From an uncultured Candidatus Micrarchaeota archaeon (lineage in GTDB: Archaea; Micrarchaeota; Micrarchaeia; Micrarchaeales; Micrarchaeaceae): a DNA stretch of 64,000 bases. The first letter of the stretch is position 1, and each line of letters begins with the position of its first letter. Location: NCBI GenBank assembly GCA_963741095.1, contig CAVUGN010000005.1, forward strand, positions 32,001-96,000, read 5' to 3'. The position numbers and the translations under genes are program-made. The notes under the pieces were generated by a model. That model did no database searches. It worked only from the letters and a program-made list of their open reading frames with translations, and was not told where the DNA came from. Below, piece after piece: positions 1 through 64,000 of this stretch.

Positions 1-1041
<1,041 letters not shown>

Positions 1042-1137
1042 GCGCTATTCCTTTCGCATCGGCACCGACGGCCAGCCGGGGCGATGACGCCGAGTGAAAG
1101 ATATAAAAATGTGCATTTGATTACTATTGATGATAAC

Positions 1138-1371
1138 ATGCCAATTCAGCAACAGGAACGGCCTTTTGATTTGTTGAACAGGGTTATAGGCCAACAGGTG
1201 CTTGTCAGGCTCAAGAACAATGTGAGCGTCAGGGGCAAGATAACCTCGTTCGATGCGCACATGAACCTGGTCATGGAGAGCGCCGAGGAGCTCAACGACG
1301 GCGAGCTCAAGGCCAAGCTCGGAACGATACTCCTTCGCGGCGGCAACATAATCTTCGTCTCACCAGTGTAG
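1138..1371 (+). CDS. Sm-like (Lsm) archaeal RNA-binding protein
   Basis: RPFDLL...G.ITSFDAHMNLV...ILLRGGNIIFVSP Sm1/Sm2 motifs; ATG at 1138 preferred over 1084. Confidence 0.93.
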   Translation: MPIQQQERPFDLLNRVIGQQVLVRLKNNVSVRGKITSFDAHMNLVMESAEELNDGELKAKLGTILLRGGNIIFVSPV

Positions 1372-1376
1372 GTGCG

Positions 1377-2057
1377 ATGGACAGCGTTCAGGCAATAAGC
1401 TCGATCAGTGCTATTTACGACAGATTCCTCGTTACCCGGAATCTCAGGAGGCACATGTTCAGGGTGGCGTCCGTCGCGGAGATGGTCTGCGACAACTGGA
1501 AGGGCGCGCCGCTTGACAAGGACGACGTTGTCGCGGCGTGCTTGCTGCACGACATCGGCAACATAGTGAAGTTCGATTTCTCGAAGGAGAGCACTATCAA
1601 GATGCTTGGGGAAGACGGGAAGAGCATCGCCTTCTGGCAGAAGGTCAAGGACGACATCGTTGCGAGGTACGGAAAGGTCGACAACGAGGTGAACCACAAC
1701 ATGGTCGCGGAATTGGGGATCGATGCCCGTGTACTCTTCCTCGTCGACCACATGGGCGGCATCTTCGAGAACAAGAAGAGAGGCGACGACCGCGAGCTGA
1801 TGGTATGCAGCTACGCGGATTTCAGGGTCGAGCCCATGGGGATCTCAAGCGTGACTGACAGGTTCATGGATTTCGCGAGGCGGTGCAAGGACAGCAGGAG
1901 CCCCGAGATGCGGGCGAGGGGCCTCTTCGTCATCAAGGAGCTGCCGATGGCGCTGGAGATAGAGAGGCAGATATTCGCGAACGTGTCGATCAGGCCGGAA
2001 GGGATCAATGACAAAAGCATTAAGCCTTATCTTGACAAATACATGAAGAATGATTGA
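1377..2057 (+). CDS. HD-domain metal-dependent phosphohydrolase
   Basis: H...VA...ACLLHDIG...H...YADFR HD motif pattern. Confidence 0.8.
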   Translation: MDSVQAISSISAIYDRFLVTRNLRRHMFRVASVAEMVCDNWKGAPLDKDDVVAACLLHDIGNIVKFDFSKESTIKMLGEDGKSIAFWQKVKDDIVARYGKVDNEVNHNMVAELGIDARVLFLVDHMGGIFENKKRGDDRELMVCSYADFRVEPMGISSVTDRFMDFARRCKDSRSPEMRARGLFVIKELPMALEIERQIFANVSIRPEGINDKSIKPYLDKYMKND

Positions 2058-2061
2058 TTCT

Positions 2062-2133
2062 GGGCTCGTGGCGTAACGGTAGCGCGCCTGCATGGCATGT
2101 AGGAGGTTGCGGGTTCAAATCCCGCCGAGTCCA
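2062..2133 (+). tRNA. tRNA-Ala(GGC)
   Basis: Acceptor GGGCTCG/CGAGTCC (G3:U70), anticodon arm CCTGC-ATGGCAT-GTAGG, T-loop TTCAAAT. Confidence 0.93.
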
Positions 2134-3212
2134 CTTTTACGTTTATAACTGCAAGAATTAGCAGATTTTATCTTGCTTTTGCCTAAAAGGTTGGATATCG
2201 CATTCGACCTGGATTTACAAAGACACGGGATTGACAGGTCTAGCTGCTTCTCTCGCCTGTTCTATGCGAAGCAGTCTGCCCATACTCTCTATATCTTTGA
2301 CAGCGATCTCAAGGCTCTCCAATGCCTCGACCTTCAATCCGTAGTCCTTGACAATTTTGAGAAGAATTGGCGACGCGTCCGCATTGCCGTGCAGTCTCTC
2401 TGCGGCCCGCCCTGCAGCGGTGTTGATCTGTTCCTTGCTCAGCCCCTTCGACATTCTCGTGGCCTCCTTGAATGCACCGAAAGCCAGACATTCCGTGACT
2501 GCCAGCATCCTGTCTTCAGTTTTTGTCAGCAAGCGCTCCAGCTCTTTTGCCTCTTTCCGGTAAATAGCAAGGTTACTGCCGCTGACATAATATGCGAGCA
2601 TCTTTGCCGCATTGGACATCACTTTTTCGGCGCCGAGATTGTGTTCGCTAGCTATGTTAAACAGGCATCGGTAATCGTATAGCCCTACATTTTTTCCGGA
2701 ATTGATTTCGTCATCCATCATGATGAGCTTTGTCGCGTATGCCTTCTCGGCGGCTGAGATCTCCTGCTCTCTGCTGAGGTACAGTTTGGCTACATCCAAA
2801 GCATGCAGAAGATACGATAACGGAGTGATTCGACGGTTGTCGCCAGGTTCCAACGTGCTCAGATCCTGGTTATAAACTTTCAAAGCGATCGCTTGCTTCT
2901 CCTCGGTTGTGAGACTGCCCCCGAGAATCTTGGAGTCGTTAAGCATAATCCCACCTCCCCTAATGCACGTTTCGAATTTCTCTAGCAGTTCCGCATGAAC
3001 CGAATTAGCTACCTGCGCATTGCCCTTCGAACCATCCGAGCCGGTTTTTTGCTGCATCATCATATCACTTAAACGCGATTAAGAGGTGAGCAAAAGAGAT
3101 ATTTAAGTGTCGTGTCTGGCTTCGACAATCGACGATTTCTTAAGAGCTTCTTAAAGATCACACCATATCTTACCATTAGATAATTTAAGGACAAAATGTC
3201 GCCGAGTCCACT
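2123..3212. mobile_element. Putative mini-island at tRNA-Ala 3' end
   Basis: CGCCGAGTCCACT direct repeat at 2123-2135 and 3200-3212 around one orphan ORF; no integrase. Confidence 0.55.
2215..3063 (-). CDS. Hypothetical, likely alpha-helical protein
   Basis: 282-aa ORF with upstream TATA-like TTAAATA; no recognisable motif. Confidence 0.7.
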   Translation of the reverse strand: MMMQQKTGSDGSKGNAQVANSVHAELLEKFETCIRGGGIMLNDSKILGGSLTTEEKQAIALKVYNQDLSTLEPGDNRRITPLSYLLHALDVAKLYLSREQEISAAEKAYATKLIMMDDEINSGKNVGLYDYRCLFNIASEHNLGAEKVMSNAAKMLAYYVSGSNLAIYRKEAKELERLLTKTEDRMLAVTECLAFGAFKEATRMSKGLSKEQINTAAGRAAERLHGNADASPILLKIVKDYGLKVEALESLEIAVKDIESMGRLLRIEQAREAARPVNPVSL

Positions 3213-3288
3213 CCTGCTCCCTTTATGAAGTCGTCAATTGGCTAATCCGGAAGCAAGCCTTAAATATCTTCCAAGCCGGTAGTATAAC

Positions 3289-3873
3289 ATGGCAACTATA
3301 GCGGTTTCCCATGGTCAGCAGCTCAATGCACAGGGCCATGAAAGGATGGCGGCTTGGCTTGGCAGTTGCGGGCCGGAGATCAGGAGCCAGCCGGAGGCGC
3401 AGAAAGAGAGGCTCTTCGTCCTGAGCGAGATCAGGCGCGCATGCAAGGACTGCGACTTCAAGGAGAGGGCTATGGCAGTGGAATCTTCGAAAGATGGCAA
3501 GACTTCGGATATCGTTTACCGCTATGACACTTGGGCCTACGGAAAGTTCGAAGTCAGGCTGACATCAGGCGAGCTGTCCGTGGAGATCAAGACGGATTAT
3601 TCGGTCGAGGAATTGACGCTGCATTCGAATTCATATCTGTACAGGAACTACATAAACGCGCTCATACCGGTCAGGCAGCACCTGAACGGCATAGGGATAG
3701 ACCCGGTGTTCTTGGCCAGCGATGGCACGAGGATAGAGAACTTCCCTAGCGCGAAGATAAAGAAGGCTGAAGAGGGCAATGCGCCTTCTAACCACAACGT
3801 GCCTGTTGACGACGAGCACCAGGAGTTCATTCACGATGCCCATTCCGGGAATTGGTATGGCGTGCCGAAATAA
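3289..3873 (+). CDS. Hypothetical protein
   Basis: 194-aa ORF with TTAAATA about 25 nt upstream. Confidence 0.7.
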   Translation: MATIAVSHGQQLNAQGHERMAAWLGSCGPEIRSQPEAQKERLFVLSEIRRACKDCDFKERAMAVESSKDGKTSDIVYRYDTWAYGKFEVRLTSGELSVEIKTDYSVEELTLHSNSYLYRNYINALIPVRQHLNGIGIDPVFLASDGTRIENFPSAKIKKAEEGNAPSNHNVPVDDEHQEFIHDAHSGNWYGVPK

Positions 3874-3909
3874 ATGATGCAAGCACAATCTAATCTATGA
3901 TTGGGATCG

Positions 3910-4344
3910 ATGATTGGGATGAAGGAGTTCTTATCGTACGGGTCCCTGAGGGAGGGCTTCTACAATTTCAACAAATTCAGTGCGGAAGGCGAAGTAAGGA
4001 GGGTGGGGGGAGGGATCGCAAGAGGCGTTGACCTTTATTACAACAAAGAATTCTCCTACCCCGAAGCCTGCAAGGGCCGCGGTTCGGTGGTTGTCGATAT
4101 AATCCGCACGGACGAGACTACGTACAATAGGATGGCGCAGATGGAGATCGAGGCCGGTTATGTCGAGAGTTCTATCTATGTTAATGGAAAGGCGTATCCC
4201 ATCTTCCTGAGCAAGGAGGTGCCCGAATCGCCTTGGAGGATGGTTACTGATATGGAGGTGGCGGATTGGGCGATCGTCGCCAACAAGCTGTTCGAACCGG
4301 GCGAACGCGGGCGGTATCAGAAAAGCAGGCTGAAAAGCGCATAG
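3910..4344 (+). CDS. Gamma-glutamylcyclotransferase (GGCT/AIG2-like) family protein
   Basis: N-terminal FLSYGSLREGFYN motif and later E..AGY; start uncertain (3910 or 3919). Confidence 0.6.
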   Translation: MIGMKEFLSYGSLREGFYNFNKFSAEGEVRRVGGGIARGVDLYYNKEFSYPEACKGRGSVVVDIIRTDETTYNRMAQMEIEAGYVESSIYVNGKAYPIFLSKEVPESPWRMVTDMEVADWAIVANKLFEPGERGRYQKSRLKSA

Positions 4345-4367
4345 GAGTAATTGCATGGGTGTAAAGC

Positions 4368-4928
4368 ATGGGTGTAAAAAAGATCGGGGAGAAAGCGGTT
4401 TTCAGGACAAGGAGGTTTACCGTCTTTGACGCTGAATTGGAGATGAACGGCAAGAGGGTGAGCAAACCGTACATAAAGCAAAACGATTGTTCAGAGATAC
4501 TTGCGATAAACGGGAAAGGGAATGTCGTGCTGATAAGGTCCTACAGGCCAGAAATCGATTGCTATGTGTATGAACTCCCCGCGGGCACGCTCAAGGATGG
4601 CGAGGACGCGAAGAGGGGCGCTATAAGGGAGCTTGAGGAGGAAACCGGGTATAGCGCGAGAAAGATTGAGTACCTTTTCGGCGGCTATCCGCTACTGGGC
4701 TATTCTGACTGCAAACTCCATTTCTTCCTTGCGACCGGCCTGAAGAGAAAAAAACAGAAACTCGAGGACGACGAGTCGATAACCGTCAGGGAATTCAGAC
4801 CTGGAGAGGTCCTGAAGATGATCAGGAAGGGCAGGATAAAGGACATGTGCGTCCTTACGGCAATGCAGCACTACTTCTATGTGCTTGATCAGGGCAGGAA
4901 GAGCGTCATGTACGCCGATCCCGATTGA
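4368..4928 (+). CDS. NUDIX hydrolase (ADP-ribose pyrophosphatase-like)
   Basis: ELPAGTLKDGEDAKRGAIRELEEETGY Nudix box. Confidence 0.92.
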   Translation: MGVKKIGEKAVFRTRRFTVFDAELEMNGKRVSKPYIKQNDCSEILAINGKGNVVLIRSYRPEIDCYVYELPAGTLKDGEDAKRGAIRELEEETGYSARKIEYLFGGYPLLGYSDCKLHFFLATGLKRKKQKLEDDESITVREFRPGEVLKMIRKGRIKDMCVLTAMQHYFYVLDQGRKSVMYADPD

Positions 4929-4930
4929 CC

Positions 4931-5428
4931 TTACGCGGTCTGCTTGGCCCCGCAGGTCGGGCAGAAGGCGAAGTTGTGCGCGACCTTCGAGCCGCACTTT
5001 GTGCAGTAGGTGTAGTCCTCGATGGAGCCGAAATTTTCCGGGGCGTCCTTCGAGATCTTCTTGTTCAGGAAGCTGGCCAGCTCCTCGGCACCTTTGTGGT
5101 AAAGGCCGGAAAACTCTTCCTCGGTCCGATTGTCGGATACGGGTGCCTGGTCCGCAACGCCGATGACATGAAGGTGTATGGTCGATGAGAACACGCCGCG
5201 CTCCAGCCGCACGGTGGTCAACTTGACATAAGGGATGATCTCGATGGTCTTCTTGAGGCCCAGCTGCTCCTTGTACAGCACTATCAGCCGCATGTTCGTG
5301 GCTATCAGTTGCGTGGGGGTGAATGCGGCCCCGCCGGGGCCGAAGTGGCGCTGCCTCACGGTCATCTGCACAGTCTCGTTAGGCAGCAGTTGGGTCCTTA
5401 TGTACCCAACCACGTTGTGATCGATCAT
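4931..5428 (-). CDS. Bacterial-type PH domain protein with C-terminal zinc ribbon
   Basis: LIATNMRLIV PH-like segment; CTKCG...FCPTCG. Confidence 0.75.
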   Translation of the reverse strand: MIDHNVVGYIRTQLLPNETVQMTVRQRHFGPGGAAFTPTQLIATNMRLIVLYKEQLGLKKTIEIIPYVKLTTVRLERGVFSSTIHLHVIGVADQAPVSDNRTEEEFSGLYHKGAEELASFLNKKISKDAPENFGSIEDYTYCTKCGSKVAHNFAFCPTCGAKQTA

Positions 5429-5608
5429 TCAAGCACGCTTGCGATGTGAGGATATTGCTTCGCGCGCATCTAAATAACCTATAGTTTTTGCAGATGCCGC
5501 TTGCAGGGCAGGGCAATCTCGATGTGAAAATCAGGATTTTGGAGGGAAATGCCAGCGATCTGCACCCTTGGCGCCCCATGCGGACTCATGCCCCGCAGCA
5601 TCAGCGCC

Positions 5609-6277
5609 TCACTGCCTGAGCAGGTGGTCCGAGGCCACAGCAAACGTCCTGAAATCCTTTATGACGTTGTGCACCAGCATGTCCTTGAGCATCTTGGCTG
5701 GGATCATGTGGACCTCCATCAGTGTCTCCTCGTACTCCAGCCTTTGCTCGCCCTTCGTCAGCTGCGTCGCAGCCACCACGGTCTCGCTCTGGTCGAACCG
5801 GAACGGGGCAAAACTCATGTCTCTCATTATGATGTCCAGGCTGCCTGCCCTGTAGCCGGTCTCTTCCTCAAGCTCCCTTGCCGCAGCCTGCGTGACGGTC
5901 TCGAGGACCTTCATGCCGTTGAGATTGATCTGCTTTGCGCCGCCCGATGGGAATTCCAGGACCCATCCCCTTATTGCAGGGTGCGGCTTGAATACGAAAA
6001 CCAGGTACTGCTCGTTGTTGACATCGAGCACGGGTTTTACGGTAACTCCGGCTCCGGATTTGATTACTGCCCACTCGCCGGATATCCTGCCCTTCGGCGA
6101 TATCGCGGTGTACGCCCTGCCCGAGATCGTTATCCTTTGGCCGGGCCCGGAGCTTTCCCATCTATCGTTTGTCACTTCCACCCTGTAGCCGGTCTCCCTG
6201 CCCCTCAGCATGTTGTCGACCAGCGCTACGCTTGCGGCAACCTGCTGATCAAAAGCCTTGCTTGCTGATTCCGTCAT
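5609..6277 (-). CDS. NUDIX hydrolase
   Basis: LEFPSGG...AAARELEEETGY Nudix box with insertion. Confidence 0.88.
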   Translation of the reverse strand: MTESASKAFDQQVAASVALVDNMLRGRETGYRVEVTNDRWESSGPGQRITISGRAYTAISPKGRISGEWAVIKSGAGVTVKPVLDVNNEQYLVFVFKPHPAIRGWVLEFPSGGAKQINLNGMKVLETVTQAAARELEEETGYRAGSLDIIMRDMSFAPFRFDQSETVVAATQLTKGEQRLEYEETLMEVHMIPAKMLKDMLVHNVIKDFRTFAVASDHLLRQ

Positions 6278-6421
6278 CTGCTCCCGTCATAAGTATGGCG
6301 GTCATGAGATATTTATGCGTCGTGTCGGGCTTCGGCAATCGTCGTTAATGATATGGGAAAAGGCATGGCTGGCGCTGGAGCGTTGCAAAAGAAAAAAGAA
6401 GAAAGGAAGTAAGGGAAGCCC

Positions 6422-6805
6422 TTACTTCATCATTGCCATGCCCATGCCGAACCAGCCGATCACGAATCCGATCACGGTCAGCCACATGTTCATCGACCAG
6501 CCCGCTCCGCCCGTTATTGCAGCCCAGGCAAGTATCGCGAGGGACGTCGCCATCATGGTCTTCTTTATGCCCATCATCGGCATGTCGGAGCTCATGAAGT
6601 AGCCCACCAGGCTCGAGAAGAACAGGGTTATGGATCCCAGCACCGCGACCGCGTAAAGCAGGGGCGCCCATATCCCGTATCCCAGTCCGTTTCCTAGGTT
6701 CGGCGCCGCTGCAGACAGTGGCCCGAATACCACATACAGGAAGATCAAACTGGCTAGGAACATCAGTGTCGTAGCCATCGTCTTGTTCTGTTGTTTTGCC
6801 GCCAT
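6422..6805 (-). CDS. Small multi-pass membrane protein
   Basis: About four hydrophobic segments. Confidence 0.75.
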   Translation of the reverse strand: MAAKQQNKTMATTLMFLASLIFLYVVFGPLSAAAPNLGNGLGYGIWAPLLYAVAVLGSITLFFSSLVGYFMSSDMPMMGIKKTMMATSLAILAWAAITGGAGWSMNMWLTVIGFVIGWFGMGMAMMK

Positions 6806-6906
6806 TCCATCACGGTATTACAAAACAGGATAGCTTTTTAAAGCTTTCTATGGAGTACGTCAATTTGTTCACGGAGGAGAAGCTGCAGGCGTTGTTCCGC
6901 TATTCT

Positions 6907-7290
6907 TCAGATTATTATGGATTCGAGCCTTCTCGCTATCGCCTGCGCGGTCTTCCTGGTCACGGTGTAGTTCTTCTCCGTCTTCTTCATCTCGCTAAGC
7001 TTTATGAAGAACCAGCTCTCGCCGTTCATGCGCCATGCGATGAAGGTCTGCATGCCGCTGTTCCGCTCCCATTCGTACAGGGATTCGTACTTGTCCTGCT
7101 CTATGGAGACGCTCGAGCTCTCCCACGCCTTGCACTCGAACGCAAGGCCCTGGCCGTTCTTTATCGCTATTATGTCCGGGCTTATCGAGTTGACTCCCGA
7201 GCCGGCCGACCTCATGACGGAGTATCTCTTCTCGTAGAGGGTGTTCAGCAGTTCCCTCTCGCTCCTGGCGCCCTTGGAGTATCTCTGCAC
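6907..7290 (-). CDS. hjc: Holliday junction resolvase Hjc
   Basis: KGARSERELL...RSAGSG...PDIIA...FECK. Confidence 0.93.
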   Translation of the reverse strand: MQRYSKGARSERELLNTLYEKRYSVMRSAGSGVNSISPDIIAIKNGQGLAFECKAWESSSVSIEQDKYESLYEWERNSGMQTFIAWRMNGESWFFIKLSEMKKTEKNYTVTRKTAQAIARRLESIII

Positions 7291-7379
7291 GGAATCACAC
7301 TAGTATAGCGCAGAAAAGTTTATAGCAGTGAACCATGAAAATGCGCAACTTATATATCGCTGTGCATCGATGGTATACC

Positions 7380-7649
7380 ATGCCGAAATCAAATAATAAC
7401 GCGCAAAAATCGGACATGTGCTGCGGAGGGATGGTCGGGATGATGGTCGCATCGGTGCTCATACCTGCGATACTCCTGGTGGGATCGCTCGTCTGGGTGG
7501 CGTTCTACGCGAGCGGCTACAGCCTCTTCCAGAAGGTGGTGATAGTCATCATAGCTATGATTGTCATATGCGTCGCCGAATCGCTGCTATGGATGGTCTG
7601 GGCCGGCAAGAAGGGGATGGGGTACTGGATGCAGCACAAGCAGAAGTAG
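7380..7649 (+). CDS. Small membrane protein
   Basis: Two hydrophobic segments; start uncertain. Confidence 0.65.
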   Translation: MPKSNNNAQKSDMCCGGMVGMMVASVLIPAILLVGSLVWVAFYASGYSLFQKVVIVIIAMIVICVAESLLWMVWAGKKGMGYWMQHKQK

Positions 7650-7673
7650 CCGCACCTGCGCCGTCACTTCGCC

Positions 7674-9236
7674 TCACTTGAGGGTGGTCTGGCCCGCGCC
7701 GGTCTTTTCGCCCAAAGCGGCGGCTATGCCTAGCCTGTTCTTTACCATCATGACGAGGTCGCGCATGCGCTTCTCGCGCATTCTTGATATCATCAGGTAG
7801 GTCTCGTCCTTAGTCCCTTTTGTTACCAGGATGACCACCTGGCCGAACTTCATTCTCCCCGCCCTGCCCCTGCGCTGTATGTTCCTTATCTCGTTCGGTA
7901 TCGGCTCGTAGAATATGACGGTATCGACGCTCGGGATGTCCAGGCCCTCCTCCCCTATCGAGGTTGCGACAAGGACCTTGAACTTCCCGTCCCGGAAGTC
8001 CTTTATCGTGTCCTGCTGCTGCGCCTGCGTCACCCCTTCCTTCTTGCCCACGAAGGCCTTGGATGCCACGCCTGCCTTCTCTATCACCTCTGCAAGCTTC
8101 TTTATCGTGGACCTGAACTGCGCGAATATTATCACGGTCTGGCCTTTCAGCTCGTTGTTCAGCAGCTTCGCCACCAGCGCCATCTTCGGGTGCTCCTCGC
8201 CCTTGTCAAGTGCATCCTTGGCAATCTTCTGGGCGCGCATGACAGCCGCGTTGGAGAGTATGCTGCGCACCGCCCTGCTCTTCTCCTCGCGCTTCTCTAG
8301 CGCGTTCATGTAGCTCACGAAGGGGTAGAGCCCCTCGGAGCTCACGAGGTCGTGGGCGTGCACCAGGTCAAGCACGTACGTGTAGTCGTAGAGCGCCATA
8401 AACTTGTAGTTGCTCGCGCTTATCTTCGATATCGTGTCGCCGAGGTCGAGCAGCCTCCCTTTCGGCATGTTCTCGAACTTCTTGAATGGGCTGAGGCCGT
8501 GCGAGTACATGTTGCCCAGATGGTCGTCTATGACCGGCTTGAGGAAAGAGGTTATCTCGTTTATCGTGGCGCTCTTCTCGACGTACATGGTCGCTATGTC
8601 CTTCCTCATCACGTAAGGCTCCACATCGAGATCCGTGGTTATCCTTATCTCTATGTTCGTTATCCCCAAGGTCGTTATGAGGGAGTCTATCTTCTTCCTG
8701 TCGCTCCCGGGCGAGGCGGTGAGGCCGATGAGCTGTATTCCCTTCAGCTTGCACTCGTCGGCTATGTAGGTGTAGGCGTACCTTCCGACAGCCCTGTGGC
8801 ACTCGTCGAATATGACGACCGCGAAGTCTTCGAGCGACAGCCTGCCTTTCTTCAGGTCGTTAGCGACCGTCTGCGGAGTGGCGGCTATGACCTTCACGCT
8901 GTTCTCCAATTCCTCGCGCTTCTTGCCGCTGATGCTTCCGGTCAACAGCAGCAGCATGCTCTGGTCGATGTTGAGCAGCTTCGACAAGGACTCGTAGTGC
9001 TGCTCGCTCAGGGGCTTCGTGGGAGCCAGGAGTATCGCCTTCTTGCCCTCGTGCAGGGCCCTGGCGATCGCGAACACCGCTATGAGCGTCTTTCCCAGGC
9101 CAGTCGGCAGTACCACGAGCGTGTTCATCCCCGAATAGGCGCTCTTTGTTATGTTGATCTGGTAGGCCCTGGGTTCCATCGAACCCATGTTGACAAGCCT
9201 CGTGTACGGGGCCAATTCGTCCCAGGATAATGGCAT
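7674..9236 (-). CDS. Hef/FANCM-like SF2 helicase without ERCC4 nuclease domain
   Basis: PRAYQ, LPTGLGKT, DECHRA, GLTASPG, EEGLDIP, IQRRGRAGR; start moved to MPLSW because the longer ORF overlaps tRNA-Phe. Confidence 0.9.
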   Translation of the reverse strand: MPLSWDELAPYTRLVNMGSMEPRAYQINITKSAYSGMNTLVVLPTGLGKTLIAVFAIARALHEGKKAILLAPTKPLSEQHYESLSKLLNIDQSMLLLLTGSISGKKREELENSVKVIAATPQTVANDLKKGRLSLEDFAVVIFDECHRAVGRYAYTYIADECKLKGIQLIGLTASPGSDRKKIDSLITTLGITNIEIRITTDLDVEPYVMRKDIATMYVEKSATINEITSFLKPVIDDHLGNMYSHGLSPFKKFENMPKGRLLDLGDTISKISASNYKFMALYDYTYVLDLVHAHDLVSSEGLYPFVSYMNALEKREEKSRAVRSILSNAAVMRAQKIAKDALDKGEEHPKMALVAKLLNNELKGQTVIIFAQFRSTIKKLAEVIEKAGVASKAFVGKKEGVTQAQQQDTIKDFRDGKFKVLVATSIGEEGLDIPSVDTVIFYEPIPNEIRNIQRRGRAGRMKFGQVVILVTKGTKDETYLMISRMREKRMRDLVMMVKNRLGIAAALGEKTGAGQTTLK

Positions 9237-9335
9237 ATGATGAATTCGGAGTATAGGTTTATATCGTATATCGTTAGGGCTACCGATGCCACCCAGTAGC
9301 TTTATATTTGTTTTAGGGCATACGTATAGCGCCGT

Positions 9336-9409
9336 GCCGCAGTAACTCAACCCGGGAGAGTGTTCGCCTGAAGAGCGAAATGTTGCAGGTTCAAATCCTG
9401 CCTGCGGCA
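9336..9409 (+). tRNA. tRNA-Phe(GAA)
   Basis: Acceptor GCCGCAG/CTGCGGC, anticodon arm TTCGC-CTGAAGA-GCGAA, T arm GCAGG-TTCAAAT-CCTGC. Confidence 0.95.
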
Positions 9410-9412
9410 ATC

Positions 9413-9841
9413 CTAATTTGATGACGTGTTCAGTGCCACGGCATCGCGTATGATGGTTTTCAGAGCCTTCTCGTCGATCTTGTCGCCTTCGTGGAAGTCT
9501 ATGGCGCGCCACACCTTGGCCTCGAGGCTGGAATTGAAGAGGCGCGATGGATCCTCAAGCGAGGCGCCCCTTGAGAAGGTCATCTTTACGGAATTCTTGT
9601 AGATCTCGCAGGTGCAGATCTGCCCGTCGTGGGACCAGACCACTGTGCCCAGGGGATTGGTCGGCTTTATCCACTTTACCTCCTCGACTGCGTTGGGGTC
9701 GGCCTGCTTGACCAAGGCGCGGAGGCGGGAGAGCATCTCGCCGCGCCAGTCGCCTCTTAGCTCCTGGAGCCTTGCATCTATCTTTTTCCCCGAGACCTGC
9801 TTTCGTATCTCTCTTTCATACTCGGCTTGCCTCTTGGTCAT
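9413..9841 (-). CDS. DUF1801/YdhG-like protein
   Basis: WRGEMLSRLRALVKQADP..VEEVKW...GASLEDPSRLFNSSLE...RAIDF. Confidence 0.85.
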   Translation of the reverse strand: MTKRQAEYEREIRKQVSGKKIDARLQELRGDWRGEMLSRLRALVKQADPNAVEEVKWIKPTNPLGTVVWSHDGQICTCEIYKNSVKMTFSRGASLEDPSRLFNSSLEAKVWRAIDFHEGDKIDEKALKTIIRDAVALNTSSN

Positions 9842-9969
9842 CGCACCACGATAAAATCTTTCTTCCCATCATATTAAAAGTGATTCCGCATCTTCATTGG
9901 AATGGATTGCCGCGTGCGAAACCTCTTATAGACGTTCTGGTGCTATAATAAAAAGATGCGGGAGCTAAA

Positions 9970-11763
9970 ATGAACAACAAGCAGTTCTACGTCCTTCTGT
10001 TCGGGATCCTTGTTCTTGCAGCGGCGTTCAGGTTCTCGTCGATCCGCTTCGCCAATCTGTTCAGCGAGCCGGACGTGTATTATTACTACAGCGTGCTCAC
10101 GCAGGCCCATGGCCTCACTCTTCCGAGCATCTCGATCTACGACGGCGCGCCCCCGTATGAGGCGTACGGCCTCTACCTTTTGGTCCTGATCCCCCATGTG
10201 CTGACCGGCCTGTCCATCTCGACGGTGATGCTTCTGCTGGCCCCCCTCTTCGGGGTAGTAGAGGTCCTCCTAACTTACCTGTTTGCCAGAGAGCTCTTCC
10301 CGGACAGGCGGGTGGCACTCCTGTCGGCCTTCTTTGTGGCGATTCTTCCTGGAGCCCTGAACTATCAGATATCCGGGGCTTTCCGCGGGGATTCCTTCCT
10401 TAGCGTCTTTCTGCTCGTCGCCATGATTTGCCTCATCAGGGGCTACAAGGACACGAAGCGCAAAGTCCAGTACGCGTTTGCAGCGGCGATCGCCCTCTCG
10501 CTTGCGACGGTAACATGGAGCGGCGGTGCAGTTGCAGTCATCATCTTCGCAGGAGCCTCGGTGAGCCTCTCGCTCTATAGCCTCTACCGATTGGAGAGAG
10601 ACTGGCACAGGTATCCCATTTTTACCCTGCCCGCCTGGGTTGTGCTGTTCGCCATAATGAATTGGACGAAGTCGCTGCTGATGAAATATCCGCAGAATGG
10701 GTTTGCTGTGCTTGTTGCCCTGGCTGCGGAGGCGATCAGCCTTGCCGCGTGCTTCATAGGCACCAGGGCGCCGGAGAAGAAGATGCTGACCTGGCTAGGC
10801 ATGGTCTTGGTTGTCTGCGTTGTCGCCCTGCTGGTTCTTGCGTTTCTTGTTCCCTCGGTTTATGGTGTGGTGAGATACGCATTTTCGATCTCGCACTACA
10901 ATCCATCAACAATAAATGTTGCCGAGACGCAGCCGTCGTCGTTGAATTCGATAGTTGACTCGTATGGATTCCTTGGCGTATTGAGCCCTGCGATACTGCT
11001 CGTACTTTACCAATTCCCGCTCATCATAGCCGCAGCTTCGGTGCTGATCTGCTACCTCATCCGGAAGCCGATGGGCGTCTTCGCGATGCCCCTGGCGGTC
11101 TACCTGGCCGTGGCTCTCCTGCTCAACTCTGGGCAGGTGAGGTTTGTCAGCATAGCGATCGTGCCCGTATCGGTGGTCATGGCCTACCTGATATTGCGGA
11201 TAACGGACATCCCTACAACCAAATACGTGGGAGGCATCTTACTCGTCGTTGTGATGCTGCTCACCCTTTACATGGGGGTGTTGTTCATCGGAAGCTTCAA
11301 TCCGGCGTATGAGTACAGATTCATAGGCGCCCTGCAATGGCTTAAGTCTAACACGCCTTCGAACTCGACAGTCCTGGCCTTCTGGTCTGATGGCTCGGAG
11401 ATAGAGGGCGTGGCAAACAGGTTCGCCTACTCAGACAGCGTCGCGATGCAGCTGGATCCCCAGGGCACCTCGCTGTGGCTCACGACCAGCAATGCCAGCC
11501 TCTCGGGCTTCAAGCCGCCAGTCGATTACATACTGCTCCGCGCCGGGCAGTTCGGAGAGGGCGCGTACTTCTGCAACCAGTCTGGACAGCCAAACTCGGT
11601 TTGCAACAACATGGAGAACCCGCAGTACCTGGCCGAGACGCAGCCGAACTTCTACCGCATCTGGTTCGCCTGCAACGTGACTGGTTGCACGCAGAGCCTA
11701 GGCAATGAGACCTTGTCCTTGGTCTATGCCACGACCGACACCAAGATCTTCAAAGTGGACTGA
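9970..11763 (+). CDS. STT3/AglB-like oligosaccharyltransferase paralog
   Basis: Many TM helices, EPDVYYY, VAETQP, ALQWLKSNTP..STVLAFWSDG (WWDYG variant). Confidence 0.75.
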   Translation: MNNKQFYVLLFGILVLAAAFRFSSIRFANLFSEPDVYYYYSVLTQAHGLTLPSISIYDGAPPYEAYGLYLLVLIPHVLTGLSISTVMLLLAPLFGVVEVLLTYLFARELFPDRRVALLSAFFVAILPGALNYQISGAFRGDSFLSVFLLVAMICLIRGYKDTKRKVQYAFAAAIALSLATVTWSGGAVAVIIFAGASVSLSLYSLYRLERDWHRYPIFTLPAWVVLFAIMNWTKSLLMKYPQNGFAVLVALAAEAISLAACFIGTRAPEKKMLTWLGMVLVVCVVALLVLAFLVPSVYGVVRYAFSISHYNPSTINVAETQPSSLNSIVDSYGFLGVLSPAILLVLYQFPLIIAAASVLICYLIRKPMGVFAMPLAVYLAVALLLNSGQVRFVSIAIVPVSVVMAYLILRITDIPTTKYVGGILLVVVMLLTLYMGVLFIGSFNPAYEYRFIGALQWLKSNTPSNSTVLAFWSDGSEIEGVANRFAYSDSVAMQLDPQGTSLWLTTSNASLSGFKPPVDYILLRAGQFGEGAYFCNQSGQPNSVCNNMENPQYLAETQPNFYRIWFACNVTGCTQSLGNETLSLVYATTDTKIFKVD

Positions 11764-11806
11764 TCGTGATCCACAAACCTGCCTGCGGCAGGGTTTGGTT
11801 AGTCCA

Positions 11807-13078
11807 TCACGCGCCGGGCAGGATCCTGCTTAGGAGGCTGGAGAACAGGGATGGCTTGCTCTTTCGCCCTCCGGCCATGAGGATCTGATCCGGTGATGGA
11901 TGAGTGCCGGACCAGTTGTCCGAGACCGGTTCCAATGTGCGCGGTTCCTCCTTCACCTTCCTGGCTTTGAATATCTGCAGGTCGTCCGGATTGACATGAT
12001 GGACTGCCGGTTTTTGATCGCTGCTCGGTGGTGTATTTTTCGCCTGCGCTACGACTGGTGTAACGCTGTTCAGGAGGCTGTGGAACATCGATGATTTGCC
12101 CGCCGGCCTGTCGCCGACTAGGATCTGGTCTGGTGAAGGGTACTCGCCGGACCAGCTCTCCGAGACTAATTCCTGCGCGTGCATCGCTTCCCTAGCCTTC
12201 CTGACCTTGAATATCATCAGGTCTTCGGGGTTGACGGGCTGGGCAACCGTGTCTTGCAGATTCGTGTTCCGCGTGATGAACTCGACGTGCGGCATTGACG
12301 GCGCCTCCACCGTTGTCGGTTCCGTCTTAAACTGCATCCTTGCCGGCTCGCTTGGGGCCATTGACGTAACGGTAGAATGGCTTGGGGAGTTTGTCGCCTG
12401 CACGACCATCATCTCGACCTGGGGCATTGGGGGTATCTCCTCGCTTGGCAGCTCGACCTTAAGCTGCTCGCTCATCATCCCGTTAGGGCTTATCGAGGTG
12501 ACTGTGCGATGGCTTTGGGCGCTTGCCGACCGCGCGTGCTCTATGTTAGTTACATGATGCAGGGCGTTGTGCTTGCGCTCCCAATCAGGCAGAGCCATGC
12601 CAGGTCCGTAGACTATCCTGTTGTTCGCCAGTTCGTGCTGCTGCTTGATCTTTATCTCTTCGTGGGACGGTTCTGCACTTGTCTTCTTGATGTGGGTGTA
12701 GTAGCTTATCGCGTTGGCCACAGCGTTCGTGTCGATCCTGGAGAGCCCTTTTATCTCTCCTTCACCAATTCCGGTGAAGAGGTGCTCCGAATCCGAAGCG
12801 CCCTGCTGCCTTATCACGACCGTGGAGAACACCAAGCTGTGGAAGACCCTGTACGAGACCACGTTGGTGTGCTCTATGAATGTTATGTTCGATTTCAATC
12901 GCATGTACTTGCGGTTCACGATTATGGTCCTCTGGTCGGTGACCATAACGACCGTCGGATTGAACAGCCCGCCGTGAAGCGGACGCTCAGTCGCATACAC
13001 CACAAGTCTTTCGCCCGGAAAGATCAGAGACGATATCGTACTCGCCTCTAGCTTCGAGAATTTTTTTGTTTTCGCCAT
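11807..13078 (-). CDS. PH-domain protein with low-complexity region and C-terminal duplicated motif
   Basis: VMVTDQRTII PH-like N-terminus; two VNP.DL.IFK.RK...WSG..PSPDQIL repeats. Confidence 0.7.
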   Translation of the reverse strand: MAKTKKFSKLEASTISSLIFPGERLVVYATERPLHGGLFNPTVVMVTDQRTIIVNRKYMRLKSNITFIEHTNVVSYRVFHSLVFSTVVIRQQGASDSEHLFTGIGEGEIKGLSRIDTNAVANAISYYTHIKKTSAEPSHEEIKIKQQHELANNRIVYGPGMALPDWERKHNALHHVTNIEHARSASAQSHRTVTSISPNGMMSEQLKVELPSEEIPPMPQVEMMVVQATNSPSHSTVTSMAPSEPARMQFKTEPTTVEAPSMPHVEFITRNTNLQDTVAQPVNPEDLMIFKVRKAREAMHAQELVSESWSGEYPSPDQILVGDRPAGKSSMFHSLLNSVTPVVAQAKNTPPSSDQKPAVHHVNPDDLQIFKARKVKEEPRTLEPVSDNWSGTHPSPDQILMAGGRKSKPSLFSSLLSRILPGA

Positions 13079-13480
13079 GTCGCCCCCCTTTCTCGCATGC
13101 GCATGTCGCCCCCTCAGGCCGCGCACGCTTGAAACAAACTCACGGCTGGACTGAAACTTTCGATTGCCCCAGCCGTCTTCAATTCTGTTTAGTAGGGTTA
13201 GGATACTTAAATTTTGTGTTCAGGTTTTTTCATATCAGTACGGGTGACGTATGCTGTAGAAGGGATTTTAATAATTAGCCATCCATATAGTTGATGGTTA
13301 ATCTAGTGCTCGACATAAGGGCACGGAGTCCAACCATCCGAATCCTGCCTGGTTCATCTGTCTTGGTGAAATGACAATTTAATCCTTGCCCCCTGAACGC
13401 ATCGAACGGCGCATTCCGGCGATTGACGGGCGGATAAAAAACCATAAATATCTCTTAAAGCTTCAACAGTCTAGAGGGAT

Positions 13481-14485
13481 ATGGCGACCACCGCGGAAAG
13501 TCGATTGGAGATTTGCAAGGAAGCGGTCCTAGCCGGAGGCAATGCAATAAAATTCATTCCCCGCGAGGAGCGCGTGACCCAGAGGAAGTTTGACAGTTAT
13601 TTTGGCACCTCCATGGTGGGCGTTGCAGACTACAGATCACAGAAGTCTATTCTTGATGTGATAATGAGGAGGGATCTTGGCGCGTTCTTCATAACAGAAG
13701 AGGCGGTCAACGATCCCGAGTTCAGCAACCATCTGATCAGGTCGCACAACCTTGAGATGCTGAAGGAGCATGGCGCTTATGTGATAGACGAGCTTGACGG
13801 AACGGCAGGCTTCGTGAAGGGCGGGGCGCAGTGGTGCATATCGATAGGCTCCGTAAACGAGCAGCTGAAGCACGAGGCGGGGGCGATATACGCCCCGATG
13901 CTTGGCCTGCTTAACAGGCCGATGGCCAGCACGCTCTTCTATGCGGGAGAGGGAATGGGAAGCCGCATCGACTTCGCCACAAGGATATTCGAAAACGGAA
14001 AGTTGGTCTACGATAGGGTCGAGCATGTTGAAGCGAGGGTCACGAAGGCGAACAGCCTCAAGGAGGCTTACCTTGGATTCGGGATAGACTGCAATCACTC
14101 CAGCTTCAAGATGGACGGCAAGCTGATACCGAACGTCACCAACAAGGCCCTGACGGACATCTGCAGCAGTGTGAGATCATCTGCCACGACCCCGTCGTGC
14201 GCCCTTGGCCTGGGCTACCTTGCGGCCGGAGTCATGGACGTGATAATACAGCCCGTGCAGTCCGTCTGGGACTGGTCGGCAGGCAAGGTCATAGTGGAGC
14301 AGGCGGGAGGCAAGTTCATATTCTACGAGATGGCCGAGAACGGCAAACTGGGACGCATAGACGGCCTTGAGCTCAGGCACTACACCCCGGAAAAGAGGGG
14401 AGTGGGATTCGTCGCAGGGAGCGAGGCAATGGCGGAGCAGGTCATGGAGAAGCTCTTGAGGGTTAATGCAACTCTGTTCCCATGA
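13481..14485 (+). CDS. Inositol monophosphatase/FBPase superfamily protein
   Basis: ITEE, VIDELDGTAGF, WDWSAG..IVEQAGG. Confidence 0.88.
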   Translation: MATTAESRLEICKEAVLAGGNAIKFIPREERVTQRKFDSYFGTSMVGVADYRSQKSILDVIMRRDLGAFFITEEAVNDPEFSNHLIRSHNLEMLKEHGAYVIDELDGTAGFVKGGAQWCISIGSVNEQLKHEAGAIYAPMLGLLNRPMASTLFYAGEGMGSRIDFATRIFENGKLVYDRVEHVEARVTKANSLKEAYLGFGIDCNHSSFKMDGKLIPNVTNKALTDICSSVRSSATTPSCALGLGYLAAGVMDVIIQPVQSVWDWSAGKVIVEQAGGKFIFYEMAENGKLGRIDGLELRHYTPEKRGVGFVAGSEAMAEQVMEKLLRVNATLFP

Positions 14486-14530
14486 GCCTTGCGGCTGCAT
14501 TGGGCAGATTAGCTTCCAGGACCAGATTCA

Positions 14531-14767
14531 TCACTTTTCCTTGTGGTTAAATATGCCTCTTATAATGGTCGAGACCTCTTTCGCACCCTCAACCCACAGA
14601 TACACTGCGGGGTGGCTGGATATAAGGTTGTTGGATGTTGTCCCGCCTTCGCTGACATGCTTCATTGCGCGGTACTGCAGCTCAGTCCTTGCCGTGCGCA
14701 GCAGATTTCCGACGCCGCGGCCTTCATGCTTCGCGACTTCCGGGCTCTTATCGACTGTTGCTGCCAT
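14531..14767 (-). CDS. Hypothetical small protein
   Basis: 78-aa ORF in an intergenic gap; no motif. Confidence 0.4.
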   Translation of the reverse strand: MAATVDKSPEVAKHEGRGVGNLLRTARTELQYRAMKHVSEGGTTSNNLISSHPAVYLWVEGAKEVSTIIRGIFNHKEK

Positions 14768-14831
14768 CGCGTATACTTCATGCGTTTCCTCCTTTTAAGC
14801 CTTTCTTACGACAACGCTTGGATATTCGCAA

Positions 14832-15710
14832 TCAGAAGTATATCCTTGAAGTCATAAATACCTGGGGCACTACGTGCTTGTAGCAAACCTGCCTCGCGTC
14901 GTCCAGGAAGGAATAGGTAAGGCCTCTCAGCGTGTCTATGATCGCCTTCGTCTTCTCGTCTTTTGCGGATTCCCTTATCTTTATCAGCATCTTGCTCGTG
15001 GCATCGAAGCTGGCTTCTGCCTCATTGAATTGCGAAACAAGGTATTCCATCTTTATGTTCAGTCTTTTCGGATCAGTGCCCACGACTTCGTCGTCCTTTA
15101 TTTCCAACCCTTGAACGTATTTCAATACATCTTCTTTCGGAAAATTCACTATGCCAAGATTGAGATCAGTGTACACATCCACTATGTCATCCGCGATCTG
15201 GATTATATAAGCGCACACGCGCGCAATCTCTGACATGCTTCTTACCGACAGTCGTGGTTTTAACAGAACCAGAAGCCCGTCGGTCCACGGTATTATCTCT
15301 TTTTGCCTGTACTCTTTTATCTCATCGGCGGATTTTAGCTTGTTTACGGACTTCGAGTATCTTATCGTGTTCAAAAGGTGCTTGTTAAGGTGCCAATAGA
15401 CCTGGTAGCGCGTCTTTTCATCGATGTCTCTTCCTTGCAGCAGCGTTATGAACTTGTAGGTGATCTGCTCGAGCCTCGTCTTTGGGTAGACCGTCTTCCC
15501 CATGCGCGCGTCCCACAGGAAGTGGCGCAGCCCGCGCAGCGTCCTCTCGTTGTTCTTGACGTCCCCGATGAAGTCGACGATTGCAAAAAATGCAACGTAG
15601 AATTGGTACAGCCCGTTTGTCTGCTCGTCAAGCTGCCTTGACAGCACCAGGAAGTTCTGTCTCCTTGTCTCGCTGCAGTAGCTGAAATTGCTTATGTCGC
15701 TGTCGCTCAA
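14832..15710 (-). CDS. Isoprenoid synthase (class I, DDxxD) fold-like protein
   Basis: IQIADDIVDVYTDLNLG motif; TTG start; in frame with upstream V4R gene. Confidence 0.55.
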   Translation of the reverse strand: MSDSDISNFSYCSETRRQNFLVLSRQLDEQTNGLYQFYVAFFAIVDFIGDVKNNERTLRGLRHFLWDARMGKTVYPKTRLEQITYKFITLLQGRDIDEKTRYQVYWHLNKHLLNTIRYSKSVNKLKSADEIKEYRQKEIIPWTDGLLVLLKPRLSVRSMSEIARVCAYIIQIADDIVDVYTDLNLGIVNFPKEDVLKYVQGLEIKDDEVVGTDPKRLNIKMEYLVSQFNEAEASFDATSKMLIKIRESAKDEKTKAIIDTLRGLTYSFLDDARQVCYKHVVPQVFMTSRIYF

Positions 15711-15758
15711 CTCTATAAATGAGTCTATGTTTACGTCTTTCCCTGTTTGGTCTTTGAT

Positions 15759-16322
15759 CTAATCGCCTAATTGCTGCTTCGCCAATTCTGGATATTTTGC
15801 CTTCAGGTTCTCTTTCGTATCCATGACAAAAATGCATCTTTGTGCGCCCAGCGCCATGCACTCTAATTCCAGCATGTCCACGTCCGTTTTGAACGCGGAT
15901 GACGCGCCGCCGGCCATGAAGCCGCGTATGACATGGTCGCAAGCTGTCTTTACTTTGCCCTTCAGGTTAGTGGTCATGGCCGAACCCTGCACGGCTATCT
16001 TACCTTTCTTGCTTTTGCTGTCAAGGTCAACCCAGGTGGCATTTCCCCAGCCGACCAGGCCGACCAGGTCGACAAAGAATTTTGTCGTATCTATGAATGT
16101 CATGCCGTAACTCTTGCCTATCGAAGTCGTAAATCCCTCCTTGTTGCTCTGCTTCGCAGCGTAGTACAGTTCCGCCACAAGCTTGGGGTCGTCGTTTATC
16201 TCCCCTATGAACAGAGAGAAAAAGTTCGCAGGCGCGAATACCAGAGGCCAGCCCATGAGATCGATGCTTCCGTCCTTGAAAGAGAGTTGCTTCACGAGCA
16301 TCAATTTCTCGAAAAGGCTCAT
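15759..16322 (-). CDS. V4R/4VR small-ligand-binding domain protein
   Basis: GWG...CDHVIRGFMAG...ELECMALGAQRCIFV. Confidence 0.85.
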   Translation of the reverse strand: MSLFEKLMLVKQLSFKDGSIDLMGWPLVFAPANFFSLFIGEINDDPKLVAELYYAAKQSNKEGFTTSIGKSYGMTFIDTTKFFVDLVGLVGWGNATWVDLDSKSKKGKIAVQGSAMTTNLKGKVKTACDHVIRGFMAGGASSAFKTDVDMLELECMALGAQRCIFVMDTKENLKAKYPELAKQQLGD

Positions 16323-16330
16323 GAACTCGC

Positions 16331-17137
16331 CTATAGCTGTTCAGGTGGTTTAACTATGATGCCGTCTTTACTGAATTCAAAGTCATGGATGTACTGGCTG
16401 TGGTTTGTGCTCCTCATCTTAAGTACAGACATGGTTCGTATGCGTTTGATACCGATGGGCTGGTTGTAAAGCTCTATGATGCCGTCGCACGCGTACTCGC
16501 TCACCCCGTCCATCGTAAGTCCTTCGCCGGTGTTCGACTCGCTGGCTATTATGATATTGGTTGTCCCGAGCTTCTCGAGTTCGTCAATTATCATGTACAC
16601 CATGCGCTTTTCGGAGCTGCTCTTGTAGGACACCTTGTTCATCGAGCCGTCTTTTGGGATGGTTCCGTAGCCGCCGTCAACAGTCCGATCTTCGGTGTTT
16701 ATTGACACCGATGATGCTACATTCCCGCTGTACCCCATCGGTATCGACAGCAGGTTCATGTTTATCGCAAACATTGTCAAACCGTCAAAGACTATGCGCT
16801 TCACGCCCATGTCCTTCTTTATCTTGTTTATGTTCTCAAAGAGATTGAATTTGACCCCGCCCAAAGGCACCTTCAACATGTATATTTTTGCCTGTTTTTC
16901 CATTGCATCCAGATCCATGCCGAATTGCTTCGCCTGCTCCTTCAGCATATTGACCGAAGAGTCGAAGGCGACATACATGCCCTTCTCCCCGTTCATCGCA
17001 CCGTTATAGAGGTACTCTAGCGCAAAGATCGTCTTTCCGGTTCCCGGACGCCCGGTTAGCAGAACACTGAATCCTTCGGGTATCCCGCCGCCCACGAGAT
17101 TATCGAACCCGCTAATCCCCGTCTTGACTCTGTTCAT
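16331..17137 (-). CDS. KaiC-like RecA-superfamily ATPase
   Basis: RVKTGISGFD, GRPGTGKT, DGIIEL, KMRSTNH. Confidence 0.9.
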   Translation of the reverse strand: MNRVKTGISGFDNLVGGGIPEGFSVLLTGRPGTGKTIFALEYLYNGAMNGEKGMYVAFDSSVNMLKEQAKQFGMDLDAMEKQAKIYMLKVPLGGVKFNLFENINKIKKDMGVKRIVFDGLTMFAINMNLLSIPMGYSGNVASSVSINTEDRTVDGGYGTIPKDGSMNKVSYKSSSEKRMVYMIIDELEKLGTTNIIIASESNTGEGLTMDGVSEYACDGIIELYNQPIGIKRIRTMSVLKMRSTNHSQYIHDFEFSKDGIIVKPPEQL

Positions 17138-17271
17138 AGCACCCACTTTTCTGTGTAGTATAAACAACGTAAGTCTCTAATAAGTTATCTTCCGTCCGGA
17201 TTCGGTCGTATCCTGTGCTTGAGCAGCATGGAACGGAAGCGTTTATTAGAAGCAGGTGCTTGAGATTGATG

Positions 17272-17700
17272 TTATATTCCAAGAGGGAAGTGTATCACCA
17301 ACAGTAACATACCCCATAAGACGCATAAGATAATGAAGGAAAGGAAATACCACTTGAAGCTGTCCTTGTCAAGCTTGTCGTTGAAGAGGAACAGTTGAAG
17401 GCTGCCTTCAATTAAGCCTAGGCACGCCATTGTCGCAACCACCAGCATTATGTATTTCCCTTTGAACTTGTCCATTCGGACTGACCTGTATGCGACGTAA
17501 TTCAGGATGAAAAACGTGATGAATAACGCTACGCTGATATAGATATACAGATGCGCAACGGTAAATATGTCGCTAAACAGGGGTATCGCAATGGCTATCA
17601 ACTGGCCACCGAGCCACGCTACCCAGAAGTTCTTTTGCTTCGAGAGAGTAAGTGGCGGATTGGGTGCCGCCATCATCTTGTTGAATTTTTGGTCTGCCAT
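17272..17700 (-). CDS. Four-TM membrane protein, immunity candidate
   Basis: Hydrophobic 142-aa ORF starting 15 nt after the surface protein stop. Confidence 0.7.
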   Translation of the reverse strand: MADQKFNKMMAAPNPPLTLSKQKNFWVAWLGGQLIAIAIPLFSDIFTVAHLYIYISVALFITFFILNYVAYRSVRMDKFKGKYIMLVVATMACLGLIEGSLQLFLFNDKLDKDSFKWYFLSFIILCVLWGMLLLVIHFPLGI

Positions 17701-17715
17701 TTTTTCACATTTTGC

Positions 17716-19926
17716 TCAGTTTGGGGATACCGCCACAGTGAATTGCTGCGTTCCTGATGGTGTTGATACACTACCGACATATCCGTTTATGTCAAGCAGT
17801 GAAGGTATTATCGGCAACTCTCCAACATAGGTTACAACTCCCCAGAAATATGAGGCTATTTCCTCCATGGTATCTTGAATGACTGAAGCAACTGCACTGG
17901 GATCTTTAGTTATTGAGCCCATAATATCCGCCAGCGTACTTATATAACCGTTTGGGTCTTTGCCACTCATTTGTAAGAACTGCCCATAGTAACTAAGCAA
18001 TTCCGAATCCAGATTAAGGGCTTGTATTTCTGCAGGCGTTAATGGTGTTGCGCTTGCAGAAGTGCCCATCGTAGTCGATGTGACGGTTACGACCAAAGGT
18101 GCTGCCCCTAAAGGCGGGCTGATAATCACTGTTGCTGAAGCAACATTCTGCACTACAGTCATGGTTGTGCTATCCGTAGACTGCGGGACAAACTGTATTA
18201 TTTGTTTTGCATTTCCAATCAGTTCTATCATTGCGCGCTGTGCCGGAGTCAAGGCTTGTATCTCGGGAGTGATTGGCTGCGCAACCCCATTTTGCTCTAT
18301 TCTTGCTTTTCCGTAGAGTATGTAGTTCCAGTTGTCCATCTGTGTCTCTGAAGTCAGGTAGGGGGTAGTATAGCCTGCGGCTGCAAAATCGTATATTGCA
18401 GGACCCTGCCAGAAACCTGATCCTAGTTTGGTTGTCGCTCCAGATGGAGCCACACTGCCGATGCTTAGGTCATCCTGCAGGTTTATTGCAGGTATAGGTG
18501 CAGATAATGGCTGGGTACGTTGGGTTGGCGGTTGCTGCACAACTGGTGTTGTGGTTGTCGTTGGGAGAGGGGTCGTCGTAGTTGTTGGAGGAGAAGTCGT
18601 GGTTGTTGTCGTGATCGGTGTCGACAAAGTGTACGGGCCTTGCGAATAGTTGCCGCCTATTGCTATGTATCCGTTCTCCTCAGCGGTGACAGTCTGCGTA
18701 TTGAAGATAGAGCCGTTTATTATGATATTCACGTAACACAGTACGGTCCCTACGAGCTGGTTTGCAGGAATTTCCGCAGATTGCATCTGCGCTATTATGA
18801 CGGCCTGCTGTTGGCCCGAACCCATTCCTGACGATGGAAATGTCACTGATATTGTGGGCGGGGTGTAAGTGGTTTTTGTAATTACTACAGGTGTTGTTGT
18901 TACAGGAGGCGGAGTTGTTGTAGTTGTGGTTGGTGTTGAAGTTGTGGTTGTCGGAGTCGTCGTTGTAGGGGTTGTGGTTGAAGTGGTGTAGCTGCCGGAT
19001 TTTATCGCAGTACACTGAGTGGAGGTCAGTGCCTGTATCTCGGGTGTTATAGGCCGCGTTACTCCGCCGTCGATCCTTGCGGTTCCGTAGAGCACATAGT
19101 TCCAGTTGTCCATTTGCGTTTCGGATGTCAGATAAGGCGTTGTGAACCCTGCGGCTACGAAATCGTACACTGCGGGCCCCTGCCATCCTTCCCATGCGGG
19201 TATGGTCTTCGCTCCCGATGGGTTTGTGTCGCCGATTCCAAGATCGTTCGGCAAGTTTACTGAAGGTATCACAACAGGTGTCTTTGTGATTGTAGTGGTT
19301 GTTGGAGTCGTTGTTGGTGTCGTTGTTGGTGTCGTTGTGGTGGTTGAAGTGGTGTAGCTGCCGGATTCTATCGCAGCACATTGCGCCGTAGTCAGTGCCT
19401 GTATCTCGGGTGTTATGGGCCGCGTTACTCCGCTGTCGATCCTTGCGGTTCCGTAGAGCACATAGTTCCAGTTGTCCATCTGCGTTTCGGATGTCAGATA
19501 AGGCGTTGTGAACCCTGCAGCTATGAAATCGTACACTGCGGGCCCCTGCCATCCCCCCCATGCAGGTATGGTCTTCGCTCCTGACGGGGTCGAATCGCCG
19601 ATTCCCAGATCCGCCGCAAGGTTGATTTGCGGTATGCCTACCAGGCTGACCAGCCTAAAGTATTCGTCCTTGTTATTAATTTTTACGTAGTATTCGGTCG
19701 TTGGTGCTGGTTCTGAAATTTTTTCAGTTTTTGGCGTTTCCGCGCAGGCGCCAGCGCCTGCGACTATGGCTGCCGCTAGGACCACCGGCACCACTGTCCT
19801 TTTGACCATGGAGAAGCCCCTCTCCAATGGGCTTAGATTATGCCTTTCCGTTGCCTCTTGTCCTCTTAACAATTCCACGTTTGCCGTCTTTTCCGTTGTC
19901 TTTTCGATTGTCTTTTCGTTTCGCAT
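17716..19926 (-). CDS. Secreted/surface repeat protein, cassette 1
   Basis: Hydrophobic signal ending AGAGAC; three WQGPA.YDF.AAG.TTPYLTSETQMDNWNY repeats; Thr/Pro linkers. Confidence 0.85.
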   Translation of the reverse strand: MRNEKTIEKTTEKTANVELLRGQEATERHNLSPLERGFSMVKRTVVPVVLAAAIVAGAGACAETPKTEKISEPAPTTEYYVKINNKDEYFRLVSLVGIPQINLAADLGIGDSTPSGAKTIPAWGGWQGPAVYDFIAAGFTTPYLTSETQMDNWNYVLYGTARIDSGVTRPITPEIQALTTAQCAAIESGSYTTSTTTTTPTTTPTTTPTTTTITKTPVVIPSVNLPNDLGIGDTNPSGAKTIPAWEGWQGPAVYDFVAAGFTTPYLTSETQMDNWNYVLYGTARIDGGVTRPITPEIQALTSTQCTAIKSGSYTTSTTTPTTTTPTTTTSTPTTTTTTPPPVTTTPVVITKTTYTPPTISVTFPSSGMGSGQQQAVIIAQMQSAEIPANQLVGTVLCYVNIIINGSIFNTQTVTAEENGYIAIGGNYSQGPYTLSTPITTTTTTSPPTTTTTPLPTTTTTPVVQQPPTQRTQPLSAPIPAINLQDDLSIGSVAPSGATTKLGSGFWQGPAIYDFAAAGYTTPYLTSETQMDNWNYILYGKARIEQNGVAQPITPEIQALTPAQRAMIELIGNAKQIIQFVPQSTDSTTMTVVQNVASATVIISPPLGAAPLVVTVTSTTMGTSASATPLTPAEIQALNLDSELLSYYGQFLQMSGKDPNGYISTLADIMGSITKDPSAVASVIQDTMEEIASYFWGVVTYVGELPIIPSLLDINGYVGSVSTPSGTQQFTVAVSPN

Positions 19927-19941
19927 TGCACCCACCCATTT

Positions 19942-20169
19942 TTACACATCATCTGTTGACACGATCATTGGTGTTACCGTTGAATACCTAGACTGCTGCG
20001 GAGAAATCGGCTCTGCTACCAAATTTTTGGTCTTCGTTTCTTTGATAGCATCCAATTCCTTCACGGAAATGCCGCCGCAACTGTCGCACTCCAAGACCAC
20101 GAGCCTGCTGCCTATGGTCCTCTTGCGCTTCAGCCTGCCCTTTCCGCAACGGCCGCACTTCCCTAACAT
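19942..20169 (-). CDS. Small zinc-ribbon protein
   Basis: CGRC...CDSC. Confidence 0.6.
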   Translation of the reverse strand: MLGKCGRCGKGRLKRKRTIGSRLVVLECDSCGGISVKELDAIKETKTKNLVAEPISPQQSRYSTVTPMIVSTDDV

Positions 20170-20258
20170 GGGATCACATGCGGCTTTCTGCTGTTGCTCT
20201 CGCTTGCCTTCGCTAACCCTTTTGTTGACAAATTTCCACCCAGTCTGTTTGCACCCAC
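20163..20258 (-). CDS. 31-aa ORF, paralog of the N-terminus of 26055-26342
   Basis: GTG start, MGANRLGGNLSTKGLAKA vs MGVNRLGGKLSTNKLARA; stop overlaps the next ATG. Confidence 0.5.
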   Translation of the reverse strand: MGANRLGGNLSTKGLAKASESNSRKPHVIPC

Positions 20259-20272
20259 TTAATATGATCTGA

Positions 20273-20464
20273 TTAACTCCTTGGATTGGCGTCTATCGTT
20301 ACCTGTATGCTACCTACGGAAAACCGCATCATGTCCGATATGTAGCCGCCAATCTCGCTCTCCCTGCAGTACGCCTTGCCCTCAACGCTGTTTGTGCAAA
20401 CATGCACGAGAACGCGCCTATCATCCATCGAAAAAATCTTTTTTATCCTTGCACTTGCGCCCAT
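20273..20464 (-). CDS. 63-aa hypothetical protein, paralog of 26357-26548
   Basis: Protein conserved between copies despite many nucleotide changes. Confidence 0.8.
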   Translation of the reverse strand: MGASARIKKIFSMDDRRVLVHVCTNSVEGKAYCRESEIGGYISDMMRFSVGSIQVTIDANPRS

Positions 20465-20580
20465 TCTACCACCCTATTGATCATGAGGGTAGGGGGTTGT
20501 ACCGCGGAAGCATGGTGAGAATGTGGATGAAGAGCTTGCGCTGATCCATGAAAAATTCTTACTTCCACCCCTGTACAACC
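20465..20580 (-). promoter_or_regulatory. Conserved structured 5' leader, copy 1 (possible 22-aa uORF 20481-20549)
   Basis: Near-identical to 26549-26664; nested stems ggttgtac/gtacaacc, ggaag/cttcc, agaat/attct, tggat/atcca, agc-GCAA-gct. Confidence 0.6.
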
Positions 20581-20769
20581 TACACACCCGTATGATATTA
20601 TGAATGAGGTTGTATATATTTATGAGCTGAACGTGTGCAACTTTTTGACCAGTCAATGCTTTAAAGATTTATAATTTATTAGTCCTTTAATTAAATTTAT
20701 ATGTGTTATAAAAGTTATATATACTTATTATAGTAAGGTTTAAATATCTTAAAAGTGTTAATATAACAC

Positions 20770-22182
20770 ATGGCAGAAACACCAGATGTGATACTAAACA
20801 CATATAAACGAGTCAGCAACGAGTATCCTTCTTTCATTGCGCTGAAGAGGATAAACGCCAAATACTACCTGTATAGCCAAACCACAAGATACGATAAAAA
20901 AGAAAAAAAGCAGAAAACAGTCTCGAAATACCTGGGTAGGATAACTGCCGAAGGCGTCTTTATAAAAAAATCAAGGACCTCTGAAAAAGACGATTTGGAA
21001 ATCGCAAAGGCGGTGATAGAGGCGCATGGCGGAAAGGTTGTTCTTCCTGAAACGGCTGGCAACAACGTTCAGGTTGCGGCAAAAAACTTTGTCTTGGATG
21101 AAATTGACAATCGGATATTGACTGTTATGAGCATGAACGCCAGGGCAAGCGCTGCTTTCATAGGAGCGCATGTGGCGACTAAACGAAGCGTTGTTGAGAG
21201 TAGGATAAAAAAACTGGAGAAAGAATATGAAATAAAGTATGTGGCCGAAATAAACACAGAAAAGCTTGGTTACTCTAGATTCCTAGCTTTTAGTAAATTT
21301 CTTGGAAAAATACCAATGATTGATACTATAAAAACTGCAATCGAAACAATACCCAATGTACAATTGGTCGCAACGCTTAAAGGAAAATATGACCTACTTG
21401 TTTACATTCTTGCAAAGAATAACGAGGAATTGTCCATCATTCTAACTAATATAGAGCAAGGCCTATCTACGTACAAAATGGAGTGGTACAGCAGTTATCT
21501 TCATGAAACTTACAACTTTGTACCCGTACGAGATGAATTTCTTGAACTTGTAAAAGGAGATCTCAAGCAAAGGGAGTATAATCTTCTGAGAGAATTCAAT
21601 AATAATGGCAATAAAGAATTCGCTAAGATCGACAAGAGATATGCTCAGGAGCATGGGAGGTCATCCTATGCTTATTATGGCCTCATAAATAACGGTTTGT
21701 TAAAGCGCATTACGATAAACATGTGCACAACTCCAATTAAGTATGTTGGAGTGATATATGCTTCTTTCTTAAACAGAGATAAGTTTGATAAAAATAGAGA
21801 GAAATTATTAAAGAACATGATTGAAGAGGTTAAATCACCTGCAACAAAATATATTTTAGTTGGAGATGTAGGCATGCCACGCGGGGTTATACTCTTTGCC
21901 CCAGTTTTCTTGGAGGGAGACCTGGAAAGAGACCAAGAAGAGTTGGAGAGGTTGGAATTGGGCGTTGCATTAGAAACATATATTGTATCCAAGGTAATAG
22001 TCGGCTCTTTTTGCTTTAGAAAATTTGATAATGGACACTCGCGCCAGTACGATATACTGGTTGAAAAATACGGGATTCCGAAGAGGCCATATCTGAATTA
22101 CCATGATACAGGAAGGATGAAAAAAGAAAGCCAGAGAAGGGACATAAGAGGTCTAAAACTGAATGACGCAGAAGAAGTATGA
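20770..22182 (+). CDS. Large Lrp/AsnC-type transcriptional regulator with extra N-terminal domain
   Basis: LDEIDNRILTVMSMNARAS HTH, KGKYDLLVY RAM-like segment, second HTH-like half; KRINAKYYLY...YLGRI N-terminus. Confidence 0.8.
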   Translation: MAETPDVILNTYKRVSNEYPSFIALKRINAKYYLYSQTTRYDKKEKKQKTVSKYLGRITAEGVFIKKSRTSEKDDLEIAKAVIEAHGGKVVLPETAGNNVQVAAKNFVLDEIDNRILTVMSMNARASAAFIGAHVATKRSVVESRIKKLEKEYEIKYVAEINTEKLGYSRFLAFSKFLGKIPMIDTIKTAIETIPNVQLVATLKGKYDLLVYILAKNNEELSIILTNIEQGLSTYKMEWYSSYLHETYNFVPVRDEFLELVKGDLKQREYNLLREFNNNGNKEFAKIDKRYAQEHGRSSYAYYGLINNGLLKRITINMCTTPIKYVGVIYASFLNRDKFDKNREKLLKNMIEEVKSPATKYILVGDVGMPRGVILFAPVFLEGDLERDQEELERLELGVALETYIVSKVIVGSFCFRKFDNGHSRQYDILVEKYGIPKRPYLNYHDTGRMKKESQRRDIRGLKLNDAEEV

Positions 22183-22235
22183 TATGCCTTATTGATAAAT
22201 TAATCCGAGAAGTAACCGTATATCAAGAATTTTGT

Positions 22236-22262
22236 TTAGCCAGTCCAGCCTCCGTCTCCCAT
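22236..22262 (-). CDS. Micro-peptide MGDGGWTG
   Basis: GGTGAAACT-ATG ribosome-binding context; member of a five-copy family. Confidence 0.6.
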   Translation of the reverse strand: MGDGGWTG

Positions 22263-22275
22263 AGTTTCACCTGCA

Positions 22276-22302
22276 TTAGCCGCTTGATCCTCCATCTCCC
22301 AT
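22276..22302 (-). CDS. Micro-peptide MGDGGSSG
   Basis: GTGAGATT-ATG context directly after a repeated promoter. Confidence 0.6.
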   Translation of the reverse strand: MGDGGSSG

Positions 22303-22350
22303 AATCTCACTGTTCAAACATCTCTGAAAAAGCTTAAAAAGCTTGTGTTC
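22303..22350 (-). promoter_or_regulatory. Repeated promoter-like element of the micro-ORFs (also about 28344-28389 and 28477-28523)
   Basis: acacaa..t.tttaag..tt.tcagagatg.tt.aa.agtgaga.tATG occurs three times with TATA-like TTTAAG. Confidence 0.6.
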
Positions 22351-22372
22351 TGGGAACAGCGATTGCTGTTTG

Positions 22373-22390
22373 GCAGCGCTTTCGCGCTGC
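22373..22390 (-). terminator. GC hairpin downstream of Fe-S gene (second copy 28546-28563)
   Basis: GCAGCGC-GAAA-GCGCTGC conserved in both copies. Confidence 0.45.
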
Positions 22391-22428
22391 AGGAACAGTG
22401 CCGATGCAGGTTAAACTGAAGAAAAGAG

Positions 22429-23220
22429 TTAACCTATCAGCAAACCTTCTATCCTTACCTGGTAGCCGTCCTTTATCTTGTTCATGAAGTTCACCAGGCC
22501 GCTGTGCCTCCATTGGAGCATGCACCTTCTCGGAAGGAACCAATATCTCATGCCGATCTTAAGGTCCATCCTCGAGTCGCGGATTATGCCTTCATAGGCT
22601 TCCGCTATGTAGTAGCCGATGTCCTTGTAGCCCTGGGCTCTTGGCTGCAATGGGCCAGTGACGCACCAGACTATCACTCCCGTCTTGTAGTCAGCCTCCA
22701 TGACAACGCCGCAGTGCGTTATCGGGCAGCCGCATGACATGCCCAACGGCCTTCCAATCATTATGTCTCCCTTCTTTATCCCCATCTTTTCAGTAAGGGC
22801 AGGGTTGTGCGGAAGTATCGTCTCCCTCGGGCCCGGCTCACCCGGGAATGTCTCAAGAACAAAGTCGAACTCACGTGATAGAGTGTCCTTCCAGTTCTTG
22901 CTGTCAGTGCCTATCGCAGCAGACGCGCAGCCTGCGCATCCCGCTGTCGCAACCGTAGCCTCGTTGACCGGCCTTCCTATGACATCGGTCCTAGGCTGGC
23001 CATAAGCTGTCTGGGTCATTCTCTGCTGCGGAGCTGCGCTCGCGACCTTAGGCGCAGACGCACTGTTCCTGCCCAGGTTCGTGCACCTCTTCATCTCGTC
23101 CGCATTGCTTGCGGCCGCTTCTGCCAGATCGCTGCACGACTTGTATCCGCATGCGCCGCAATCAAGCTTGGGCAGCTGTTCCAGTATCTTATCGCTCTCT
23201 TTTGTTGTCTTTTTTGCCAT
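22429..23220 (-). CDS. (Fe-S)-binding protein, copy 1
   Basis: LPKLDCGACGYKSC FeS domain; protein identical to 28602-29393. Confidence 0.88.
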   Translation of the reverse strand: MAKKTTKESDKILEQLPKLDCGACGYKSCSDLAEAAASNADEMKRCTNLGRNSASAPKVASAAPQQRMTQTAYGQPRTDVIGRPVNEATVATAGCAGCASAAIGTDSKNWKDTLSREFDFVLETFPGEPGPRETILPHNPALTEKMGIKKGDIMIGRPLGMSCGCPITHCGVVMEADYKTGVIVWCVTGPLQPRAQGYKDIGYYIAEAYEGIIRDSRMDLKIGMRYWFLPRRCMLQWRHSGLVNFMNKIKDGYQVRIEGLLIG

Positions 23221-23229
23221 TCGATCACT

Positions 23230-23313
23230 TCATTCTCCTTGATAGAATATGTCGCTGTTGAGCGGCCTCACAACACCGAAGTGCTGCTTCCAGCCAATCT
23301 CCTTCTTGCCCAC
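23230..23313 (-). pseudogene. 3' fragment of the GTP-binding protein gene
   Basis: VGKKEIGWKQHFGVVRPLNSDIFYQGE identical to the C-terminus of 29403-30104. Confidence 0.85.
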
Positions 23314-24077
23314 AAGCAAATTAGGGATGAAAATATGAGTATGAACATGGCAGAACCAAGCATGTGCAAGCTTACACTCATGAAAGCCAGCCCGGATAAA
23401 AGTTCTGGAAACTGGATTATGGCGTCGGCTAGCAATACTAGGACAAAGAAACATGCGATTATCGCGCCGCCGAACAAGGATAAAGCCGTTATTAAGACGC
23501 TTTTTCCTTTGATCCATATCCTGATTGCATGGATAAGCAACACTGTGTTTATGACTGAAAAGAACCCGTATGTGATTACGCTATCCACTTGAAAGAGGGA
23601 TATTCCAGTGAAGTACATCTTAAAAAAATAAAGGATTATGACGGTGGAGTACTGCGATGCTATTGATGATAAAAAGAAGGCTGTGGCCATATGGCTTTTT
23701 GGTTCATGTAGATAATTTTTAATCTTTGTTTTTTTGCCATGCGAATTTTTGTAGTTGTAGAGCACATCGAAAATGAACAGGAATAAAAATGCAAAGAATA
23801 TATCTTCTGTAGTTGCGACCAGATAAGAATGGACGGTGGTATCAGTGGCTGCCTGGGTGGAATTTAAGGAAACCTCTTCAGTATATCCGTTGAATATGTT
23901 GATTGCTAGAAAACTTAATGAAGGAGGTGACGCACGCGGCAGCGTGGCTGAGGTATACCCAGGGTATGTGCTTGCGTAAAAATTGCTAACCAAATAAATT
24001 GGTACGATCATCGCTAGGAATAGGAGAGGGTACAACTTGTACGCCTTTAAACTAGCAACTAATCCCTCGCTGTGCAT
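23268..24077 (-). CDS. Multi-pass membrane protein, immunity candidate
   Basis: About six TM segments, AT-rich; last residues read from the duplicated segment in another frame. Confidence 0.7.
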   Translation of the reverse strand: MHSEGLVASLKAYKLYPLLFLAMIVPIYLVSNFYASTYPGYTSATLPRASPPSLSFLAINIFNGYTEEVSLNSTQAATDTTVHSYLVATTEDIFFAFLFLFIFDVLYNYKNSHGKKTKIKNYLHEPKSHMATAFFLSSIASQYSTVIILYFFKMYFTGISLFQVDSVITYGFFSVINTVLLIHAIRIWIKGKSVLITALSLFGGAIIACFFVLVLLADAIIQFPELLSGLAFMSVSLHMLGSAMFILIFSSLICLWARRRLAGSSTSVL

Positions 24078-24154
24078 TTCGTCTACAGCATAGTTTAATC
24101 ATAGGCACCTTGATAAATGTGCCGTTGATCCACAATGTTTACATTGGATTTCCT

Positions 24155-26005
24155 TCATGGTAACAATATGACCGGTTCGCCAAGTGTTGCACGCAGGAAA
24201 TTGATTATCGATTGTATCTCCGACTTTTTTTGCTGGACATAATTTGTAGCTGCAGTCTGGTTTCCTTCGAGCATTTGCACAAAATTCCGCATTGAAGAAG
24301 CCAAACCAGGGATGATGACAGGTATTGGGATGGGTATGCCTCCAGATCCGTCTTCGGCAACCAAATCACCGACTAAACCGCTGATATCCCCCTTTGTGAC
24401 TATGCTTATTCCTGTGCTTAGGTCGCCTAGCCAGTTTGAAAGTTCCCCTAAGGCTCCTGCAGTATCACTGCCGTCTAGGAGCTTTGATAAAGCATCGAGT
24501 ATTCCGGAAGTCGCTGCAGCCGCATTGCCAAGTTGATCCGTCAATGCTGATGCGTTGATTGGATTTGTGGGCAGAGTGTATTGCAGTGTAATGGGTATTG
24601 AATTGATGGTAATTGTTTGGGATACGGGATGACTGATCAAATAAGGGGGCTGAGTTATAGTAAGGCCGCTACCTATGATAAGAGCAAGAGTTGGATTGCT
24701 TGTTAGATAGTTATTGGATTTTATCGCCGAGCACTGCGCCGCTGTCAGTGCTTTAATCTCCGGGGTTATCGGCCTTGTTATTCCACTATCTACTCTTGCG
24801 GTTCTGAATAGCACGTAGTTCCAATTGTCCATCTGTGTTTCTGAGGTAAGATACGGTGTCGTGAACCCTGCAGCTGCAAAATTGTACGATGATGGACCTT
24901 GCCAGCCTAACCAAGCAGGCTTACTCGCCGTAGACGCACTAACGCCCATGCCCAAGTCATCCAGCAAATCTACCTCTAATACTTGAGTTGAAGTCTGGAT
25001 TGGAGTGGTGGTTGGAGTTTGGGTAGGTGTTGTAGTCGTAGTAGTGGTTGTTCGTATTGGTGTCGTAGTTGAAGTAGGTGTCGGTATTACAGTCGAATAA
25101 TTTCCAGATTTTATCGCCGAGCACTGCGCCGCAGTCAGAGCCTGTATCTCAGCAGTTACCGGTCTTGTGACTCCGCTGTCAACTCTTGCTGTTCTGAAGA
25201 GCACGAAGTTCCAGTTGTCCATCTGAGTTTCCGTTGTTAGGTAGGGGGTTACGAATCCTGCGGCTGCAAAATTGTACACTGCAGGTCCCTGCCAGCCCTG
25301 ATAGCCGTATATCGTCTTCGCTCCAGACGGAGTCACATCACTGATGCCCAGATCGCCGGGCAGGTTTATTGGCGGTATCGTAGTTGGAGTTACTGTCGTT
25401 GTGGTGGGTGTTGGGGTCGTTGTGGTTGGCGTTGGAGTTGGCGTAGTCGTTGTCGTGGTTGGAACTATCGGGGCCGTGTACGGCACCTGAGAGACGTTGC
25501 CACCAACTTGAATGTACCCATTGCTCAATGCAGTGATGGTGTCCGTGTTATTCAGAATTCCGTTTACGTAAACGTTCGCATAACACAGGATGGTGCCTTG
25601 GGTTTGGTTTGCTGGAACTCCTGCCGATTGCATCTTCGACATTATGTCGCTTATCAGCTGGTTTATGCTTTCCCCTGTATTTGCCATGATCACCGATACG
25701 GTCGGTATATTATCGACCTGGCTTACCAGTCTAAGGTATGAATGCTGATTATCCTCCATCATCTCGTATTTTGCCGCGGTTGCTTGTTTTGGATTGGTGG
25801 TTATACTTTCGGCTTCCACCCTGCCGATGCCTGGGCTTATTGCCAGGACAGTTGCCAATACTACAGGCAACACCATATTTCTGGCTATGGATAGACCCCT
25901 ATTCAATGGATTTGCCTGGTGCCTTTCTGCTGCATCTTGCCCTCTCAGCAATTCCACGTTTGCTGTCTTTTCAGTTGCCTTTTCGATTGTCTTTTCGTTT
26001 CGCAT
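24155..26005 (-). CDS. Secreted/surface repeat protein, cassette 2
   Basis: Same MRNEKTIEK.TEKTANVELLRGQ N-terminus; two WQGP...QMDNWN repeats; distinct C-terminus. Confidence 0.85.
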   Translation of the reverse strand: MRNEKTIEKATEKTANVELLRGQDAAERHQANPLNRGLSIARNMVLPVVLATVLAISPGIGRVEAESITTNPKQATAAKYEMMEDNQHSYLRLVSQVDNIPTVSVIMANTGESINQLISDIMSKMQSAGVPANQTQGTILCYANVYVNGILNNTDTITALSNGYIQVGGNVSQVPYTAPIVPTTTTTTPTPTPTTTTPTPTTTTVTPTTIPPINLPGDLGISDVTPSGAKTIYGYQGWQGPAVYNFAAAGFVTPYLTTETQMDNWNFVLFRTARVDSGVTRPVTAEIQALTAAQCSAIKSGNYSTVIPTPTSTTTPIRTTTTTTTTPTQTPTTTPIQTSTQVLEVDLLDDLGMGVSASTASKPAWLGWQGPSSYNFAAAGFTTPYLTSETQMDNWNYVLFRTARVDSGITRPITPEIKALTAAQCSAIKSNNYLTSNPTLALIIGSGLTITQPPYLISHPVSQTITINSIPITLQYTLPTNPINASALTDQLGNAAAATSGILDALSKLLDGSDTAGALGELSNWLGDLSTGISIVTKGDISGLVGDLVAEDGSGGIPIPIPVIIPGLASSMRNFVQMLEGNQTAATNYVQQKKSEIQSIINFLRATLGEPVILLP

Positions 26006-26054
26006 GTTTACCCACCCATTTTAAGCATGATATTATCCCGCCATCAGCCCAATC

Positions 26055-26342
26055 TTAGACCATTGCTACGAAGGCCTTGCTGACGCCACGCAATGCCCGT
26101 TCCTTCGCGTCCTTCAGCTCGCTATTGTTCCTGTAAAACCGTATTTCGGCCACGCAGTCGCCATAGCGGTTGTAGATGGGAATGCGCTGCCTGCGCCATA
26201 TGTCCATCAGCCTCTTCGCAAAATCGCTGTTCCCGCCCTTCAGCTGCAGGAAGATCTGCCTGCACGCTTTGCCCTTGCCACTTCCGATTGCTCGCGCTAG
26301 CTTGTTTGTTGACAATTTTCCACCCAGTCTGTTTACACCCAC
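26055..26342 (-). CDS. Small basic hypothetical protein
   Basis: 95-aa ORF, GTG start, co-oriented in the cassette operon. Confidence 0.6.
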   Translation of the reverse strand: MGVNRLGGKLSTNKLARAIGSGKGKACRQIFLQLKGGNSDFAKRLMDIWRRQRIPIYNRYGDCVAEIRFYRNNSELKDAKERALRGVSKAFVAMV

Positions 26343-26356
26343 TTAACGTGATCTGA

Positions 26357-26548
26357 TTAACTCATTGGATTCGCGTCTATCATGACATGCATACTTCCGG
26401 CTGAAAGCCTCATCATATCGGAGATGTAGCTGCCGACTTCTTTCTCCCGGCAGTAAGCTTTGCCTTCTACGCTGTTCGTGCAGACCCGAACGAGAACGCG
26501 CCCATCATCCATCGAAAAAATCTTTTTTATTCTTGCGCTTGCATCCAT
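26357..26548 (-). CDS. 63-aa hypothetical protein, paralog of 20273-20464
   Basis: ASARIKKIFSMDD.RVLV.VCTNSVEGKAYCRE conserved. Confidence 0.8.
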   Translation of the reverse strand: MDASARIKKIFSMDDGRVLVRVCTNSVEGKAYCREKEVGSYISDMMRLSAGSMHVMIDANPMS

Positions 26549-26664
26549 TCTACCACTCTATTGATCATGAGGGTAGGGGGTTGCACCGCGGAAGCATGGT
26601 GAGAATGTGGATGAAGAGCTTGCGCTGATCCATAGAAAATTCTTACTTCCACCTCTGTACACCC
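26549..26664 (-). promoter_or_regulatory. Conserved structured 5' leader, copy 2 (possible uORF 26565-26633)
   Basis: Near-identical to 20465-20580. Confidence 0.6.
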
Positions 26665-26847
26665 TTTCCACCCAATAAGAGATTATGAATTTTATTGTAT
26701 ATATCAATGAGTAGGGTAAAATTGCACAAACGACGGCAAAATGCCAACAATAACCACAGATATTCTTAGGTTTGTTATGTTTTTACATGGGTTATAAGAT
26801 GGTGCATAACAAAAGTTTTAAATATCTTATATGTTGGTATATAACCT

Positions 26848-28269
26848 ATGGATGGTGTACCTAAGAATGTGGTAGCAACATTCAGTAAGCTAAGGAAAGA
26901 ATATTCGTTTTATACCACACTGAAGAGGATAAACGACAAATATTACTTATACCACCAATCCACCATATGGCTGAAAAACGCTAAGAAAACGAAGACAGTT
27001 TCGGAGTATCTCGGCAGGATAAGAGATGATGGTGCGTTCATAAAGAAGATGCATCTGGCAAAAAGCAACCTTGTGGATGCGGAATCTTTGATAACTGCGC
27101 ATGGCGGTGAGGTAATATGGCATGGCGATACCGACAAAGTTGCAAAACCACAAACGGAAAGACATGACTTAGCGTTTACCGAGGTGGAGAACAGGCTTCT
27201 GACTACTCTCAGTATGAACGCAAGAGCCAGCTTGGCGTTTGTGGGTCGGCAGATTGGTTTAACCCCTTCTATAACTTATAATCACGTGAAGCAATTGGAA
27301 AAGAAGTGCGGGATAAGGTACATTGCAGAGATTAACCCAGAGAAGTTAGGCTACCTCAGATTTTTTGTGATGGTAAAGTTTCGAGACAGGATACCAAACG
27401 AACTGGAACTCAAGGCCGTAATCAGCAAGAGCCCGAACGTTCAACTTGCCATGCTGACGAAAGGGAAATACGACCTTATGATTTACGTGCTAGCTACAAG
27501 TAATCTTGACATAATGAGAGTGGTCATAGACATGCGGATGGGACTTGTGGACTATCCATCTGAGTGGTACATAGTCAATTTTTATGAGCATTTCAACTTT
27601 GTGCCGTTGAGGGATGAATTCATAGACGTCCTGAAGGCAAACCTCCTAAATCGAGAGTATTCCGTTTTGAAAGAGCTGAATCAAAGTGGGAACAAAGATT
27701 TTGTTGACATAGATCGAAAATATGGCTTCGATGAGGGTAGATCATCTTACACTTTTTACAGGCTCAAAGAAAAGGGGATAATCGATAGAGTGACGGTGAC
27801 TTTGAGCAATACTGTTGTTAAGTACGTTGGGGTGATATTTTTGAACATCATAGACCGGAAGAAATTCGGGAAAAACAGAGAAAAACTTCTGTCATACACT
27901 ATAAGAGAAAAAGACGCTCCGACGATGAATTATGTGCTTGCTGGGGATGACGGAAACCCGGACGGCATACTTTACTTCGTACCTGTGCTGAATGAAGGTG
28001 ATCTCGAAAGGGAAGCTGAGGGTATGGAAAAGCTGGATTTGGGTGCTAAATTTGATACGGCAATAGTATTGAATACACTGTTGGGTTCATTTTGTTATAG
28101 GAAATTCGATTATGTGTACTCAAAGCAACATATGCGACTTGTCGAGGATTATGGATTGCCGCAAAAAGATCAAAAAAACTATGAAGACACTGGAAGAAAG
28201 TCCTGTCACATCGCAACTGGCAAAAGACGCATCGGCATAAGAGGAGAAGAAATCAGAATAGATAACTAA
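26848..28269 (+). CDS. Large Lrp/AsnC-type regulator, paralog of 20770-22182
   Basis: KRINDKYYLY...YLGRI; LSMNARASL HTH; KGKYDLMIY; GSFCYRKFD. Confidence 0.8.
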   Translation: MDGVPKNVVATFSKLRKEYSFYTTLKRINDKYYLYHQSTIWLKNAKKTKTVSEYLGRIRDDGAFIKKMHLAKSNLVDAESLITAHGGEVIWHGDTDKVAKPQTERHDLAFTEVENRLLTTLSMNARASLAFVGRQIGLTPSITYNHVKQLEKKCGIRYIAEINPEKLGYLRFFVMVKFRDRIPNELELKAVISKSPNVQLAMLTKGKYDLMIYVLATSNLDIMRVVIDMRMGLVDYPSEWYIVNFYEHFNFVPLRDEFIDVLKANLLNREYSVLKELNQSGNKDFVDIDRKYGFDEGRSSYTFYRLKEKGIIDRVTVTLSNTVVKYVGVIFLNIIDRKKFGKNREKLLSYTIREKDAPTMNYVLAGDDGNPDGILYFVPVLNEGDLEREAEGMEKLDLGAKFDTAIVLNTLLGSFCYRKFDYVYSKQHMRLVEDYGLPQKDQKNYEDTGRKSCHIATGKRRIGIRGEEIRIDN

Positions 28270-28316
28270 TAAGAATAGCTAGTGCTTAACCTGAACAGAT
28301 GTTCTATCAAACCGAC

Positions 28317-28343
28317 TTAACCGCCGTTTCCTCCTCCATCCAT
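28317..28343 (-). CDS. Micro-peptide MDGGGNGG
   Basis: GTGAGACT-ATG after repeated promoter. Confidence 0.6.
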   Translation of the reverse strand: MDGGGNGG

Positions 28344-28389
28344 AGTCTCACTATTAAAGCATCTCTGAAAAGGCTTAAATAGATTGTGT

Positions 28390-28413
28390 TCAGCCAGTTC
28401 CACCTCCATCCAT
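28390..28413 (-). CDS. Micro-peptide MDGGGTG
   Basis: GATGAAACA-ATG context; family member. Confidence 0.55.
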   Translation of the reverse strand: MDGGGTG

Positions 28414-28434
28414 TGTTTCATCTTCTAGATTGCA

Positions 28435-28476
28435 TTAGCCGTTACCGCCGCCACCGCTTCCTCCATCTCCTTCCAT
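28435..28476 (-). CDS. Micro-peptide MEGDGGSGGGGNG
   Basis: GTGAGACT-ATG after repeated promoter. Confidence 0.6.
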   Translation of the reverse strand: MEGDGGSGGGGNG

Positions 28477-28601
28477 AGTCTCACTGTTCAAACATCTCTG
28501 AGAAGACTTAAAAAGTTTGTGTTTTAAGGACAGAGTTGCTGTTTGGCAGCGCTTTCGCGCTGCAGGAATAGTGCTGATGTAGGTTAAACTAAATAAAAGA
28601 A

Positions 28602-29393
28602 TTAACCTATCAGCAATCCTTCTATCCTTACCTGGTAGCCGTCCTTTATCTTGTTCATGAAGTTCACCAGGCCGCTGTGCCTCCATTGGAGCATGCACCT
28701 CCTCGGAAGGAACCAATATCTCATGCCTATCTTCAGGTCCATCCTTGAGTCGCGGATTATCCCTTCATATGCTTCCGCTATGTAGTAGCCGATGTCCTTG
28801 TAGCCCTGCGCCCTTGGCTGCAACGGACCTGTGACGCACCAGACTATCACTCCCGTCTTGTAGTCGGCTTCCATCACAACGCCGCAGTGCGTTATCGGGC
28901 AGCCGCATGACATGCCCAACGGCCTTCCAATCATTATGTCTCCCTTCTTTATCCCCATCTTTTCAGTAAGGGCAGGGTTGTGCGGAAGTATCGTCTCCCT
29001 CGGGCCCGGCTCACCCGGGAATGTCTCAAGAACAAAGTCGAACTCACGTGATAGAGTGTCCTTCCAGTTCTTGCTGTCAGTGCCTATCGCAGCAGACGCG
29101 CAGCCTGCGCATCCCGCTGTCGCAACCGTAGCCTCGTTGACCGGCCTTCCTATGACATCGGTCCTAGGCTGGCCATAAGCTGTCTGGGTCATTCTCTGCT
29201 GCGGAGCTGCGCTCGCGACCTTAGGCGCAGACGCACTGTTCCTGCCCAGGTTCGTGCACCTCTTCATCTCGTCCGCATTGCTTGCGGCCGCTTCTGCCAG
29301 ATCGCTGCACGACTTGTATCCGCATGCGCCGCAATCAAGCTTGGGCAGCTGTTCCAGTATCTTATCGCTCTCTTTTGTTGTCTTTTTTGCCAT
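28602..29393 (-). CDS. (Fe-S)-binding protein, copy 2 (within intact operon)
   Basis: CGACGYKSC; GRPLGMSCGCPITHCG; CMLQWRHSG. Confidence 0.88.
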   Translation of the reverse strand: MAKKTTKESDKILEQLPKLDCGACGYKSCSDLAEAAASNADEMKRCTNLGRNSASAPKVASAAPQQRMTQTAYGQPRTDVIGRPVNEATVATAGCAGCASAAIGTDSKNWKDTLSREFDFVLETFPGEPGPRETILPHNPALTEKMGIKKGDIMIGRPLGMSCGCPITHCGVVMEADYKTGVIVWCVTGPLQPRAQGYKDIGYYIAEAYEGIIRDSRMDLKIGMRYWFLPRRCMLQWRHSGLVNFMNKIKDGYQVRIEGLLIG

Positions 29394-29402
29394 TCGATCA
29401 CT

Positions 29403-30104
29403 TCATTCTCCTTGATAGAATATGTCGCTGTTGAGCGGCCTCACAACACCGAAGTGCTGCTTCCAGCCTATCTCCTTCTTGCCCACGCATATGGTGCATG
29501 TTCCTACCGGCGGGTTGCCCCTCAAGAAGAGCGGGAACTTGATGTCATTCGACTTCTCTATCTTGTTCACCAGCGGCTCTATGCCTATGCCGTACAAGGC
29601 GTTAGTCTCGAAGACGTGCGAATCCTTCGCAGCGTCCATTATCCTTGCCCTGAAGACCTCTCTTTCTGCCTGCGATATCATGTCTATCTTTGTTACCACG
29701 ACCATGTCCGCGAGCGAGAGCATCGGACCCACCTTGTTCGGCAGGTTCGCTCCGCTTGTCGCTTCCAACACGACCATGCCCAAAGATGATTCCACATAAG
29801 GCGAGCATCTCAGGCACAGCCCAGCCGTTTCTATGAAAAGCATCTCTGCGCCCTCCTTTGCCGCCCATTCTATCGCGTCCCCTATGACCATCACGTTGCA
29901 GTGATCGGGGCAAAGTTCACCAGAGTAGACCTTCTTCGTGGGTATGTTGAACTCCTTCGCGAATATCTCGTCCTCATCGGCGTACTGCACGTCGATCTTG
30001 ACGTATGCCATCTTCGTGCCCTTCTCTGCAAACTTCTTGACTATCCTTCTCAACACGGTCGTCTTGCCGGTTGTGGGCGGACCCGCGCATATAACCATTT
30101 TCAT
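29403..30104 (-). CDS. HypB/UreG/CobW-like (G3E) GTP-binding protein
   Basis: GPPTTGKT, LCPDH, ETAGLCLRCSPY, TKID. Confidence 0.88.
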   Translation of the reverse strand: MKMVICAGPPTTGKTTVLRRIVKKFAEKGTKMAYVKIDVQYADEDEIFAKEFNIPTKKVYSGELCPDHCNVMVIGDAIEWAAKEGAEMLFIETAGLCLRCSPYVESSLGMVVLEATSGANLPNKVGPMLSLADMVVVTKIDMISQAEREVFRARIMDAAKDSHVFETNALYGIGIEPLVNKIEKSNDIKFPLFLRGNPPVGTCTICVGKKEIGWKQHFGVVRPLNSDIFYQGE

Positions 30105-30115
30105 CTTATCACCAA

Positions 30116-30913
30116 TCAAATATACCCTAAGGCTTCAAGCCTTTCCTCGATCATGTGCTTCTTTATCGTCTCTCCGTTCCTGATCCTGTCACGGAAGTGC
30201 GATATGACGTCGTCGAGCTTCCTCAGCTCCTCTGCGACCTGCTTCTCCTCGGCTTCCGGCATTATCAGCTTCTGCATTGCGCCGTTCTGCATGACTATCC
30301 TGTAATCGGACAGCAGCGCAATCCTCGGATCATGCGTGACGAAGATGAATATCTTCTTATAGTTCTTGAGCAGCTGCAGCGCCTTCGTCCTGTTTATGCC
30401 GGCGTTCTCTATCTCGTCAAGCAGTATTATCGGGGAATTGCCTATGATCACGGCATCCGCGATCAGCAAGGCTCTAGTCTGCCCCCCAGACAGCTCGGTC
30501 ATGGAGTTGTCCATGTCCAGCGGCTCTCCTGTTAGCTGGTTGGCGAACTCCACAGTTTCCTTGACAACCTCCTTGCTGTCGGATCTTCTTATCTTGGCGT
30601 GTATCTCCAGGAACTTCTTCACTGGAAGGTCTGAAAGGAAGTTTGTGTGCTGCGATATCAACGCCATCGGGTTCTTGTATGGGTCAGAACGCAGCTCTTC
30701 CGGAGGTATCGCTCCGTTGATCAATATCTTTCTCTTCGAAGGCGTGTTCTGGTTCGCGAAGAGCTCTATGTCGTTTATGAAGGTAGTCTTTCCGCAGCCG
30801 GTGGGGCCGACTATGCTCACTATGTCGCCCATCTTCATGTTCACCTCTGTTATGGGCTCCTTTTTCCCGTCCTTTCCGGTACCCCCCATTATCGTGAGTT
30901 TTTTTATCTCCAT
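30116..30913 (-). CDS. ABC-type ATPase (soluble, partner of GTPase and Fe-S protein)
   Basis: GPTGCGKT, LSGGQ, LLDEIEN, VTHD; start moved to MEIKK. Confidence 0.9.
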   Translation of the reverse strand: MEIKKLTIMGGTGKDGKKEPITEVNMKMGDIVSIVGPTGCGKTTFINDIELFANQNTPSKRKILINGAIPPEELRSDPYKNPMALISQHTNFLSDLPVKKFLEIHAKIRRSDSKEVVKETVEFANQLTGEPLDMDNSMTELSGGQTRALLIADAVIIGNSPIILLDEIENAGINRTKALQLLKNYKKIFIFVTHDPRIALLSDYRIVMQNGAMQKLIMPEAEEKQVAEELRKLDDVISHFRDRIRNGETIKKHMIEERLEALGYI

Positions 30914-31066
30914 TCCATAGCACCTTTTCCCATTATGTATGTAGTTTAATGTTATAACATTAAGATATAAATAGGTTTGTCTTGCGGCTTGTGGGATACG
31001 TTGGAAAACGTAGATGGACGGCTGCCATAAATATTTGGCAAGCGTAAATGAATCTAGGCGTACTGC

Positions 31067-32068
31067 ATGAGCGAGGAGAAAGGGGCGCAGAAAGCAAATG
31101 ACGGGAGGATGACTTCCGACAGAGCGGACGCGATGAGGGCGTTCGTCAGGCAGGCAGATGGCCAGTCGGGCACAGAGATAAAAAAGCAGACTACGGAACT
31201 GAACAATTTTATAAGGAGGGTCGGTCCCCCCATAAAGAAAAGTGGTGTGGACGAGGAGGAGGCAAGGGAGCTTGGAAGGAAACTCGTCGGGGAATTGAAC
31301 AGAACGAATTATGACGGGATAATGATTGATGCGAATCTGAATAATGTCAGGGATCTGGTACGTGACGGAGCGAAAATATATTCGGAGGCACTGCGTATGG
31401 CTATGGCACATGAACAGGTAGACATTGTCAAATTTCTCATAGAAAATGGAGCGGATGTCAACTGTGGATGGGATAGGGGAGCGACGCCGTTGATGTACGC
31501 TGTACGCGAAGGCAATAAGGAGATTGTCGAACTATTGCTGAACGCAGGCGCGGACATGAATGCCATGGATCGCGAAGGCACAACTGCGCTGATGTCGGCG
31601 TCGTCGAGGGGCTACGCGGATATTGTTGACCTGTTGGTACAAAGGGGCGCCGACGTGGATGTGATTGGTTTTATGGGCAGAAAGGCGGTGAATTTTGCTA
31701 GGGATAACGTCATAAGGCAGATGCTCGAAGGGAAACCGTTTGTTCCAGGAACAAAAGTTGAGACAGTAAAGGAAGTGGATGCTGCAGAGGCGAAGATGTT
31801 GGGTGTGCAGCTGCTTGAGGAAACGATTGAAAGAAAGACCGACTTTGGCAAGGTCAAAGAGTTGATAGATAACGGAGCGGATGTGGACATGAGAGATAAG
31901 AATGGCCTGACGCCGCTGATGTACGCTTCGTTTGGCGGCGACGTCGAAGTTGTTGATTACCTGCTGCGCTGCGGTGCTTACGCGGGATTGCGGGATAACG
32001 ACGGCAAGACAGCCGCGGATTACGCCTACAGGTATGATATAAGGAAGATGCTCCAAGAAGCAGCATAA
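31067..32068 (+). CDS. Ankyrin repeat protein with conserved N-terminal leader
   Basis: GATPLMYA, GTTALMSA, GLTPLMYA repeats; NDGRMTSDRADAMRAFVRQADG leader. Confidence 0.92.
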   Translation: MSEEKGAQKANDGRMTSDRADAMRAFVRQADGQSGTEIKKQTTELNNFIRRVGPPIKKSGVDEEEARELGRKLVGELNRTNYDGIMIDANLNNVRDLVRDGAKIYSEALRMAMAHEQVDIVKFLIENGADVNCGWDRGATPLMYAVREGNKEIVELLLNAGADMNAMDREGTTALMSASSRGYADIVDLLVQRGADVDVIGFMGRKAVNFARDNVIRQMLEGKPFVPGTKVETVKEVDAAEAKMLGVQLLEETIERKTDFGKVKELIDNGADVDMRDKNGLTPLMYASFGGDVEVVDYLLRCGAYAGLRDNDGKTAADYAYRYDIRKMLQEAA

Positions 32069-32234
32069 ACAGAGATCAGTTTCGTCTTGCATGCCCGTCG
32101 TCATATCAATTTTCTCTGGAGGTTCTTGGAAGCGGCCAAACGCCTAGAATAAGGCGATTTCGTCGATCAACGGAGGTGGACTTCGTATATAAATATCTCG
32201 GAAATTAAAATATGATATAGAATAAAGCGATACT

Positions 32235-33587
32235 ATGGCATACGATAGCTTTGACAAGATCGAGGATGCAGTTGACGTCGCGACGAGGGGCTTCTACCAC
32301 ACGACTCCGGTAATAAATTACTCGGACGCCAGGAACAACACGTTGGACCTGGGATTGAGGGAGTTCTACATCCTTGGAGCGGTGAGCGGCTGCAACATGC
32401 TGGTCACCGGAGGAACGGGCATAGGCAAGACCGTGTTCTCAGAGGCATTCTTGAATGCGATGTACGGGATAGACTGGGCCTACCTGCAGGTCGACGCAAG
32501 CCTTGACATGAACAAGCTTAGGAACATAGATTTCGAAACGATAAGGAACGGCTCGGGCACGCTGGCCGATGCGGTGAAAGAGACGAAATTCCTCACCGCT
32601 TCTGCGGTGCTTGTGGATGAGTTCAACAGGGCCATACCGGAACAGACCTCGATACTGCACGGATGGCTGACCAACGGCGCTGTCGGGCTTGAGGGGGGCA
32701 AGACGTTCAACACGGGCAAAGAGGTTAATGGAGGCGGCAGGTACCAGTTCAAGATCGCAACAATAAACGAGGGCAGCGGGTACACCGGAACGAAGCAGCT
32801 TGATATGGCTGCGCGTGCAAGGTTCGCGGTGGAGCTGAACCTTGACATATTCCAGCAGAGCGACGTCGACGCAAGGGCGATGCTGATGGACACGAACAAG
32901 TTCGCGCCTCCAGAGGCAGGCATCGGAGCGGGGGTGGCCAAGGAGGTCTTCCAGCTTCACGTAGATGCCAGGAGATTGCCGCTTGACACGATCGTGGAGG
33001 AGCTCTTCGTCTACATGACCAAGATGAACAACTGCATAAGGTCGCCGGAGGGCACCAAGATGAGCATAGAGACCTTCAACGAGCAGTACTGCTCTGGCTG
33101 CCATGCTAATGCGCAGTACCACGAGGCGTGCGCGAACTTCCATGCGCCGTCGCCAAGAGTGCTCCGCGACCTGATGGCGTTCTCGAAGGCGTTTGCGGCC
33201 TACAGGATGCACAAGCTGCCAAACACGCCGAACACGGTGACGCTTGACGATGTGAACGCTGTGGGCTCTTTCGTGGTCACCGCAGAGAAGCTCGGCATAA
33301 ACAGGGGCTGGGTGCACCAGTTCGCCGAGGACAGCGGCTACAACGCCACGAAAGAGGCGCTGAAGCTGATAAGCCTGAAGTTCGTCGTGGACAGCAAGGC
33401 GATGATACCATTCATAGACAGCGAGGCGCGGGGCACAAAGCTTGGCAAGGATGACGTGCAGAAACTGGGCACTATACTCAGGGGAAGCCCGTGGGCGGCA
33501 AGGAACAGGGATGAACTAAGAACCCTGTACAACGAGACCAAGACCGCGACCGAGGCGCAGAAGGCCAGCAAGTCGAAGAGTTCATAA
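32235..33587 (+). CDS. MoxR-like AAA+ ATPase
   Basis: GGTGIGKT Walker A, LVDEFNRA Walker B, ATIN, LD.A.RARF, SPR sensor. Confidence 0.85.
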   Translation: MAYDSFDKIEDAVDVATRGFYHTTPVINYSDARNNTLDLGLREFYILGAVSGCNMLVTGGTGIGKTVFSEAFLNAMYGIDWAYLQVDASLDMNKLRNIDFETIRNGSGTLADAVKETKFLTASAVLVDEFNRAIPEQTSILHGWLTNGAVGLEGGKTFNTGKEVNGGGRYQFKIATINEGSGYTGTKQLDMAARARFAVELNLDIFQQSDVDARAMLMDTNKFAPPEAGIGAGVAKEVFQLHVDARRLPLDTIVEELFVYMTKMNNCIRSPEGTKMSIETFNEQYCSGCHANAQYHEACANFHAPSPRVLRDLMAFSKAFAAYRMHKLPNTPNTVTLDDVNAVGSFVVTAEKLGINRGWVHQFAEDSGYNATKEALKLISLKFVVDSKAMIPFIDSEARGTKLGKDDVQKLGTILRGSPWAARNRDELRTLYNETKTATEAQKASKSKSS

Positions 33588-33604
33588 AGATGGAATAGCC
33601 GCCG

Positions 33605-35530
33605 GTGCACATCATGATCGACAAAAACTACATGAGGGACGAGGTGCAGAGCCTGCTCCACCGCGAGAGGTGGGACACGGTCTACAAGCTCACGGTCGAT
33701 CGCGAGAAGGAGATGAAGCAGCTCTTCACCGGGATGATGAACAGCGACACCTGGGAGCTCAAGATAGTGCTGGACGAGAAGTTCGAGAGCAAGGAGGCGG
33801 AGGTGCTCGCAAAGACGAAGCTTCAGGTGGACGAACCTTATCAAAAGCTCGCGAGGGCGCTCGCAAGGCACGAGCTCGGCCACTGGATGCACTGCCCGTT
33901 GGATGCCTCTTATGTGCCGCTGCTGTTCGATGCGGTGAGCAACGGCCTGAAGGAGGCATCGTTCGACGAGAGCGAGATAGCGCAGAGCGCGCCGTACGTC
34001 ATGAACATGTTCAGCGACACGCTGGTCAACATGCTCGAGGGCAAGGATTCCGAGTATTCTGAGGGCCAGACGACCATCTACAACACGTTCTTCTACACGG
34101 GCATGGACCGTTCGGGGCACGTTCCGGAGTATTTCAGCATGTTCGTTGACACCTGGATGAATTTCATAGGCAAGAGCAAAGTGGAGAGAAACCTTGTCAA
34201 GGACTTTGCCGGCGATTACAAGAAGGTTGAGGCGGTCAGCAGGGAGCTGCTCGAGAGCATCATGGGCAAGACGCTGGCGGAGCGGACAATCTCCAACAGC
34301 CTCAACGAGGTGGAGAGGGAGCAGGTGCGCGACACGCTCAGGGACACCTCGAAGTGGCACAAGATGGCCCAGGATTACGCCAGGATCATGGCGCCCTACG
34401 TCAAGGACGAGGCCAAGGACATGGAGGGCAGGATCTCGCTGACGCCCATGATAGGCAAGATGATGGAGGGCGAGGGCAGGAAGCAGATGATAAAGAAGCT
34501 GCTTGAGGGCAAGGGCAAGGAGGACCAGAACAAGGACAAGAGCCAGGTTCAGCCAGGCCCAGGCCCGGAGCAGAATGGCGATTACGACCGCGCCAGGAGG
34601 ATGATAAACAAGGCGAAGCGCCACCTGGACGACCCGGTCATGGACAACTTCCAGAAGTACGAGGTGTTTGACGAGGCTTACAAGATGGCGGCCGGGGAGA
34701 TAGTGCTCAAGTTCATAAAGCCGGAGGGCGTGGACGAAGCAGCGTTCCCGATGTTCTACACGAAGACGACCCTCACGGAAAAGCTGCCCGGCAACACCAA
34801 CAACATAGACTGGGGCAGGACCATGATAGTCAATGACAGCAAGATGCTGCTTTCGAGGAAGGAGAACCCGTTCACCATAAGCGGGGGCATGAACGGCCCC
34901 GGCAGCTTCGAGGACATAGTCTTCATTGTGGACAACTCGGGCAGCATGGGCTGGGAGGGAAGAGCCTTCGACGACAGCAAGTACGACATGGCGCTCAGGG
35001 CGATCTATTCGTCATTGAACTATCTTGAGAAGTGCGGCAAGGCGCCCTACATAAGGTACGGGGTGCTGCAGTTCGGTTGGAGGGACAGGACCACCTGGAG
35101 CGGCTGGGTCGGCTACAACGAACTGGACACGTTCAAGAGCCAGCTGTTCGAGAAGTACCAGAACAGCGGCGAGACCGTACTGGATCCCGGCAAGGTCAGC
35201 AAGACGAACGAGGACACCAGGCGCCACTTCCTGGGCATAATGGTCAGCGATGGCGAGCTCCACAACGCGCCGGAGGCGGCCGCTGCGGTGAACAGGGTCA
35301 TCGGCAACAACAACGACTTCATACTTCTTCAGATACAGCAGGATGCAAACGACTTCTCGAGGAGCATAGCGAGGGCCGGCGCGACGATAGTCAAGGTGGA
35401 CGAGCCGAAGGACCTCGTGGGCCTTACCCTCACGGTGGTAAAGAACACCTACGCTCCGGAGAACTTCAGCCTGACGATGCTCAGGCAGGATTCCACGTCT
35501 GCGCAGCAGACAAGGAGCAAGTCGTTCTGA
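33605..35530 (+). CDS. vWA-domain protein with N-terminal HExxH motif
   Basis: HELGH; VFIVDNSGSM MIDAS; VSDG. Confidence 0.85.
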   Translation: MHIMIDKNYMRDEVQSLLHRERWDTVYKLTVDREKEMKQLFTGMMNSDTWELKIVLDEKFESKEAEVLAKTKLQVDEPYQKLARALARHELGHWMHCPLDASYVPLLFDAVSNGLKEASFDESEIAQSAPYVMNMFSDTLVNMLEGKDSEYSEGQTTIYNTFFYTGMDRSGHVPEYFSMFVDTWMNFIGKSKVERNLVKDFAGDYKKVEAVSRELLESIMGKTLAERTISNSLNEVEREQVRDTLRDTSKWHKMAQDYARIMAPYVKDEAKDMEGRISLTPMIGKMMEGEGRKQMIKKLLEGKGKEDQNKDKSQVQPGPGPEQNGDYDRARRMINKAKRHLDDPVMDNFQKYEVFDEAYKMAAGEIVLKFIKPEGVDEAAFPMFYTKTTLTEKLPGNTNNIDWGRTMIVNDSKMLLSRKENPFTISGGMNGPGSFEDIVFIVDNSGSMGWEGRAFDDSKYDMALRAIYSSLNYLEKCGKAPYIRYGVLQFGWRDRTTWSGWVGYNELDTFKSQLFEKYQNSGETVLDPGKVSKTNEDTRRHFLGIMVSDGELHNAPEAAAAVNRVIGNNNDFILLQIQQDANDFSRSIARAGATIVKVDEPKDLVGLTLTVVKNTYAPENFSLTMLRQDSTSAQQTRSKSF

Positions 35531-35542
35531 GCGCGTGGTTCG

Positions 35543-36295
35543 ATGGACGCCGAGAAGGGTAACCAGAAGGCGAACGATGGGAGGATGACACCCCAGATAG
35601 CGGACGCGCTGAGGGCTTTTGTCGATAAAGCGGCACCGGCACAAGAAGACCTGGTGGTGGCCGTCAATGAAACCAAAAAGCAGCCAGAACCGGTTAGCGC
35701 CCTAGGGCGAGATGACCCAAGGCAAGGCAAACAGCCGTTGATTGAAGCGGCGGAGGCATACCCTCCGAAAACAAGGGAATTCAGAGAGCTGTTGAAAGAC
35801 GGCTTCTGGAATGTAAACGCTCAGGATAATGACGGCAAGACCGCGCTGATGGCTGTAGCAGATAACGCCAGCATGGGTAGGGAGTATAGGAAGTTTGCCG
35901 AGATGCTGATACGCCATGGTGCGATCGTGGACATGAGGGATAATCTTGGACAGACCGCGCTGATGTACGCTTCGTGGCGCGACAATGTAGGTATGGCCAA
36001 GATGCTTATACAAAGCGGTGCGGATGTAAATTTGGCGGATAATGAGGGCGAGACTGCGTTGATGCATGCTGCCAACCGCGACATCGAGATTGCCAAGATG
36101 CTGATACGAAGCGGCGCGATTGTGGACACCAAGGACAAAAAGGGCCAGACGGCGCTGATGTGGGCTTCAGGAAAAGAACAAACTGAGATTGTTGAAATGC
36201 TGCTGAAGAGCGGCGCAGATGAGAGTTTGAGGGATATTTTCGGGTACACTGCTGCAACTTACTCAAACAAAAGCATTAGGGAAATCCCTTTATGA
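35543..36295 (+). CDS. Ankyrin repeat protein with conserved N-terminal leader
   Basis: G.TALM.A repeats; NDGRMTPQIADALRAFVDKA leader. Confidence 0.9.
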   Translation: MDAEKGNQKANDGRMTPQIADALRAFVDKAAPAQEDLVVAVNETKKQPEPVSALGRDDPRQGKQPLIEAAEAYPPKTREFRELLKDGFWNVNAQDNDGKTALMAVADNASMGREYRKFAEMLIRHGAIVDMRDNLGQTALMYASWRDNVGMAKMLIQSGADVNLADNEGETALMHAANRDIEIAKMLIRSGAIVDTKDKKGQTALMWASGKEQTEIVEMLLKSGADESLRDIFGYTAATYSNKSIREIPL

Positions 36296-36357
36296 GAAGC
36301 TTCTTGAAGGCGGAGTTTGTAGAAAAGGCTTTTAAGCGTATCCCAGCAAACTGCTTA

Positions 36358-36556
36358 CCATGGAAGGATCGGCGCAGTGCAGGCATTCTCTAAAATATCT
36401 GTTAGCTTCCCCTCTAACCTTAGGGAGCAACGGCACTCTAGTCGCCATGGGGTCTTGCGTTTTGCGCTAATTGTAGAGTCCTTCTCGTTAATCGGTTTGA
36501 TGTTGTAACTTGTTCCTGCGTGGAGCATCGCCGCTTTGCGGCCAGTCTCTCCATAG
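36358..36556 (+). ncRNA. Candidate structured RNA or 5' leader upstream of the LeuA-family gene
   Basis: 5'/3' end complementarity and nested stems; TATA-like TTTTAAG at 36330-36336; strand not certain. Confidence 0.4.
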
Positions 36557-36590
36557 CTAGTCCTTGCAATCATGCTTTAGAAGTGGTTAG

Positions 36591-37736
36591 ATGCAAATAA
36601 CAATCTTTGACACGACGCTGAGGGACGGAGCGCAGAGCCCGGGAGTGGCGCTAAGGACGGCTGACATGGTTGAGGTCGCCAGATCCGTGGATGGGCTGGG
36701 GGTGAATGTCATCGAGGCGGGGTTCGCGGTGACATCGCCTGGCGAGCGGGAGGGCATGAAGATGATAGCGAACGCCGGACTGAAGGCTGAGATCTGCGGC
36801 CTTGCGCGCGCCGACAAGGGCGACATCGATGCAGTGAGGGAGACGGGTATAAAATATGTGCACCTCTTCATCGGCACATCCGAAACGCACCTCAGGGACA
36901 AGCTTAGGATGACGCAGGGCGAGGCGCTGCAGAAGGCGGAGGGCGCGGTGGGCTACGCCAAATCCATGGGCATGAAAGTGGAGTTCTCGGCCGAGGATGC
37001 GACGGACACCGAGATGGGCTTCCTGAAGGAGGTCTACAGGGCAGTTGCAAGGGCGGGTGCCGACAGGATCAACATACCCGACACGCTCGGACGCGCCACG
37101 CCCAGGCAGATGGCGCGCACAATCCGCGAGATGATGTCCGTTGTGGACCTGCCGATAAGCGCTCACTGCCACGACGATTTCGGGCTTGCCGTAGCCAACT
37201 CGATCGCAGCAATAGAGGCCGGGGCGCAGTGCGTGCACGTCACGATCAACGGAGTTGGAGAAAGAGCGGGAAACGCCGCGCTTGAAGAGGTTGTCGGGAT
37301 CATAAAGCACCTCTCACTGGATGGGGAGTACAGCACCAGCGTCGACCTCAAGGGAGTGTACGAGACATCGCGGCTGGTTTCTTCGCTTTTCGGCATGCCG
37401 GTGCAGCCGAACAAGGCGATAGTGGGCGGCAACGCCTTCGCGCACGAGTCCGGGATACACACGCACGGCATACTGAGGAATCCGAAGACATACCAATACG
37501 TGAGCCCGGACAATTTCGGGAGGACGACCACGATAGTCAACGGCAAGCATTCCGGGGTCCACGGCGTGCAGGCCACTCTCGCGAAGTACGGGATCGAAGC
37601 TCCAAGGGAGAATCTCCTCGAGATTGTGGAGATGATAAAGAGGGCCGGCGACGAGGGCAAGCAGGTCAGCGATGCGGATGTGGTGGCTATGGCAAGGAGA
37701 GTCGAAAGGAGGATGGAGGAGGCGCTGGAGAATTAG
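36591..37736 (+). CDS. 2-isopropylmalate/homocitrate/citramalate synthase family, no regulatory domain
   Basis: DTTLRDGAQ, HCHDDFGLA, GERAGNA, FAHESGIH. Confidence 0.92.
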   Translation: MQITIFDTTLRDGAQSPGVALRTADMVEVARSVDGLGVNVIEAGFAVTSPGEREGMKMIANAGLKAEICGLARADKGDIDAVRETGIKYVHLFIGTSETHLRDKLRMTQGEALQKAEGAVGYAKSMGMKVEFSAEDATDTEMGFLKEVYRAVARAGADRINIPDTLGRATPRQMARTIREMMSVVDLPISAHCHDDFGLAVANSIAAIEAGAQCVHVTINGVGERAGNAALEEVVGIIKHLSLDGEYSTSVDLKGVYETSRLVSSLFGMPVQPNKAIVGGNAFAHESGIHTHGILRNPKTYQYVSPDNFGRTTTIVNGKHSGVHGVQATLAKYGIEAPRENLLEIVEMIKRAGDEGKQVSDADVVAMARRVERRMEEALEN

Positions 37737-37737
37737 C

Positions 37738-38997
37738 TCAGGTGCCGCCCTCCCAGCTCGTGAGGTAGCTCTCCTGCTCGTCCGTCAGGCTGTCTATCTT
37801 TATCCCCATCGCGTCCAGCTGGAGCTGCGCTATCCTCGCGTCGGCTTCCGGCGGCAGTGTCAGCACCGCAGGCTTCATCTTGCCCCTGTTGGCGCAGATG
37901 TACTCGCACGCAAGGACCTGGCCGCAGAAGCTCGTTGCCATGACCTCGCTGGGATGGCCTTCCGCAGCGGCAAGGTTGACCAGTCTTCCCTCTGCGCAGA
38001 GGTAGATCCTCTTTCCATCAACATCATACTCTTCCAACGAATCTCTTACCCGGCGCTTGGAAAACTTCTCGTTCATCCCAGCAACGTCGATCTCCACGTC
38101 GAAGTGGCCGGAGTTGGCGATTATCGCGCCGTCCTTCATTCTTGCGACGTGTTCAACTCTTATTATGTTCTTGTCCCCGGTTGCCGTGACGAAGATGTCG
38201 CCAAGCATCGCGGCCTCTGCCATCGGCATGACCCTGAAACCGTCCAACGCGGCCTGCAGCGCCTTGAAGTGGTCGACCTCCGTGACTATGACGTTCGCGC
38301 CCATGCCCTTCGCCCTCATCGCAAGGCCCTTGCCGCATGAGCCGTAACCGGCCACAACGAACTCCTTGCCCGCGATGAGCACGTTCGTCGCCCTCAGAAC
38401 GCCATCTATGCTTGATTGCCCTGTGCCATAGTAGTTGTCAAGAAGGTGCTTTGTCTGGTTGTCGTTCACCGCGATCACGGGGTACTTGAGCTTGCCCGCC
38501 TTCGCCATCGCCCTGAGCCTTATCACCCCGGTTGTGGTCTCCTCGCAGCCGCCCAGCATCTCCTTCAGGAGTTCCGGGTGCTTCTCATGTATCCTGGTCA
38601 CGAGGTCGCAGCCGTCGTCTATCGTCAGGTTCGGCTTCGACTCTATGACGCTGTCTATGAACTTGTAGTAATCCTCGACGCTCTCGCCCTTGTAGCCGAA
38701 GACGTGTATGCCCTCCTTCGCGAGCTGCGCGGCGACGTCGTCCTGGGTTGAAAGAGGATTGCAGCTGGCGATCGCGACGCTGGCGCCGCCGGCCATCAGC
38801 GTCCTGACCAGCACCGCGGTCTCCTTCGTGAGATGAAGCGCCATGCCTATCCTGACGCCCTTGAAGGGCAGGCTCTTCTTGAGCTGCTCCCTTATCTTGA
38901 TGAGCGCGGGCATGCGCATCTCCGCAAGCTCTATATTGAGCAGGCCCTTCTTCGCGAGGGCCATGTCCTTTACCGCGTACGTTGATGACTTGTCCAT
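37738..38997 (-). CDS. ahcY: Adenosylhomocysteinase
   Basis: SCNPLSTQD, EETTTG, DNYYGTGQS, GRLVNLAAAEGHP. Confidence 0.97.
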   Translation of the reverse strand: MDKSSTYAVKDMALAKKGLLNIELAEMRMPALIKIREQLKKSLPFKGVRIGMALHLTKETAVLVRTLMAGGASVAIASCNPLSTQDDVAAQLAKEGIHVFGYKGESVEDYYKFIDSVIESKPNLTIDDGCDLVTRIHEKHPELLKEMLGGCEETTTGVIRLRAMAKAGKLKYPVIAVNDNQTKHLLDNYYGTGQSSIDGVLRATNVLIAGKEFVVAGYGSCGKGLAMRAKGMGANVIVTEVDHFKALQAALDGFRVMPMAEAAMLGDIFVTATGDKNIIRVEHVARMKDGAIIANSGHFDVEIDVAGMNEKFSKRRVRDSLEEYDVDGKRIYLCAEGRLVNLAAAEGHPSEVMATSFCGQVLACEYICANRGKMKPAVLTLPPEADARIAQLQLDAMGIKIDSLTDEQESYLTSWEGGT

Positions 38998-39077
38998 GAG
39001 ATCACTTTTTGTCTAAATGCAATATGCCGAAGCCCATGCCTGCAGCGCCTGCAATCGCTCCGCTGCAGAAGGCGGGG

Positions 39078-40124
39078 CTATGCCGCTTTGGCCGTGAATG
39101 CCGCAATCTGCGAATAGATCGTGGCGCTTGTGCCGGTCCCTCCAGACTGCGTGCAGCTTCCCTTGCCTCCGACAACACCGGTTCCGGTCGTCGTGTAGTA
39201 GCACACCCAGATGTTGCCGGCTAGTGCGCTGCCGACAGGAACGCTGCCGCTGGCCGGGAACGTGACCGTTTCCTTCCCGCCAGTGGCGAGGGATCCGGTC
39301 ATCGCATAGAACTTGATGTTCGGCGCGCCGTTTGATGCCAGGCTTGTGCCGTTTGCCGCATACGCGACTCCCCAGCCGGTCCAGTTCGCGCCGGTGCTCT
39401 GCCCTATGGTTACGGTCAGTTGGCCGGTCGAGTTTGAGTACAGCATGTTGGAGCAGTAGTATCCCGCCTTTGCTACGCAGGTGGAGGCAAGAGAGGTGAG
39501 GATCGACTTGCCGAACGCACCGATGCCGAACAATGCGACCAGGCCGAAGGCCAGCACATCAGCCACTATGCCGATCAGCACAGCCGAGCCGATTATGATT
39601 ACGAAGGCCGCAAGCCTGCTTGTGCCGTGCATCTTCGCAATGGCGATTATCTCGATGATGAGGGACCATATCCCCAGGATGGCCAGTATCAGCGTCCCGA
39701 GAATAGGCACCAGTAGCAGCCAGAAGAAGAGCATCACGCTGCACGACGCATATACTATCGCGGAGAAGGTGTCATCGTATTTTCCCTTGAACGCCTTGAA
39801 GAGATTGCCGCCAATTGCCTGCAGTATGGCTGCGTTTATCAGGAGGCTTATTGGCTCTATCACCAGGAATAACAGCAGCACCAGCCCCATTATCGAAAAG
39901 ATCGAAAGGGATGAGAGGGCGCGCATGCCCGCCAGCGACATGATATCCCCAAGTAAAGAGCTCCCGATGTAAACCAGGACCAACGATATTATCATGGGTA
40001 TGAATACGAGCTTGTAGTAGTACTTCAGCGAATCTCCGACGCTCCTGCTCTTTGCGGCGCTGCTCGGGTGCAGCATCACGTTAAGCTGCTCCTTTATCTC
40101 GTCAATGAAGATCATCTCATGCAC
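39078..40124 (-). CDS. Yip1-like membrane domain fused to a pilin-like extracellular domain
   Basis: About five TM helices, then TCVAKAGYYCSN...VTIGQSTG..W resembling 40173-40715. Confidence 0.65.
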   Translation of the reverse strand: MHEMIFIDEIKEQLNVMLHPSSAAKSRSVGDSLKYYYKLVFIPMIISLVLVYIGSSLLGDIMSLAGMRALSSLSIFSIMGLVLLLFLVIEPISLLINAAILQAIGGNLFKAFKGKYDDTFSAIVYASCSVMLFFWLLLVPILGTLILAILGIWSLIIEIIAIAKMHGTSRLAAFVIIIGSAVLIGIVADVLAFGLVALFGIGAFGKSILTSLASTCVAKAGYYCSNMLYSNSTGQLTVTIGQSTGANWTGWGVAYAANGTSLASNGAPNIKFYAMTGSLATGGKETVTFPASGSVPVGSALAGNIWVCYYTTTGTGVVGGKGSCTQSGGTGTSATIYSQIAAFTAKAA

Positions 40125-40172
40125 CAGGGATAACTTCCAAGTAAGAATTTAAATAATGTTGCAAGCGGCGGA

Positions 40173-40715
40173 TCAGCTCGAGGTGGTTGCGACCGCGTTG
40201 AACTTTGCAATCTCGGTGAGCGCGTTCGTGGTCGTCGGGGTGGAGTACATGGCCCATACGCTGCCGGTCAGCTTGGTCTGGATCTTTATCGACTGCGTAG
40301 TTGCGCCGGGAAAATTGGGGTTTATGTACATCTGCACTGTCGCGGTCTGCCCTGATGTCAGAGACGAGATGAAGTAGGCGTGGCCCCACAGGCCGCCCCA
40401 GTACCCTATGCTGTTCGTCGAGCTATAATCGGATATGCTGGTGCCCGACAGCATCTGGCCCTGAGGCACTACGACAAACCAGACGTTTGACCAGGGTGTT
40501 GGCGATGTGACGCCTGCACCGAGGATTATGCTGGGGTCGCTGTACGCGTTGTTCACGTTCGCGCTTAACACGAGGTTATTGCAGAGGAAGCCCACATCGG
40601 CTATGCAGGTGCTTGTTGTGAAGTTGGTGCCGTTGAAGACGCCCAAGGAATAGAATGCGCCCAGGACCACCGCGAGTATCAGTATGGCCCAGCCGTAGGT
40701 CATCAGGTATTCCAT
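40173..40715 (-). CDS. Class III signal peptide (type IV pilin-like) protein
   Basis: In-frame RAQSA-MEYLMTYGWAILIL; true start unresolved. Confidence 0.8.
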   Translation of the reverse strand: MEYLMTYGWAILILAVVLGAFYSLGVFNGTNFTTSTCIADVGFLCNNLVLSANVNNAYSDPSIILGAGVTSPTPWSNVWFVVVPQGQMLSGTSISDYSSTNSIGYWGGLWGHAYFISSLTSGQTATVQMYINPNFPGATTQSIKIQTKLTGSVWAMYSTPTTTNALTEIAKFNAVATTSS

Positions 40716-40833
40716 CGCGGACTGGGCTCTCGTGAGCCTGGTGTCGGATGTCTGGTCGAGCTTGGCACCGGCATCGCATGCGCAAACTTTATGGGTTCTG
40801 ATAACATCACTGAATCTTCATACCCGTATCGCT

Positions 40834-43800
40834 TCAATCCTTGATCAGACTGTCCCCGGTGCCGGTTATGCTCTGGCTCGCTATGGTCGTATCGTGATAG
40901 TAGAGAGTGTTGTAGCTGCCGGTCATCTTCAGGTTTATGGTGCCTCCTATTGTGTGGAGGGTGTCGTAGCTTCCGGTCACGGTGAGGGCCATTGGCTTCG
41001 AAGTGAGCATGTTCAATGTCAGATCCACGTAGCTTCCAGTGAGCTGCAACGAATTGAGGGCCATGACCTGCACGCTCTCGACCAGGTTGGAGCTGCCGGT
41101 TATCGTGAACGCATTGCCGTTGATTGTCGCGCCGGATATCGTGTCCATGCTTCCCGTTATTGTCTGCGCCGAGAGTATGGTGTTGTGCATTGTTGTCGTG
41201 CCGTAGCTGCCGGTTTCCGTCAGGGTTATGGTGCCGTTGTAGATGTTTACATTGTCCACGCTCCCGGTCACCTGCACTGCGATGTTGCAGTTGCTGCCCG
41301 GCATGTTGATTGTTATGGTGTCGTGGCTCCCCGTGACGATCACTGCGCTTTGATCGGTCACTTGGACCGTACTGGTCAGATAGCTTCCGGTTATGCTGAT
41401 CGGTTTTCCGCTGTTGGAATTCGTGCAACCCTTCACTGGCGGCTGCGTGACCGTTATCACCGGTGTCGTTGCAGATGCTTTTTGACCGATCGAGTCGGTT
41501 GCGGTCACGGCGAATTGGCAGTTCGTTGACGTTGCGGACGGAGTGTACGAGAAGGACGCAGCGCTCGCCGAAACGAATCCAGGGCATGAATCTCCGGCTG
41601 GGACCGCCCACGAGTAGGACACTGCTCCAGTGCCGTTTGAAGCGATTGCAGTCACTGTCACCGGCACACCGACGTTAACTGATGTAGCAGAGGTGGGGGC
41701 CGATATTGATACGGTCAGTTGTTTGTTGATGGTTATCGTCGGAGTCGTAGCGGTTGCCTTTTTACCGAATGAGTCGGTCACAGTCACGGTGAATTGGCAA
41801 TTTACCGGTGCCGGTGCCTGATGGCAGTCTGGCATTGCTCCAGATTGGGTTGTTTGGGATGAAGTTGTTCCGGATGGAGTGTATGAAAAGGATGCTGTGT
41901 TTGCAGAAGTGAATCCTGGGCATGACGCTCCAGTTGAAACGGCCCACGAGTAGGACAATGGTGCTGTACCGCCTGATGCGCTTGCAGCCACAGTTATCGG
42001 CAGCCCTACATCTGCAGATGTTGCAGATGGAGGAGCGGTGATCACTACTGTCGGTAATGGATTGACCGTTATCGCATTGGTCGTAGCCGTGCCCATGCCC
42101 CCGACCGCATCTTTGACCGTCACGGTGAATTCGCAGGTTGATGTCGTACCCGATGGAGTGTAGGTAAACGACTTTGTTGTTGTGCTACTTTCAGTTCCTG
42201 GGCAGGCATGCCCAGCTGCAACCGACCATGAGTATGTTGATGTACCAGTGCCGCCCCCCACCGTGTTTGCGCTGATCGTGATCGGTACCCCGATGTCTGT
42301 CGGATTTGGCAGTACGGATGATATTGATACAGTTGGTTGTGGATTGACCGTTATCGTGGCGATGTTGGACTGTCCGGTGCCTCCGACAGAGTCGGTCACC
42401 GTTTCCTGCACCGTGTAGGTGCCGGATGTTGAGAAGGTCACTTTGTTGTTGTTTCCGAGAGTGCCCCCTGACAGCGTGTATGAATATGTGTACCCCGGCG
42501 TTCCCTGGGTCGTTGTGTTGCTGAATGCCACTGACTGTCCCGCATCGATAGTCTGTGATGTGGGCAGGATTGATATTGTCGGCAATGGATTGACCGTTAT
42601 CGTGGCGATGTTGGACTGTCCGGTGCCTCCGACAGAGTCGGTCACCGTTTCCTGCACCGTGTAGGTGCCGGATGTTGAGAAGGTCACTTTGTTGTTGTTT
42701 CCGAGAGTGCCCCCTGACAGCGTGTATGAATATGTGTACCCCGGCGTTCCCTGGGTCGTTGTGTTGCTGAATGCCACTGACTGTCCCGCATCGATAGTCT
42801 GTGATGTGGGCAGGATTGATATTGTCGGCAATGGATTGACCGTTATCGTGGCGATGTTGGACTGTCCGGTGCCTCCGACAGAGTCGGTCACCGTTTCCTG
42901 CACCGTGTAGGTGCCGGATGTTGAGAAGGTCACTTTGTTGTTGTTTCCGAGAGTGCCCCCTGACAGCGTGTATGAATATGTGTACCCCGGCGTTCCCTGG
43001 GTCGTTGTGTTGCTGAATGCCACTGACTGTCCCGCATCGATAGTCTGTGATGTGGGCAGGATTGATATTGTCGGCAATGGATTGACCGTTATCGTGGCGA
43101 TGTTGGACTGTCCGGTGCCTCCGACAGAGTCGGTCACCGTTTCCTGCACCGTGTAGGTGCCGGATGTTGAGAAGGTCACTTTGTTGTTGTTTCCGAGAGT
43201 GCCCCCTGACAGCGTGTATGAATATGTGTACCCCGGCGTTCCCTGGGTCGTTGTGTTGCTGAATGCCACTGACTGTCCCGCATCGATAGTCTGTGATGTG
43301 GGAGTTATCGAGATTGTCGGAGGCGTGGCCGTTAAGGGAAGCACGGTTATTGAGACGCTGTTGGACAGGGAAGCCTGGTTTTCATCCGTCAAAGTCTCAA
43401 TTAGGTCGTAGGTACCCGGACTTGTGAAAGTGAAGTCATTGTTTTGGGTGTACACGACTCCGTTTTGGGGTATAGTCATGTAAGAAAATGAGTAGGGCGT
43501 CAGGCCCGGGAAATTGATTGATCCGTTTACGGTGCTGTTGTATATGTGCACACCGCTCCCGACGTACACGGTGTACGATGAGGAGGTGATGGAGAACGCA
43601 AGGGCTGGATCTACTGCGATGTATGTCACAGTGCCTCCGGAATTTCCACTGCCGTCGGTTACGGCCAAATTTATCGTATCGGGAGAGGCAGTGTCTGAGC
43701 TATTGCCGAAAAATATTACGTTGCATGAGTTACCTGCAAAGGGGATTGTACCGACTTTGAAGTTGGTGTATGACCACAGACAATTGTAATTCCCGTCCCC

Positions 43801-43962
43801 GCCAGTTATGATGGTGGTGAGCAAGCTGTTTTGCCCGGCGGTCATCGAAGTTCTTTGTGATGTTAAAGTCACTCCGAGGCTGGCCTGTGCTAATGCCGGG
43901 GATAATGCTACAAACAGCAACGATGCCATGATAGAGATTGCCCACTTGTTCATGAAACTCAC
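40834..43962 (-). CDS. Large secreted surface protein with PKD/Ig-like repeats and C-terminal beta-solenoid-like repeats
   Basis: Signal peptide; four 82-aa repeats (GTYTVQETVTDS); repeated (I/V/L)TGSxx at the C-terminus. Confidence 0.88.
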   Translation of the reverse strand: MSFMNKWAISIMASLLFVALSPALAQASLGVTLTSQRTSMTAGQNSLLTTIITGGDGNYNCLWSYTNFKVGTIPFAGNSCNVIFFGNSSDTASPDTINLAVTDGSGNSGGTVTYIAVDPALAFSITSSSYTVYVGSGVHIYNSTVNGSINFPGLTPYSFSYMTIPQNGVVYTQNNDFTFTSPGTYDLIETLTDENQASLSNSVSITVLPLTATPPTISITPTSQTIDAGQSVAFSNTTTQGTPGYTYSYTLSGGTLGNNNKVTFSTSGTYTVQETVTDSVGGTGQSNIATITVNPLPTISILPTSQTIDAGQSVAFSNTTTQGTPGYTYSYTLSGGTLGNNNKVTFSTSGTYTVQETVTDSVGGTGQSNIATITVNPLPTISILPTSQTIDAGQSVAFSNTTTQGTPGYTYSYTLSGGTLGNNNKVTFSTSGTYTVQETVTDSVGGTGQSNIATITVNPLPTISILPTSQTIDAGQSVAFSNTTTQGTPGYTYSYTLSGGTLGNNNKVTFSTSGTYTVQETVTDSVGGTGQSNIATITVNPQPTVSISSVLPNPTDIGVPITISANTVGGGTGTSTYSWSVAAGHACPGTESSTTTKSFTYTPSGTTSTCEFTVTVKDAVGGMGTATTNAITVNPLPTVVITAPPSATSADVGLPITVAASASGGTAPLSYSWAVSTGASCPGFTSANTASFSYTPSGTTSSQTTQSGAMPDCHQAPAPVNCQFTVTVTDSFGKKATATTPTITINKQLTVSISAPTSATSVNVGVPVTVTAIASNGTGAVSYSWAVPAGDSCPGFVSASAASFSYTPSATSTNCQFAVTATDSIGQKASATTPVITVTQPPVKGCTNSNSGKPISITGSYLTSTVQVTDQSAVIVTGSHDTITINMPGSNCNIAVQVTGSVDNVNIYNGTITLTETGSYGTTTMHNTILSAQTITGSMDTISGATINGNAFTITGSSNLVESVQVMALNSLQLTGSYVDLTLNMLTSKPMALTVTGSYDTLHTIGGTINLKMTGSYNTLYYHDTTIASQSITGTGDSLIKD
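42340..43302. repeat. 246-bp perfect tandem repeat, about 3.9 copies
   Basis: Units start at 42340, 42586, 42832, 43078. Confidence 0.95.
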
Positions 43963-44160
43963 CCAATAACGTTACACTTTTGAAAGTTAATAATGTTGTG
44001 GTGAGGTAACGAAACTCGTTTGGCTGGGGGCAAAAATGCTTGAAAACGGAGGCCAGAAGAACGCGTCGCCGCTCTAACATGTCTTTTTGTTCGGAGTTGG
44101 CGGCGATCGGCAACCGAAAGATAGAAATATTATACAAATCACACAATATCGTGTGATCGA

Positions 44161-44592
44161 ATGTCGAAAACAGCGTTGTATGCCGAAGCAAAACTGCCGG
44201 TGCCGATTGGCAGGCCGCAGCATGCCACAGTGGACGGCCAGGAGTACAAGGCCCTAAGATTTGCGGAAGGCAAAGGCCCGGATTTGACAAAAACAAAAGC
44301 CATAGCAAGAATCGAGGGAGACGCAATGCCCACGACAGAAGACCCGAGAGAGATAGGCATCGCGTTGCTGAAGCCGGGGGAGTGGTGCTTCATTATCAAT
44401 AAAAACCCGGATGAGATGCCCATGGTCGCTGTGCTAGATTCCAAGGGTTACGTGTATTATGACGTTTATGATTACATCAAGCCCAACGGCGCCGCTCCCG
44501 TGGTGATTCTGAAGGAGACAGGCAACTCGACGAAGCCGCAAAGCCATCTGCTGCGCGAGGGCGATAGTTTGCAGAACCATCTGCGAAACTAG
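44161..44592 (+). CDS. Hypothetical protein
   Basis: 143-aa ORF with upstream TATA-like element. Confidence 0.65.
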   Translation: MSKTALYAEAKLPVPIGRPQHATVDGQEYKALRFAEGKGPDLTKTKAIARIEGDAMPTTEDPREIGIALLKPGEWCFIINKNPDEMPMVAVLDSKGYVYYDVYDYIKPNGAAPVVILKETGNSTKPQSHLLREGDSLQNHLRN

Positions 44593-44801
44593 AAACGCCC
44601 TAATCTCGAGAAGTTTCTAAGGAGCAGGATCAGGGATAAAGGCAGGTTGGAATGATTAAGCCAGGAGAGGGCTCTACCACCCGAGCATACCCTTTTGTTT
44701 GGGTAAGTCATGGTATCACTGCTTATCATGTTCCTTTAAATTTAAATAATCGTTGATTGTTTGCCCCACAATCGAAGCGATAAACTATTTATAGACATTT
44801 T

Positions 44802-46514
44802 TTAATTCCGCCTAAAGTTTTTAAAAACCGGATATACGGTTTCTTTTTCATTAATTTCTTTTATCACTTTATAATACGCATGCATAAATTCTTTATCGAG
44901 TCTTCTTTTTATCGACTCCCTTCTTGTTAATTTATCAATTTTATTGTGTATCATTCGTTTATTCTCGTTTATGCGTTTGGTCCATAAATTTGCTATTCTT
45001 TTATCGCCGTCTTTTATTTTATCCATACTTATTTCCCAAGACATGAAGTATTTGAGGTATTTGGCTGTCCATTGTAATATATCGCTTTCAACAGGATGAA
45101 ATATGGGTGCATTTTTGTTTATTCTTAGTGGCCAGTTGTTTATGCCTAAAGTTTTTAGAGTTTTAAAAGGTACGCTTAGCAATAGTAGCGCGGATATGTC
45201 AGTTCCAGGCATAGTTTTGCCACTTATCTCTTTATGGGATATATCCTCCCACCTAATTATTATGCCTCCGCCGTTATGAACAATACATCTCTGTTGCAAG
45301 CGCTTCAAACCTAAAAATGTGGAATTATGGATTGAATGCCATCTTGATACTGCTCTCCTAGAATCCACCATATAGCATGAGATTGCTTTGTTATTTTCTG
45401 AGGCAATTAGAATATTCAGATTTGATTGGAATATAGAAGTTTTCAATTTTATTCTATTATCTAGTTCGTCGTCCCATGTAGAGAAATAGGAGTTTTTTAG
45501 ATTTATTTTGTCTCTTTCCATTAATAGATTAAGATAATTTTTACATATATTTATACTATCCGAATTTGTAGCTACACATTTTTTGGGTGACTCTATGATG
45601 ATTACATTGTAATTTTGTGAGGGTCTTGTATCTGGAAAATTAACAAGTATTTTATCCATAGTGTCGTCAGTATTATTTACAAATATAGTAACATTGAAAA
45701 ATAATCTTTGTGATTTCTTCATCTCTTGGACTAAGAATTTTATGGACTTGACTATCGTTTCCGATGAATTTTTACAGGGTAGTATTATATTTATGAGCGG
45801 CTTGTTATTAGGGGGTTTCACAGATTTTATGCTAAAGACCTTATAATTTTTACCGTATATACGCAATTTTTTAATATTACGGTTATCGATTCCAAAATAA
45901 TCGTTACTTTTCGGATTTTTCGTTCGGTCCTGATGTTTATAATGTATTATTTCCTTTAGAAGGTCGTTTTTCAGGTTCGTGAAATAATTATGCACATATC
46001 TATCGCCCTTATTTCTTTTTGCTTCATCTATTATATTTTCGTCCATTTCACTTATTGCTTTATTCATATAATTTAATAGGACTTTTTTTGTATCTGACCA
46101 GGAGAAACTATTAGAATATTTGCTTATGCCAACATAATAAGAATCCGCGTTTTTATTTCTGCATATATCTATCCTTTCTTTTGCGTATCTTGACATGTGT
46201 TTAGGTAATAGGTCATAAGTAAAAAAATCTGTATTGGCGACCTCTTTATCTGGTTTCTTTTTGATAGCACCCCCAACAATCTTTATATTGTATATATGTG
46301 CAGTCCCATATCCTGAGGTAAATATGTTACCGAGATAATTCGTCACTTCGCCTTTAAATCCAGTCTCTTCCTCGAGTTCTCGTAGGGCGGCCTTTTTAGG
46401 TGATTCTCCTTTTTTGACTTCCCCTCCGGGAAGGTGCCAGTTCTTCGCGCCATAATTATGTTTCACAAGTAAAATTTTGCCATTGACATTTACATACCCA
46501 AACGCGGAAGTCAT
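44802..46514 (-). CDS. NUDIX hydrolase fused to a GT-A/GT2-like domain
   Basis: WHLPGGEVKKGESPKKAALRELEEETGF; later IILPCKNSSETI, VNNTDD, WDDE; start set at MTSAF. Confidence 0.7.
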   Translation of the reverse strand: MTSAFGYVNVNGKILLVKHNYGAKNWHLPGGEVKKGESPKKAALRELEEETGFKGEVTNYLGNIFTSGYGTAHIYNIKIVGGAIKKKPDKEVANTDFFTYDLLPKHMSRYAKERIDICRNKNADSYYVGISKYSNSFSWSDTKKVLLNYMNKAISEMDENIIDEAKRNKGDRYVHNYFTNLKNDLLKEIIHYKHQDRTKNPKSNDYFGIDNRNIKKLRIYGKNYKVFSIKSVKPPNNKPLINIILPCKNSSETIVKSIKFLVQEMKKSQRLFFNVTIFVNNTDDTMDKILVNFPDTRPSQNYNVIIIESPKKCVATNSDSINICKNYLNLLMERDKINLKNSYFSTWDDELDNRIKLKTSIFQSNLNILIASENNKAISCYMVDSRRAVSRWHSIHNSTFLGLKRLQQRCIVHNGGGIIIRWEDISHKEISGKTMPGTDISALLLLSVPFKTLKTLGINNWPLRINKNAPIFHPVESDILQWTAKYLKYFMSWEISMDKIKDGDKRIANLWTKRINENKRMIHNKIDKLTRRESIKRRLDKEFMHAYYKVIKEINEKETVYPVFKNFRRN

Positions 46515-46606
46515 TTTATCCCTTTTACACTGTGATATCAGAATAGCAACGCTTTTAATAAAGCTTCGCAAGCTAATGATAAAAAAGGTATGTTTACTTA
46601 TTTATA

Positions 46607-47308
46607 ATGTATTTATTGAACAAATCGCAGGAGGAGGATACGAAACGTGATTACAAGCTTGCAATATTTGATGTTGATGGTACATTATATAGATTACCTT
46701 CTGGTGCCACTAAATTTAGGGACACAGAAATGTATAATGAAGTACGGAATAGAGCTATAGGATTTCTCTCCAAACGGCTTTCTATTGGGAAAGATGAAGC
46801 AGAGGATACTTGGAATTGTATATATCACAAGTACAATGGCCACATAGATAGTGGTATCGAAAAAGACTATAATATCTCTAGGATCGAATACCTTTCAGAA
46901 GCATGGAACATATCTGCAGATAAGTATCTAAAACCGGACCCCGATATACGGAAGTTGTTGATTTCATTGAACATCCATAAAGCTATTTTATCATCTGCGC
47001 CAAAAGTTTGGGTGCACAGCGTTCTCAAGGCTATAGATTTAGGGGGTATTTTTGAATTTATCGTTACAGGGGATGAAAACGGAAGAAAGCCAGAGCGTAT
47101 GGCATATACTAGGGTATTGAGATATTTTAATGTGAAGCCAGAACAAGCGGTAATGATAGATGATGATATAGGGTATCTTAAAGGCGCCAAAGCGGTAGGT
47201 ATAGATACTACCTTTTTGATTAGTAATAAAGGTGTAGATACTAAGAATTCCAGCTTCGCTACTCATAGTATATCAAATCTTTTAGAATTGAGGAATTTCT
47301 TCGAGTAA
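46607..47308 (+). CDS. HAD-family phosphatase (nucleotidase-like)
   Basis: IFDVDGTLY, LSSA, RKP, MIDD. Confidence 0.88.
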   Translation: MYLLNKSQEEDTKRDYKLAIFDVDGTLYRLPSGATKFRDTEMYNEVRNRAIGFLSKRLSIGKDEAEDTWNCIYHKYNGHIDSGIEKDYNISRIEYLSEAWNISADKYLKPDPDIRKLLISLNIHKAILSSAPKVWVHSVLKAIDLGGIFEFIVTGDENGRKPERMAYTRVLRYFNVKPEQAVMIDDDIGYLKGAKAVGIDTTFLISNKGVDTKNSSFATHSISNLLELRNFFE

Positions 47309-48345
47309 AAGTCGCTGTTCTGAGAGAAGAGTTTAGAAGTAAATCTTTTTGCGTTAGGAAGGAATTGCGCATACCTCATCTGATGCTCGCTTAATAATTT
47401 TGTTGTAACTTTTATGCACCCTGTAATCAAATTTTTACCGCTAGGATCATTATTGCCCAGTGCAGTGCTTTCATAGCTATATTTTGTAAACCACTTTAGT
47501 ATATTGACTGGGAGATTGCTGCCCATATCTTTTTTTGAAACTCAGTTTTCTATAAAGTTTTGGATGTACATTGAACCGTCATCTAATTTTATGCTGTTTT
47601 GAGGCACACTTTTCCCCATTTTTGATCCTAAGATGCCTTGTAGCAGATTGCAGTAGGTGAAGCTTATTAAATTTTTGAATCCTCTTTTTTTTATGATTTC
47701 ATAGACAAGCTTTGCATGACTTATTTCGTCGATACCAAGTGTGACAAGTATGCCGTCATATTTGAATGATTCCGGGTATATTATATCGGCAGCCATTGCA
47801 AGAGAGGAGATGATCTCGCCTTTGTTTAGTTTTCTACCGTATAAACCTTCAAATTTTGATTTATTAATGAAGGAAGCTAAATTTAATGCAATTTTTAATG
47901 TTTGTATATTCCTACTTTGTAAGTATATTTTTGAATTTCTGATGTTCACTCCAGCTGCCATCAAATGCGCTATTAATTTCGGTGTTATCTCCCTTATGTC
48001 TTTGTCTGATTTGTTTCTTACGCAAGTTGCTTCTATATCTGCTATTGGTATGAATAATTCGGCGTTGTAGATTTTTTGATAATACGCCATCTGCTGTAAG
48101 ATACATAAAGTGCCAAGATGTGGTATCCCGCTCGGCATAAATCCGCTAACAAGAGAAACCCTTTTACCGTTAGAGGCTAATTCTAGCCATCCGTCAAAGT
48201 TGTTATGTCCTATGATTAGACCTCTTTTTGAGAAATTAGGTCTTTCCTTAAGATCGAAGTTGAATGGATTTATCTTTAGCTTAGCACGCATTCTGGCGTA
48301 TTGTAGGTTATCCACTTTTGGTACACTCCATGCGTCGAACTCCAT
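47263..48345 (-). pseudogene. Divergent TrpRS-like protein interrupted by an in-frame TGA at 47542-47544
   Basis: SGFMPSGIPHLGT, IADIEA, AADI, GIDE, KMGKS; frame continues into ORF 47263-47526. Confidence 0.65.
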
Positions 48346-48361
48346 TGTTTAACCTGATGAG

Positions 48362-49333
48362 TTATTTGCAATCAAATATAATCTTTCCATATTTCTGTTT
48401 AAGCATTACATCCAATGCTCTGTCAGAATCCTTAAGATAAAAACGATGTGTTATTATTCGGCCTAAAATCTTTTGTTTTTTCAAAGCAAGCTGGATTGCC
48501 CAATCAAAATCTTTTGGGGTGTAGCCTAGTTGCGTATAGATACTTGCTTCCTTGTTGATAACTCCACTTATGTCTACCGTAAATTTATTTATCATGCATG
48601 CACTTTCGAGTATTACACCATTGGGCTTTACATACCTTGATGCGTCAGCATAAGATTCTGGACTCCCACCTGCATCATAAACAAAATCAAATCGATCTAT
48701 TAGTTTTTCATTATTCGCCCCTTTTTCATAGAATTTGTCTATTACACTTCCAAGAAGTGATGCCTGTTCCTTATGCCCCACCATCGATATCCTTCCGGGA
48801 TTTTTGCTACTGGCATGTATCGCTCCAACAAGTCCTATCGCTCCAGATCCTATTATCAATAGTTCTTTGCCCTCCAAGTCCAAATTATGTAATGGTTTTG
48901 TGCTGGCTATTGTTTCGACCAGTACAGCCGTTCTTGTTTTTAGAGCATCAGGAACTTTTACCAGAATTGTTCCCTTAGGGATTATTGAATGTGTTGCCCA
49001 ACCACCAGCATACCTATTTTTTGTTGTTAAGCCAAACACTTGATTTTGTATGCAAGCATTATACCTTCCATTTTTGCAATTTACACACTTATTGCAGGGT
49101 ATTATTGCGGGCCATATGTAACGTTCTCCATCTAATTCCCCAACGCACTCGTGACCTAATACTCGTGGAAGGTTTATCCCTTTTACATCTCCTTTTATAA
49201 TATGTTTATCGGTTCCACAAACTCCACAAAAGAGCATTTTAATTAGTTCTTCATTCTTACTTTTAATTGATTTATAGTTCACTTTATTCCTGCCTTCCAC
49301 CAATAAAGCCCCCCATTCATTCAAGGATAGCAC
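48362..49333 (-). CDS. Zinc-dependent medium-chain alcohol/sugar dehydrogenase
   Basis: CGVCGTD, LGHE, CNKCVNC..G..NAC, GSGAIG. Confidence 0.9.
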   Translation of the reverse strand: MLSLNEWGALLVEGRNKVNYKSIKSKNEELIKMLFCGVCGTDKHIIKGDVKGINLPRVLGHECVGELDGERYIWPAIIPCNKCVNCKNGRYNACIQNQVFGLTTKNRYAGGWATHSIIPKGTILVKVPDALKTRTAVLVETIASTKPLHNLDLEGKELLIIGSGAIGLVGAIHASSKNPGRISMVGHKEQASLLGSVIDKFYEKGANNEKLIDRFDFVYDAGGSPESYADASRYVKPNGVILESACMINKFTVDISGVINKEASIYTQLGYTPKDFDWAIQLALKKQKILGRIITHRFYLKDSDRALDVMLKQKYGKIIFDCK

Positions 49334-50464
49334 CTAACATATCCCCATCTTTTCTACAATGTTTACAATGTCTACTCCATCATTTTTCATTAATATTTCA
49401 TCTATGTCTTTTGGTTTGACTTTAGCATAGCGCGCAGCAAGTTTGTCGACCTTATCTAAAACTTTTTCTAGCAGCAGCTTCTTCATATCTCCGCTCAGAA
49501 TCTCACCTTTCTTGTACGTTTCGTATAGTTTTTTGCTCTCTTGCTCTTCCAAGAAGTAATATTTCAGGTAGATGTAAGCGACATCATTTTCTGGTATCCC
49601 TCCATACTTTTTGTGTTCTTCGATACTGGTCCTCCCTCCGCTAAAAGCTTTCATTACCTTCTTCATAATTTCGCTTCTGTTTTCAAGGAGGAATATGGCA
49701 TTGTTTTTTGATTTTGACATTTTTGATCCGTCTATTCCGGGAAGGAATTTATTGTGAAGAACTGCAGGGGGGTTGTATCCATATTTGGCCGCGACGTCTC
49801 TGCAGACTCTTAAGTGTGCATCTTCATCAGGTCCGATTGGAACCAGTACATTCTTAATCCCAAGTGTTTGAGGGAATAATACGTGTGCCGCTTGTACCGA
49901 AGGATAGAAATGGAGGCCCACACTCTCGCTATTTTTATAGTCGTATACTGCATTTATTGTAGAAAGAGTTATGCCCTTAGAGAGCTTTATTGCAAAATTG
50001 TAAATATTGGTATATATTTGGTCTATTATTACCTTCGTCTTGTCTTTGTCAAATCCGTACGCTACTAGACTTTTTGTTAGTATCAAAGCATTTTTCAATG
50101 CTTCCTCCTGTGTCGCTACCTTCCTTGTTACATAGCTCTCATCGTCGGATATTGGTATAAATGTTTCGACTCCGTGTGTCTTCTGAAAGTTCTGTATTGT
50201 ATCAAATATGCCCATATGCCCTATGTGGAGAGTTCCGCTGGGATTTAAGCCCGATACGATTGCACTTTTTTCCCCTTTCAATAATCTACCGTAAAATTTA
50301 TCGAAATCCCTATGAGAGTAGAGTAAGCCATTCTTGAAAGCCTTGAATTCGGGTACTTTATCTAAATCTTTTACTCTAAGAGCGCCAAATTGTCGTACTA
50401 GTTTTTCCGTTTCGATTTCCAATAAATCGATAAGGTACTTTTTGTCATTGGTATCTTCTTCCAT
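49334..50464 (-). CDS. trpS: Tryptophanyl-tRNA synthetase (archaeal type)
   Basis: HRDF, SGLNPSGTLHIGH, SDDE, KMSKS, AFSGGR...H...GG. Confidence 0.85.
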   Translation of the reverse strand: MEEDTNDKKYLIDLLEIETEKLVRQFGALRVKDLDKVPEFKAFKNGLLYSHRDFDKFYGRLLKGEKSAIVSGLNPSGTLHIGHMGIFDTIQNFQKTHGVETFIPISDDESYVTRKVATQEEALKNALILTKSLVAYGFDKDKTKVIIDQIYTNIYNFAIKLSKGITLSTINAVYDYKNSESVGLHFYPSVQAAHVLFPQTLGIKNVLVPIGPDEDAHLRVCRDVAAKYGYNPPAVLHNKFLPGIDGSKMSKSKNNAIFLLENRSEIMKKVMKAFSGGRTSIEEHKKYGGIPENDVAYIYLKYYFLEEQESKKLYETYKKGEILSGDMKKLLLEKVLDKVDKLAARYAKVKPKDIDEILMKNDGVDIVNIVEKMGIC

Positions 50465-50579
50465 CTCTCTCAGCTCTTATTAAATCTTAATACGCCCAAA
50501 TTTTGGGCACTGATTATCTATTGTAGCGCTAGCTCCTTAAATCTAATGTTTTGTTAGATTTTGTTTATACACTTGACAT

Positions 50580-51419
50580 TTAATTAATCCTTTTACCTAT
50601 TATAAAACCTATCCTGCTTCTCAATTTTGTTTTATAAGGTTTGGTGAAATTTACTTCGAAACCAGAACTTTCGAGTTTTTTTAATAATGGGATATAACCA
50701 TAATGGTATTCGATGAGTATCCCTTTAAATTTCCTTAAGGTCTCTGTAGTTTCGTAAATCAAGTTATATTCGCACCCTTCGCAATCCATTTTAAGCAGCC
50801 CGTCTTTTATTTTAAATTTCTCTACGATGGTCTTAAGGGTGTTTATTTTAATTTGCTTACCTTTTTCAGATTCGATGATGGTATCGCTCGCACTGCTCTT
50901 ATAGTAAGGATCTATTTTTATATAACAATCTATTCTACCATATCCCTCATTTAATAACGTAATCTTTTTTAATAAGTTATTTGTTTTCAGGTTCTTCAGG
51001 GCCACAGAATATGTGTATGGATAGGGCTCAAACGCGTATACATGTTTTGCGGAAGACATTGCAAAATAAATGGCTGAATCCCCGATATTTGCTCCAATAT
51101 CGATTACCGAAGCGTTACGTAAGCGTATTTTAGAGTAGTTTTGCATAATAAATTGTTCATAGATCATAGCTAACGTATTGGATATGAGTTTACTTTTTCC
51201 GCCATGATAAAATTTAAGCACTCTGTTTTTAAAACGAAATTCGGTGTATAGATTGTTTATTTTTATTTTTGATTGTCCTTTCCTAGTTTGGATTAATATT
51301 TGATTTTCTAGTTTAGTACTAATCGATAAAATTTCTTCTGAGAATTTAGAGATAACTTCTAAAAACGGCGTAATTTTCGAATCCTCTTTGGCGGTTATGG
51401 TAAAACCTAGTTTTTCCAT
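50580..51419 (-). CDS. FkbM-family methyltransferase
   Basis: VIDIGANIGDSA, AFEP, LKMDCEGCE, IEYH. Confidence 0.9.
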   Translation of the reverse strand: MEKLGFTITAKEDSKITPFLEVISKFSEEILSISTKLENQILIQTRKGQSKIKINNLYTEFRFKNRVLKFYHGGKSKLISNTLAMIYEQFIMQNYSKIRLRNASVIDIGANIGDSAIYFAMSSAKHVYAFEPYPYTYSVALKNLKTNNLLKKITLLNEGYGRIDCYIKIDPYYKSSASDTIIESEKGKQIKINTLKTIVEKFKIKDGLLKMDCEGCEYNLIYETTETLRKFKGILIEYHYGYIPLLKKLESSGFEVNFTKPYKTKLRSRIGFIIGKRIN

Positions 51420-51511
51420 ACCTAATTGTTTTAATGTTCTACCTTTTATTTGAGATTTTTGTATATGATCATCCGGTATGGCAAAGGCGATCTCAACACA
51501 AATTTATGACT

Positions 51512-52636
51512 TTATCTATTTGCCTTTATATGTAAGAATGGAATATTAATCTCATCACGCGAAAGACCGCCGTGCTCCGCCTTCCAATTCCATCCATGTG
51601 AAGGGAAACTGGGCTTAGTAGCGATTGCGACTATGTCACCAATCTCGTCAAAATGTGATGGGTCAAATCCGAATAACTTTTTAAGTTCTTTATCAGTTCT
51701 TCTAAATACAACACCGGATGAGCCAACTTGTTTTTTAATATCCAAAAAAGCTGCATCTGATTTACTGTATATGTAACGTGCTCTTCCGACACCGCCAGCT
51801 TCACAATAGATAAGATTTTTGATCTTTTCTAAATTTAGCTTCTTTGTATTTTTCTGGTCTATCTGTCCATGATCCGAAACAAAGAGGTAATCATAGCTTG
51901 GATTTTTATTTATGATTTCCGAGATAAGGATGGAGCTCATTTCGAGTAATTTTTGGGTTTTATTATTTTTAACTCCGAATATATGCATTATTTCATCAAA
52001 ATCAACGAAAACGCATAAAACAGAGGGACCCTCTTCTTCTATTAGATTTTCCGCCTTTCTGAAAAGTTCTCTTAGTTCTTCCTTATAATTACGATTATCT
52101 TCAGGTCCGATAAGGGGTATCTTTATACGTAAAGATTCCCCGAGAATTTCATCCCACAAAGACGAGCTTAACCATGGTAGAGCAAGACTCAAGAAGACGG
52201 GGTCTGATTTCGAGTACTCTAAGAACGAATGAATCTTGCCACTTTTTTTATATCGTTTGTTTTTTATTTTTTGGCCGTTCAGGCCAGTAACTCGGTCACT
52301 CATTAGACTAAACAATCCTTTATCTTTGCGGGAATAGAATGCAGTTCCCAATAGTTTATGTTTATCGGGTTTCACGCCAAAAAATATAGAGGGGTATGCG
52401 GTGTATGTCCCAGTAGGGAAGTTGCTATTAAAACATTTTAGATTGCGGAGGTTTATCCTATTATTAAAATGCTTTTTAAATTCGAAATAATTGAGGGAAT
52501 CAAATAAGAAGATGACCTTTTTGGTATCTTTCACCATTTGGCTTTTTAGATACCGACCAATTACATCTGGGGTTTTTTTAGAGTTCGGCACTTCCAATCC
52601 AGAATTGATATTCTTTATTGATTCTCTCTTTACCAT
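51512..52636 (-). CDS. Alkaline phosphatase superfamily (nucleotide pyrophosphatase/phosphodiesterase-like)
   Basis: FLFDS, FPTGT, D...H..G, SDHGQ, HGGLS..E..IP. Confidence 0.82.
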   Translation of the reverse strand: MVKRESIKNINSGLEVPNSKKTPDVIGRYLKSQMVKDTKKVIFLFDSLNYFEFKKHFNNRINLRNLKCFNSNFPTGTYTAYPSIFFGVKPDKHKLLGTAFYSRKDKGLFSLMSDRVTGLNGQKIKNKRYKKSGKIHSFLEYSKSDPVFLSLALPWLSSSLWDEILGESLRIKIPLIGPEDNRNYKEELRELFRKAENLIEEEGPSVLCVFVDFDEIMHIFGVKNNKTQKLLEMSSILISEIINKNPSYDYLFVSDHGQIDQKNTKKLNLEKIKNLIYCEAGGVGRARYIYSKSDAAFLDIKKQVGSSGVVFRRTDKELKKLFGFDPSHFDEIGDIVAIATKPSFPSHGWNWKAEHGGLSRDEINIPFLHIKANR

Positions 52637-53015
52637 ATTAATGATTTGGGGGGTAGTAATTTATATCCGACTCCAGTTTTCCCACCATGTGGGTCAAAAT
52701 TTTCTAGGGAATCTGCTTTAGGGTCATTCTTCAATTATCAAGACCAAAGTATACTTGGCGGCTTCCAATTGGCACTGGATGGACCGTTGCGCTATATCAA
52801 TTTTCAAATCGGAACGCGTACATAAAATTTAGCATGGAGGTATACGGGACCGTCGAAAAGACAACGGCAGCATGCAAATCACGAAGGGCTAAAGAATGGG
52901 GCTATTGGTGAAGGAATGACTGCCGGTATAGTTAGAGGCATATTTGTAGCATGATTCAAAGGGAGAAGGAGATGATTACAGGCAATTCGAATTGTTTGTG
53001 ATGCACTTAGCGGCG

Positions 53016-53870
53016 TTACAACTTTGATGCCCTTTTGGGGTGGAGCGGTTCACTTTTTTCGTTTACTTCTTTTACCACTTTTAGGAGGGAGTTATAGACC
53101 CTGAGTTTAGTAGTTTCGAAGATTAGAGCATTCAAATCTTTCGGCAAACAGCTTCCTCCAAACGGACCTCTGCTCGGATCTAGATGGCTCGAACCAATCC
53201 GCCTATCCAAACCAACTATTTTCATTACACAAATAGGGTCCACATGCATTCGTCTGCATATTACGCCCATCTGATTGGCGAAAGAGACTTTTGTTGCTAA
53301 AAACGAATTGGATGCATATTTTGCAAGTTCTGCGGTATTGGGATCTACTACAATTACGTGTTTTGTGAATCCTTTGTATAAATTGCACAATTTTTTAATC
53401 GCTTTAGTGTCATACCCACCTATAACTATCCTATCTGGATGTAAGAAGTCTTTATATGAATTACTAGCTGTTAAAAACTCTGGATTAAACAGTACTTCAA
53501 CATTTGTAGTTCTCGCTTGCACCATTCTAATTAATTTGTCAGTAGTTCCAACCATAATTGTGGACTTAACTACTATTATCGTCCTTCGCTTACATACGGC
53601 GGCAATTTCCCGAATCATTTTGTAGACTATACTAGAATTGTTGCTACCGTCACGATTTTGGGTGGTTGGTACGCACACAAATATAATTTCGGAGTTATCA
53701 ACTAACTTCTCAAGCTTGTTGTATACCGTATATCCTTTTGTTTTAGCATTCTTAAACGCTACGCATGAGATATCGTATACGCATATGGTATGGCCTAGTT
53801 TTCCAAACCCATTGGCTACTGCTGAGCCAACATAACCAAATCCAACTATCCCAAGGCGCATCGTATTCAA
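53016..53870 (-). CDS. UDP-glucose/GDP-mannose dehydrogenase family, short form
   Basis: GFGYVG, VCVPT, KST, NPEFL, AELAKY, GGSCLPKD; no C-terminal domain. Confidence 0.88.
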   Translation of the reverse strand: MNTMRLGIVGFGYVGSAVANGFGKLGHTICVYDISCVAFKNAKTKGYTVYNKLEKLVDNSEIIFVCVPTTQNRDGSNNSSIVYKMIREIAAVCKRRTIIVVKSTIMVGTTDKLIRMVQARTTNVEVLFNPEFLTASNSYKDFLHPDRIVIGGYDTKAIKKLCNLYKGFTKHVIVVDPNTAELAKYASNSFLATKVSFANQMGVICRRMHVDPICVMKIVGLDRRIGSSHLDPSRGPFGGSCLPKDLNALIFETTKLRVYNSLLKVVKEVNEKSEPLHPKRASKL

Positions 53871-53921
53871 CTCATTTATCTATATATAGGGCGGACATTG
53901 GATGGTAAGCTGGAGTAGTCG

Positions 53922-54013
53922 AGCCAGGAGAGGGATTTTCGTGTTGATATTAACATATCGAACCCCCCTGTGTCGCTCTGCAGGCGACCGCATAGCCTAT
54001 CTGCCATCCTGGC
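53922..54013 (-). tRNA. tRNA-Cys(GCA) with 21-nt intron (53936-53956) at position 59/60
   Basis: Acceptor GCCAGGA/TCCTGGC with U73, anticodon arm GTCGC-CTGCAGA-GCGAC, BHB motif in the T-loop. Confidence 0.9.
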
Positions 54014-54077
54014 CCGTTGCGATTTCTCACTGATGTTATTTATAGTTTCTCTTTTATTATCTTCACGAGGTGAACCA

Positions 54078-55214
54078 ATGGCACTGAACAGGATACCCGA
54101 CGAACTGATATCGAAGACGCTTACGTTTGACTACAAGACGCCGATAACGAAAGTCATACCGGAACTTGTGAAGCACCCGGCCGTGGTCGTGTACAAGAAC
54201 AAGAGCTATCTCGGCATAATAGACTCGAGAACTTTCTACAGGTCCGGCCAGAACCTGAGGCTCGGGAAGACCGAAACGCTTGAGAAGTTCATCACCAAGG
54301 TGCCCCGCATAACCGAGAGCACCTCGGTCGAGGATCTCGTTTATTATTTCTACAGAGCGAGAGTGAAGGCCCTGCCTTATTCCGACGGCAAGAGGATCAT
54401 CGGCGTCCTTGACAGGACGACGCTGCTCAAGATGATGCTCTCCATGGGCATGCTGAAGGACATACAGGTGAGGGAGGCTATGACCACGCCGGTCCTCGCG
54501 ATAGGCAACGACGCGAGCATAACGCAGGCGAAGGCGACGATGCGCGACCAGAAGGTCAACAGGCTGGTTGTACTCGACAACGGCAGGCTCGCAGGCCTGA
54601 TAACCAATCATGACATAGTCCAGGGTTACACTAAAATAGAGGACAGATTGCCGGAGAGGAGCAGCAGGAACTACGGAGCCTCGAACGTCACGGTCAGCGA
54701 CATGATGGAGCGCAACCCGAGGCGCATCGACTACGACAAGAGCCTTACCGACGCGGTGAGGGAGCTGATAGAGAATAACATCTCATCCATTCTTGTGCTG
54801 AGGAAGGGCAGCCCCGCAGGCATGCTAACGGTGATGGACGTCCTCGAAAGCGTCATAGCGAAGAGGAGGATAGAGGAGAGAAGGATATTCATATCCGGGC
54901 TCGACGCGGATTCCTATCAGTACAGCGACGAGATAAACGAGGAGCTGAAAAGCCTGATAGAGAAGGCCGAGAAGATGAACGGCGTGAAGGTCGATTACGT
55001 GACCTTCAGGGTCAAGAAGGTTGGAAACAAATCCTATGAGGTGCAGGTAAGGCTGTCCATAGGGAACAAGGGGATAATCAGCCTGCACACCACCGAACCG
55101 AACTTTGAGGAATCGATGAGGGAGGTCATGGAGAGGCTGAGGAAGATGCTGATAAAGGAGAAGGAGATGATGCAGACTTCAAGGAAGATAAACTTGTACA
55201 GGGAAGCGGAATGA
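54078..55214 (+). CDS. Multi-CBS domain protein with C-terminal HPF/RaiA-like domain
   Basis: Four CBS-like repeats; C-terminal mixed alpha/beta segment; GAGGTGA RBS before ATG 54078. Confidence 0.78.
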   Translation: MALNRIPDELISKTLTFDYKTPITKVIPELVKHPAVVVYKNKSYLGIIDSRTFYRSGQNLRLGKTETLEKFITKVPRITESTSVEDLVYYFYRARVKALPYSDGKRIIGVLDRTTLLKMMLSMGMLKDIQVREAMTTPVLAIGNDASITQAKATMRDQKVNRLVVLDNGRLAGLITNHDIVQGYTKIEDRLPERSSRNYGASNVTVSDMMERNPRRIDYDKSLTDAVRELIENNISSILVLRKGSPAGMLTVMDVLESVIAKRRIEERRIFISGLDADSYQYSDEINEELKSLIEKAEKMNGVKVDYVTFRVKKVGNKSYEVQVRLSIGNKGIISLHTTEPNFEESMREVMERLRKMLIKEKEMMQTSRKINLYREAE

Positions 55215-55693
55215 GCAGCTATCCGAGGAAGAGCAACAACAAGAAGGCGCAGTCGAGCCTGGAACTACTGATAACGCTCTCCTTCGGGCTCATTGTGCTG
55301 CTTCCGATAGTGGCGCTCGCATTCATACAGATGGCGAGCTCCACCTCCACGCTCTCGACGGCCGAGGCGCAAGAAGCAGCCACTAAGCTCGCAAGCATCG
55401 CAACTGCGGTCGGATCACAGGGTTATCCGGCGAAGCAGCTCGTCTTAATCCAGGTTCCGCCGAACATAAACAACATATTCGTCGGTAACACGATGGGCGG
55501 GATAGGCCACGAGATCGTCTTCCTCGTGACAACGAACGCGGGTCCCAGCTACGTGACGGCATACACACCGCTCAACGTCAGCGGATACCTGCAGAACATA
55601 GCGCAGACCGGCACTTACCTTGTCAACGTCAGCGCGCAGAACTCCTGCCCCTCGGTGCCTTCGTCGCCGTGCGTTTATATAAAATCCACGTAA
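55211..55693 (+). CDS. Class III signal peptide pilin-like protein
   Basis: KKAQSSLELLITLSFGLIVLL. Confidence 0.82.
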   Translation: MSSYPRKSNNKKAQSSLELLITLSFGLIVLLPIVALAFIQMASSTSTLSTAEAQEAATKLASIATAVGSQGYPAKQLVLIQVPPNINNIFVGNTMGGIGHEIVFLVTTNAGPSYVTAYTPLNVSGYLQNIAQTGTYLVNVSAQNSCPSVPSSPCVYIKST

Positions 55694-55718
55694 GGACTCT
55701 TATCCTCAAAAAAGTTTG

Positions 55719-56363
55719 TTATTGGATTCTCAATAGGTAGGTGTTCCTGTAGAGCTTCTTTCCACCCTTTATCGTGGCGAGCGTCGCCGAGAGCTTCGAC
55801 TTCAGCCGCTTCGCCTTCAGGAATTCTGCCGTGAGCTTCTTGTCGCTGACGTAGATGTCGAAGCCGTTCGTCACCTGCTCCGACTTCGCTATGAAGGCGC
55901 CGTTCTTCGCTATGTAGTCGAAGAGCTTCTCCGCGATCTTGTCCGCCTTCACGACGTCGCCGCGCAGCTGGACCAGGGCTTCGTAATAACCTGAGCTTAT
56001 CTTGTAGCAGCGCGGGCATATCTGCTTTATCGGCCGCACGTCCATGGTGGTGTTGAACTTCGCGATCTCGCCGTTCACGTCGCATTCGTACTCGATATCG
56101 ATCTTGTTCTTCAAGAAGCCGGTGACCTTTGCGGTGCAGTCGCGCACGTGGGCGACCGAATTCACCAGCTCGCTCAGCGCCACGTTACCGAGGGGCTTGT
56201 ACTGGCCCTTGACCCTTATGTTGCCGCAGCGCCCGCACCGGTACATGTCGACCGAATTCGCTATCGTGCCGCGTATCTTGTCGGCTGTGCAGAACTCGCA
56301 GATCTCGCCGATGAACTTCACCTCGTCGGAGGACCTGTTGCATATAGGGCAGCGTATTGTCAT
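55719..56363 (-). CDS. NMD3-family protein
   Basis: Four CxxC pairs; CPRCYKISSGYYEALVQLR; GFDIY. Confidence 0.88.
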   Translation of the reverse strand: MTIRCPICNRSSDEVKFIGEICEFCTADKIRGTIANSVDMYRCGRCGNIRVKGQYKPLGNVALSELVNSVAHVRDCTAKVTGFLKNKIDIEYECDVNGEIAKFNTTMDVRPIKQICPRCYKISSGYYEALVQLRGDVVKADKIAEKLFDYIAKNGAFIAKSEQVTNGFDIYVSDKKLTAEFLKAKRLKSKLSATLATIKGGKKLYRNTYLLRIQ

Positions 56364-56381
56364 TCAAATCAGGCTGAGAGA

Positions 56382-57950
56382 TCAGGCGTAGTGCCTGCTT
56401 ATTATGGCGCTGTAGGCCGGCCTTGTTATCATCACTCCGAGAAGCGCGCCTATGATTGTCGATTCGGAGAAGCCGATGACGGTGACCAGCGAGGTGGAGA
56501 AGAACAATGGCAGCATCGCGATTACCAGGAGTATCGCGTCGGCCCAGATTATGTAGAAGGCGTTGCCGAGCAACGTCTTTGCAGAAGTCGTTTCGTGCTT
56601 CCTGCTGAGCATCTCGTCCGTGATTATTATCTGCGCGTCGACTCCCGTTCCTACGACGGCTATCATGCCCGCAACTGCGGAGAGGTCGATGGTGCCTATA
56701 AGGCCTATGATCGACACGATTATGAAGAGCTCCGTGAACGTCGTGAGCAGTATCGGGGCCACCAGGAATAATTTCTTGTACCTGACGACCATGAAGAGGG
56801 ACACCGCGGCGATCGCCAGGAGTCCGGCTATGCCGCTGACGACGAGGAAGTGCTGGCCCAGAGTCGCGGGTATGGTCTCTGGTGTACCAGCTATTATCGC
56901 AACCGGAAGGGCTCCTCCGCTCAGTATGCTTGCGATCGTCTTGGTCTGCTCTTGCGCGAAGACGAGCTTGTTGGCGGCGCTGAGGTGCGACGGAGCGGCT
57001 CCAGAGATCTCGTAGCTCTGGCTGACGTTGCCGTTGGTTATCGCCGGGCTCAAGGCGGGCGAGGAGAGAAGGCCGACTATCGGCCATGAATTGAGGACCG
57101 TGCTGTTCACCGACAGCTTGGTGTACGAGGGGCTCATGTTCGCTGCACCCTCAAGCTTGACAGTGTAGTTTTTGCTATGGAGATAGCCTATCAATGTCTT
57201 GTTTAGGTTGGAGCTCGCTATGACCTGCGTGTACTTGTTCGATGCGAGGAAGCTCTCGGCGCTGATCATGCTCGAGTTGGAGCTGTACACAGCTATGACA
57301 GGTATGGTGCGGTTGCCGAACGCCAGTGCCTTCTGCATCGCGGCCAGAGACTGCGAGCCGCTCAGGCCAACGCTTGCGTTGCCGAGCTGCGATGCATTTA
57401 TGAGCACAAGGGTCGATGACGGGCGGTCGAGGAACATGTACAGGGGCATGTTGCCCTGCCCGAGCACTGCCGTGGCAAAGTGCTTGGCGGCATCCTGTGT
57501 TATGTAGAATGTAACGGACCACTGTACGCTGTTGTTGAACTGCTGCGGGGGTATCTCCCCGATGGTCCCGTGGATTATGTCGGTGCCGTTGACCGCTTCC
57601 CTGCCGTTGACCACGCCATCGAAGGTTCCCTGGCTCTGTATGACGCTGATCGTCTGGTTGACATCGCTCCCGGAGACCGATGGTATTGTTACATAGACGT
57701 GAGTGTCCCCGACTCCTTCGACGGTCACCTGCTTCAGGCCGAAGGTGGAGACCCTCTGCTGCAATGAAGATATCAATGCGGTCATCGCGGTGACGTTTAT
57801 CGAATGCTCCAATGTTATGGGTATCTGCGTCCCTCCGACGAACTCTATTCCGAAGTGTATGCCGTAGTTCAGATCGAGAATGGCCATGGCTGCGACTATG
57901 ACTATCAGGATGAGTATCCTCCTGTCCTTTAGGTAGTCCGTTCTGCTCAT
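56382..57950 (-). CDS. secD: Protein translocase subunit SecD
   Basis: GIEFVGGT, RVSTFGL, GGALP, ATLG, GTGVDAQIIITDE. Confidence 0.93.
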   Translation of the reverse strand: MSRTDYLKDRRILILIVIVAAMAILDLNYGIHFGIEFVGGTQIPITLEHSINVTAMTALISSLQQRVSTFGLKQVTVEGVGDTHVYVTIPSVSGSDVNQTISVIQSQGTFDGVVNGREAVNGTDIIHGTIGEIPPQQFNNSVQWSVTFYITQDAAKHFATAVLGQGNMPLYMFLDRPSSTLVLINASQLGNASVGLSGSQSLAAMQKALAFGNRTIPVIAVYSSNSSMISAESFLASNKYTQVIASSNLNKTLIGYLHSKNYTVKLEGAANMSPSYTKLSVNSTVLNSWPIVGLLSSPALSPAITNGNVSQSYEISGAAPSHLSAANKLVFAQEQTKTIASILSGGALPVAIIAGTPETIPATLGQHFLVVSGIAGLLAIAAVSLFMVVRYKKLFLVAPILLTTFTELFIIVSIIGLIGTIDLSAVAGMIAVVGTGVDAQIIITDEMLSRKHETTSAKTLLGNAFYIIWADAILLVIAMLPLFFSTSLVTVIGFSESTIIGALLGVMITRPAYSAIISRHYA

Positions 57951-59095
57951 TGTTTGGCCTCTTTGCTCTGCTTGTGCCACAGCACCAACGGAGTGTCTGC
58001 GCACCAGGTGGTTATGATATCGACAATCAGTCCTATCAGGACGACTCCGGATATCTCGTAGTACGTGGGTATGAACGTCAGGTATGAGACGATGAACAGT
58101 ATTGAGAACGACAGTATCGCGGATATGGTCATGGTCACTCCGGTCTTGAAGGTGCCAAAGGCCCTCTCGGACGAGGTGCCCTCAGTCCTCTTGAGTATCT
58201 TGACAGCAGCCAGCAGGTCCGTGTCTATCGAATAGCCCAGCAGCATCAATATGCCGCCTATCGATGCCACGCCGAGTGGTATTCCAAAAACGGCCATGGC
58301 ACCCAGCGCCACAAGTATGTCGTTCGCAGCGCCGAAGACGACCGTAATGGATGGTATGGGGTCCCTGAAGATGACGAACACTGATATGGCAAGGAGTATG
58401 AACGACCAGATGATTATGTTCTGCATCTGCCCCAGGAAGAACGTTCCCAGCGTGGGGGTCACGGAGTTGTACGAGTAGGATGTGAAGGAGATTATGCTCT
58501 TGAGCGCGGCCACGACCTTGGTCTCGTATGCCGCGGATGAATCGGTGTACGCGCTCTTCGCGAGCGCGAGCATCGCATCCGGGTCTGTTGAGTTGTAGCT
58601 GGTTCCGCTCTGCGGAGGCCCTAGGGCGGTGAGTTCTGCGGCGAGCTGGGCGTCGATTGCGGACAGTGCCTTCAGCCTCTGCTTTGTCGCGTTGGCCGCA
58701 AGCGACTGTATAGTTGAATTGTCAGGCTGGACGGTGAGCCTATTCTGGTACAGCGTCAAGTTCGCGTCGGCCGAGGTGTAGTTGCCGTACGCACCGTATA
58801 TGCTCAGGAGATGGGTCTCCGCGTTGGCCAGGCTGGCGTTCGTGGCTATCGTTATGGAAAGTCCTCCGGGGGACATCTGCACGCTCGCCTCTGCGCCGGG
58901 TATGGCGGAATCGATTGACTGCGTGAGCTGCCTTATGTCGACTATCGAGTTGGTCTGGATCTGGACGTTTATGCCCCCCCTCAGCGAGGTGTCGAGCTGT
59001 ATCTTTGGTATGAAATAGAAGCTTATCAGTAGCAGCGCTATCGGTATGATTATCATCAGCTTGTAATGCTTACTCTCGTATATGTTCGGTAACAT
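57947..59095 (-). CDS. secF: Protein translocase subunit SecF
   Basis: LRGG, PTLG, LMLLGYSIDTDLL. Confidence 0.92.
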   Translation of the reverse strand: MLPNIYESKHYKLMIIIPIALLLISFYFIPKIQLDTSLRGGINVQIQTNSIVDIRQLTQSIDSAIPGAEASVQMSPGGLSITIATNASLANAETHLLSIYGAYGNYTSADANLTLYQNRLTVQPDNSTIQSLAANATKQRLKALSAIDAQLAAELTALGPPQSGTSYNSTDPDAMLALAKSAYTDSSAAYETKVVAALKSIISFTSYSYNSVTPTLGTFFLGQMQNIIIWSFILLAISVFVIFRDPIPSITVVFGAANDILVALGAMAVFGIPLGVASIGGILMLLGYSIDTDLLAAVKILKRTEGTSSERAFGTFKTGVTMTISAILSFSILFIVSYLTFIPTYYEISGVVLIGLIVDIITTWCADTPLVLWHKQSKEAKQ

Positions 59096-59190
59096 CAAAA
59101 CCAGTGATATTGATAAGGTCAAGAAAATATAAAAAGGAGTGATGAAAAGGCGTTTTCAGCCCTTTCACCAGCTTCTTCAAACTGAAAAGA

Positions 59191-59466
59191 TTATGCGTGC
59201 TTCTTCATCAGCTTCAGGTGCAGCGAGAGCACGAAGCCGTACACTATCACGAACAGTGCCAGCAGCACCATCGCCCAGCCGAAGAATGACATAATGTCAG
59301 CGACGGTCGGGAATGCGGTGAGCAGCAGCACGCCGAGTATGAAGACGAATATGCCCCAGTACACTGCGCGGTACACTTCCCACCCGCTCTGCTTCTCCCT
59401 GAAAAGCGCGTGCTTTTCGATCTGCATCGTCGGGTCAATTGCTATCGTAACTTTCCGTTCAGCCAT
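59191..59466 (-). CDS. Small membrane protein
   Basis: Two TM segments. Confidence 0.7.
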   Translation of the reverse strand: MAERKVTIAIDPTMQIEKHALFREKQSGWEVYRAVYWGIFVFILGVLLLTAFPTVADIMSFFGWAMVLLALFVIVYGFVLSLHLKLMKKHA

Positions 59467-59572
59467 TGCATCACGCGTATATATTAAAACGAAGATTTAA
59501 AAAGACTCGTTTGTTCCGCTAATCGATGCCACTGACGTGCAGTCGGTTTTATCTACTTATACGGCATATTCA

Positions 59573-60373
59573 ATGCGTGGTCGTTTGGTCAGGAGGCTGG
59601 GCAAGAGAAAGAGGCAGGAACGAGAGGAGTACGCCTTCAAGGGGCACAGGACGGTAGATACCGGCATATTCAACGACGAGACGATGGTCTACCTGAGCAA
59701 GTTCTTCGACAAGGGCATCATAAGCAGGATAGTCTTCATAACCGCGAGGGGCAAGGAGGCGGACCTTTATCTTTGCGAGCCGGGCCTATCGGAGACGGTG
59801 AAGAAGGCCAAGTTCGTGGTGCTGAAGTTCTTCCGGATCGAGACCTCGTCGTTCTACACGATGACCGACTACATAATCGGCGATCCCAGGTTCGGAAGGA
59901 TGAACAGGAGCAAGAAGGGCACGATCAAGATATGGTGCAGGAAGGAGTACGGCAATCTTCAGATAGCGAAGGAGGCGGGCGTGAATGCACCAATTCCTTA
60001 CATGTCGAACGGCAGCATTCTGGCAATGGAGTTCATAGGCAGCGACGAGGGAGTGCCGGCGCCTACGCTTAGGCGTTCGGAGCTTACGAACCCGAAGAAG
60101 ACCATGAAAACGATAATAGACGACGTCAGGAAGCTCTACGAAAAGGAGCTGGTGCACGCGGATCTTAGCGAGTACAACATCCTCATGAAAGAGGACACGC
60201 CCTATCTAATCGACTTCGGGCAGGCTGTCGTGATCAGGCACCCCAACGCGATGATGTTCCTTAGGAGGGATGTCAACAACATCCTGCAGTACTTCTCAAG
60301 GCAGTACTGCATAGAAAAGGATCTTGATAGCGTACTGGGTTATGTCACAGGCACAAGAACGGCTTATGACTGA
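59573..60373 (+). CDS. rio1: RIO1-family atypical Ser/Thr kinase
   Basis: GKEA, YIIGDPRF, WCRKEY.NL, LVHADLSEYNIL, IDFGQAV. Confidence 0.93.
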   Translation: MRGRLVRRLGKRKRQEREEYAFKGHRTVDTGIFNDETMVYLSKFFDKGIISRIVFITARGKEADLYLCEPGLSETVKKAKFVVLKFFRIETSSFYTMTDYIIGDPRFGRMNRSKKGTIKIWCRKEYGNLQIAKEAGVNAPIPYMSNGSILAMEFIGSDEGVPAPTLRRSELTNPKKTMKTIIDDVRKLYEKELVHADLSEYNILMKEDTPYLIDFGQAVVIRHPNAMMFLRRDVNNILQYFSRQYCIEKDLDSVLGYVTGTRTAYD

Positions 60374-60660
60374 GGTTTATCATTCTTTGTTGCATCCTCG
60401 ACCGACTTCTTGGCGCTTTTTGCGGCGTCGGAGATTGTAGATTTGTTGTATGCTCCGAGCAGGTTTTTGTAGCTCAATGCTGCAGGATTTCCCCGCGGGC
60501 ACATGTACTGGATGTCGTATCTGAGTGACCGTGCAAGCTCTTCGATTTTGTCGATAGGCACGCCAGTCAGCTTCGTCATGTCAGCCTGCCGGACGAACGC
60601 CTTTATCGCATCGGCTCGCTCCGGAGTCATCCTTCCTTCATTGTTCGCGTTTTTGCCCAT
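60364..60660 (-). CDS. 98-aa protein with the ankyrin-family leader but no ankyrin repeats
   Basis: NANNEGRMTPERADAIKAFVRQAD leader. Confidence 0.8.
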   Translation of the reverse strand: MGKNANNEGRMTPERADAIKAFVRQADMTKLTGVPIDKIEELARSLRYDIQYMCPRGNPAALSYKNLLGAYNKSTISDAAKSAKKSVEDATKNDKPQS

Positions 60661-60661
60661 C

Positions 60662-61609
60662 TCACTTACCCTTTGCCGCAGCTTCGAGCAGCTTCCTTGT
60701 CTCTTCGTCCTTTGCGTAATCCGCTGCCGTCTTTCCCATAACGTCTTTTATGCTCACGTCTGCGCCGTTGGCCAGCAGCGTCTTGATGACCTCTTTGCGT
60801 TCATTTTTTGTGGCGGATATCAGCGCCGTGCCGCCGTAGTCAAGGTTCGGATGGTTTACATTCTCGCCGTTCTTCAGCAGCATGAGAACAGTCTTGTTGC
60901 AGCCGTCCTGAGCGGCATAGGATAACAGAGTATCACTGGCAACCGCCCTTATGCTTGGATCTGCCCCGTGGCTCAGCAGCATTTCAGCGATCTCGACGTT
61001 GGTAAGTTCCAGAGCGTGCATCAGGGCGTTATCGCCGTACTTGTCCTTCACATCGAGGTCCGGATTCCTCTCCAGCAGTACTTCGACAACCAGTTTGTAG
61101 CCCTTTGTCGAGGCCATCATCAGCGCGGTCCTGCCCTCATCATCCTGGGCGTTCACGTTCGCGCCGCTGTCCAGCAAAATCTCGGCGCCTTTGTCATTGC
61201 CATGGTACGCAGCGGCCATCAGCGCCGTAAAGTTGGTGCTCAGGATGTCACTGTCCCGCAAGTTAACGTCGGCGCCTTTGTCTATCAGCAATTTCAGGAT
61301 ATCGTTGTTGCGATACATTGCAGCTCCCAGTAGCGGTGTGCCCCCATCCTTTGCAATCGTGTTTATGTCCGCACCGCGGCTTATCAGCTCATTGATCCTA
61401 TCGACTGATACTGATTTTTTTATTGTTTCATGGATCAGTTCTACCCCAAGCGCCTTCGCCTCTTCGTCCTGCCTTCTCAGGCTCTCCCTTATACCCCTGA
61501 GTTCCGCGCCTGCCGTATTGCCGGATTCATCGATCTTGTTGAGGTACGCTTTGAGCGCTTCCACTCTGTTTGTGGTCATTTTCCCGTTGTGGTCCGCGTT
61601 TTTCTCCAT
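60662..61609 (-). CDS. Ankyrin repeat protein with conserved leader
   Basis: G.T.L..A repeats; NGKMTTNRVEALKAYL. Confidence 0.92.
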   Translation of the reverse strand: MEKNADHNGKMTTNRVEALKAYLNKIDESGNTAGAELRGIRESLRRQDEEAKALGVELIHETIKKSVSVDRINELISRGADINTIAKDGGTPLLGAAMYRNNDILKLLIDKGADVNLRDSDILSTNFTALMAAAYHGNDKGAEILLDSGANVNAQDDEGRTALMMASTKGYKLVVEVLLERNPDLDVKDKYGDNALMHALELTNVEIAEMLLSHGADPSIRAVASDTLLSYAAQDGCNKTVLMLLKNGENVNHPNLDYGGTALISATKNERKEVIKTLLANGADVSIKDVMGKTAADYAKDEETRKLLEAAAKGK

Positions 61610-61610
61610 T

Positions 61611-62561
61611 TCACTTGCCCTTTGCGGCGTCCTTGAGCATCCTTTCGATGTTTTTGTTGCTCTGCGCGTAATAAGCGGCCGTATGGCCGTCTTTGTTCTT
61701 CACGCGAGCATCGGCACCATTCTCCAGCAGAAGCTTGACGATCTTTTCATGCCCGAGCTCTGACGCGTCGAAGAGCGCCGTCTTGCCCCTATCGTCCTGC
61801 GCGTTCACATCGACTTTGTATTTCAACAGCAGCCCGACAAGCCTCTCTTTGCCGCAGCACGCTGCGCCGCTCAGCGCGGTCAAGCCAGAGTTGGTTTTCA
61901 GGTTCGGGTCGGCGCCGTTCTCCAGAAGGGTCTTGAACACTTTTTCGTGGCCCTTGTCTGCGGCCCACATCAGCGGCGTCAAGCCGCTGTTTTTCTCCCG
62001 GTTGTTCACGTCGGCGCCGTGGCTTATCAGCAATCTTAAGAGATCGTCAGAATTAACCAGCGTGGCATTAACCAGCGCGGTCTCGCCGTCTTTGTTCTTT
62101 AGGTTGATGTCCGCGCCCCAGTTTATCAGCATCCTTGCAACTTCGCCTTTGGCGTTGTATGAAGCGCGCATCAGCGCAGTGTCGCCCGCTATGTTCTGGA
62201 TGTCGATGCCGGCACCGAGCTCCAGCAATGTTTCGACGTTTTTTGCGAACTCATAGACTGAGGACATGATCAGCGCAGTGTCGCCCTGATTGTCCTGCGC
62301 GTCGATGTTCGCGCCCTTGGCCACCAGTTCCCTGATTTTGTCGGTGTTCCGGCCTTGTGAATGCGCTTCCGACCAGAGTGCCCTGTTAAGTGCGTCCTGT
62401 TCTTTTTCATCCAGAAGGGGCCTTGGGGCGCTGCGCTTCAACTTTGCAATCTCCTTGTTGACTCCAGTGCCCAACGGCCCGTCGGCCTGCCGTACGAATT
62501 CCTTCAGCACTTCCACTCGCTGCGGCGTCATCTTTCCGTTATTCGGTAAATTTGTCTCCAT
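61611..62561 (-). CDS. Ankyrin repeat protein with conserved leader
   Basis: Ankyrin repeats; NNGKMTPQRVEVLKEFVRQADG; start METNL. Confidence 0.92.
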   Translation of the reverse strand: METNLPNNGKMTPQRVEVLKEFVRQADGPLGTGVNKEIAKLKRSAPRPLLDEKEQDALNRALWSEAHSQGRNTDKIRELVAKGANIDAQDNQGDTALIMSSVYEFAKNVETLLELGAGIDIQNIAGDTALMRASYNAKGEVARMLINWGADINLKNKDGETALVNATLVNSDDLLRLLISHGADVNNREKNSGLTPLMWAADKGHEKVFKTLLENGADPNLKTNSGLTALSGAACCGKERLVGLLLKYKVDVNAQDDRGKTALFDASELGHEKIVKLLLENGADARVKNKDGHTAAYYAQSNKNIERMLKDAAKGK

Positions 62562-62562
62562 C

Positions 62563-63105
62563 TCACTTCGCCTTGACCGCATTTTCGAGCAGCTTCTTTA
62601 TGCTATTCTTTATAGTGTGATCCGCTGCGGTCCTGCCGTCCTTGTCCTTCATGCTCGCGTCTGCGCCGTTGTGCAGCAATATCTTGGCAAGCTCATCGCT
62701 ATTGTTCCAGGTAGCGCGCATCAGCGCGGTCCATCCGTTTTTGTCGGTCATGTTCACCTCGGCGCCGTTGCTCAGCAGCATCTTGACAACTTCGGCATGC
62801 TTGTGCAGAACAGCCATCATCAGCGGCGTCCTGCCGTGCAAGTCTTTAACATCAACTTCGGCCCCTTGCCGTATCAGCTCCCTGATTTTGTCGGTGTCCG
62901 CATACCGCATTGATATCTTATCGAACAGTTTTAGCCCGAGCTCCCTTGCCTCCGAGCTCGCGGCGTCTTTCCTTGTTAAGCCCATCCCCGCAGCCTGCTT
63001 GCTTATTTCGGTGCCTGAAGACCCTTCGGCTTGGCGGATGAATGCCTTTATCGCTTCGACTCGCTGCGCGTTCATCTTTCCGTTCTGGTTTGCGTTAGTA
63101 GTCAT
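62563..63105 (-). CDS. Ankyrin repeat protein with conserved leader
   Basis: GRTPLMMA, GWTALMRA; NGKMNAQRVEAIKAFIRQAEG. Confidence 0.92.
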   Translation of the reverse strand: MTTNANQNGKMNAQRVEAIKAFIRQAEGSSGTEISKQAAGMGLTRKDAASSEARELGLKLFDKISMRYADTDKIRELIRQGAEVDVKDLHGRTPLMMAVLHKHAEVVKMLLSNGAEVNMTDKNGWTALMRATWNNSDELAKILLHNGADASMKDKDGRTAADHTIKNSIKKLLENAVKAK

Positions 63106-63841
63106 AGGGCCTGCCCTCTATTGCGTTACGTAGCAACTTCTGTATGCCTAGGTCATCTGTGAGCTTCTCGGCAGTCATGCCGTACTCCCACTCCTGAGCA
63201 GGGTCGGCGCCGTGCTCAAGCAACATCCTGACGATTTCGGCGTGGCGGTTCGTTGCGGCTGACAGCAACGGTGTCCATTTGTTGTTAGCCATTGTATCTG
63301 GATTGGCGCCGCTTTCAAGCAGCATTTCGGCAATCTTGGGATGCCCTACGTGGGCAGCAATCCCCAGAGCGGTTTTGCCATTTTTGGCTGTTGAATTCAC
63401 ATTCGCCCCATAGTCCAACAGCATCTTTGCAATCTCTTCCTGATTGTGTCTCGCAGCGTGCAGCAGCGCAGTCTCGCCATCCCTATCTTTTACATCAACA
63501 TCAGCGCCGCCGCGTATCAGTATCTCAGCAAAATCCTTAAGACCGCTGACCGTAACCCACATCAGCGCGGTGGTGTCGGCGTATTCTTTTATATCCAAGT
63601 CTGCCCCGCGATCTACGAGCGCACGGACCTTGTCAAGATCGGGTTTATCTTCATGCGTTTCTTTGAGTATCTCATCCCCCAGCGCTTTCGCCTCCTTTTC
63701 GCTGATGATAGGTCTTATCGGATTGCTCCTCATCTTCGCGATCTGCTTGGTGGCCATGCCTTCCGACTGCCGAACGAACGCTTTTAGCGCGTCCACTCTG
63801 TCTGTAGTCATCTTTCCGTTCTTGTTTGCGCTTGCTTCCAT
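63095..63841 (-). CDS. Ankyrin repeat protein with conserved leader
   Basis: Ankyrin repeats; NGKMTTDRVDALKAFVRQSEG; start MEASA. Confidence 0.92.
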   Translation of the reverse strand: MEASANKNGKMTTDRVDALKAFVRQSEGMATKQIAKMRSNPIRPIISEKEAKALGDEILKETHEDKPDLDKVRALVDRGADLDIKEYADTTALMWVTVSGLKDFAEILIRGGADVDVKDRDGETALLHAARHNQEEIAKMLLDYGANVNSTAKNGKTALGIAAHVGHPKIAEMLLESGANPDTMANNKWTPLLSAATNRHAEIVRMLLEHGADPAQEWEYGMTAEKLTDDLGIQKLLRNAIEGRPYDY

Positions 63842-63842
63842 C

Positions 63843-64000
63843 TCACCTACCCTTCGCGGCACGTTCAAGAAGCTCTTTCATGTCTTTGGTCTTGGCGTAG
63901 TCCAGGGCAATCCTGCCCTGCGGGTCTTTTACGTTCACGTCGGCAAGGCTGCTTATCAGTTTCAAAGCGATCTCGTAATTGCCTGCCTCTGAGGCCATCA
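63843..64000 (-). CDS. Ankyrin repeat protein, C-terminal part (gene begins beyond the window)
   Basis: Manual translation ...ADVNVKDPQGRIALDYAKTKDMKELLERAAKGR*. Confidence 0.82.
   Translation of the reverse strand, partial: MASEAGNYEIALKLISSLADVNVKDPQGRIALDYAKTKDMKELLERAAKGR

Follow-up and report, generated by a model that had tools for sequence, protein, structure and literature searches.

In the RRNPP systems of Firmicutes and their phages (Rap/Phr, Rgg/SHP, PlcR/PapR, AimR/AimP), which are peptide-receptor pairs, a short peptide gene adjoins the gene of a transcription factor, and one genome can hold many diverged paralogous pairs. The mature signals have 5-10 residues, and some Rgg/SHP pairs are convergent. 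Bacterial leader peptides and attenuator uORFs (trpL, hisL, pheL, cat/cmlA) are 5-20 codons long, enriched in one amino acid and equipped with their own start signals; what matters is the act of translation. Type I toxin-antitoxin and 3'-overlapping pairs place a short, separately promoted convergent transcript beside or over the 3' end of a protein gene.

We analyzed a window of 64,000 nucleotides from the very small genome of an uncultured Candidatus Micrarchaeota archaeon. It holds two loci at which Gly-rich micro-ORFs on the minus strand face a long ORF on the plus strand, with these features:

20273-20464, minus strand: small ORF X, 63 aa, form 1, after the leader
20451-20591, minus strand: conserved leader of ~140 nt that follows a divergent promoter; 8 paralogs have a copy upstream
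20770-22182, plus strand: 470-aa tandem Lrp/AsnC-like protein (Pfam, AF2, Foldseek)
22236-22262, minus strand: micro-ORF MGDGGWTG, second cistron, preceded by GGTGAAACT
22276-22302, minus strand: micro-ORF MGDGGSSG, first cistron of its unit
22290-22360, minus strand: promoter unit (nhmmer E 3.7e-19; 40-nt block at 22299-22338, 0 mismatches)
22373-22390, minus strand: GC hairpin GCAGCGC-GAAA-GCGCTGC, separating the promoter unit from the FeS-domain gene
26357-26548, minus strand: small ORF X, 63 aa, second copy
26536-26676, minus strand: conserved divergent leader, second copy
26848-28269, plus strand: 473-aa paralog, 45% identical to the 470-aa protein
28317-28343, minus strand: micro-ORF MDGGGNGG
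28331-28398, minus strand: promoter unit, second copy at its locus (nhmmer E 6.2e-19; block at 28340-28379)
28390-28413, minus strand: micro-ORF MDGGGTG, internal cistron without its own TATA, preceded by GATGAAACA
28435-28476, minus strand: micro-ORF MEGDGGSGGGGNG
28465-28533, minus strand: promoter unit, first copy at its locus (nhmmer E 1.4e-17; block at 28473-28512)
28546-28563: GC hairpin, second copy

Micro-ORF coordinates were obtained twice, by reading the minus strand and by an independent ORF scan; both put the five micro-ORFs exactly where the initial annotation had placed them. Its description of their shared features is borne out as well. All five open with ATG, contain a DGG core and end in Gly and a stop, four are preceded by GTGA and the remaining one by GATGA, and both groups are convergent on the 470- or 473-aa ORF. 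The TTTAAG block that it had seen three times is a 40-nt TTTAAG...ATGG block with three minus-strand occurrences, and 100 shuffles of the sequence gave no match. The promoter unit around it reads AACACAAGCT-TTTAAG, a TATA-like box, followed by CAGAGATG..CAGTGAGAyT and the ATG. Small ORF X matched no known family; the GC hairpin probably marks the end of the upstream transcript.

A profile of the promoter unit, searched against the whole genome with nhmmer, returned 16 copies of ~70 nt (E <= 1.3e-7), behind which lie 21 micro-ORFs, one to five per promoter. All 16 are convergent on a paralog of the ~470-aa protein, 22-430 nt from its 3' end, and each of the 12 paralogs has at least one. Outside these regulator-linked units there was no convincing copy genome-wide, the next match having an E of 0.009. 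Among 7754 ATG micro-ORFs of 5-14 codons in the genome, 28 are Gly-rich, and 19 of the 28 fall within convergent zones of 600 nt, one behind each of the 12 paralogs, that together cover 0.33% of strand space; this clustering far exceeds chance. The linkage to a regulator family suspected from the two loci of the window is thus genome-wide, and the pairing is kept across genera (see below). Paralogs that share only 31-45% identity have almost the same promoter unit, an observation that speaks against operators specific to each paralog in this genome. Nor does the class of peptide go with how similar the regulators are: MGDGG-type micro-ORFs occur at two loci whose regulators share only 31% identity.

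That 16 of 16 units are convergent fits a device in which the promoter fires into the regulator 3' end and sets the regulator level by antisense RNA or transcriptional interference, while the tiny ORF only loads and releases ribosomes, shielding the RNA or blocking antisense translation. We consider this possible but unlikely. The spacing suits it, with as little as 10, 17 and 22 nt between micro-ORF stop and regulator stop. A run of at least four T follows the last micro-ORF at only ~4-5 of 12 loci (by eye), so most transcripts should continue into the regulator gene. Conservation is higher in the promoter than in the ORF body, and ortholog peptides are poorly conserved (MSEGGWS versus MAANWGG in a pair whose regulators are 75% identical). 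However, the orientation could reflect simple descent from one ancestral cassette, and such a device would leave unexplained why as many as 7 ORFs stand in tandem, each with an SD-like site of its own, why basic and hydrophobic residues are excluded, and the presence of the 58-aa protein-coding gene that we describe below at the same place.

The signals around the micro-ORFs are of the translation type. ATG is the start in 21/21, GTGA lies at most 14 nt upstream in 18/21, and internal cistrons that have no TATA retain a GGTGAAAyT-ATG context. When the G-rich core was defined independently of reading frame, the first stop fell 0-6 nt past it in the ATG frame of 17/21 micro-ORFs, compared with 0/21 and 2/21 in the other two frames; the latter have 4 and 3 stops inside the core, and the ATG frame has none. 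The predicted transcripts are unstructured: in 6/6 stretches folding was no stronger than in shuffled sequence (z -0.2 to +1.5), and no terminator or antiterminator hairpins overlapping the micro-ORFs were predicted in them. The invariant ATG, the GTGA/GGTGA context, the ATG-frame-specific stops and the unstructured RNA together point to translation, and we concur with the earlier proposal that the micro-ORFs are a selected family. At the gathering threshold, Rfam gave two tRNAs only in the window, and an E-value scan of 19900-22500 gave a single chance-level match (E 0.64); we rejected a curated Rfam RNA family, including C/D-box sRNA. One RNA run yielded only 151-nt contigs, on the neighboring FeS gene.

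The 148 non-Met residues include 90 G (61%), 14 D, 9 S, 8 E, 7 T, 6 N, one K and one L, and R, H, I, V, F and Y are absent. One K and no R in a purine-rich stretch mean that the all-purine Lys and Arg codons are avoided. Gly codons had been described as varying synonymously, which holds in that GGA, GGC, GGT and GGG are all used; they do not vary freely, GGA accounting for 57 of 90 (63%) as against about 22% in ordinary genes (71/323 in the paralog genes and 51/239). In Gly-rich micro-ORFs of relatives it is 86 of 129. This excess suggests constraint, either at the level of nucleotides or at that of tRNA.

At the nucleotide level, (GGN)n might act as DNA or RNA, for instance as a two-tetrad G-quadruplex or R-loop former downstream of a strong promoter or as a GGAGG (Shine-Dalgarno-like) decoy, with the frame incidental. 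The GGA excess agrees with this, as does the folding of 18 micro-ORFs (three of the 21 left out) by ViennaRNA with G-quadruplex terms, in which 10 have a G-quadruplex in their minimum-energy structure. Yet we find such an element quite improbable: the other 8 have no predicted G-quadruplex, GGC, GGT and GGG replace GGA at many positions with Gly retained, the ATG and the frame-specific stop placement go unexplained, and relatives carry promoter-driven micro-ORFs at the same position that are not G-rich (MDPDGSSLTN, MTGPDWTN, MDSHRAAP). At the tRNA level, the micro-ORFs could be minigenes that titrate or sense tRNA-Gly or ribosomes, by peptidyl-tRNA drop-off or by attenuation-like reading of Gly-tRNA charging, the regulator keeping them in check. 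The Gly content would suit this, as would the predominance of GGA (tRNA-Gly UCC) and terminal GGC/GGT (tRNA-Gly GCC), with one gene in the assembly for each of these tRNAs. There is, however, no co-directional gene downstream to attenuate and no predicted alternative hairpin, twelve diverged paralogs are hard to reconcile with a single metabolite, and the versions in relatives that are not Gly-rich tell against it too. We give this account very little chance.

In other genera of the same order, 23 of 62 loci (14/29 and 9/33) have Gly-rich micro-ORFs on the convergent strand, versus 1 of 62 on the co-directional control strand (0/29 and 1/33) and 1/29 in each of two upstream control zones. An SD-like 4-mer precedes 26/30 of them versus 55/264 other micro-ORFs in the same zones. 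One locus (L038) has seven micro-ORFs in tandem behind one promoter, each keeping its SD-like GGTGAAAyT-ATG context, and in relatives inspection by eye alone picked out inverted repeats between TATA and ATG. Loss of frame, start or stop in homologous repeats had been named as what would speak against the family; homologous loci retain all three.

At six further loci, L030 (three copies), L034, L042, L043 (two copies), L044 and L058, a small gene of 58 aa replaces the micro-ORFs at the convergent position behind the regulator, often in tandem (35-57% aa identity; motif MGS..G.LY..R[IV]VFV..CP..DDFSKGF). We count a protein-coding gene in this position in favor of translated micro-ORFs. It also raises the question of whether the micro-ORFs are decaying or neutral remnants, truncated N-termini of the 58-aa gene retained solely through gene conversion that homogenizes the promoter unit. 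The cassette flanks do bear signs of gene conversion, and L044 shares with the window unit the 16-mer AACACAAGCTTTTTAA plus CAGTGA before ATG-GGA. But L044 is missed by the unit profile at E 0.01, which leaves a short identity to suggest that the two kinds of promoter are homologous. The micro-ORFs are, moreover, amplified rather than lost, they keep the ATG in 21/21 with a stop directly past the G core in that frame only, and many genera of two families show the same composition and SD-like context. We hold decay to be improbable.

The partner protein has an N-terminal beta domain followed by two successive HTH+RAM modules, and from the spacing of its upstream TATA its mRNA is predicted to be leaderless. 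Pfam found only HTH_AsnC (PF13404, 29.4 bits, cut-off 27), RAM (PF01037, 24.9 bits, just under the cut-off of 25) and a MarR-type HTH. The AF2 model (pLDDT 86) has both HTH+RAM modules in a single chain, and in Foldseek it resembles many Lrp/AsnC structures (TMt 0.60-0.83, probability 1.0), several of which, by their titles, were solved with bound amino acids. The ~66-residue N-terminal beta domain had no PDB match. For the named equivalogs LysM, LrpA, AsnC, Lrp and ChrS, the best NCBIfam scores, 33.6 and 40.6 bits, stayed far below the cut-offs of 180-250. When four paralogs were run against PADLOC defense models, three had no match and one had weak, HTH-only matches to CasR/Csa3. In the sample searched, the protein family is confined to two families of one order.

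Our preferred reading, which we hold tentatively and put somewhat short of an even chance, is that the micro-ORFs are micro-cistrons that are translated and have a functional coupling to the RAM-domain regulator beside them. The cassette would then consist of two genes, a lineage-specific tandem Lrp/AsnC-like protein first and the micro-ORFs as its invariant second half, independently transcribed and translated as mini-cistrons. A TATA-type promoter ~31 nt before the ATG would give a 5' end of only ~8 nt, and each mini-cistron would comprise an SD-like GTGA/GGTGA, ATG and a body rich in Gly, Asp and Ser with a stop straight after it, aimed at the regulator 3' end. Control of this promoter by the adjacent protein may run through the stretch separating TATA and start, which is conserved or an inverted repeat. 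Intracellular and unprocessed, the acidic oligo-glycine peptides may in turn feed back on the protein; the likeliest site would be the pocket between the two RAM domains, the place at which relatives with a single module bind amino acids. Against this reading, we know of no precedent for RAM-domain ligands of 5-13 residues, and proteins with a tandem Lrp fold can be enzymes: the best fold match over the whole chain is the siroheme decarboxylase NirDL (4ch7; E 1.4e-12, TMt 0.65, 11% identity). A purely peptide-level version is opposed by the GGA bias, the potential G-quadruplexes and the unconserved peptide of the ortholog pair.

The pairing of this regulator with Gly-rich micro-genes fits no described system. 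We found no description of it in the literature, in keeping with the initial annotation, which knew of no archaeal equivalent. With leader peptides the micro-ORFs share shortness, enrichment in one amino acid and start signals, but nothing lies downstream on the same strand, where the stop codon of the convergent gene follows after 10-416 nt; every unit has its own promoter, and no terminator/antiterminator structure is predicted. Not lying in a same-strand 5' leader, they are not attenuators. As in type I toxin-antitoxin pairs, the units are separately promoted, convergent and next to a protein gene's 3' end. Their spacing would allow transcript overlap. The products of the units, in contrast to hydrophobic membrane toxins, are hydrophilic Gly/Asp peptides with no I, V or F, which rules out a type I toxin peptide, and the large partner is a DNA-binding-type protein. 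Closer in layout is RRNPP, to which the initial annotation had likened the locus: here too a peptide gene sits beside a regulator gene in many paralogous pairs (16/16 units, 12/12 paralogs). Membership fails on the partner, which by Pfam, AF2 and Foldseek has a tandem HTH+RAM (Lrp/AsnC) fold and not TPR. The micro-ORFs also encode peptides of final size, their 5-13 codons from ATG to stop leaving no room for a signal or pro-region; the peptides are oligo-glycine and acidic, and their hosts are DPANN-type archaea. Among the matches listed, NirDL/AhbAB (4ch7, 4czc, 4czd) is the only solved fused tandem Lrp-like chain that spans both modules, although at 11-12% identity and an rmsd of about 11 A over the whole chain, and with no heme-pathway context noticed. 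With the Lrp/AsnC feast/famine regulatory proteins of archaea and bacteria the partner shares the HTH_AsnC and RAM domains and the fold; it differs from them in NCBIfam matches that all fall far below cut-offs, and in fusing two HTH+RAM modules with an N-terminal beta domain.

The initial annotation placed five glycine-rich micro-ORFs on the minus strand of the window (MGDGGWTG, MGDGGSSG, MDGGGNGG, MDGGGTG and one at 28435-28476), ascribed to them a thrice-repeated TTTAAG promoter block, and described them as convergent on neighboring regulator genes. This anatomy was borne out. Direct reading and an independent ORF scan gave identical coordinates, three copies of the 40-nt TTTAAG-to-ATGG stretch are present in the window (0 of 100 shuffles), and both groups point at the 3' end of a plus-strand ORF of 470 or 473 aa (20770-22182 and 26848-28269). 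Using a profile made from 13 promoter units, each ~70 nt long, we found 16 copies in the source genome (1.08 Mb, 11 contigs, 94% complete), with E-values from 1.8e-20 to 1.3e-7; the next matches were at E >= 0.009. All 16 are convergent on the 3' end of a 470-aa paralog at a distance of 22-430 nt, and each of the 12 paralogs, which are every match in this genome, has at least one unit behind it. The 12 cassettes (regulator gene plus convergent unit with its micro-ORFs) account for ~1.6% of the genome's DNA. ORFs this short escape every gene caller, yet these rank among the genome's most regularly organized features.

The micro-ORF family has 21 members of 5-13 codons, internal cistrons included. 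MGDGM, MEGSCG and MSEGGWS fail our Gly filter, yet are counted because the promoter unit is present. The genome has 7754 micro-ORFs of 5-14 codons that start with ATG; 28 of them are Gly-rich, and 19 of these 28 fall within the twelve convergent 600-nt zones, which together amount to 0.33% of strand space. MGGGTCR, among the 19, lacks a unit and is probably a chance occurrence. A GTGA context was found at 0 of the 9 Gly-rich micro-ORFs outside the zones. The promoter pattern had no match in viral contigs, and a BLAST search with the unit found none in a same-genus genome, which is uninformative since that assembly is 84% complete and in 140 contigs.

Several features of the family are signs of translation. 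Every member (21/21) starts with ATG, and GTGA lies within 14 nt upstream in 18. When the G-rich core was delimited independently of reading frame, the first stop fell 0-6 nt past it in the ATG frame of 17 of 21 members, compared with 0 and 2 in the other frames; stops inside the core were absent from the ATG frame and numbered 4 and 3 in the others. Internal cistrons without a TATA box keep GGTGAAAyT-ATG, and the micro-ORF RNAs fold no better than shuffles. The encoded residues are G90, D14, S9, E8, T7, N6, A4, P3 and W2, with K, L, Q, M and C once each and R, H, I, V, F and Y absent; with one K and no R or H, basic residues are therefore excluded, despite all-purine codons. The TATA-like box lies ~23 nt before the ATG in regulator genes versus 31 nt in the units. 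Set against the usual archaeal TATA-to-start distance, these spacings suggest that regulator mRNAs are leaderless and that micro-ORF transcripts would carry a leader of about 8 nt; a genome-wide histogram of TATA-to-ATG spacing contained too much noise to locate the transcription start. One metatranscriptome run (8% of sampled words shared) yielded, for window positions 20000-30000, two 151-nt contigs from the FeS-domain gene only, and is uninformative on the micro-ORFs.

We tentatively favor, at somewhat less than even confidence, the reading that the micro-ORFs are mini-cistrons that are translated and have a functional link to the adjacent tandem-Lrp protein. A convergent-transcription device is possible but rather unlikely. 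Minigenes acting on tRNA or the ribosome we consider very improbable. A leader-peptide reading was ruled out. A type I toxin reading was rejected, and a C/D-box sRNA, considered from the sequence, was dropped when Rfam found nothing; the arrangement fits no Rfam family.

Other observations weigh against a purely peptide-level reading. Of the 90 glycines in the micro-ORFs, 57 are encoded by GGA; the corresponding counts are 71 of 323 for the paralog genes and 51 of 239 for a set of six other genes. In 10 of the 18 micro-ORFs tested, the predicted minimum-energy fold includes a two-tetrad G-quadruplex. In the sole same-genus ortholog pair available, the regulators are 75% identical and the 7-codon ORFs read MSEGGWS and MAANWGG. 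The two loci with MGDGG-type micro-ORFs have regulators only 31% identical. A G-rich nucleic-acid element, with codon choice and predicted quadruplexes on its side and the frame-specific stops on the other, seems to us highly doubtful.

The partner protein gave Pfam matches to HTH_AsnC and, at borderline score, a RAM domain; NCBIfam scores were all far under cut-off and PADLOC returned nothing meaningful. Its AlphaFold model (pLDDT 86, pTM 0.72) has an N-terminal beta domain (1-66), a disordered linker, and two HTH+RAM modules (111-249 and 255-412). The best whole-chain Foldseek match was NirDL, a fused Lrp-like siroheme decarboxylase; next came many Lrp/AsnC regulators with a single module, several of whose solved structures contain bound amino acids. 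Modeled separately with AF2 (pLDDT 80), the N-terminal domain had ESM Atlas matches below 0.9 and no Foldseek match against PDB at E <= 0.001.

Of 41 genomes of the order, 38 have the regulator family at E <= 0.001, source genome counted. Across a phylum-wide sample searched at E <= 1e-60, it was present in 36 of 45 genomes of one family (the unpublished genome G054 included) and 17 of 25 of another; none of 80 genomes from 18 other families had it. There are 235 clusters at 50% identity matching the regulator at E <= 1e-30, and source records label homologs Lrp/AsnC regulators of Candidatus Micrarchaeota. Many of the homologs sit no more than a few hundred bases from the end of their contig (for example G074:C28:68-1402, G085:C39:140-1519 and G134:C1:336-1721), which suggests that assemblies break at cassette repeats and that MAGs understate copy number.

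Among 62 loci from other genera, the convergent strand carries Gly-rich micro-ORFs within 500-700 nt at 14 of 29 and 9 of 33 (four zones being shortened by contig ends), compared with 0/29 and 1/33 on the co-directional strand and 1/29 in each of two upstream controls. One locus (L038) has seven in tandem (MGGAGGGG, MGGSGGGS and so on); others carry MGGTGGGA (L017), MNGGPNGGG (L054) or MEKGPAGGG (L040). Of these micro-ORFs, 26 of 30 have an SD-like 4-mer in front, compared with 55 of the 264 others in those zones. A crude TATA-plus-micro-ORF filter, applied with two incomplete loci set aside, passed 38 of 60 convergent zones versus 14 of 60 controls. Several loci have promoter-driven micro-ORFs that are not Gly-rich (MDPDGSSLTN, MTGPDWTN, MDGDC). 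By eye, five loci (L021, L027, L031, L032 and L039) show differing inverted repeats between TATA and micro-ORF start on the convergent strand, for example CATTCCAgtTTGGAATG, ACACCCAATttttgATTGGTGT and ATACACtctggGTGTAT, which could be paralog-specific operators.

At six further loci, the same convergent position holds one to three copies of a conserved 58-62-aa ORF instead of micro-ORFs; two of these loci came from a search with a single regulator protein, one in genome contigs (L043) and one in metagenome contigs (L044).

Conserved 58-62-aa ORFs, each convergent behind a regulator homolog
L030:569-1442, plus strand
L034:1276-1455
L042:2359-2502, minus strand
L043:2930-3291, minus strand
L044:2888-3073, minus strand
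L058:483-644

The family, often in tandem, has the consensus MGS..G.LY..R[IV]VFV..CP..F[RK]DD[FY]SKGF. Pfam gave nothing above chance, the Atlas no usable match, and its own model a pLDDT of 0.32. That the micro-ORFs are neutral remnants of this gene is improbable in our judgment. The two share a position, and the 16-mer AACACAAGCTTTTTAA is common to L044 and the window's unit; the unit profile search did not reach L044, and no copy of the 58-aa family was found in the source genome.

The two window loci form a ~6-kb duplicated layout: a Thr-rich protein (739 or 616 aa), the regulator, the micro-ORFs, and then a 263-aa FeS-domain protein. Between the copies (20221-23313 and 26305-29486), flanking DNA is 85% identical over 20221-20626 and 96.5% over 22288-23313; the regulator genes between these flanks have no BLASTN match and their proteins are 45% identical. 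The proteins encoded by the two FeS genes are identical; the genes themselves differ at 15 third-codon positions, every one of which falls in the 3' third. Together, these patterns suggest exchange of cassettes or gene conversion. A promoter motif on the divergent strand upstream of the regulators (TATATATACAA-N6-TTCATAATATCATAyGGGTG) is apparently present by eye at 12 of 12 loci, and at 10 of 12 by fuzzy pattern search. Eight loci, the two in the window among them, share a divergent leader that comes after this motif.

Features on the divergent side of the regulators
20451-20591, minus strand, divergent leader (~140 nt)
26536-26676, minus strand, divergent leader (~140 nt)
20273-20464, minus strand, small ORF after leader
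26357-26548, minus strand, small ORF after leader
26055-26342, minus strand, small ORF after leader
19942-20169, minus strand, small ORF after leader
L078:766-966, minus strand, small ORF after leader
17716-19935, minus strand, large Thr/Pro-rich protein
24155-26005, minus strand, large Thr/Pro-rich protein

The variable body of regulator and micro-ORFs is therefore enclosed by two conserved repeats. The leader is 78-92% identical between loci and has long-range complementarity; RNAalifold gave -24.6 kcal/mol with compensatory change in 1 of 31 pairs, so its structure is unsupported. The small ORFs after it include two alternative 63-66-aa forms, one with CWMCG, and a 52-aa MDIWRRQRIPLYD... 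ORF; they belong to no known family and have no Pfam match above chance. At two other loci their place is taken by an 88-126-aa RAM-only-like ORF. The large Thr/Pro-rich proteins lie beyond the small ORFs; they have a hydrophobic segment at the N-terminus, internal 300-nt repeats and no Pfam match, and are likely surface proteins.

Elsewhere in the genome, C11:34700-58200 (loci L078 and L012) holds six cassettes within 24 kb. ORFs between them include some with CxxxCxxC motifs, presumably radical-SAM-like, small proteins with the common N-terminus MGEKM[DE]KQASKAESATRVQN, and a 647-aa ORF taken to be peptidase-like. Another protein family, with the common N-terminus ..GKMT.DR..A.KAFVRQ..G.., is found at 31067-32068 (plus strand; ankyrin-repeat-like by eye) and C5:94563-97165 (minus strand); four tandem paralogs of it adjoin another cassette.

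Beyond the anatomy, every step of a mechanism is one we infer. On the mini-cistron reading, the tandem-Lrp protein would control the unit's promoter and the peptides would feed back on that protein, most plausibly at the RAM-RAM interface. The fullest version of this reading, which we think unlikely, is an unprecedented archaeal peptide-regulator system. Every tandem RAM-domain (ACT-like) transcription factor paralog would have its own directly encoded, unprocessed oligo-Gly/Asp effector peptides (5-16 residues), making a dozen private peptide-switch circuits in host-dependent, tiny-genome archaea. These circuits would lie next to genes for surface proteins and small proteins and be swapped as cassettes between the conserved repeats that flank them. 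To our knowledge, regulation and host interaction in Micrarchaeota-type DPANN archaea are almost unknown, and a conserved regulatory cassette is defined in them under the rival readings too.

The initial annotation knew of no archaeal equivalent; a full-text literature search likewise found none, and passages of PMC5498576 do not describe the arrangement. The annotation's analogy to bacterial RRNPP pairs held for layout alone; two defining features of those systems fail here. Should the peptides be produced and affect the neighboring protein, this would be the first archaeal peptide-transcription-factor pairing described, none having been found in the literature searched, and the first peptide-regulator pairing to use RAM domains and to encode its signal at final size.

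Follow-up and report, generated by a model that had tools for sequence, protein, structure and literature searches.

A tRNA-Cys-associated island in a micrarchaeal genome carries a second TrpRS and a mobile TrpRS/TrpRS-like/Zn-dehydrogenase module

Why would an archaeon of the Candidatus Micrarchaeota carry, beside a tRNA-Cys gene, two homologs of tryptophanyl-tRNA synthetase (TrpRS) among apparently biosynthetic genes? We addressed this question in a 64,000-nucleotide stretch of DNA from an uncultured member of this lineage (the window), for which the original prediction, made from the sequence alone, had proposed an acquired eight-gene pathway yielding a Trp-adenylate mimic or an aminoacylated sugar or nucleotide, together with a self-resistant synthetase copy.

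A low-GC island at the 3' end of tRNA-Cys

All eight open reading frames were recovered at their predicted positions (ORF calls, Pfam/NCBIfam; Table 1). They occupy a region with a GC content of ~0.34-0.40, compared with 0.52-0.58 in the flanks (window GC profile), and the drop in GC coincides with the copies of a direct repeat, AGCCAGGAGAGGG, an exact 13-mer that occurs in identical form only twice in the window; GC begins to fall at the left copy. The tRNA-Cys that supplies the right copy was read from the sequence, having been missed by both ARAGORN and Rfam; its T-loop insert is kept in four of six aligned copies from relatives (the remaining two rows are incomplete), and tRNA and insert are conserved in genomes G001, G010, and G006. 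Homology to the sister genome G001 begins exactly at 53921, and there the tRNA-Cys adjoins a homolog of window positions 38728-40164, the island being absent. Because of its low GC, its tRNA-end direct repeats, and its absence at the G001 tRNA-Cys, the island is taken to be horizontally acquired, as had been predicted; no recognisable integrase was found within it. We are highly confident that it represents an acquired island at the tRNA-Cys 3' end with partly decayed cargo, and that a mobile operon of a complete TrpRS, a TrpRS-derived paralog (WRS-like), and a Zn-dehydrogenase forms its functional core.

Table 1. Features of the tRNA-Cys-associated island (window coordinates).
Feature	Position	Strand or size	Remarks
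tRNA-Cys-associated island	44659-53934	9.3 kb	Low GC, flanking 13-nt repeats
Left direct-repeat copy, far island end	44659-44671	.	13 nt, identical to last 13 nt of tRNA-Cys
Nudix protein, 589 aa	44802-46571	-	N-terminal Nudix (PF00293, residues 27-124, E 2.9e-17); remaining ~460 aa without assigned family
HAD-IA phosphatase	46607-47308	+	Sub-threshold match to pyrimidine 5'-nucleotidase, its closest named model
TrpRS-derived paralog WRS-like	47263-48345	-	Called ORF 47542-48345 (267 aa); HLGT and KMGKS; extends past TGA
Dedicated Zn-dependent dehydrogenase (Zn-ADH)	48362-49333	-	MDR superfamily, polyol/threonine-dehydrogenase branch
Intact type B TrpRS, 376 aa, zero Trp residues	49334-50464	-	LHIGH and KMSKS; TIGR00233 230 bits (cut-off 176.75)
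FkbM-family SAM methyltransferase	50580-51419	-	Pfam/NCBIfam
Type I phosphodiesterase / nucleotide pyrophosphatase (NPP)	51512-52636	-	PF01663, 30.6 bits (cut-off 23)
Truncated nucleotide-sugar (UDP-glucose-type) dehydrogenase, 284 aa	53016-53870	-	Covers model positions 58-296 of 413, with N-terminal and central domains only
Right direct-repeat copy, tRNA-Cys 3' end	53922-53934	.	13 nt
tRNA-Cys, anticodon GCA	53922-54013	-	Integration target; insert of ~20 nt in T-loop

A second TrpRS and a diverged paralog

The genome that contains the island (G000) encodes, in addition to the island TrpRS and WRS-like, one TyrRS and a canonical TrpRS (G000:C5:178433-179335; E 1.7e-89 to human TrpRS). Since this canonical enzyme lies outside the island, the island TrpRS, which matches yeast TrpRS at E 1.4e-55, is a second copy and not the sole trpS. 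It belongs to an ordinary, large archaeal clade (type B) that provides the sole TrpRS of G010, G006, G020, and G011; in the last of these (88% complete) the module TrpRS is itself the one TrpRS, and an extra copy is thus not universal. The original prediction had pointed to DE in place of the usual DQ in both island synthetase-type proteins. Both motifs (GPDE and GIDE) are indeed present, but with type B serving as sole TrpRS in several relatives, the DE of the island TrpRS is a clade trait and not a peculiarity. At the motif positions, cluster-linked type B TrpRSs are the same as sole copies, so any insensitivity would have to be clade-wide; the copy does not look oddly resistant, although an inhibitor with self-resistance is still the function that we infer as best fitting. 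Nineteen of 21 type B sequences are Trp-free. Types A and B alternate between genera within one family, and type B copies are broken by in-frame stops in G009 and G018 and reduced to a fragment with one in-frame stop in G030; this patchy distribution fits recurrent gain and loss.

WRS-like is a divergent TrpRS relative, as its HLGT and KMGKS motifs had suggested: the called ORF scores 90.6 bits against TIGR00233, under the cut-off of 176.75. The reading frame extends beyond the ORF call, an in-frame TGA (47542-47544) being followed by 87 further in-frame codons and a C-terminus as in the intact ortholog of the G007 genome, and a profile match spanning the one TGA covers positions 2-349 (451 bits). 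In both sibling-sample contigs that cover the position the codon is a sense codon (TGG in X2, CGA in X1), and these two differences are the only ones in 3.3 kb. The stop in the window's own copy counts against inhibitor production. The family is rare, with 36 matches among 5.8 billion proteins, approximately nine representatives above 240 bits among 1.84 billion, and three carriers among the 401 genomes of the phylum that were sampled (437-453 bits, versus 194 for the next best).

Members of the WRS-like family share 57% mean column identity, and WRS-like has the full TrpRS fold (TM 0.77-0.80), including the C-terminal helical domain. The whole fold likewise counts against an inhibitor-making role, as the protein may still act on a tRNA. 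Invariant residues comprise the H..G of HIGH, K-M-x-K-S, the ribose Asp, and an 'M-A-A-D-I' helix. WRS-like thus keeps the ATP motifs and, in this helix, the Met/Asp pair that is reported to read the indole nitrogen in Bacillus stearothermophilus TrpRS (bioRxiv 10.64898/2026.03.23.713518). Compared with residues universal in all four TrpRS clades examined, Q is changed to M and DQD/DED to DEI, while RD, the AFSGG..GG segment, and the G..K of the C-terminal domain are changed or lost.

The conserved trio and its neighbours

Recurrence was counted over the 20 loci that hold WRS-like, including those cut by contig ends and a remnant (L125). The original prediction staked its cluster on co-occurrence elsewhere, and this was found for three of the eight island genes: full TrpRS, WRS-like, and Zn-dehydrogenase stand together in 17 of 20 loci. 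TrpRS adjoins WRS-like in 18 loci, the other two being cut by contig ends; the dehydrogenase adjoins it in 17, the exceptions being two cut contigs and L125, where a type B TrpRS stands beside the WRS-like remnant without a dehydrogenase. A SAM methyltransferase accompanies the trio in 9/20. The tight packing described for the window holds, the dehydrogenase start abutting the TrpRS stop and 16 nt separating the dehydrogenase stop from the WRS-like start. The dehydrogenase subfamily is as rare as WRS-like (11 matches, every one at least 51% identical), and its alignment (A3) has a mean column identity of 65% with invariant Zn-ligand Cys/His/Glu columns.

WRS-like is found beside type B TrpRS, beside bacterial-type TrpRS, and beside members of a distinct clade, C'; this spread over three partner types indicates that the linkage follows TrpRS function and not one inherited block; gene order also varies, with several arrangements among loci. 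At otherwise invariant active-site positions, E is replaced by D in clade C' partners, most of which also carry a D-to-E swap. Signs of mobility recur: the G007 island ends at a tRNA-Thr, with 11- and 14-nt repeats of the tRNA-Thr 3' end on its far side, the L060 module abuts a tRNA-Ser, and in both L061 and L069 a DDE transposase comes after the module. In L072 (GC 0.66) the WRS-like, dehydrogenase, and bacterial-type TrpRS genes overlap one another and are flanked by genes for radical-SAM/SPASM, PhyH dioxygenase, enolase-superfamily, and ThDP enzymes and an ABC exporter; such a BGC-like context is seen in this one contig. Archaeal loci contain no exporter and no biosynthetic genes beyond the two or three enzymes, so any product there must come from common metabolites.

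It is very unlikely that the genes have no joint function, the cargo decaying around a xenologous TrpRS that is its sole working part while type B is still displacing type A, with neighbours hitchhiking by common descent. The stop in the window's WRS-like, the truncated sugar dehydrogenase, the missing integrase, the L125 locus, and the broken type B copies of G009, G018, and G030 would agree with such decay; the retention of the trio with three TrpRS types in several gene orders and the strong conservation of both WRS-like and dehydrogenase argue against it, as does the sense codon in both sibling contigs.

The remaining five genes are outside the conserved unit, and the prediction of an acquired cluster therefore stands for its acquisition and not for eight genes as a unit. 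NPP, HAD, and Nudix have counterparts in the G007 island only, where their order is preserved (67%, 49-52%, and 53% identity, respectively). The FkbM methyltransferase, without counterpart in G007 or the metagenome loci, is confined to the window island among loci examined. Neither did the truncated sugar dehydrogenase recur in those loci; it lacks the C-terminal UDP-binding domain, and its remainder was not found in 52640-53015. Of the predicted Nudix-glycosyltransferase fusion, the Nudix half was confirmed, but the C-terminal part has no Pfam match even at E<=5 and only a weak language-model lead to GT2 (0.93, 142-153 shared features).

MshC is a CysRS-derived ligase. A comparable role for WRS-like, as a ligase coupling Trp to a dehydrogenase-derived acceptor (sugar or polyol) destined for the cell surface, with NPP, HAD, Nudix, and the sugar dehydrogenase supplying or trimming nucleotide-sugar intermediates, appears improbable. 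While the grouping of the Zn-dehydrogenase with polyol, sugar-alcohol, and threonine dehydrogenases, the G007 gene order, and the GT2-like lead speak for it, the sugar-related genes are missing from the other 18 loci, the sugar dehydrogenase is incomplete, the glycosyltransferase assignment lacks Pfam support, and the obligatory adjoining TrpRS is given no reason.

A tRNA-directed accessory system is a somewhat better, though still unlikely, alternative. WRS-like would then be a second synthetase or a GluQRS-like transferase acting on tRNA-Trp or another RNA, with Trp or a Trp derivative prepared by dehydrogenase and methyltransferase as substrate, and the operon would tune tryptophan encoding or metabolism in stress or scarcity with no inhibitor made. 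A similar reading is favoured by Mukai et al. for TrpRS-A/TrpRS-A-like/ORF1 clusters (PMC5370408). The full-length fold with its helical domain, the retained ATP motifs and indole-reading residues, and a TrpRS beside WRS-like wherever the contig extends are consistent with it, and the Trp-free type B clade fits Trp scarcity. Against it, WRS-like has lost segments invariant in four TrpRS clades (AFSGG..GG and the C-terminal G..K), its presence in so few genomes of the phylum marks it as dispensable, neither tRNA-Trp nor an unusual tRNA was found in 19 loci by ARAGORN or in 14 by Rfam, and the dedicated polyol-type dehydrogenase and the L072 context are left unexplained.

Proposed function and comparison with known systems

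What the sequences show is an island with a second TrpRS, a trio that is conserved and mobile, and altered motifs; substrate, product, target, and immunity role are inferred. In the best reading, to which we assign a probability of roughly 0.4, the genes form a mobile pathway whose Trp-derived product is directed at TrpRS, and the TrpRS carried along with them is insensitive or serves as a back-up. WRS-like, no longer a standard TrpRS, would bind ATP and an indole-bearing substrate and, with the dehydrogenase and, where present, the methyltransferase, would make a small molecule aimed at TrpRS, candidates being an aminoacylated acceptor or a mimic of Trp or of Trp-adenylate. With the module's TrpRS as immunity or reserve enzyme, and as a possible source of Trp-tRNA, the carrier would go on translating. 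The genes would move between DPANN archaea, and beyond them, as a single unit of toxin and antidote.

The clusters for the TrpRS inhibitors indolmycin (ind) and chuangxinmycin (cxn) each contain an extra, resistant TrpRS (Ind0 and ats4186, respectively), and the indolmycin branch employs a SAM C-methyltransferase, an NADH ketoreductase, and an ATP-dependent coupling enzyme (PMC8246080; PMC5925218). The loci here likewise hold a TrpRS gene within the cluster and match the indolmycenic-acid branch in enzyme categories (SAM methyltransferase, NAD(P)-dependent reductase/dehydrogenase, ATP-dependent coupling enzyme). Compared by category and not by homology, however, the places of Ind2 and Ind3 are taken by an MDR-type Zn-dehydrogenase and an aaRS paralog of class Ic. 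The module also lacks the aminotransferase, arginine branch, and P450, and is known from genes alone, as three to four genes on tRNA-integrated islands of DPANN archaea.

A working synthetase with a diverged paralog of the same synthetase in one cluster is also found in the ascamycin system, where the AlaRS AcmD is paired with the AlaRS-like transferase AcmF, and in SB-203208, where SbzA is an extra IleRS and transferase whose extra copy also confers self-resistance; in both, the paralog moves an amino acid onto a small molecule that mimics an aminoacyl-adenylate (PMC12945691). Those proteins are AlaRS and IleRS relatives from Streptomyces, whereas the trio is TrpRS-based; HxG and KMxKS persist in WRS-like, while AcmF no longer has its ATP-binding residues; and nucleoside-sulfamate genes are absent from the loci here.

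The closest solved relative of WRS-like is the Aeropyrum pernix-type (crenarchaeal) TrpRS, PDB 3A04 (E 1.2e-51, next 2.2e-20), also the nearest by fold (TM 0.77). GFMPSG, IADxEA, and AADIL are common to both; WRS-like differs by Q to M, DQD to DEI, and KMSSS to KMGKS, by the absence of the AFSGG..GG segment, and by a C-terminal domain that has been rebuilt.

The TrpRS-A/TrpRS-A-like/ORF1 clusters of DPANN archaea and CPR bacteria (Mukai, Reynolds, Crnkovic and Soll 2017; PMC5370408) similarly place an extra TrpRS and a TrpRS-like homolog beside a canonical TrpRS in DPANN archaea, occur on putative bacterial contigs, and include Trp-free proteins. They are defined by ORF1, which has no similarity to known proteins, and by tRNA-Trp(A73), whereas our loci carry a Zn-dehydrogenase, in some cases together with a methyltransferase, and yielded no tRNA-Trp; this comparison is by description, and WRS-like may equal TrpRS-A-like.

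A low-GC island inserted at a tRNA-Cys gene

The original prediction of an eight-gene island beside tRNA-Cys proved correct in both its nature and its limits. GC content across the island is 0.34-0.40 (2-kb windows), versus 0.52-0.58 in the flanks, and both ends consist of an exact 13-mer, AGCCAGGAGAGGG, of which no further exact copy occurs in the window. The right copy forms the 3' terminus of tRNA-Cys(GCA). Downstream of the tRNA, the direct repeat carries on weakly past its 13-nt core (74% over 31 nt). A far-boundary repeat of the tRNA 3' end combined with deviant composition marks integration at a tRNA gene, and the same pattern is found at tRNA-Thr in G007, a genome of a different genus in the same family. 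Coordinates are summarized in the table below.

Coordinates of features in the window, the source genome (G000), and related loci
Feature	Sequence	Position	Strand
Low-GC island	window	44659-53934	
Left 13-mer	window	44659-44671	
Right 13-mer	window	53922-53934	
Weak repeat extension, left	window	44641-44658	
Weak repeat extension, right	window	53904-53921	
tRNA-Cys(GCA)	window	53922-54013	minus
TrpRS-derived paralog (WRS-like)	window	47263-48345	
Called ORF of WRS-like	window	47542-48345	
In-frame TGA of WRS-like	window	47542-47544	
Zn-dehydrogenase (ADH)	window	48362-49333	
Island TrpRS (type B)	window	49334-50464	
Region compared among sibling samples	window	47200-50500	
Region searched for rest of sugar dehydrogenase	window	52640-53015	
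Segment matched in sister genome beyond tRNA-Cys	window	38728-40164	
Further segment absent from sister genome	window	40165-44658	
Canonical TrpRS (type A)	G000:C5	178433-179335	
tRNA call with four-base anticodon	G000:C2	57224-57314	
TrpRS-rich region of G007 (L019/L020)	G007:C6	68000-101000	
TrpRS and WRS-like remnant	L125	9944-11290	
23S and 16S rRNA operon	L071	1-4422	

The source genome (1.08 Mb, 11 contigs, 94% complete) can be compared directly with a sister genome (G001), whose homology to the window begins at 53921, precisely at the tRNA end (88% identity over 1280 nt), and which beyond its tRNA-Cys continues with DNA matching a segment on the other side of the island, so that the island is absent at this site. 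The sister genome also lacks the adjoining 4.5 kb, bringing the total difference to 13.7 kb, more than the 9.3 kb of low GC. This additional segment, situated between a Yip1-like gene and the island, has host-like GC and encodes a PKD-repeat protein of 1042 aa, with a tandem periodicity of 246 nt, along with ORFs of 180 and 143 aa; it may have been inserted earlier at this tRNA, or the sister genome may have lost it. The window corresponds to G000:C5:32001-96000, and its best protein matches carry source-given Micrarchaeota or Marsarchaeota names.

Of the eight gene labels assigned earlier, Pfam and NCBIfam support seven, the exception being that of the Nudix protein, whose 'GT' half is unsupported. 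The nucleotide-sugar dehydrogenase is missing its C-terminal domain, the remainder of which was not seen in the region searched for it, and no integrase family was detected when the island proteins and two unknown proteins of G007 were scanned with Pfam, PHROGs, and PADLOC. The island has the look of an old insertion that has partly decayed. Membership in a defence system or phage was considered and rejected, as PADLOC and PHROGs returned domain-level matches only (Nudix, HAD, ADH, MTase).

The target tRNA itself is unusual in that its T-loop, which is not a canonical site for introns, carries an insert of ~20 nt, and it was overlooked by both ARAGORN and Rfam. The insert is kept in four of six aligned copies (including those of G001 and the relatives G010 and G006, among which its length varies while its position is identical); the rows of G002 and G007 are incomplete in this alignment. 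ARAGORN reported 28 tRNAs in the whole source genome (33 in intron mode), none for Trp or Cys, and one call had an odd four-base anticodon (cgaa). Unusual introns are probably present in many of its tRNAs.

A second TrpRS and the alternation of synthetase types

The source genome contains four class Ic genes: those for TyrRS and WRS-like, and two for TrpRS, of which the canonical one (type A) matches human TrpRS with E 1.7e-89 and the island one (type B) matches yeast TrpRS with E 1.4e-55. A housekeeping trpS thus exists outside the island, as had been anticipated, and the island gene is a second TrpRS. It encodes LHIGH and KMSKS motifs, scores 230 bits against TIGR00233 (cut-off 176.75), and shares 52-62% identity with hundreds of relatives, which are listed under the source names Micrarchaeota, Marsarchaeota, Thermoplasmataceae, Methanothrix, and Nanoarchaeia TrpRS.

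Most of 40 relatives surveyed have a single TrpRS, which is of type A in some and of type B in others. In G006, G010 (a single contig), G020, G033, G037, and G011, no TrpRS besides type B was found, a result confirmed for G006, G010, G020, and G011 by family-model search. Two class Ic genes, a type-B TrpRS and one other, are present in each of G006, G020, and G010 (96% complete); G011 has a type-B TrpRS, a WRS-like gene, and one other. Judged by sequence, type B is an ordinary TrpRS clade, for which charging of tRNA-Trp is a prediction. The 'DE' found where DQ is typical, to which attention had been drawn earlier, is indeed present in the island TrpRS as 'GPDE'; it is a trait of the clade, invariant throughout type B, and no sign of resistance.

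Type-B copies with in-frame stops occur in G009 (C22) and G018 (C6), and G030 (C19) holds a fragment with one in-frame stop; all three genomes keep a type-A TrpRS. These decayed copies suggest that type B has been gained and lost repeatedly. Such alternation of TrpRS types inside one archaeal family offers a clear case of ongoing synthetase replacement, which stands whatever the function of the neighbouring genes. With respect to composition, 19 of 21 type-B sequences contain no Trp residues and the remaining two contain one each, compared with 1-6 in types A, C, and C' (further TrpRS clades); Trp-free TrpRS-A1/ORF1 proteins of CPR bacteria are noted in the available text of Mukai et al. (PMC5370408).

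The WRS-like protein and its conserved neighbours

WRS-like proteins are rare, with 36 matches in 5.8 billion proteins, and occur in three of 401 sampled genomes of the phylum (437-453 bits versus 194 for the next best match). Among 1.84 billion proteins, the WRS-like search yielded ~9 cluster representatives above 240 bits and, below these, a tail of 'GxDE' paralogs that are more divergent. The accompanying ADH subfamily is very conserved, having 11 matches, each at least 51% identical.

The closest sequence to WRS-like is the A. pernix TrpRS (E 1.2e-51), and an AF2 model (pLDDT 82.7) superimposes on full-length TrpRS structures with TM 0.77-0.80, pointing to a class Ic fold. The protein keeps the H and G of HIGH (as HxGS/T, a variant also present in sole-copy type-C TrpRSs), KM(G/S)KS, the ribose-binding Asp, and the 'M-A-A-D-I' helix; H76, G78, K242, M243, K245, and S246 are invariant. 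It scores 90.6 bits against TIGR00233, below the cut-off of 176.75, and far under the cut-off of every PRK12285 sub-model. Compared with TrpRS clades A, B, C, and C', it shows Q->M in the specificity helix, DQD/DED->DEI, and RD->K/x, and has lost both the AFSGG..GG segment after KMSKS and the C-terminal G..K, which are invariant in these clades. Of 24 WRS-like sequences, 90% or more show the Q->M and D->I changes. Taken together, model and alignment describe a protein with a predicted TrpRS fold and ATP-binding loops, yet without the score or the invariant residues of a canonical TrpRS. The two Gln positions changed here presumably help to hold the alpha-amino group in human TrpRS. In the B. 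stearothermophilus enzyme, as described in the accessible part of bioRxiv 10.64898/2026.03.23.713518, the indole nitrogen is read by Met129 and Asp132; given that role and the retention of 'M-A-A-D-I', the WRS-like substrate likely bears an indole. A cyclodipeptide synthase was rejected as a candidate, as WRS-like matches only PF00579 in Pfam and retains the ATP motifs.

In the window, WRS-like is interrupted by a TGA, downstream of which the frame stays open for 87 further codons, up to the same C-terminus as in its intact, 351-aa counterpart in G007. Recoding of TGA was rejected because it is the commonest stop of the genome, terminating 407 of 796 long ORFs; no in-frame TGA occurs in the other island genes. 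When contigs from four sibling runs of one study were compared over 3.3 kb, the only two differences both fell in this codon, which reads TGG (Trp, as in G007) in X2 and CGA (Arg) in X1, each allele being represented by one contig at depth 2-3; X3 and X4 leave the codon uncovered. The TGA may therefore be a null allele in a population where the gene is open otherwise, or a chimeric consensus that mixes the CGA and TGG alleles.

In G007, a low-GC island repeats the gene order of the window, with orthologs 67% (NPP), 80% (TrpRS-B), 68% (ADH), 65% (WRS-like), about 50% (HAD), and 53% (Nudix protein) identical to those of the window. It additionally carries a Fic gene, an LMW-phosphatase gene, and a second, divergent type-B TrpRS, and ends at tRNA-Thr(CGT), with 11- and 14-nt repeats of the tRNA-Thr 3' end on the far side; the Fic-domain gene lies between two nested repeats of that end. 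Within 20 kb, G007 has WRS-like and three full-length TrpRS genes, one of type A and two of type B (B1 and the divergent B2); the conserved His and Arg that follow the DED motif are missing from B2. In G011, TrpRS-B, a SAM methyltransferase (MT), and WRS-like occur together with ADH placed divergently.

A metagenome scan with the WRS-like alignment returned 80 loci, of which 16 are further instances and one (L125) is a remnant. The others among L075-L138, screened by tblastn alone, are ordinary TrpRS genes (<=33% identity) with no dehydrogenase or methyltransferase match. Over the resulting 20 loci (G000, G007, G011, the 16 metagenome loci, and L125), ADH adjoins WRS-like in 17, the exceptions being L073 and L074 (contig ends) and L125, which retains only a 5' remnant of WRS-like; TrpRS is adjacent in 18, L059 and L067 being cut off at contig ends; and nine loci carry a methyltransferase, all nine from a single family. 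No further neighbour recurs across these loci beyond near-duplicate contigs. The co-occurrence expected of the cluster is therefore borne out for the trio of TrpRS, WRS-like, and ADH, sometimes with MT, and not for the eight genes as a unit. A pathway for a Trp-sugar conjugate, set beside this pattern and the truncated sugar dehydrogenase of the island, appears improbable. Scanning viral contigs with the same alignment gave 20 pattern matches and no relatives.

L125 holds a type-B TrpRS followed by the first ~97 codons of WRS-like, without a dehydrogenase, and appears to be a decayed module. L071, a 104-kb contig, has an archaeal rRNA operon ~3.6 kb from its TrpRS-MT-WRS-like-ADH module, which is accordingly chromosomal in an archaeon.

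In a quick maximum-likelihood tree (IQ-TREE, SH-aLRT), WRS-like is monophyletic (SH-aLRT 99) and groups with type C/A. pernix-like enzymes at 84-87 support. The partner TrpRSs are of three kinds in this tree: type B in G000, G007, G011, L064, and L068, and members of the long-stemmed clade C' in L060-L071, L062, and L074; those of L072 and L074 are bacterial-type (Pfam 237 and 213 bits). Gene order likewise varies between TrpRS-ADH-WRS-like and TrpRS-(MT)-WRS-like-ADH. As read from tree and gene order, linkage of the trio tracks function rather than a single inherited block. The C' partners show E->D, and in most members D->E, at otherwise invariant active-site positions. That the trio in the island has no joint function is quite improbable beside this recurrence; a complex prediction for WRS-like with the dehydrogenase (score 0.00 versus a mark of 0.32) carries no weight either way. 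The trio is a well-defined, rare, conserved module, and remains so even if its function differs from that proposed below.

Possible functions and comparison with known systems

The reading we favour, at a probability of roughly 40%, is that the trio, with MT where present, would make a Trp-derived TrpRS inhibitor to which the co-carried TrpRS would give immunity. It retains part of the original prediction of an acquired pathway for a Trp-adenylate-type product with self-resistance: acquisition is upheld by low GC, boundary repeats, and absence from the sister genome, and the idea is favoured once narrowed to the trio, while the eight-gene unit is abandoned. Our preference draws on precedents among characterized clusters, on the alternation of TrpRS types among close relatives, on module mobility (loci are often tRNA-adjacent or transposase-flanked), and on the context of L072, where the trio lies beside a radical SAM enzyme, a dioxygenase, a ThDP enzyme, and an ABC exporter. 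L072 is the only locus with an exporter or further tailoring genes; none occur in the window or at any other archaeal locus, and this minimal, exporter-free form counts against the inhibitor reading. So does the resemblance of cluster-linked type-B enzymes to any other type B. Among the carriers, G000 has types A and B and G007 has A, B1, and B2, whereas in G011 (88% complete) the TrpRS of the module is the sole one found, which also speaks against an inhibitor.

Related TrpRS-A/TrpRS-A-like/ORF1 clusters are interpreted in the text of Mukai et al. (PMC5370408) as 'tryptophan metabolism and encoding', a further point against the inhibitor reading. A tRNA-directed role of WRS-like is nonetheless rather unlikely: the clusters described in that text have tRNA-Trp(A73) and ORF1 adjacent, whereas no tRNA-Trp was detected in 19 of our loci by ARAGORN or in 14 by Rfam, bearing in mind that intron-bearing tRNAs can escape both. 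WRS-like could have a new synthetase specificity, in which a modified tryptophan or indole hydroxy-acid made with the dehydrogenase (and MT where present) would be loaded onto tRNA. We regard this as very improbable; if true, tryptophan decoding would be extended or sabotaged by a natural, horizontally mobile system that brings its own TrpRS.

Literature searches on TrpRS paralogs, archaeal clusters, self-resistance BGCs, and Micrarchaeota aaRS HGT, with figures and supplements outside their scope, returned no description of a TrpRS/TrpRS-like/Zn-dehydrogenase module. The nearest published clusters are, from the available text, those of PMC5370408, which are defined by other partners and whose 'TrpRS-A-like' protein may be WRS-like. 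Should the inhibitor reading be true, the module would be the first archaeal pathway pairing an aaRS paralog with an insensitive aaRS, would at 3-4 genes be of unusual compactness, would be mobile among DPANN archaea with reduced genomes, and would add a new class Ic-derived ligase and possibly a new TrpRS inhibitor scaffold. It would also point to chemical warfare or addiction around tryptophan charging in episymbiont communities. The underlying logic is so far known from antibiotic producers, e.g. Streptomyces. According to the accessible text of PMC12945691, the ascamycin (AcmD/AcmF) and SB-203208 (SbzA) clusters combine a full synthetase, its diverged paralog, and tailoring enzymes, the same combination as in the trio. 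Both known TrpRS-inhibitor clusters, as described in the available parts of PMC8246080 and PMC5925218, carry an extra TrpRS, and the indolmycin branch employs a methyltransferase, a ketoreductase, and an ATP-dependent coupling enzyme; the trio with MT resembles the indolmycin cluster in having a TrpRS within the cluster and, by category, a methyltransferase, a reductase/dehydrogenase, and a putative ATP-dependent enzyme.
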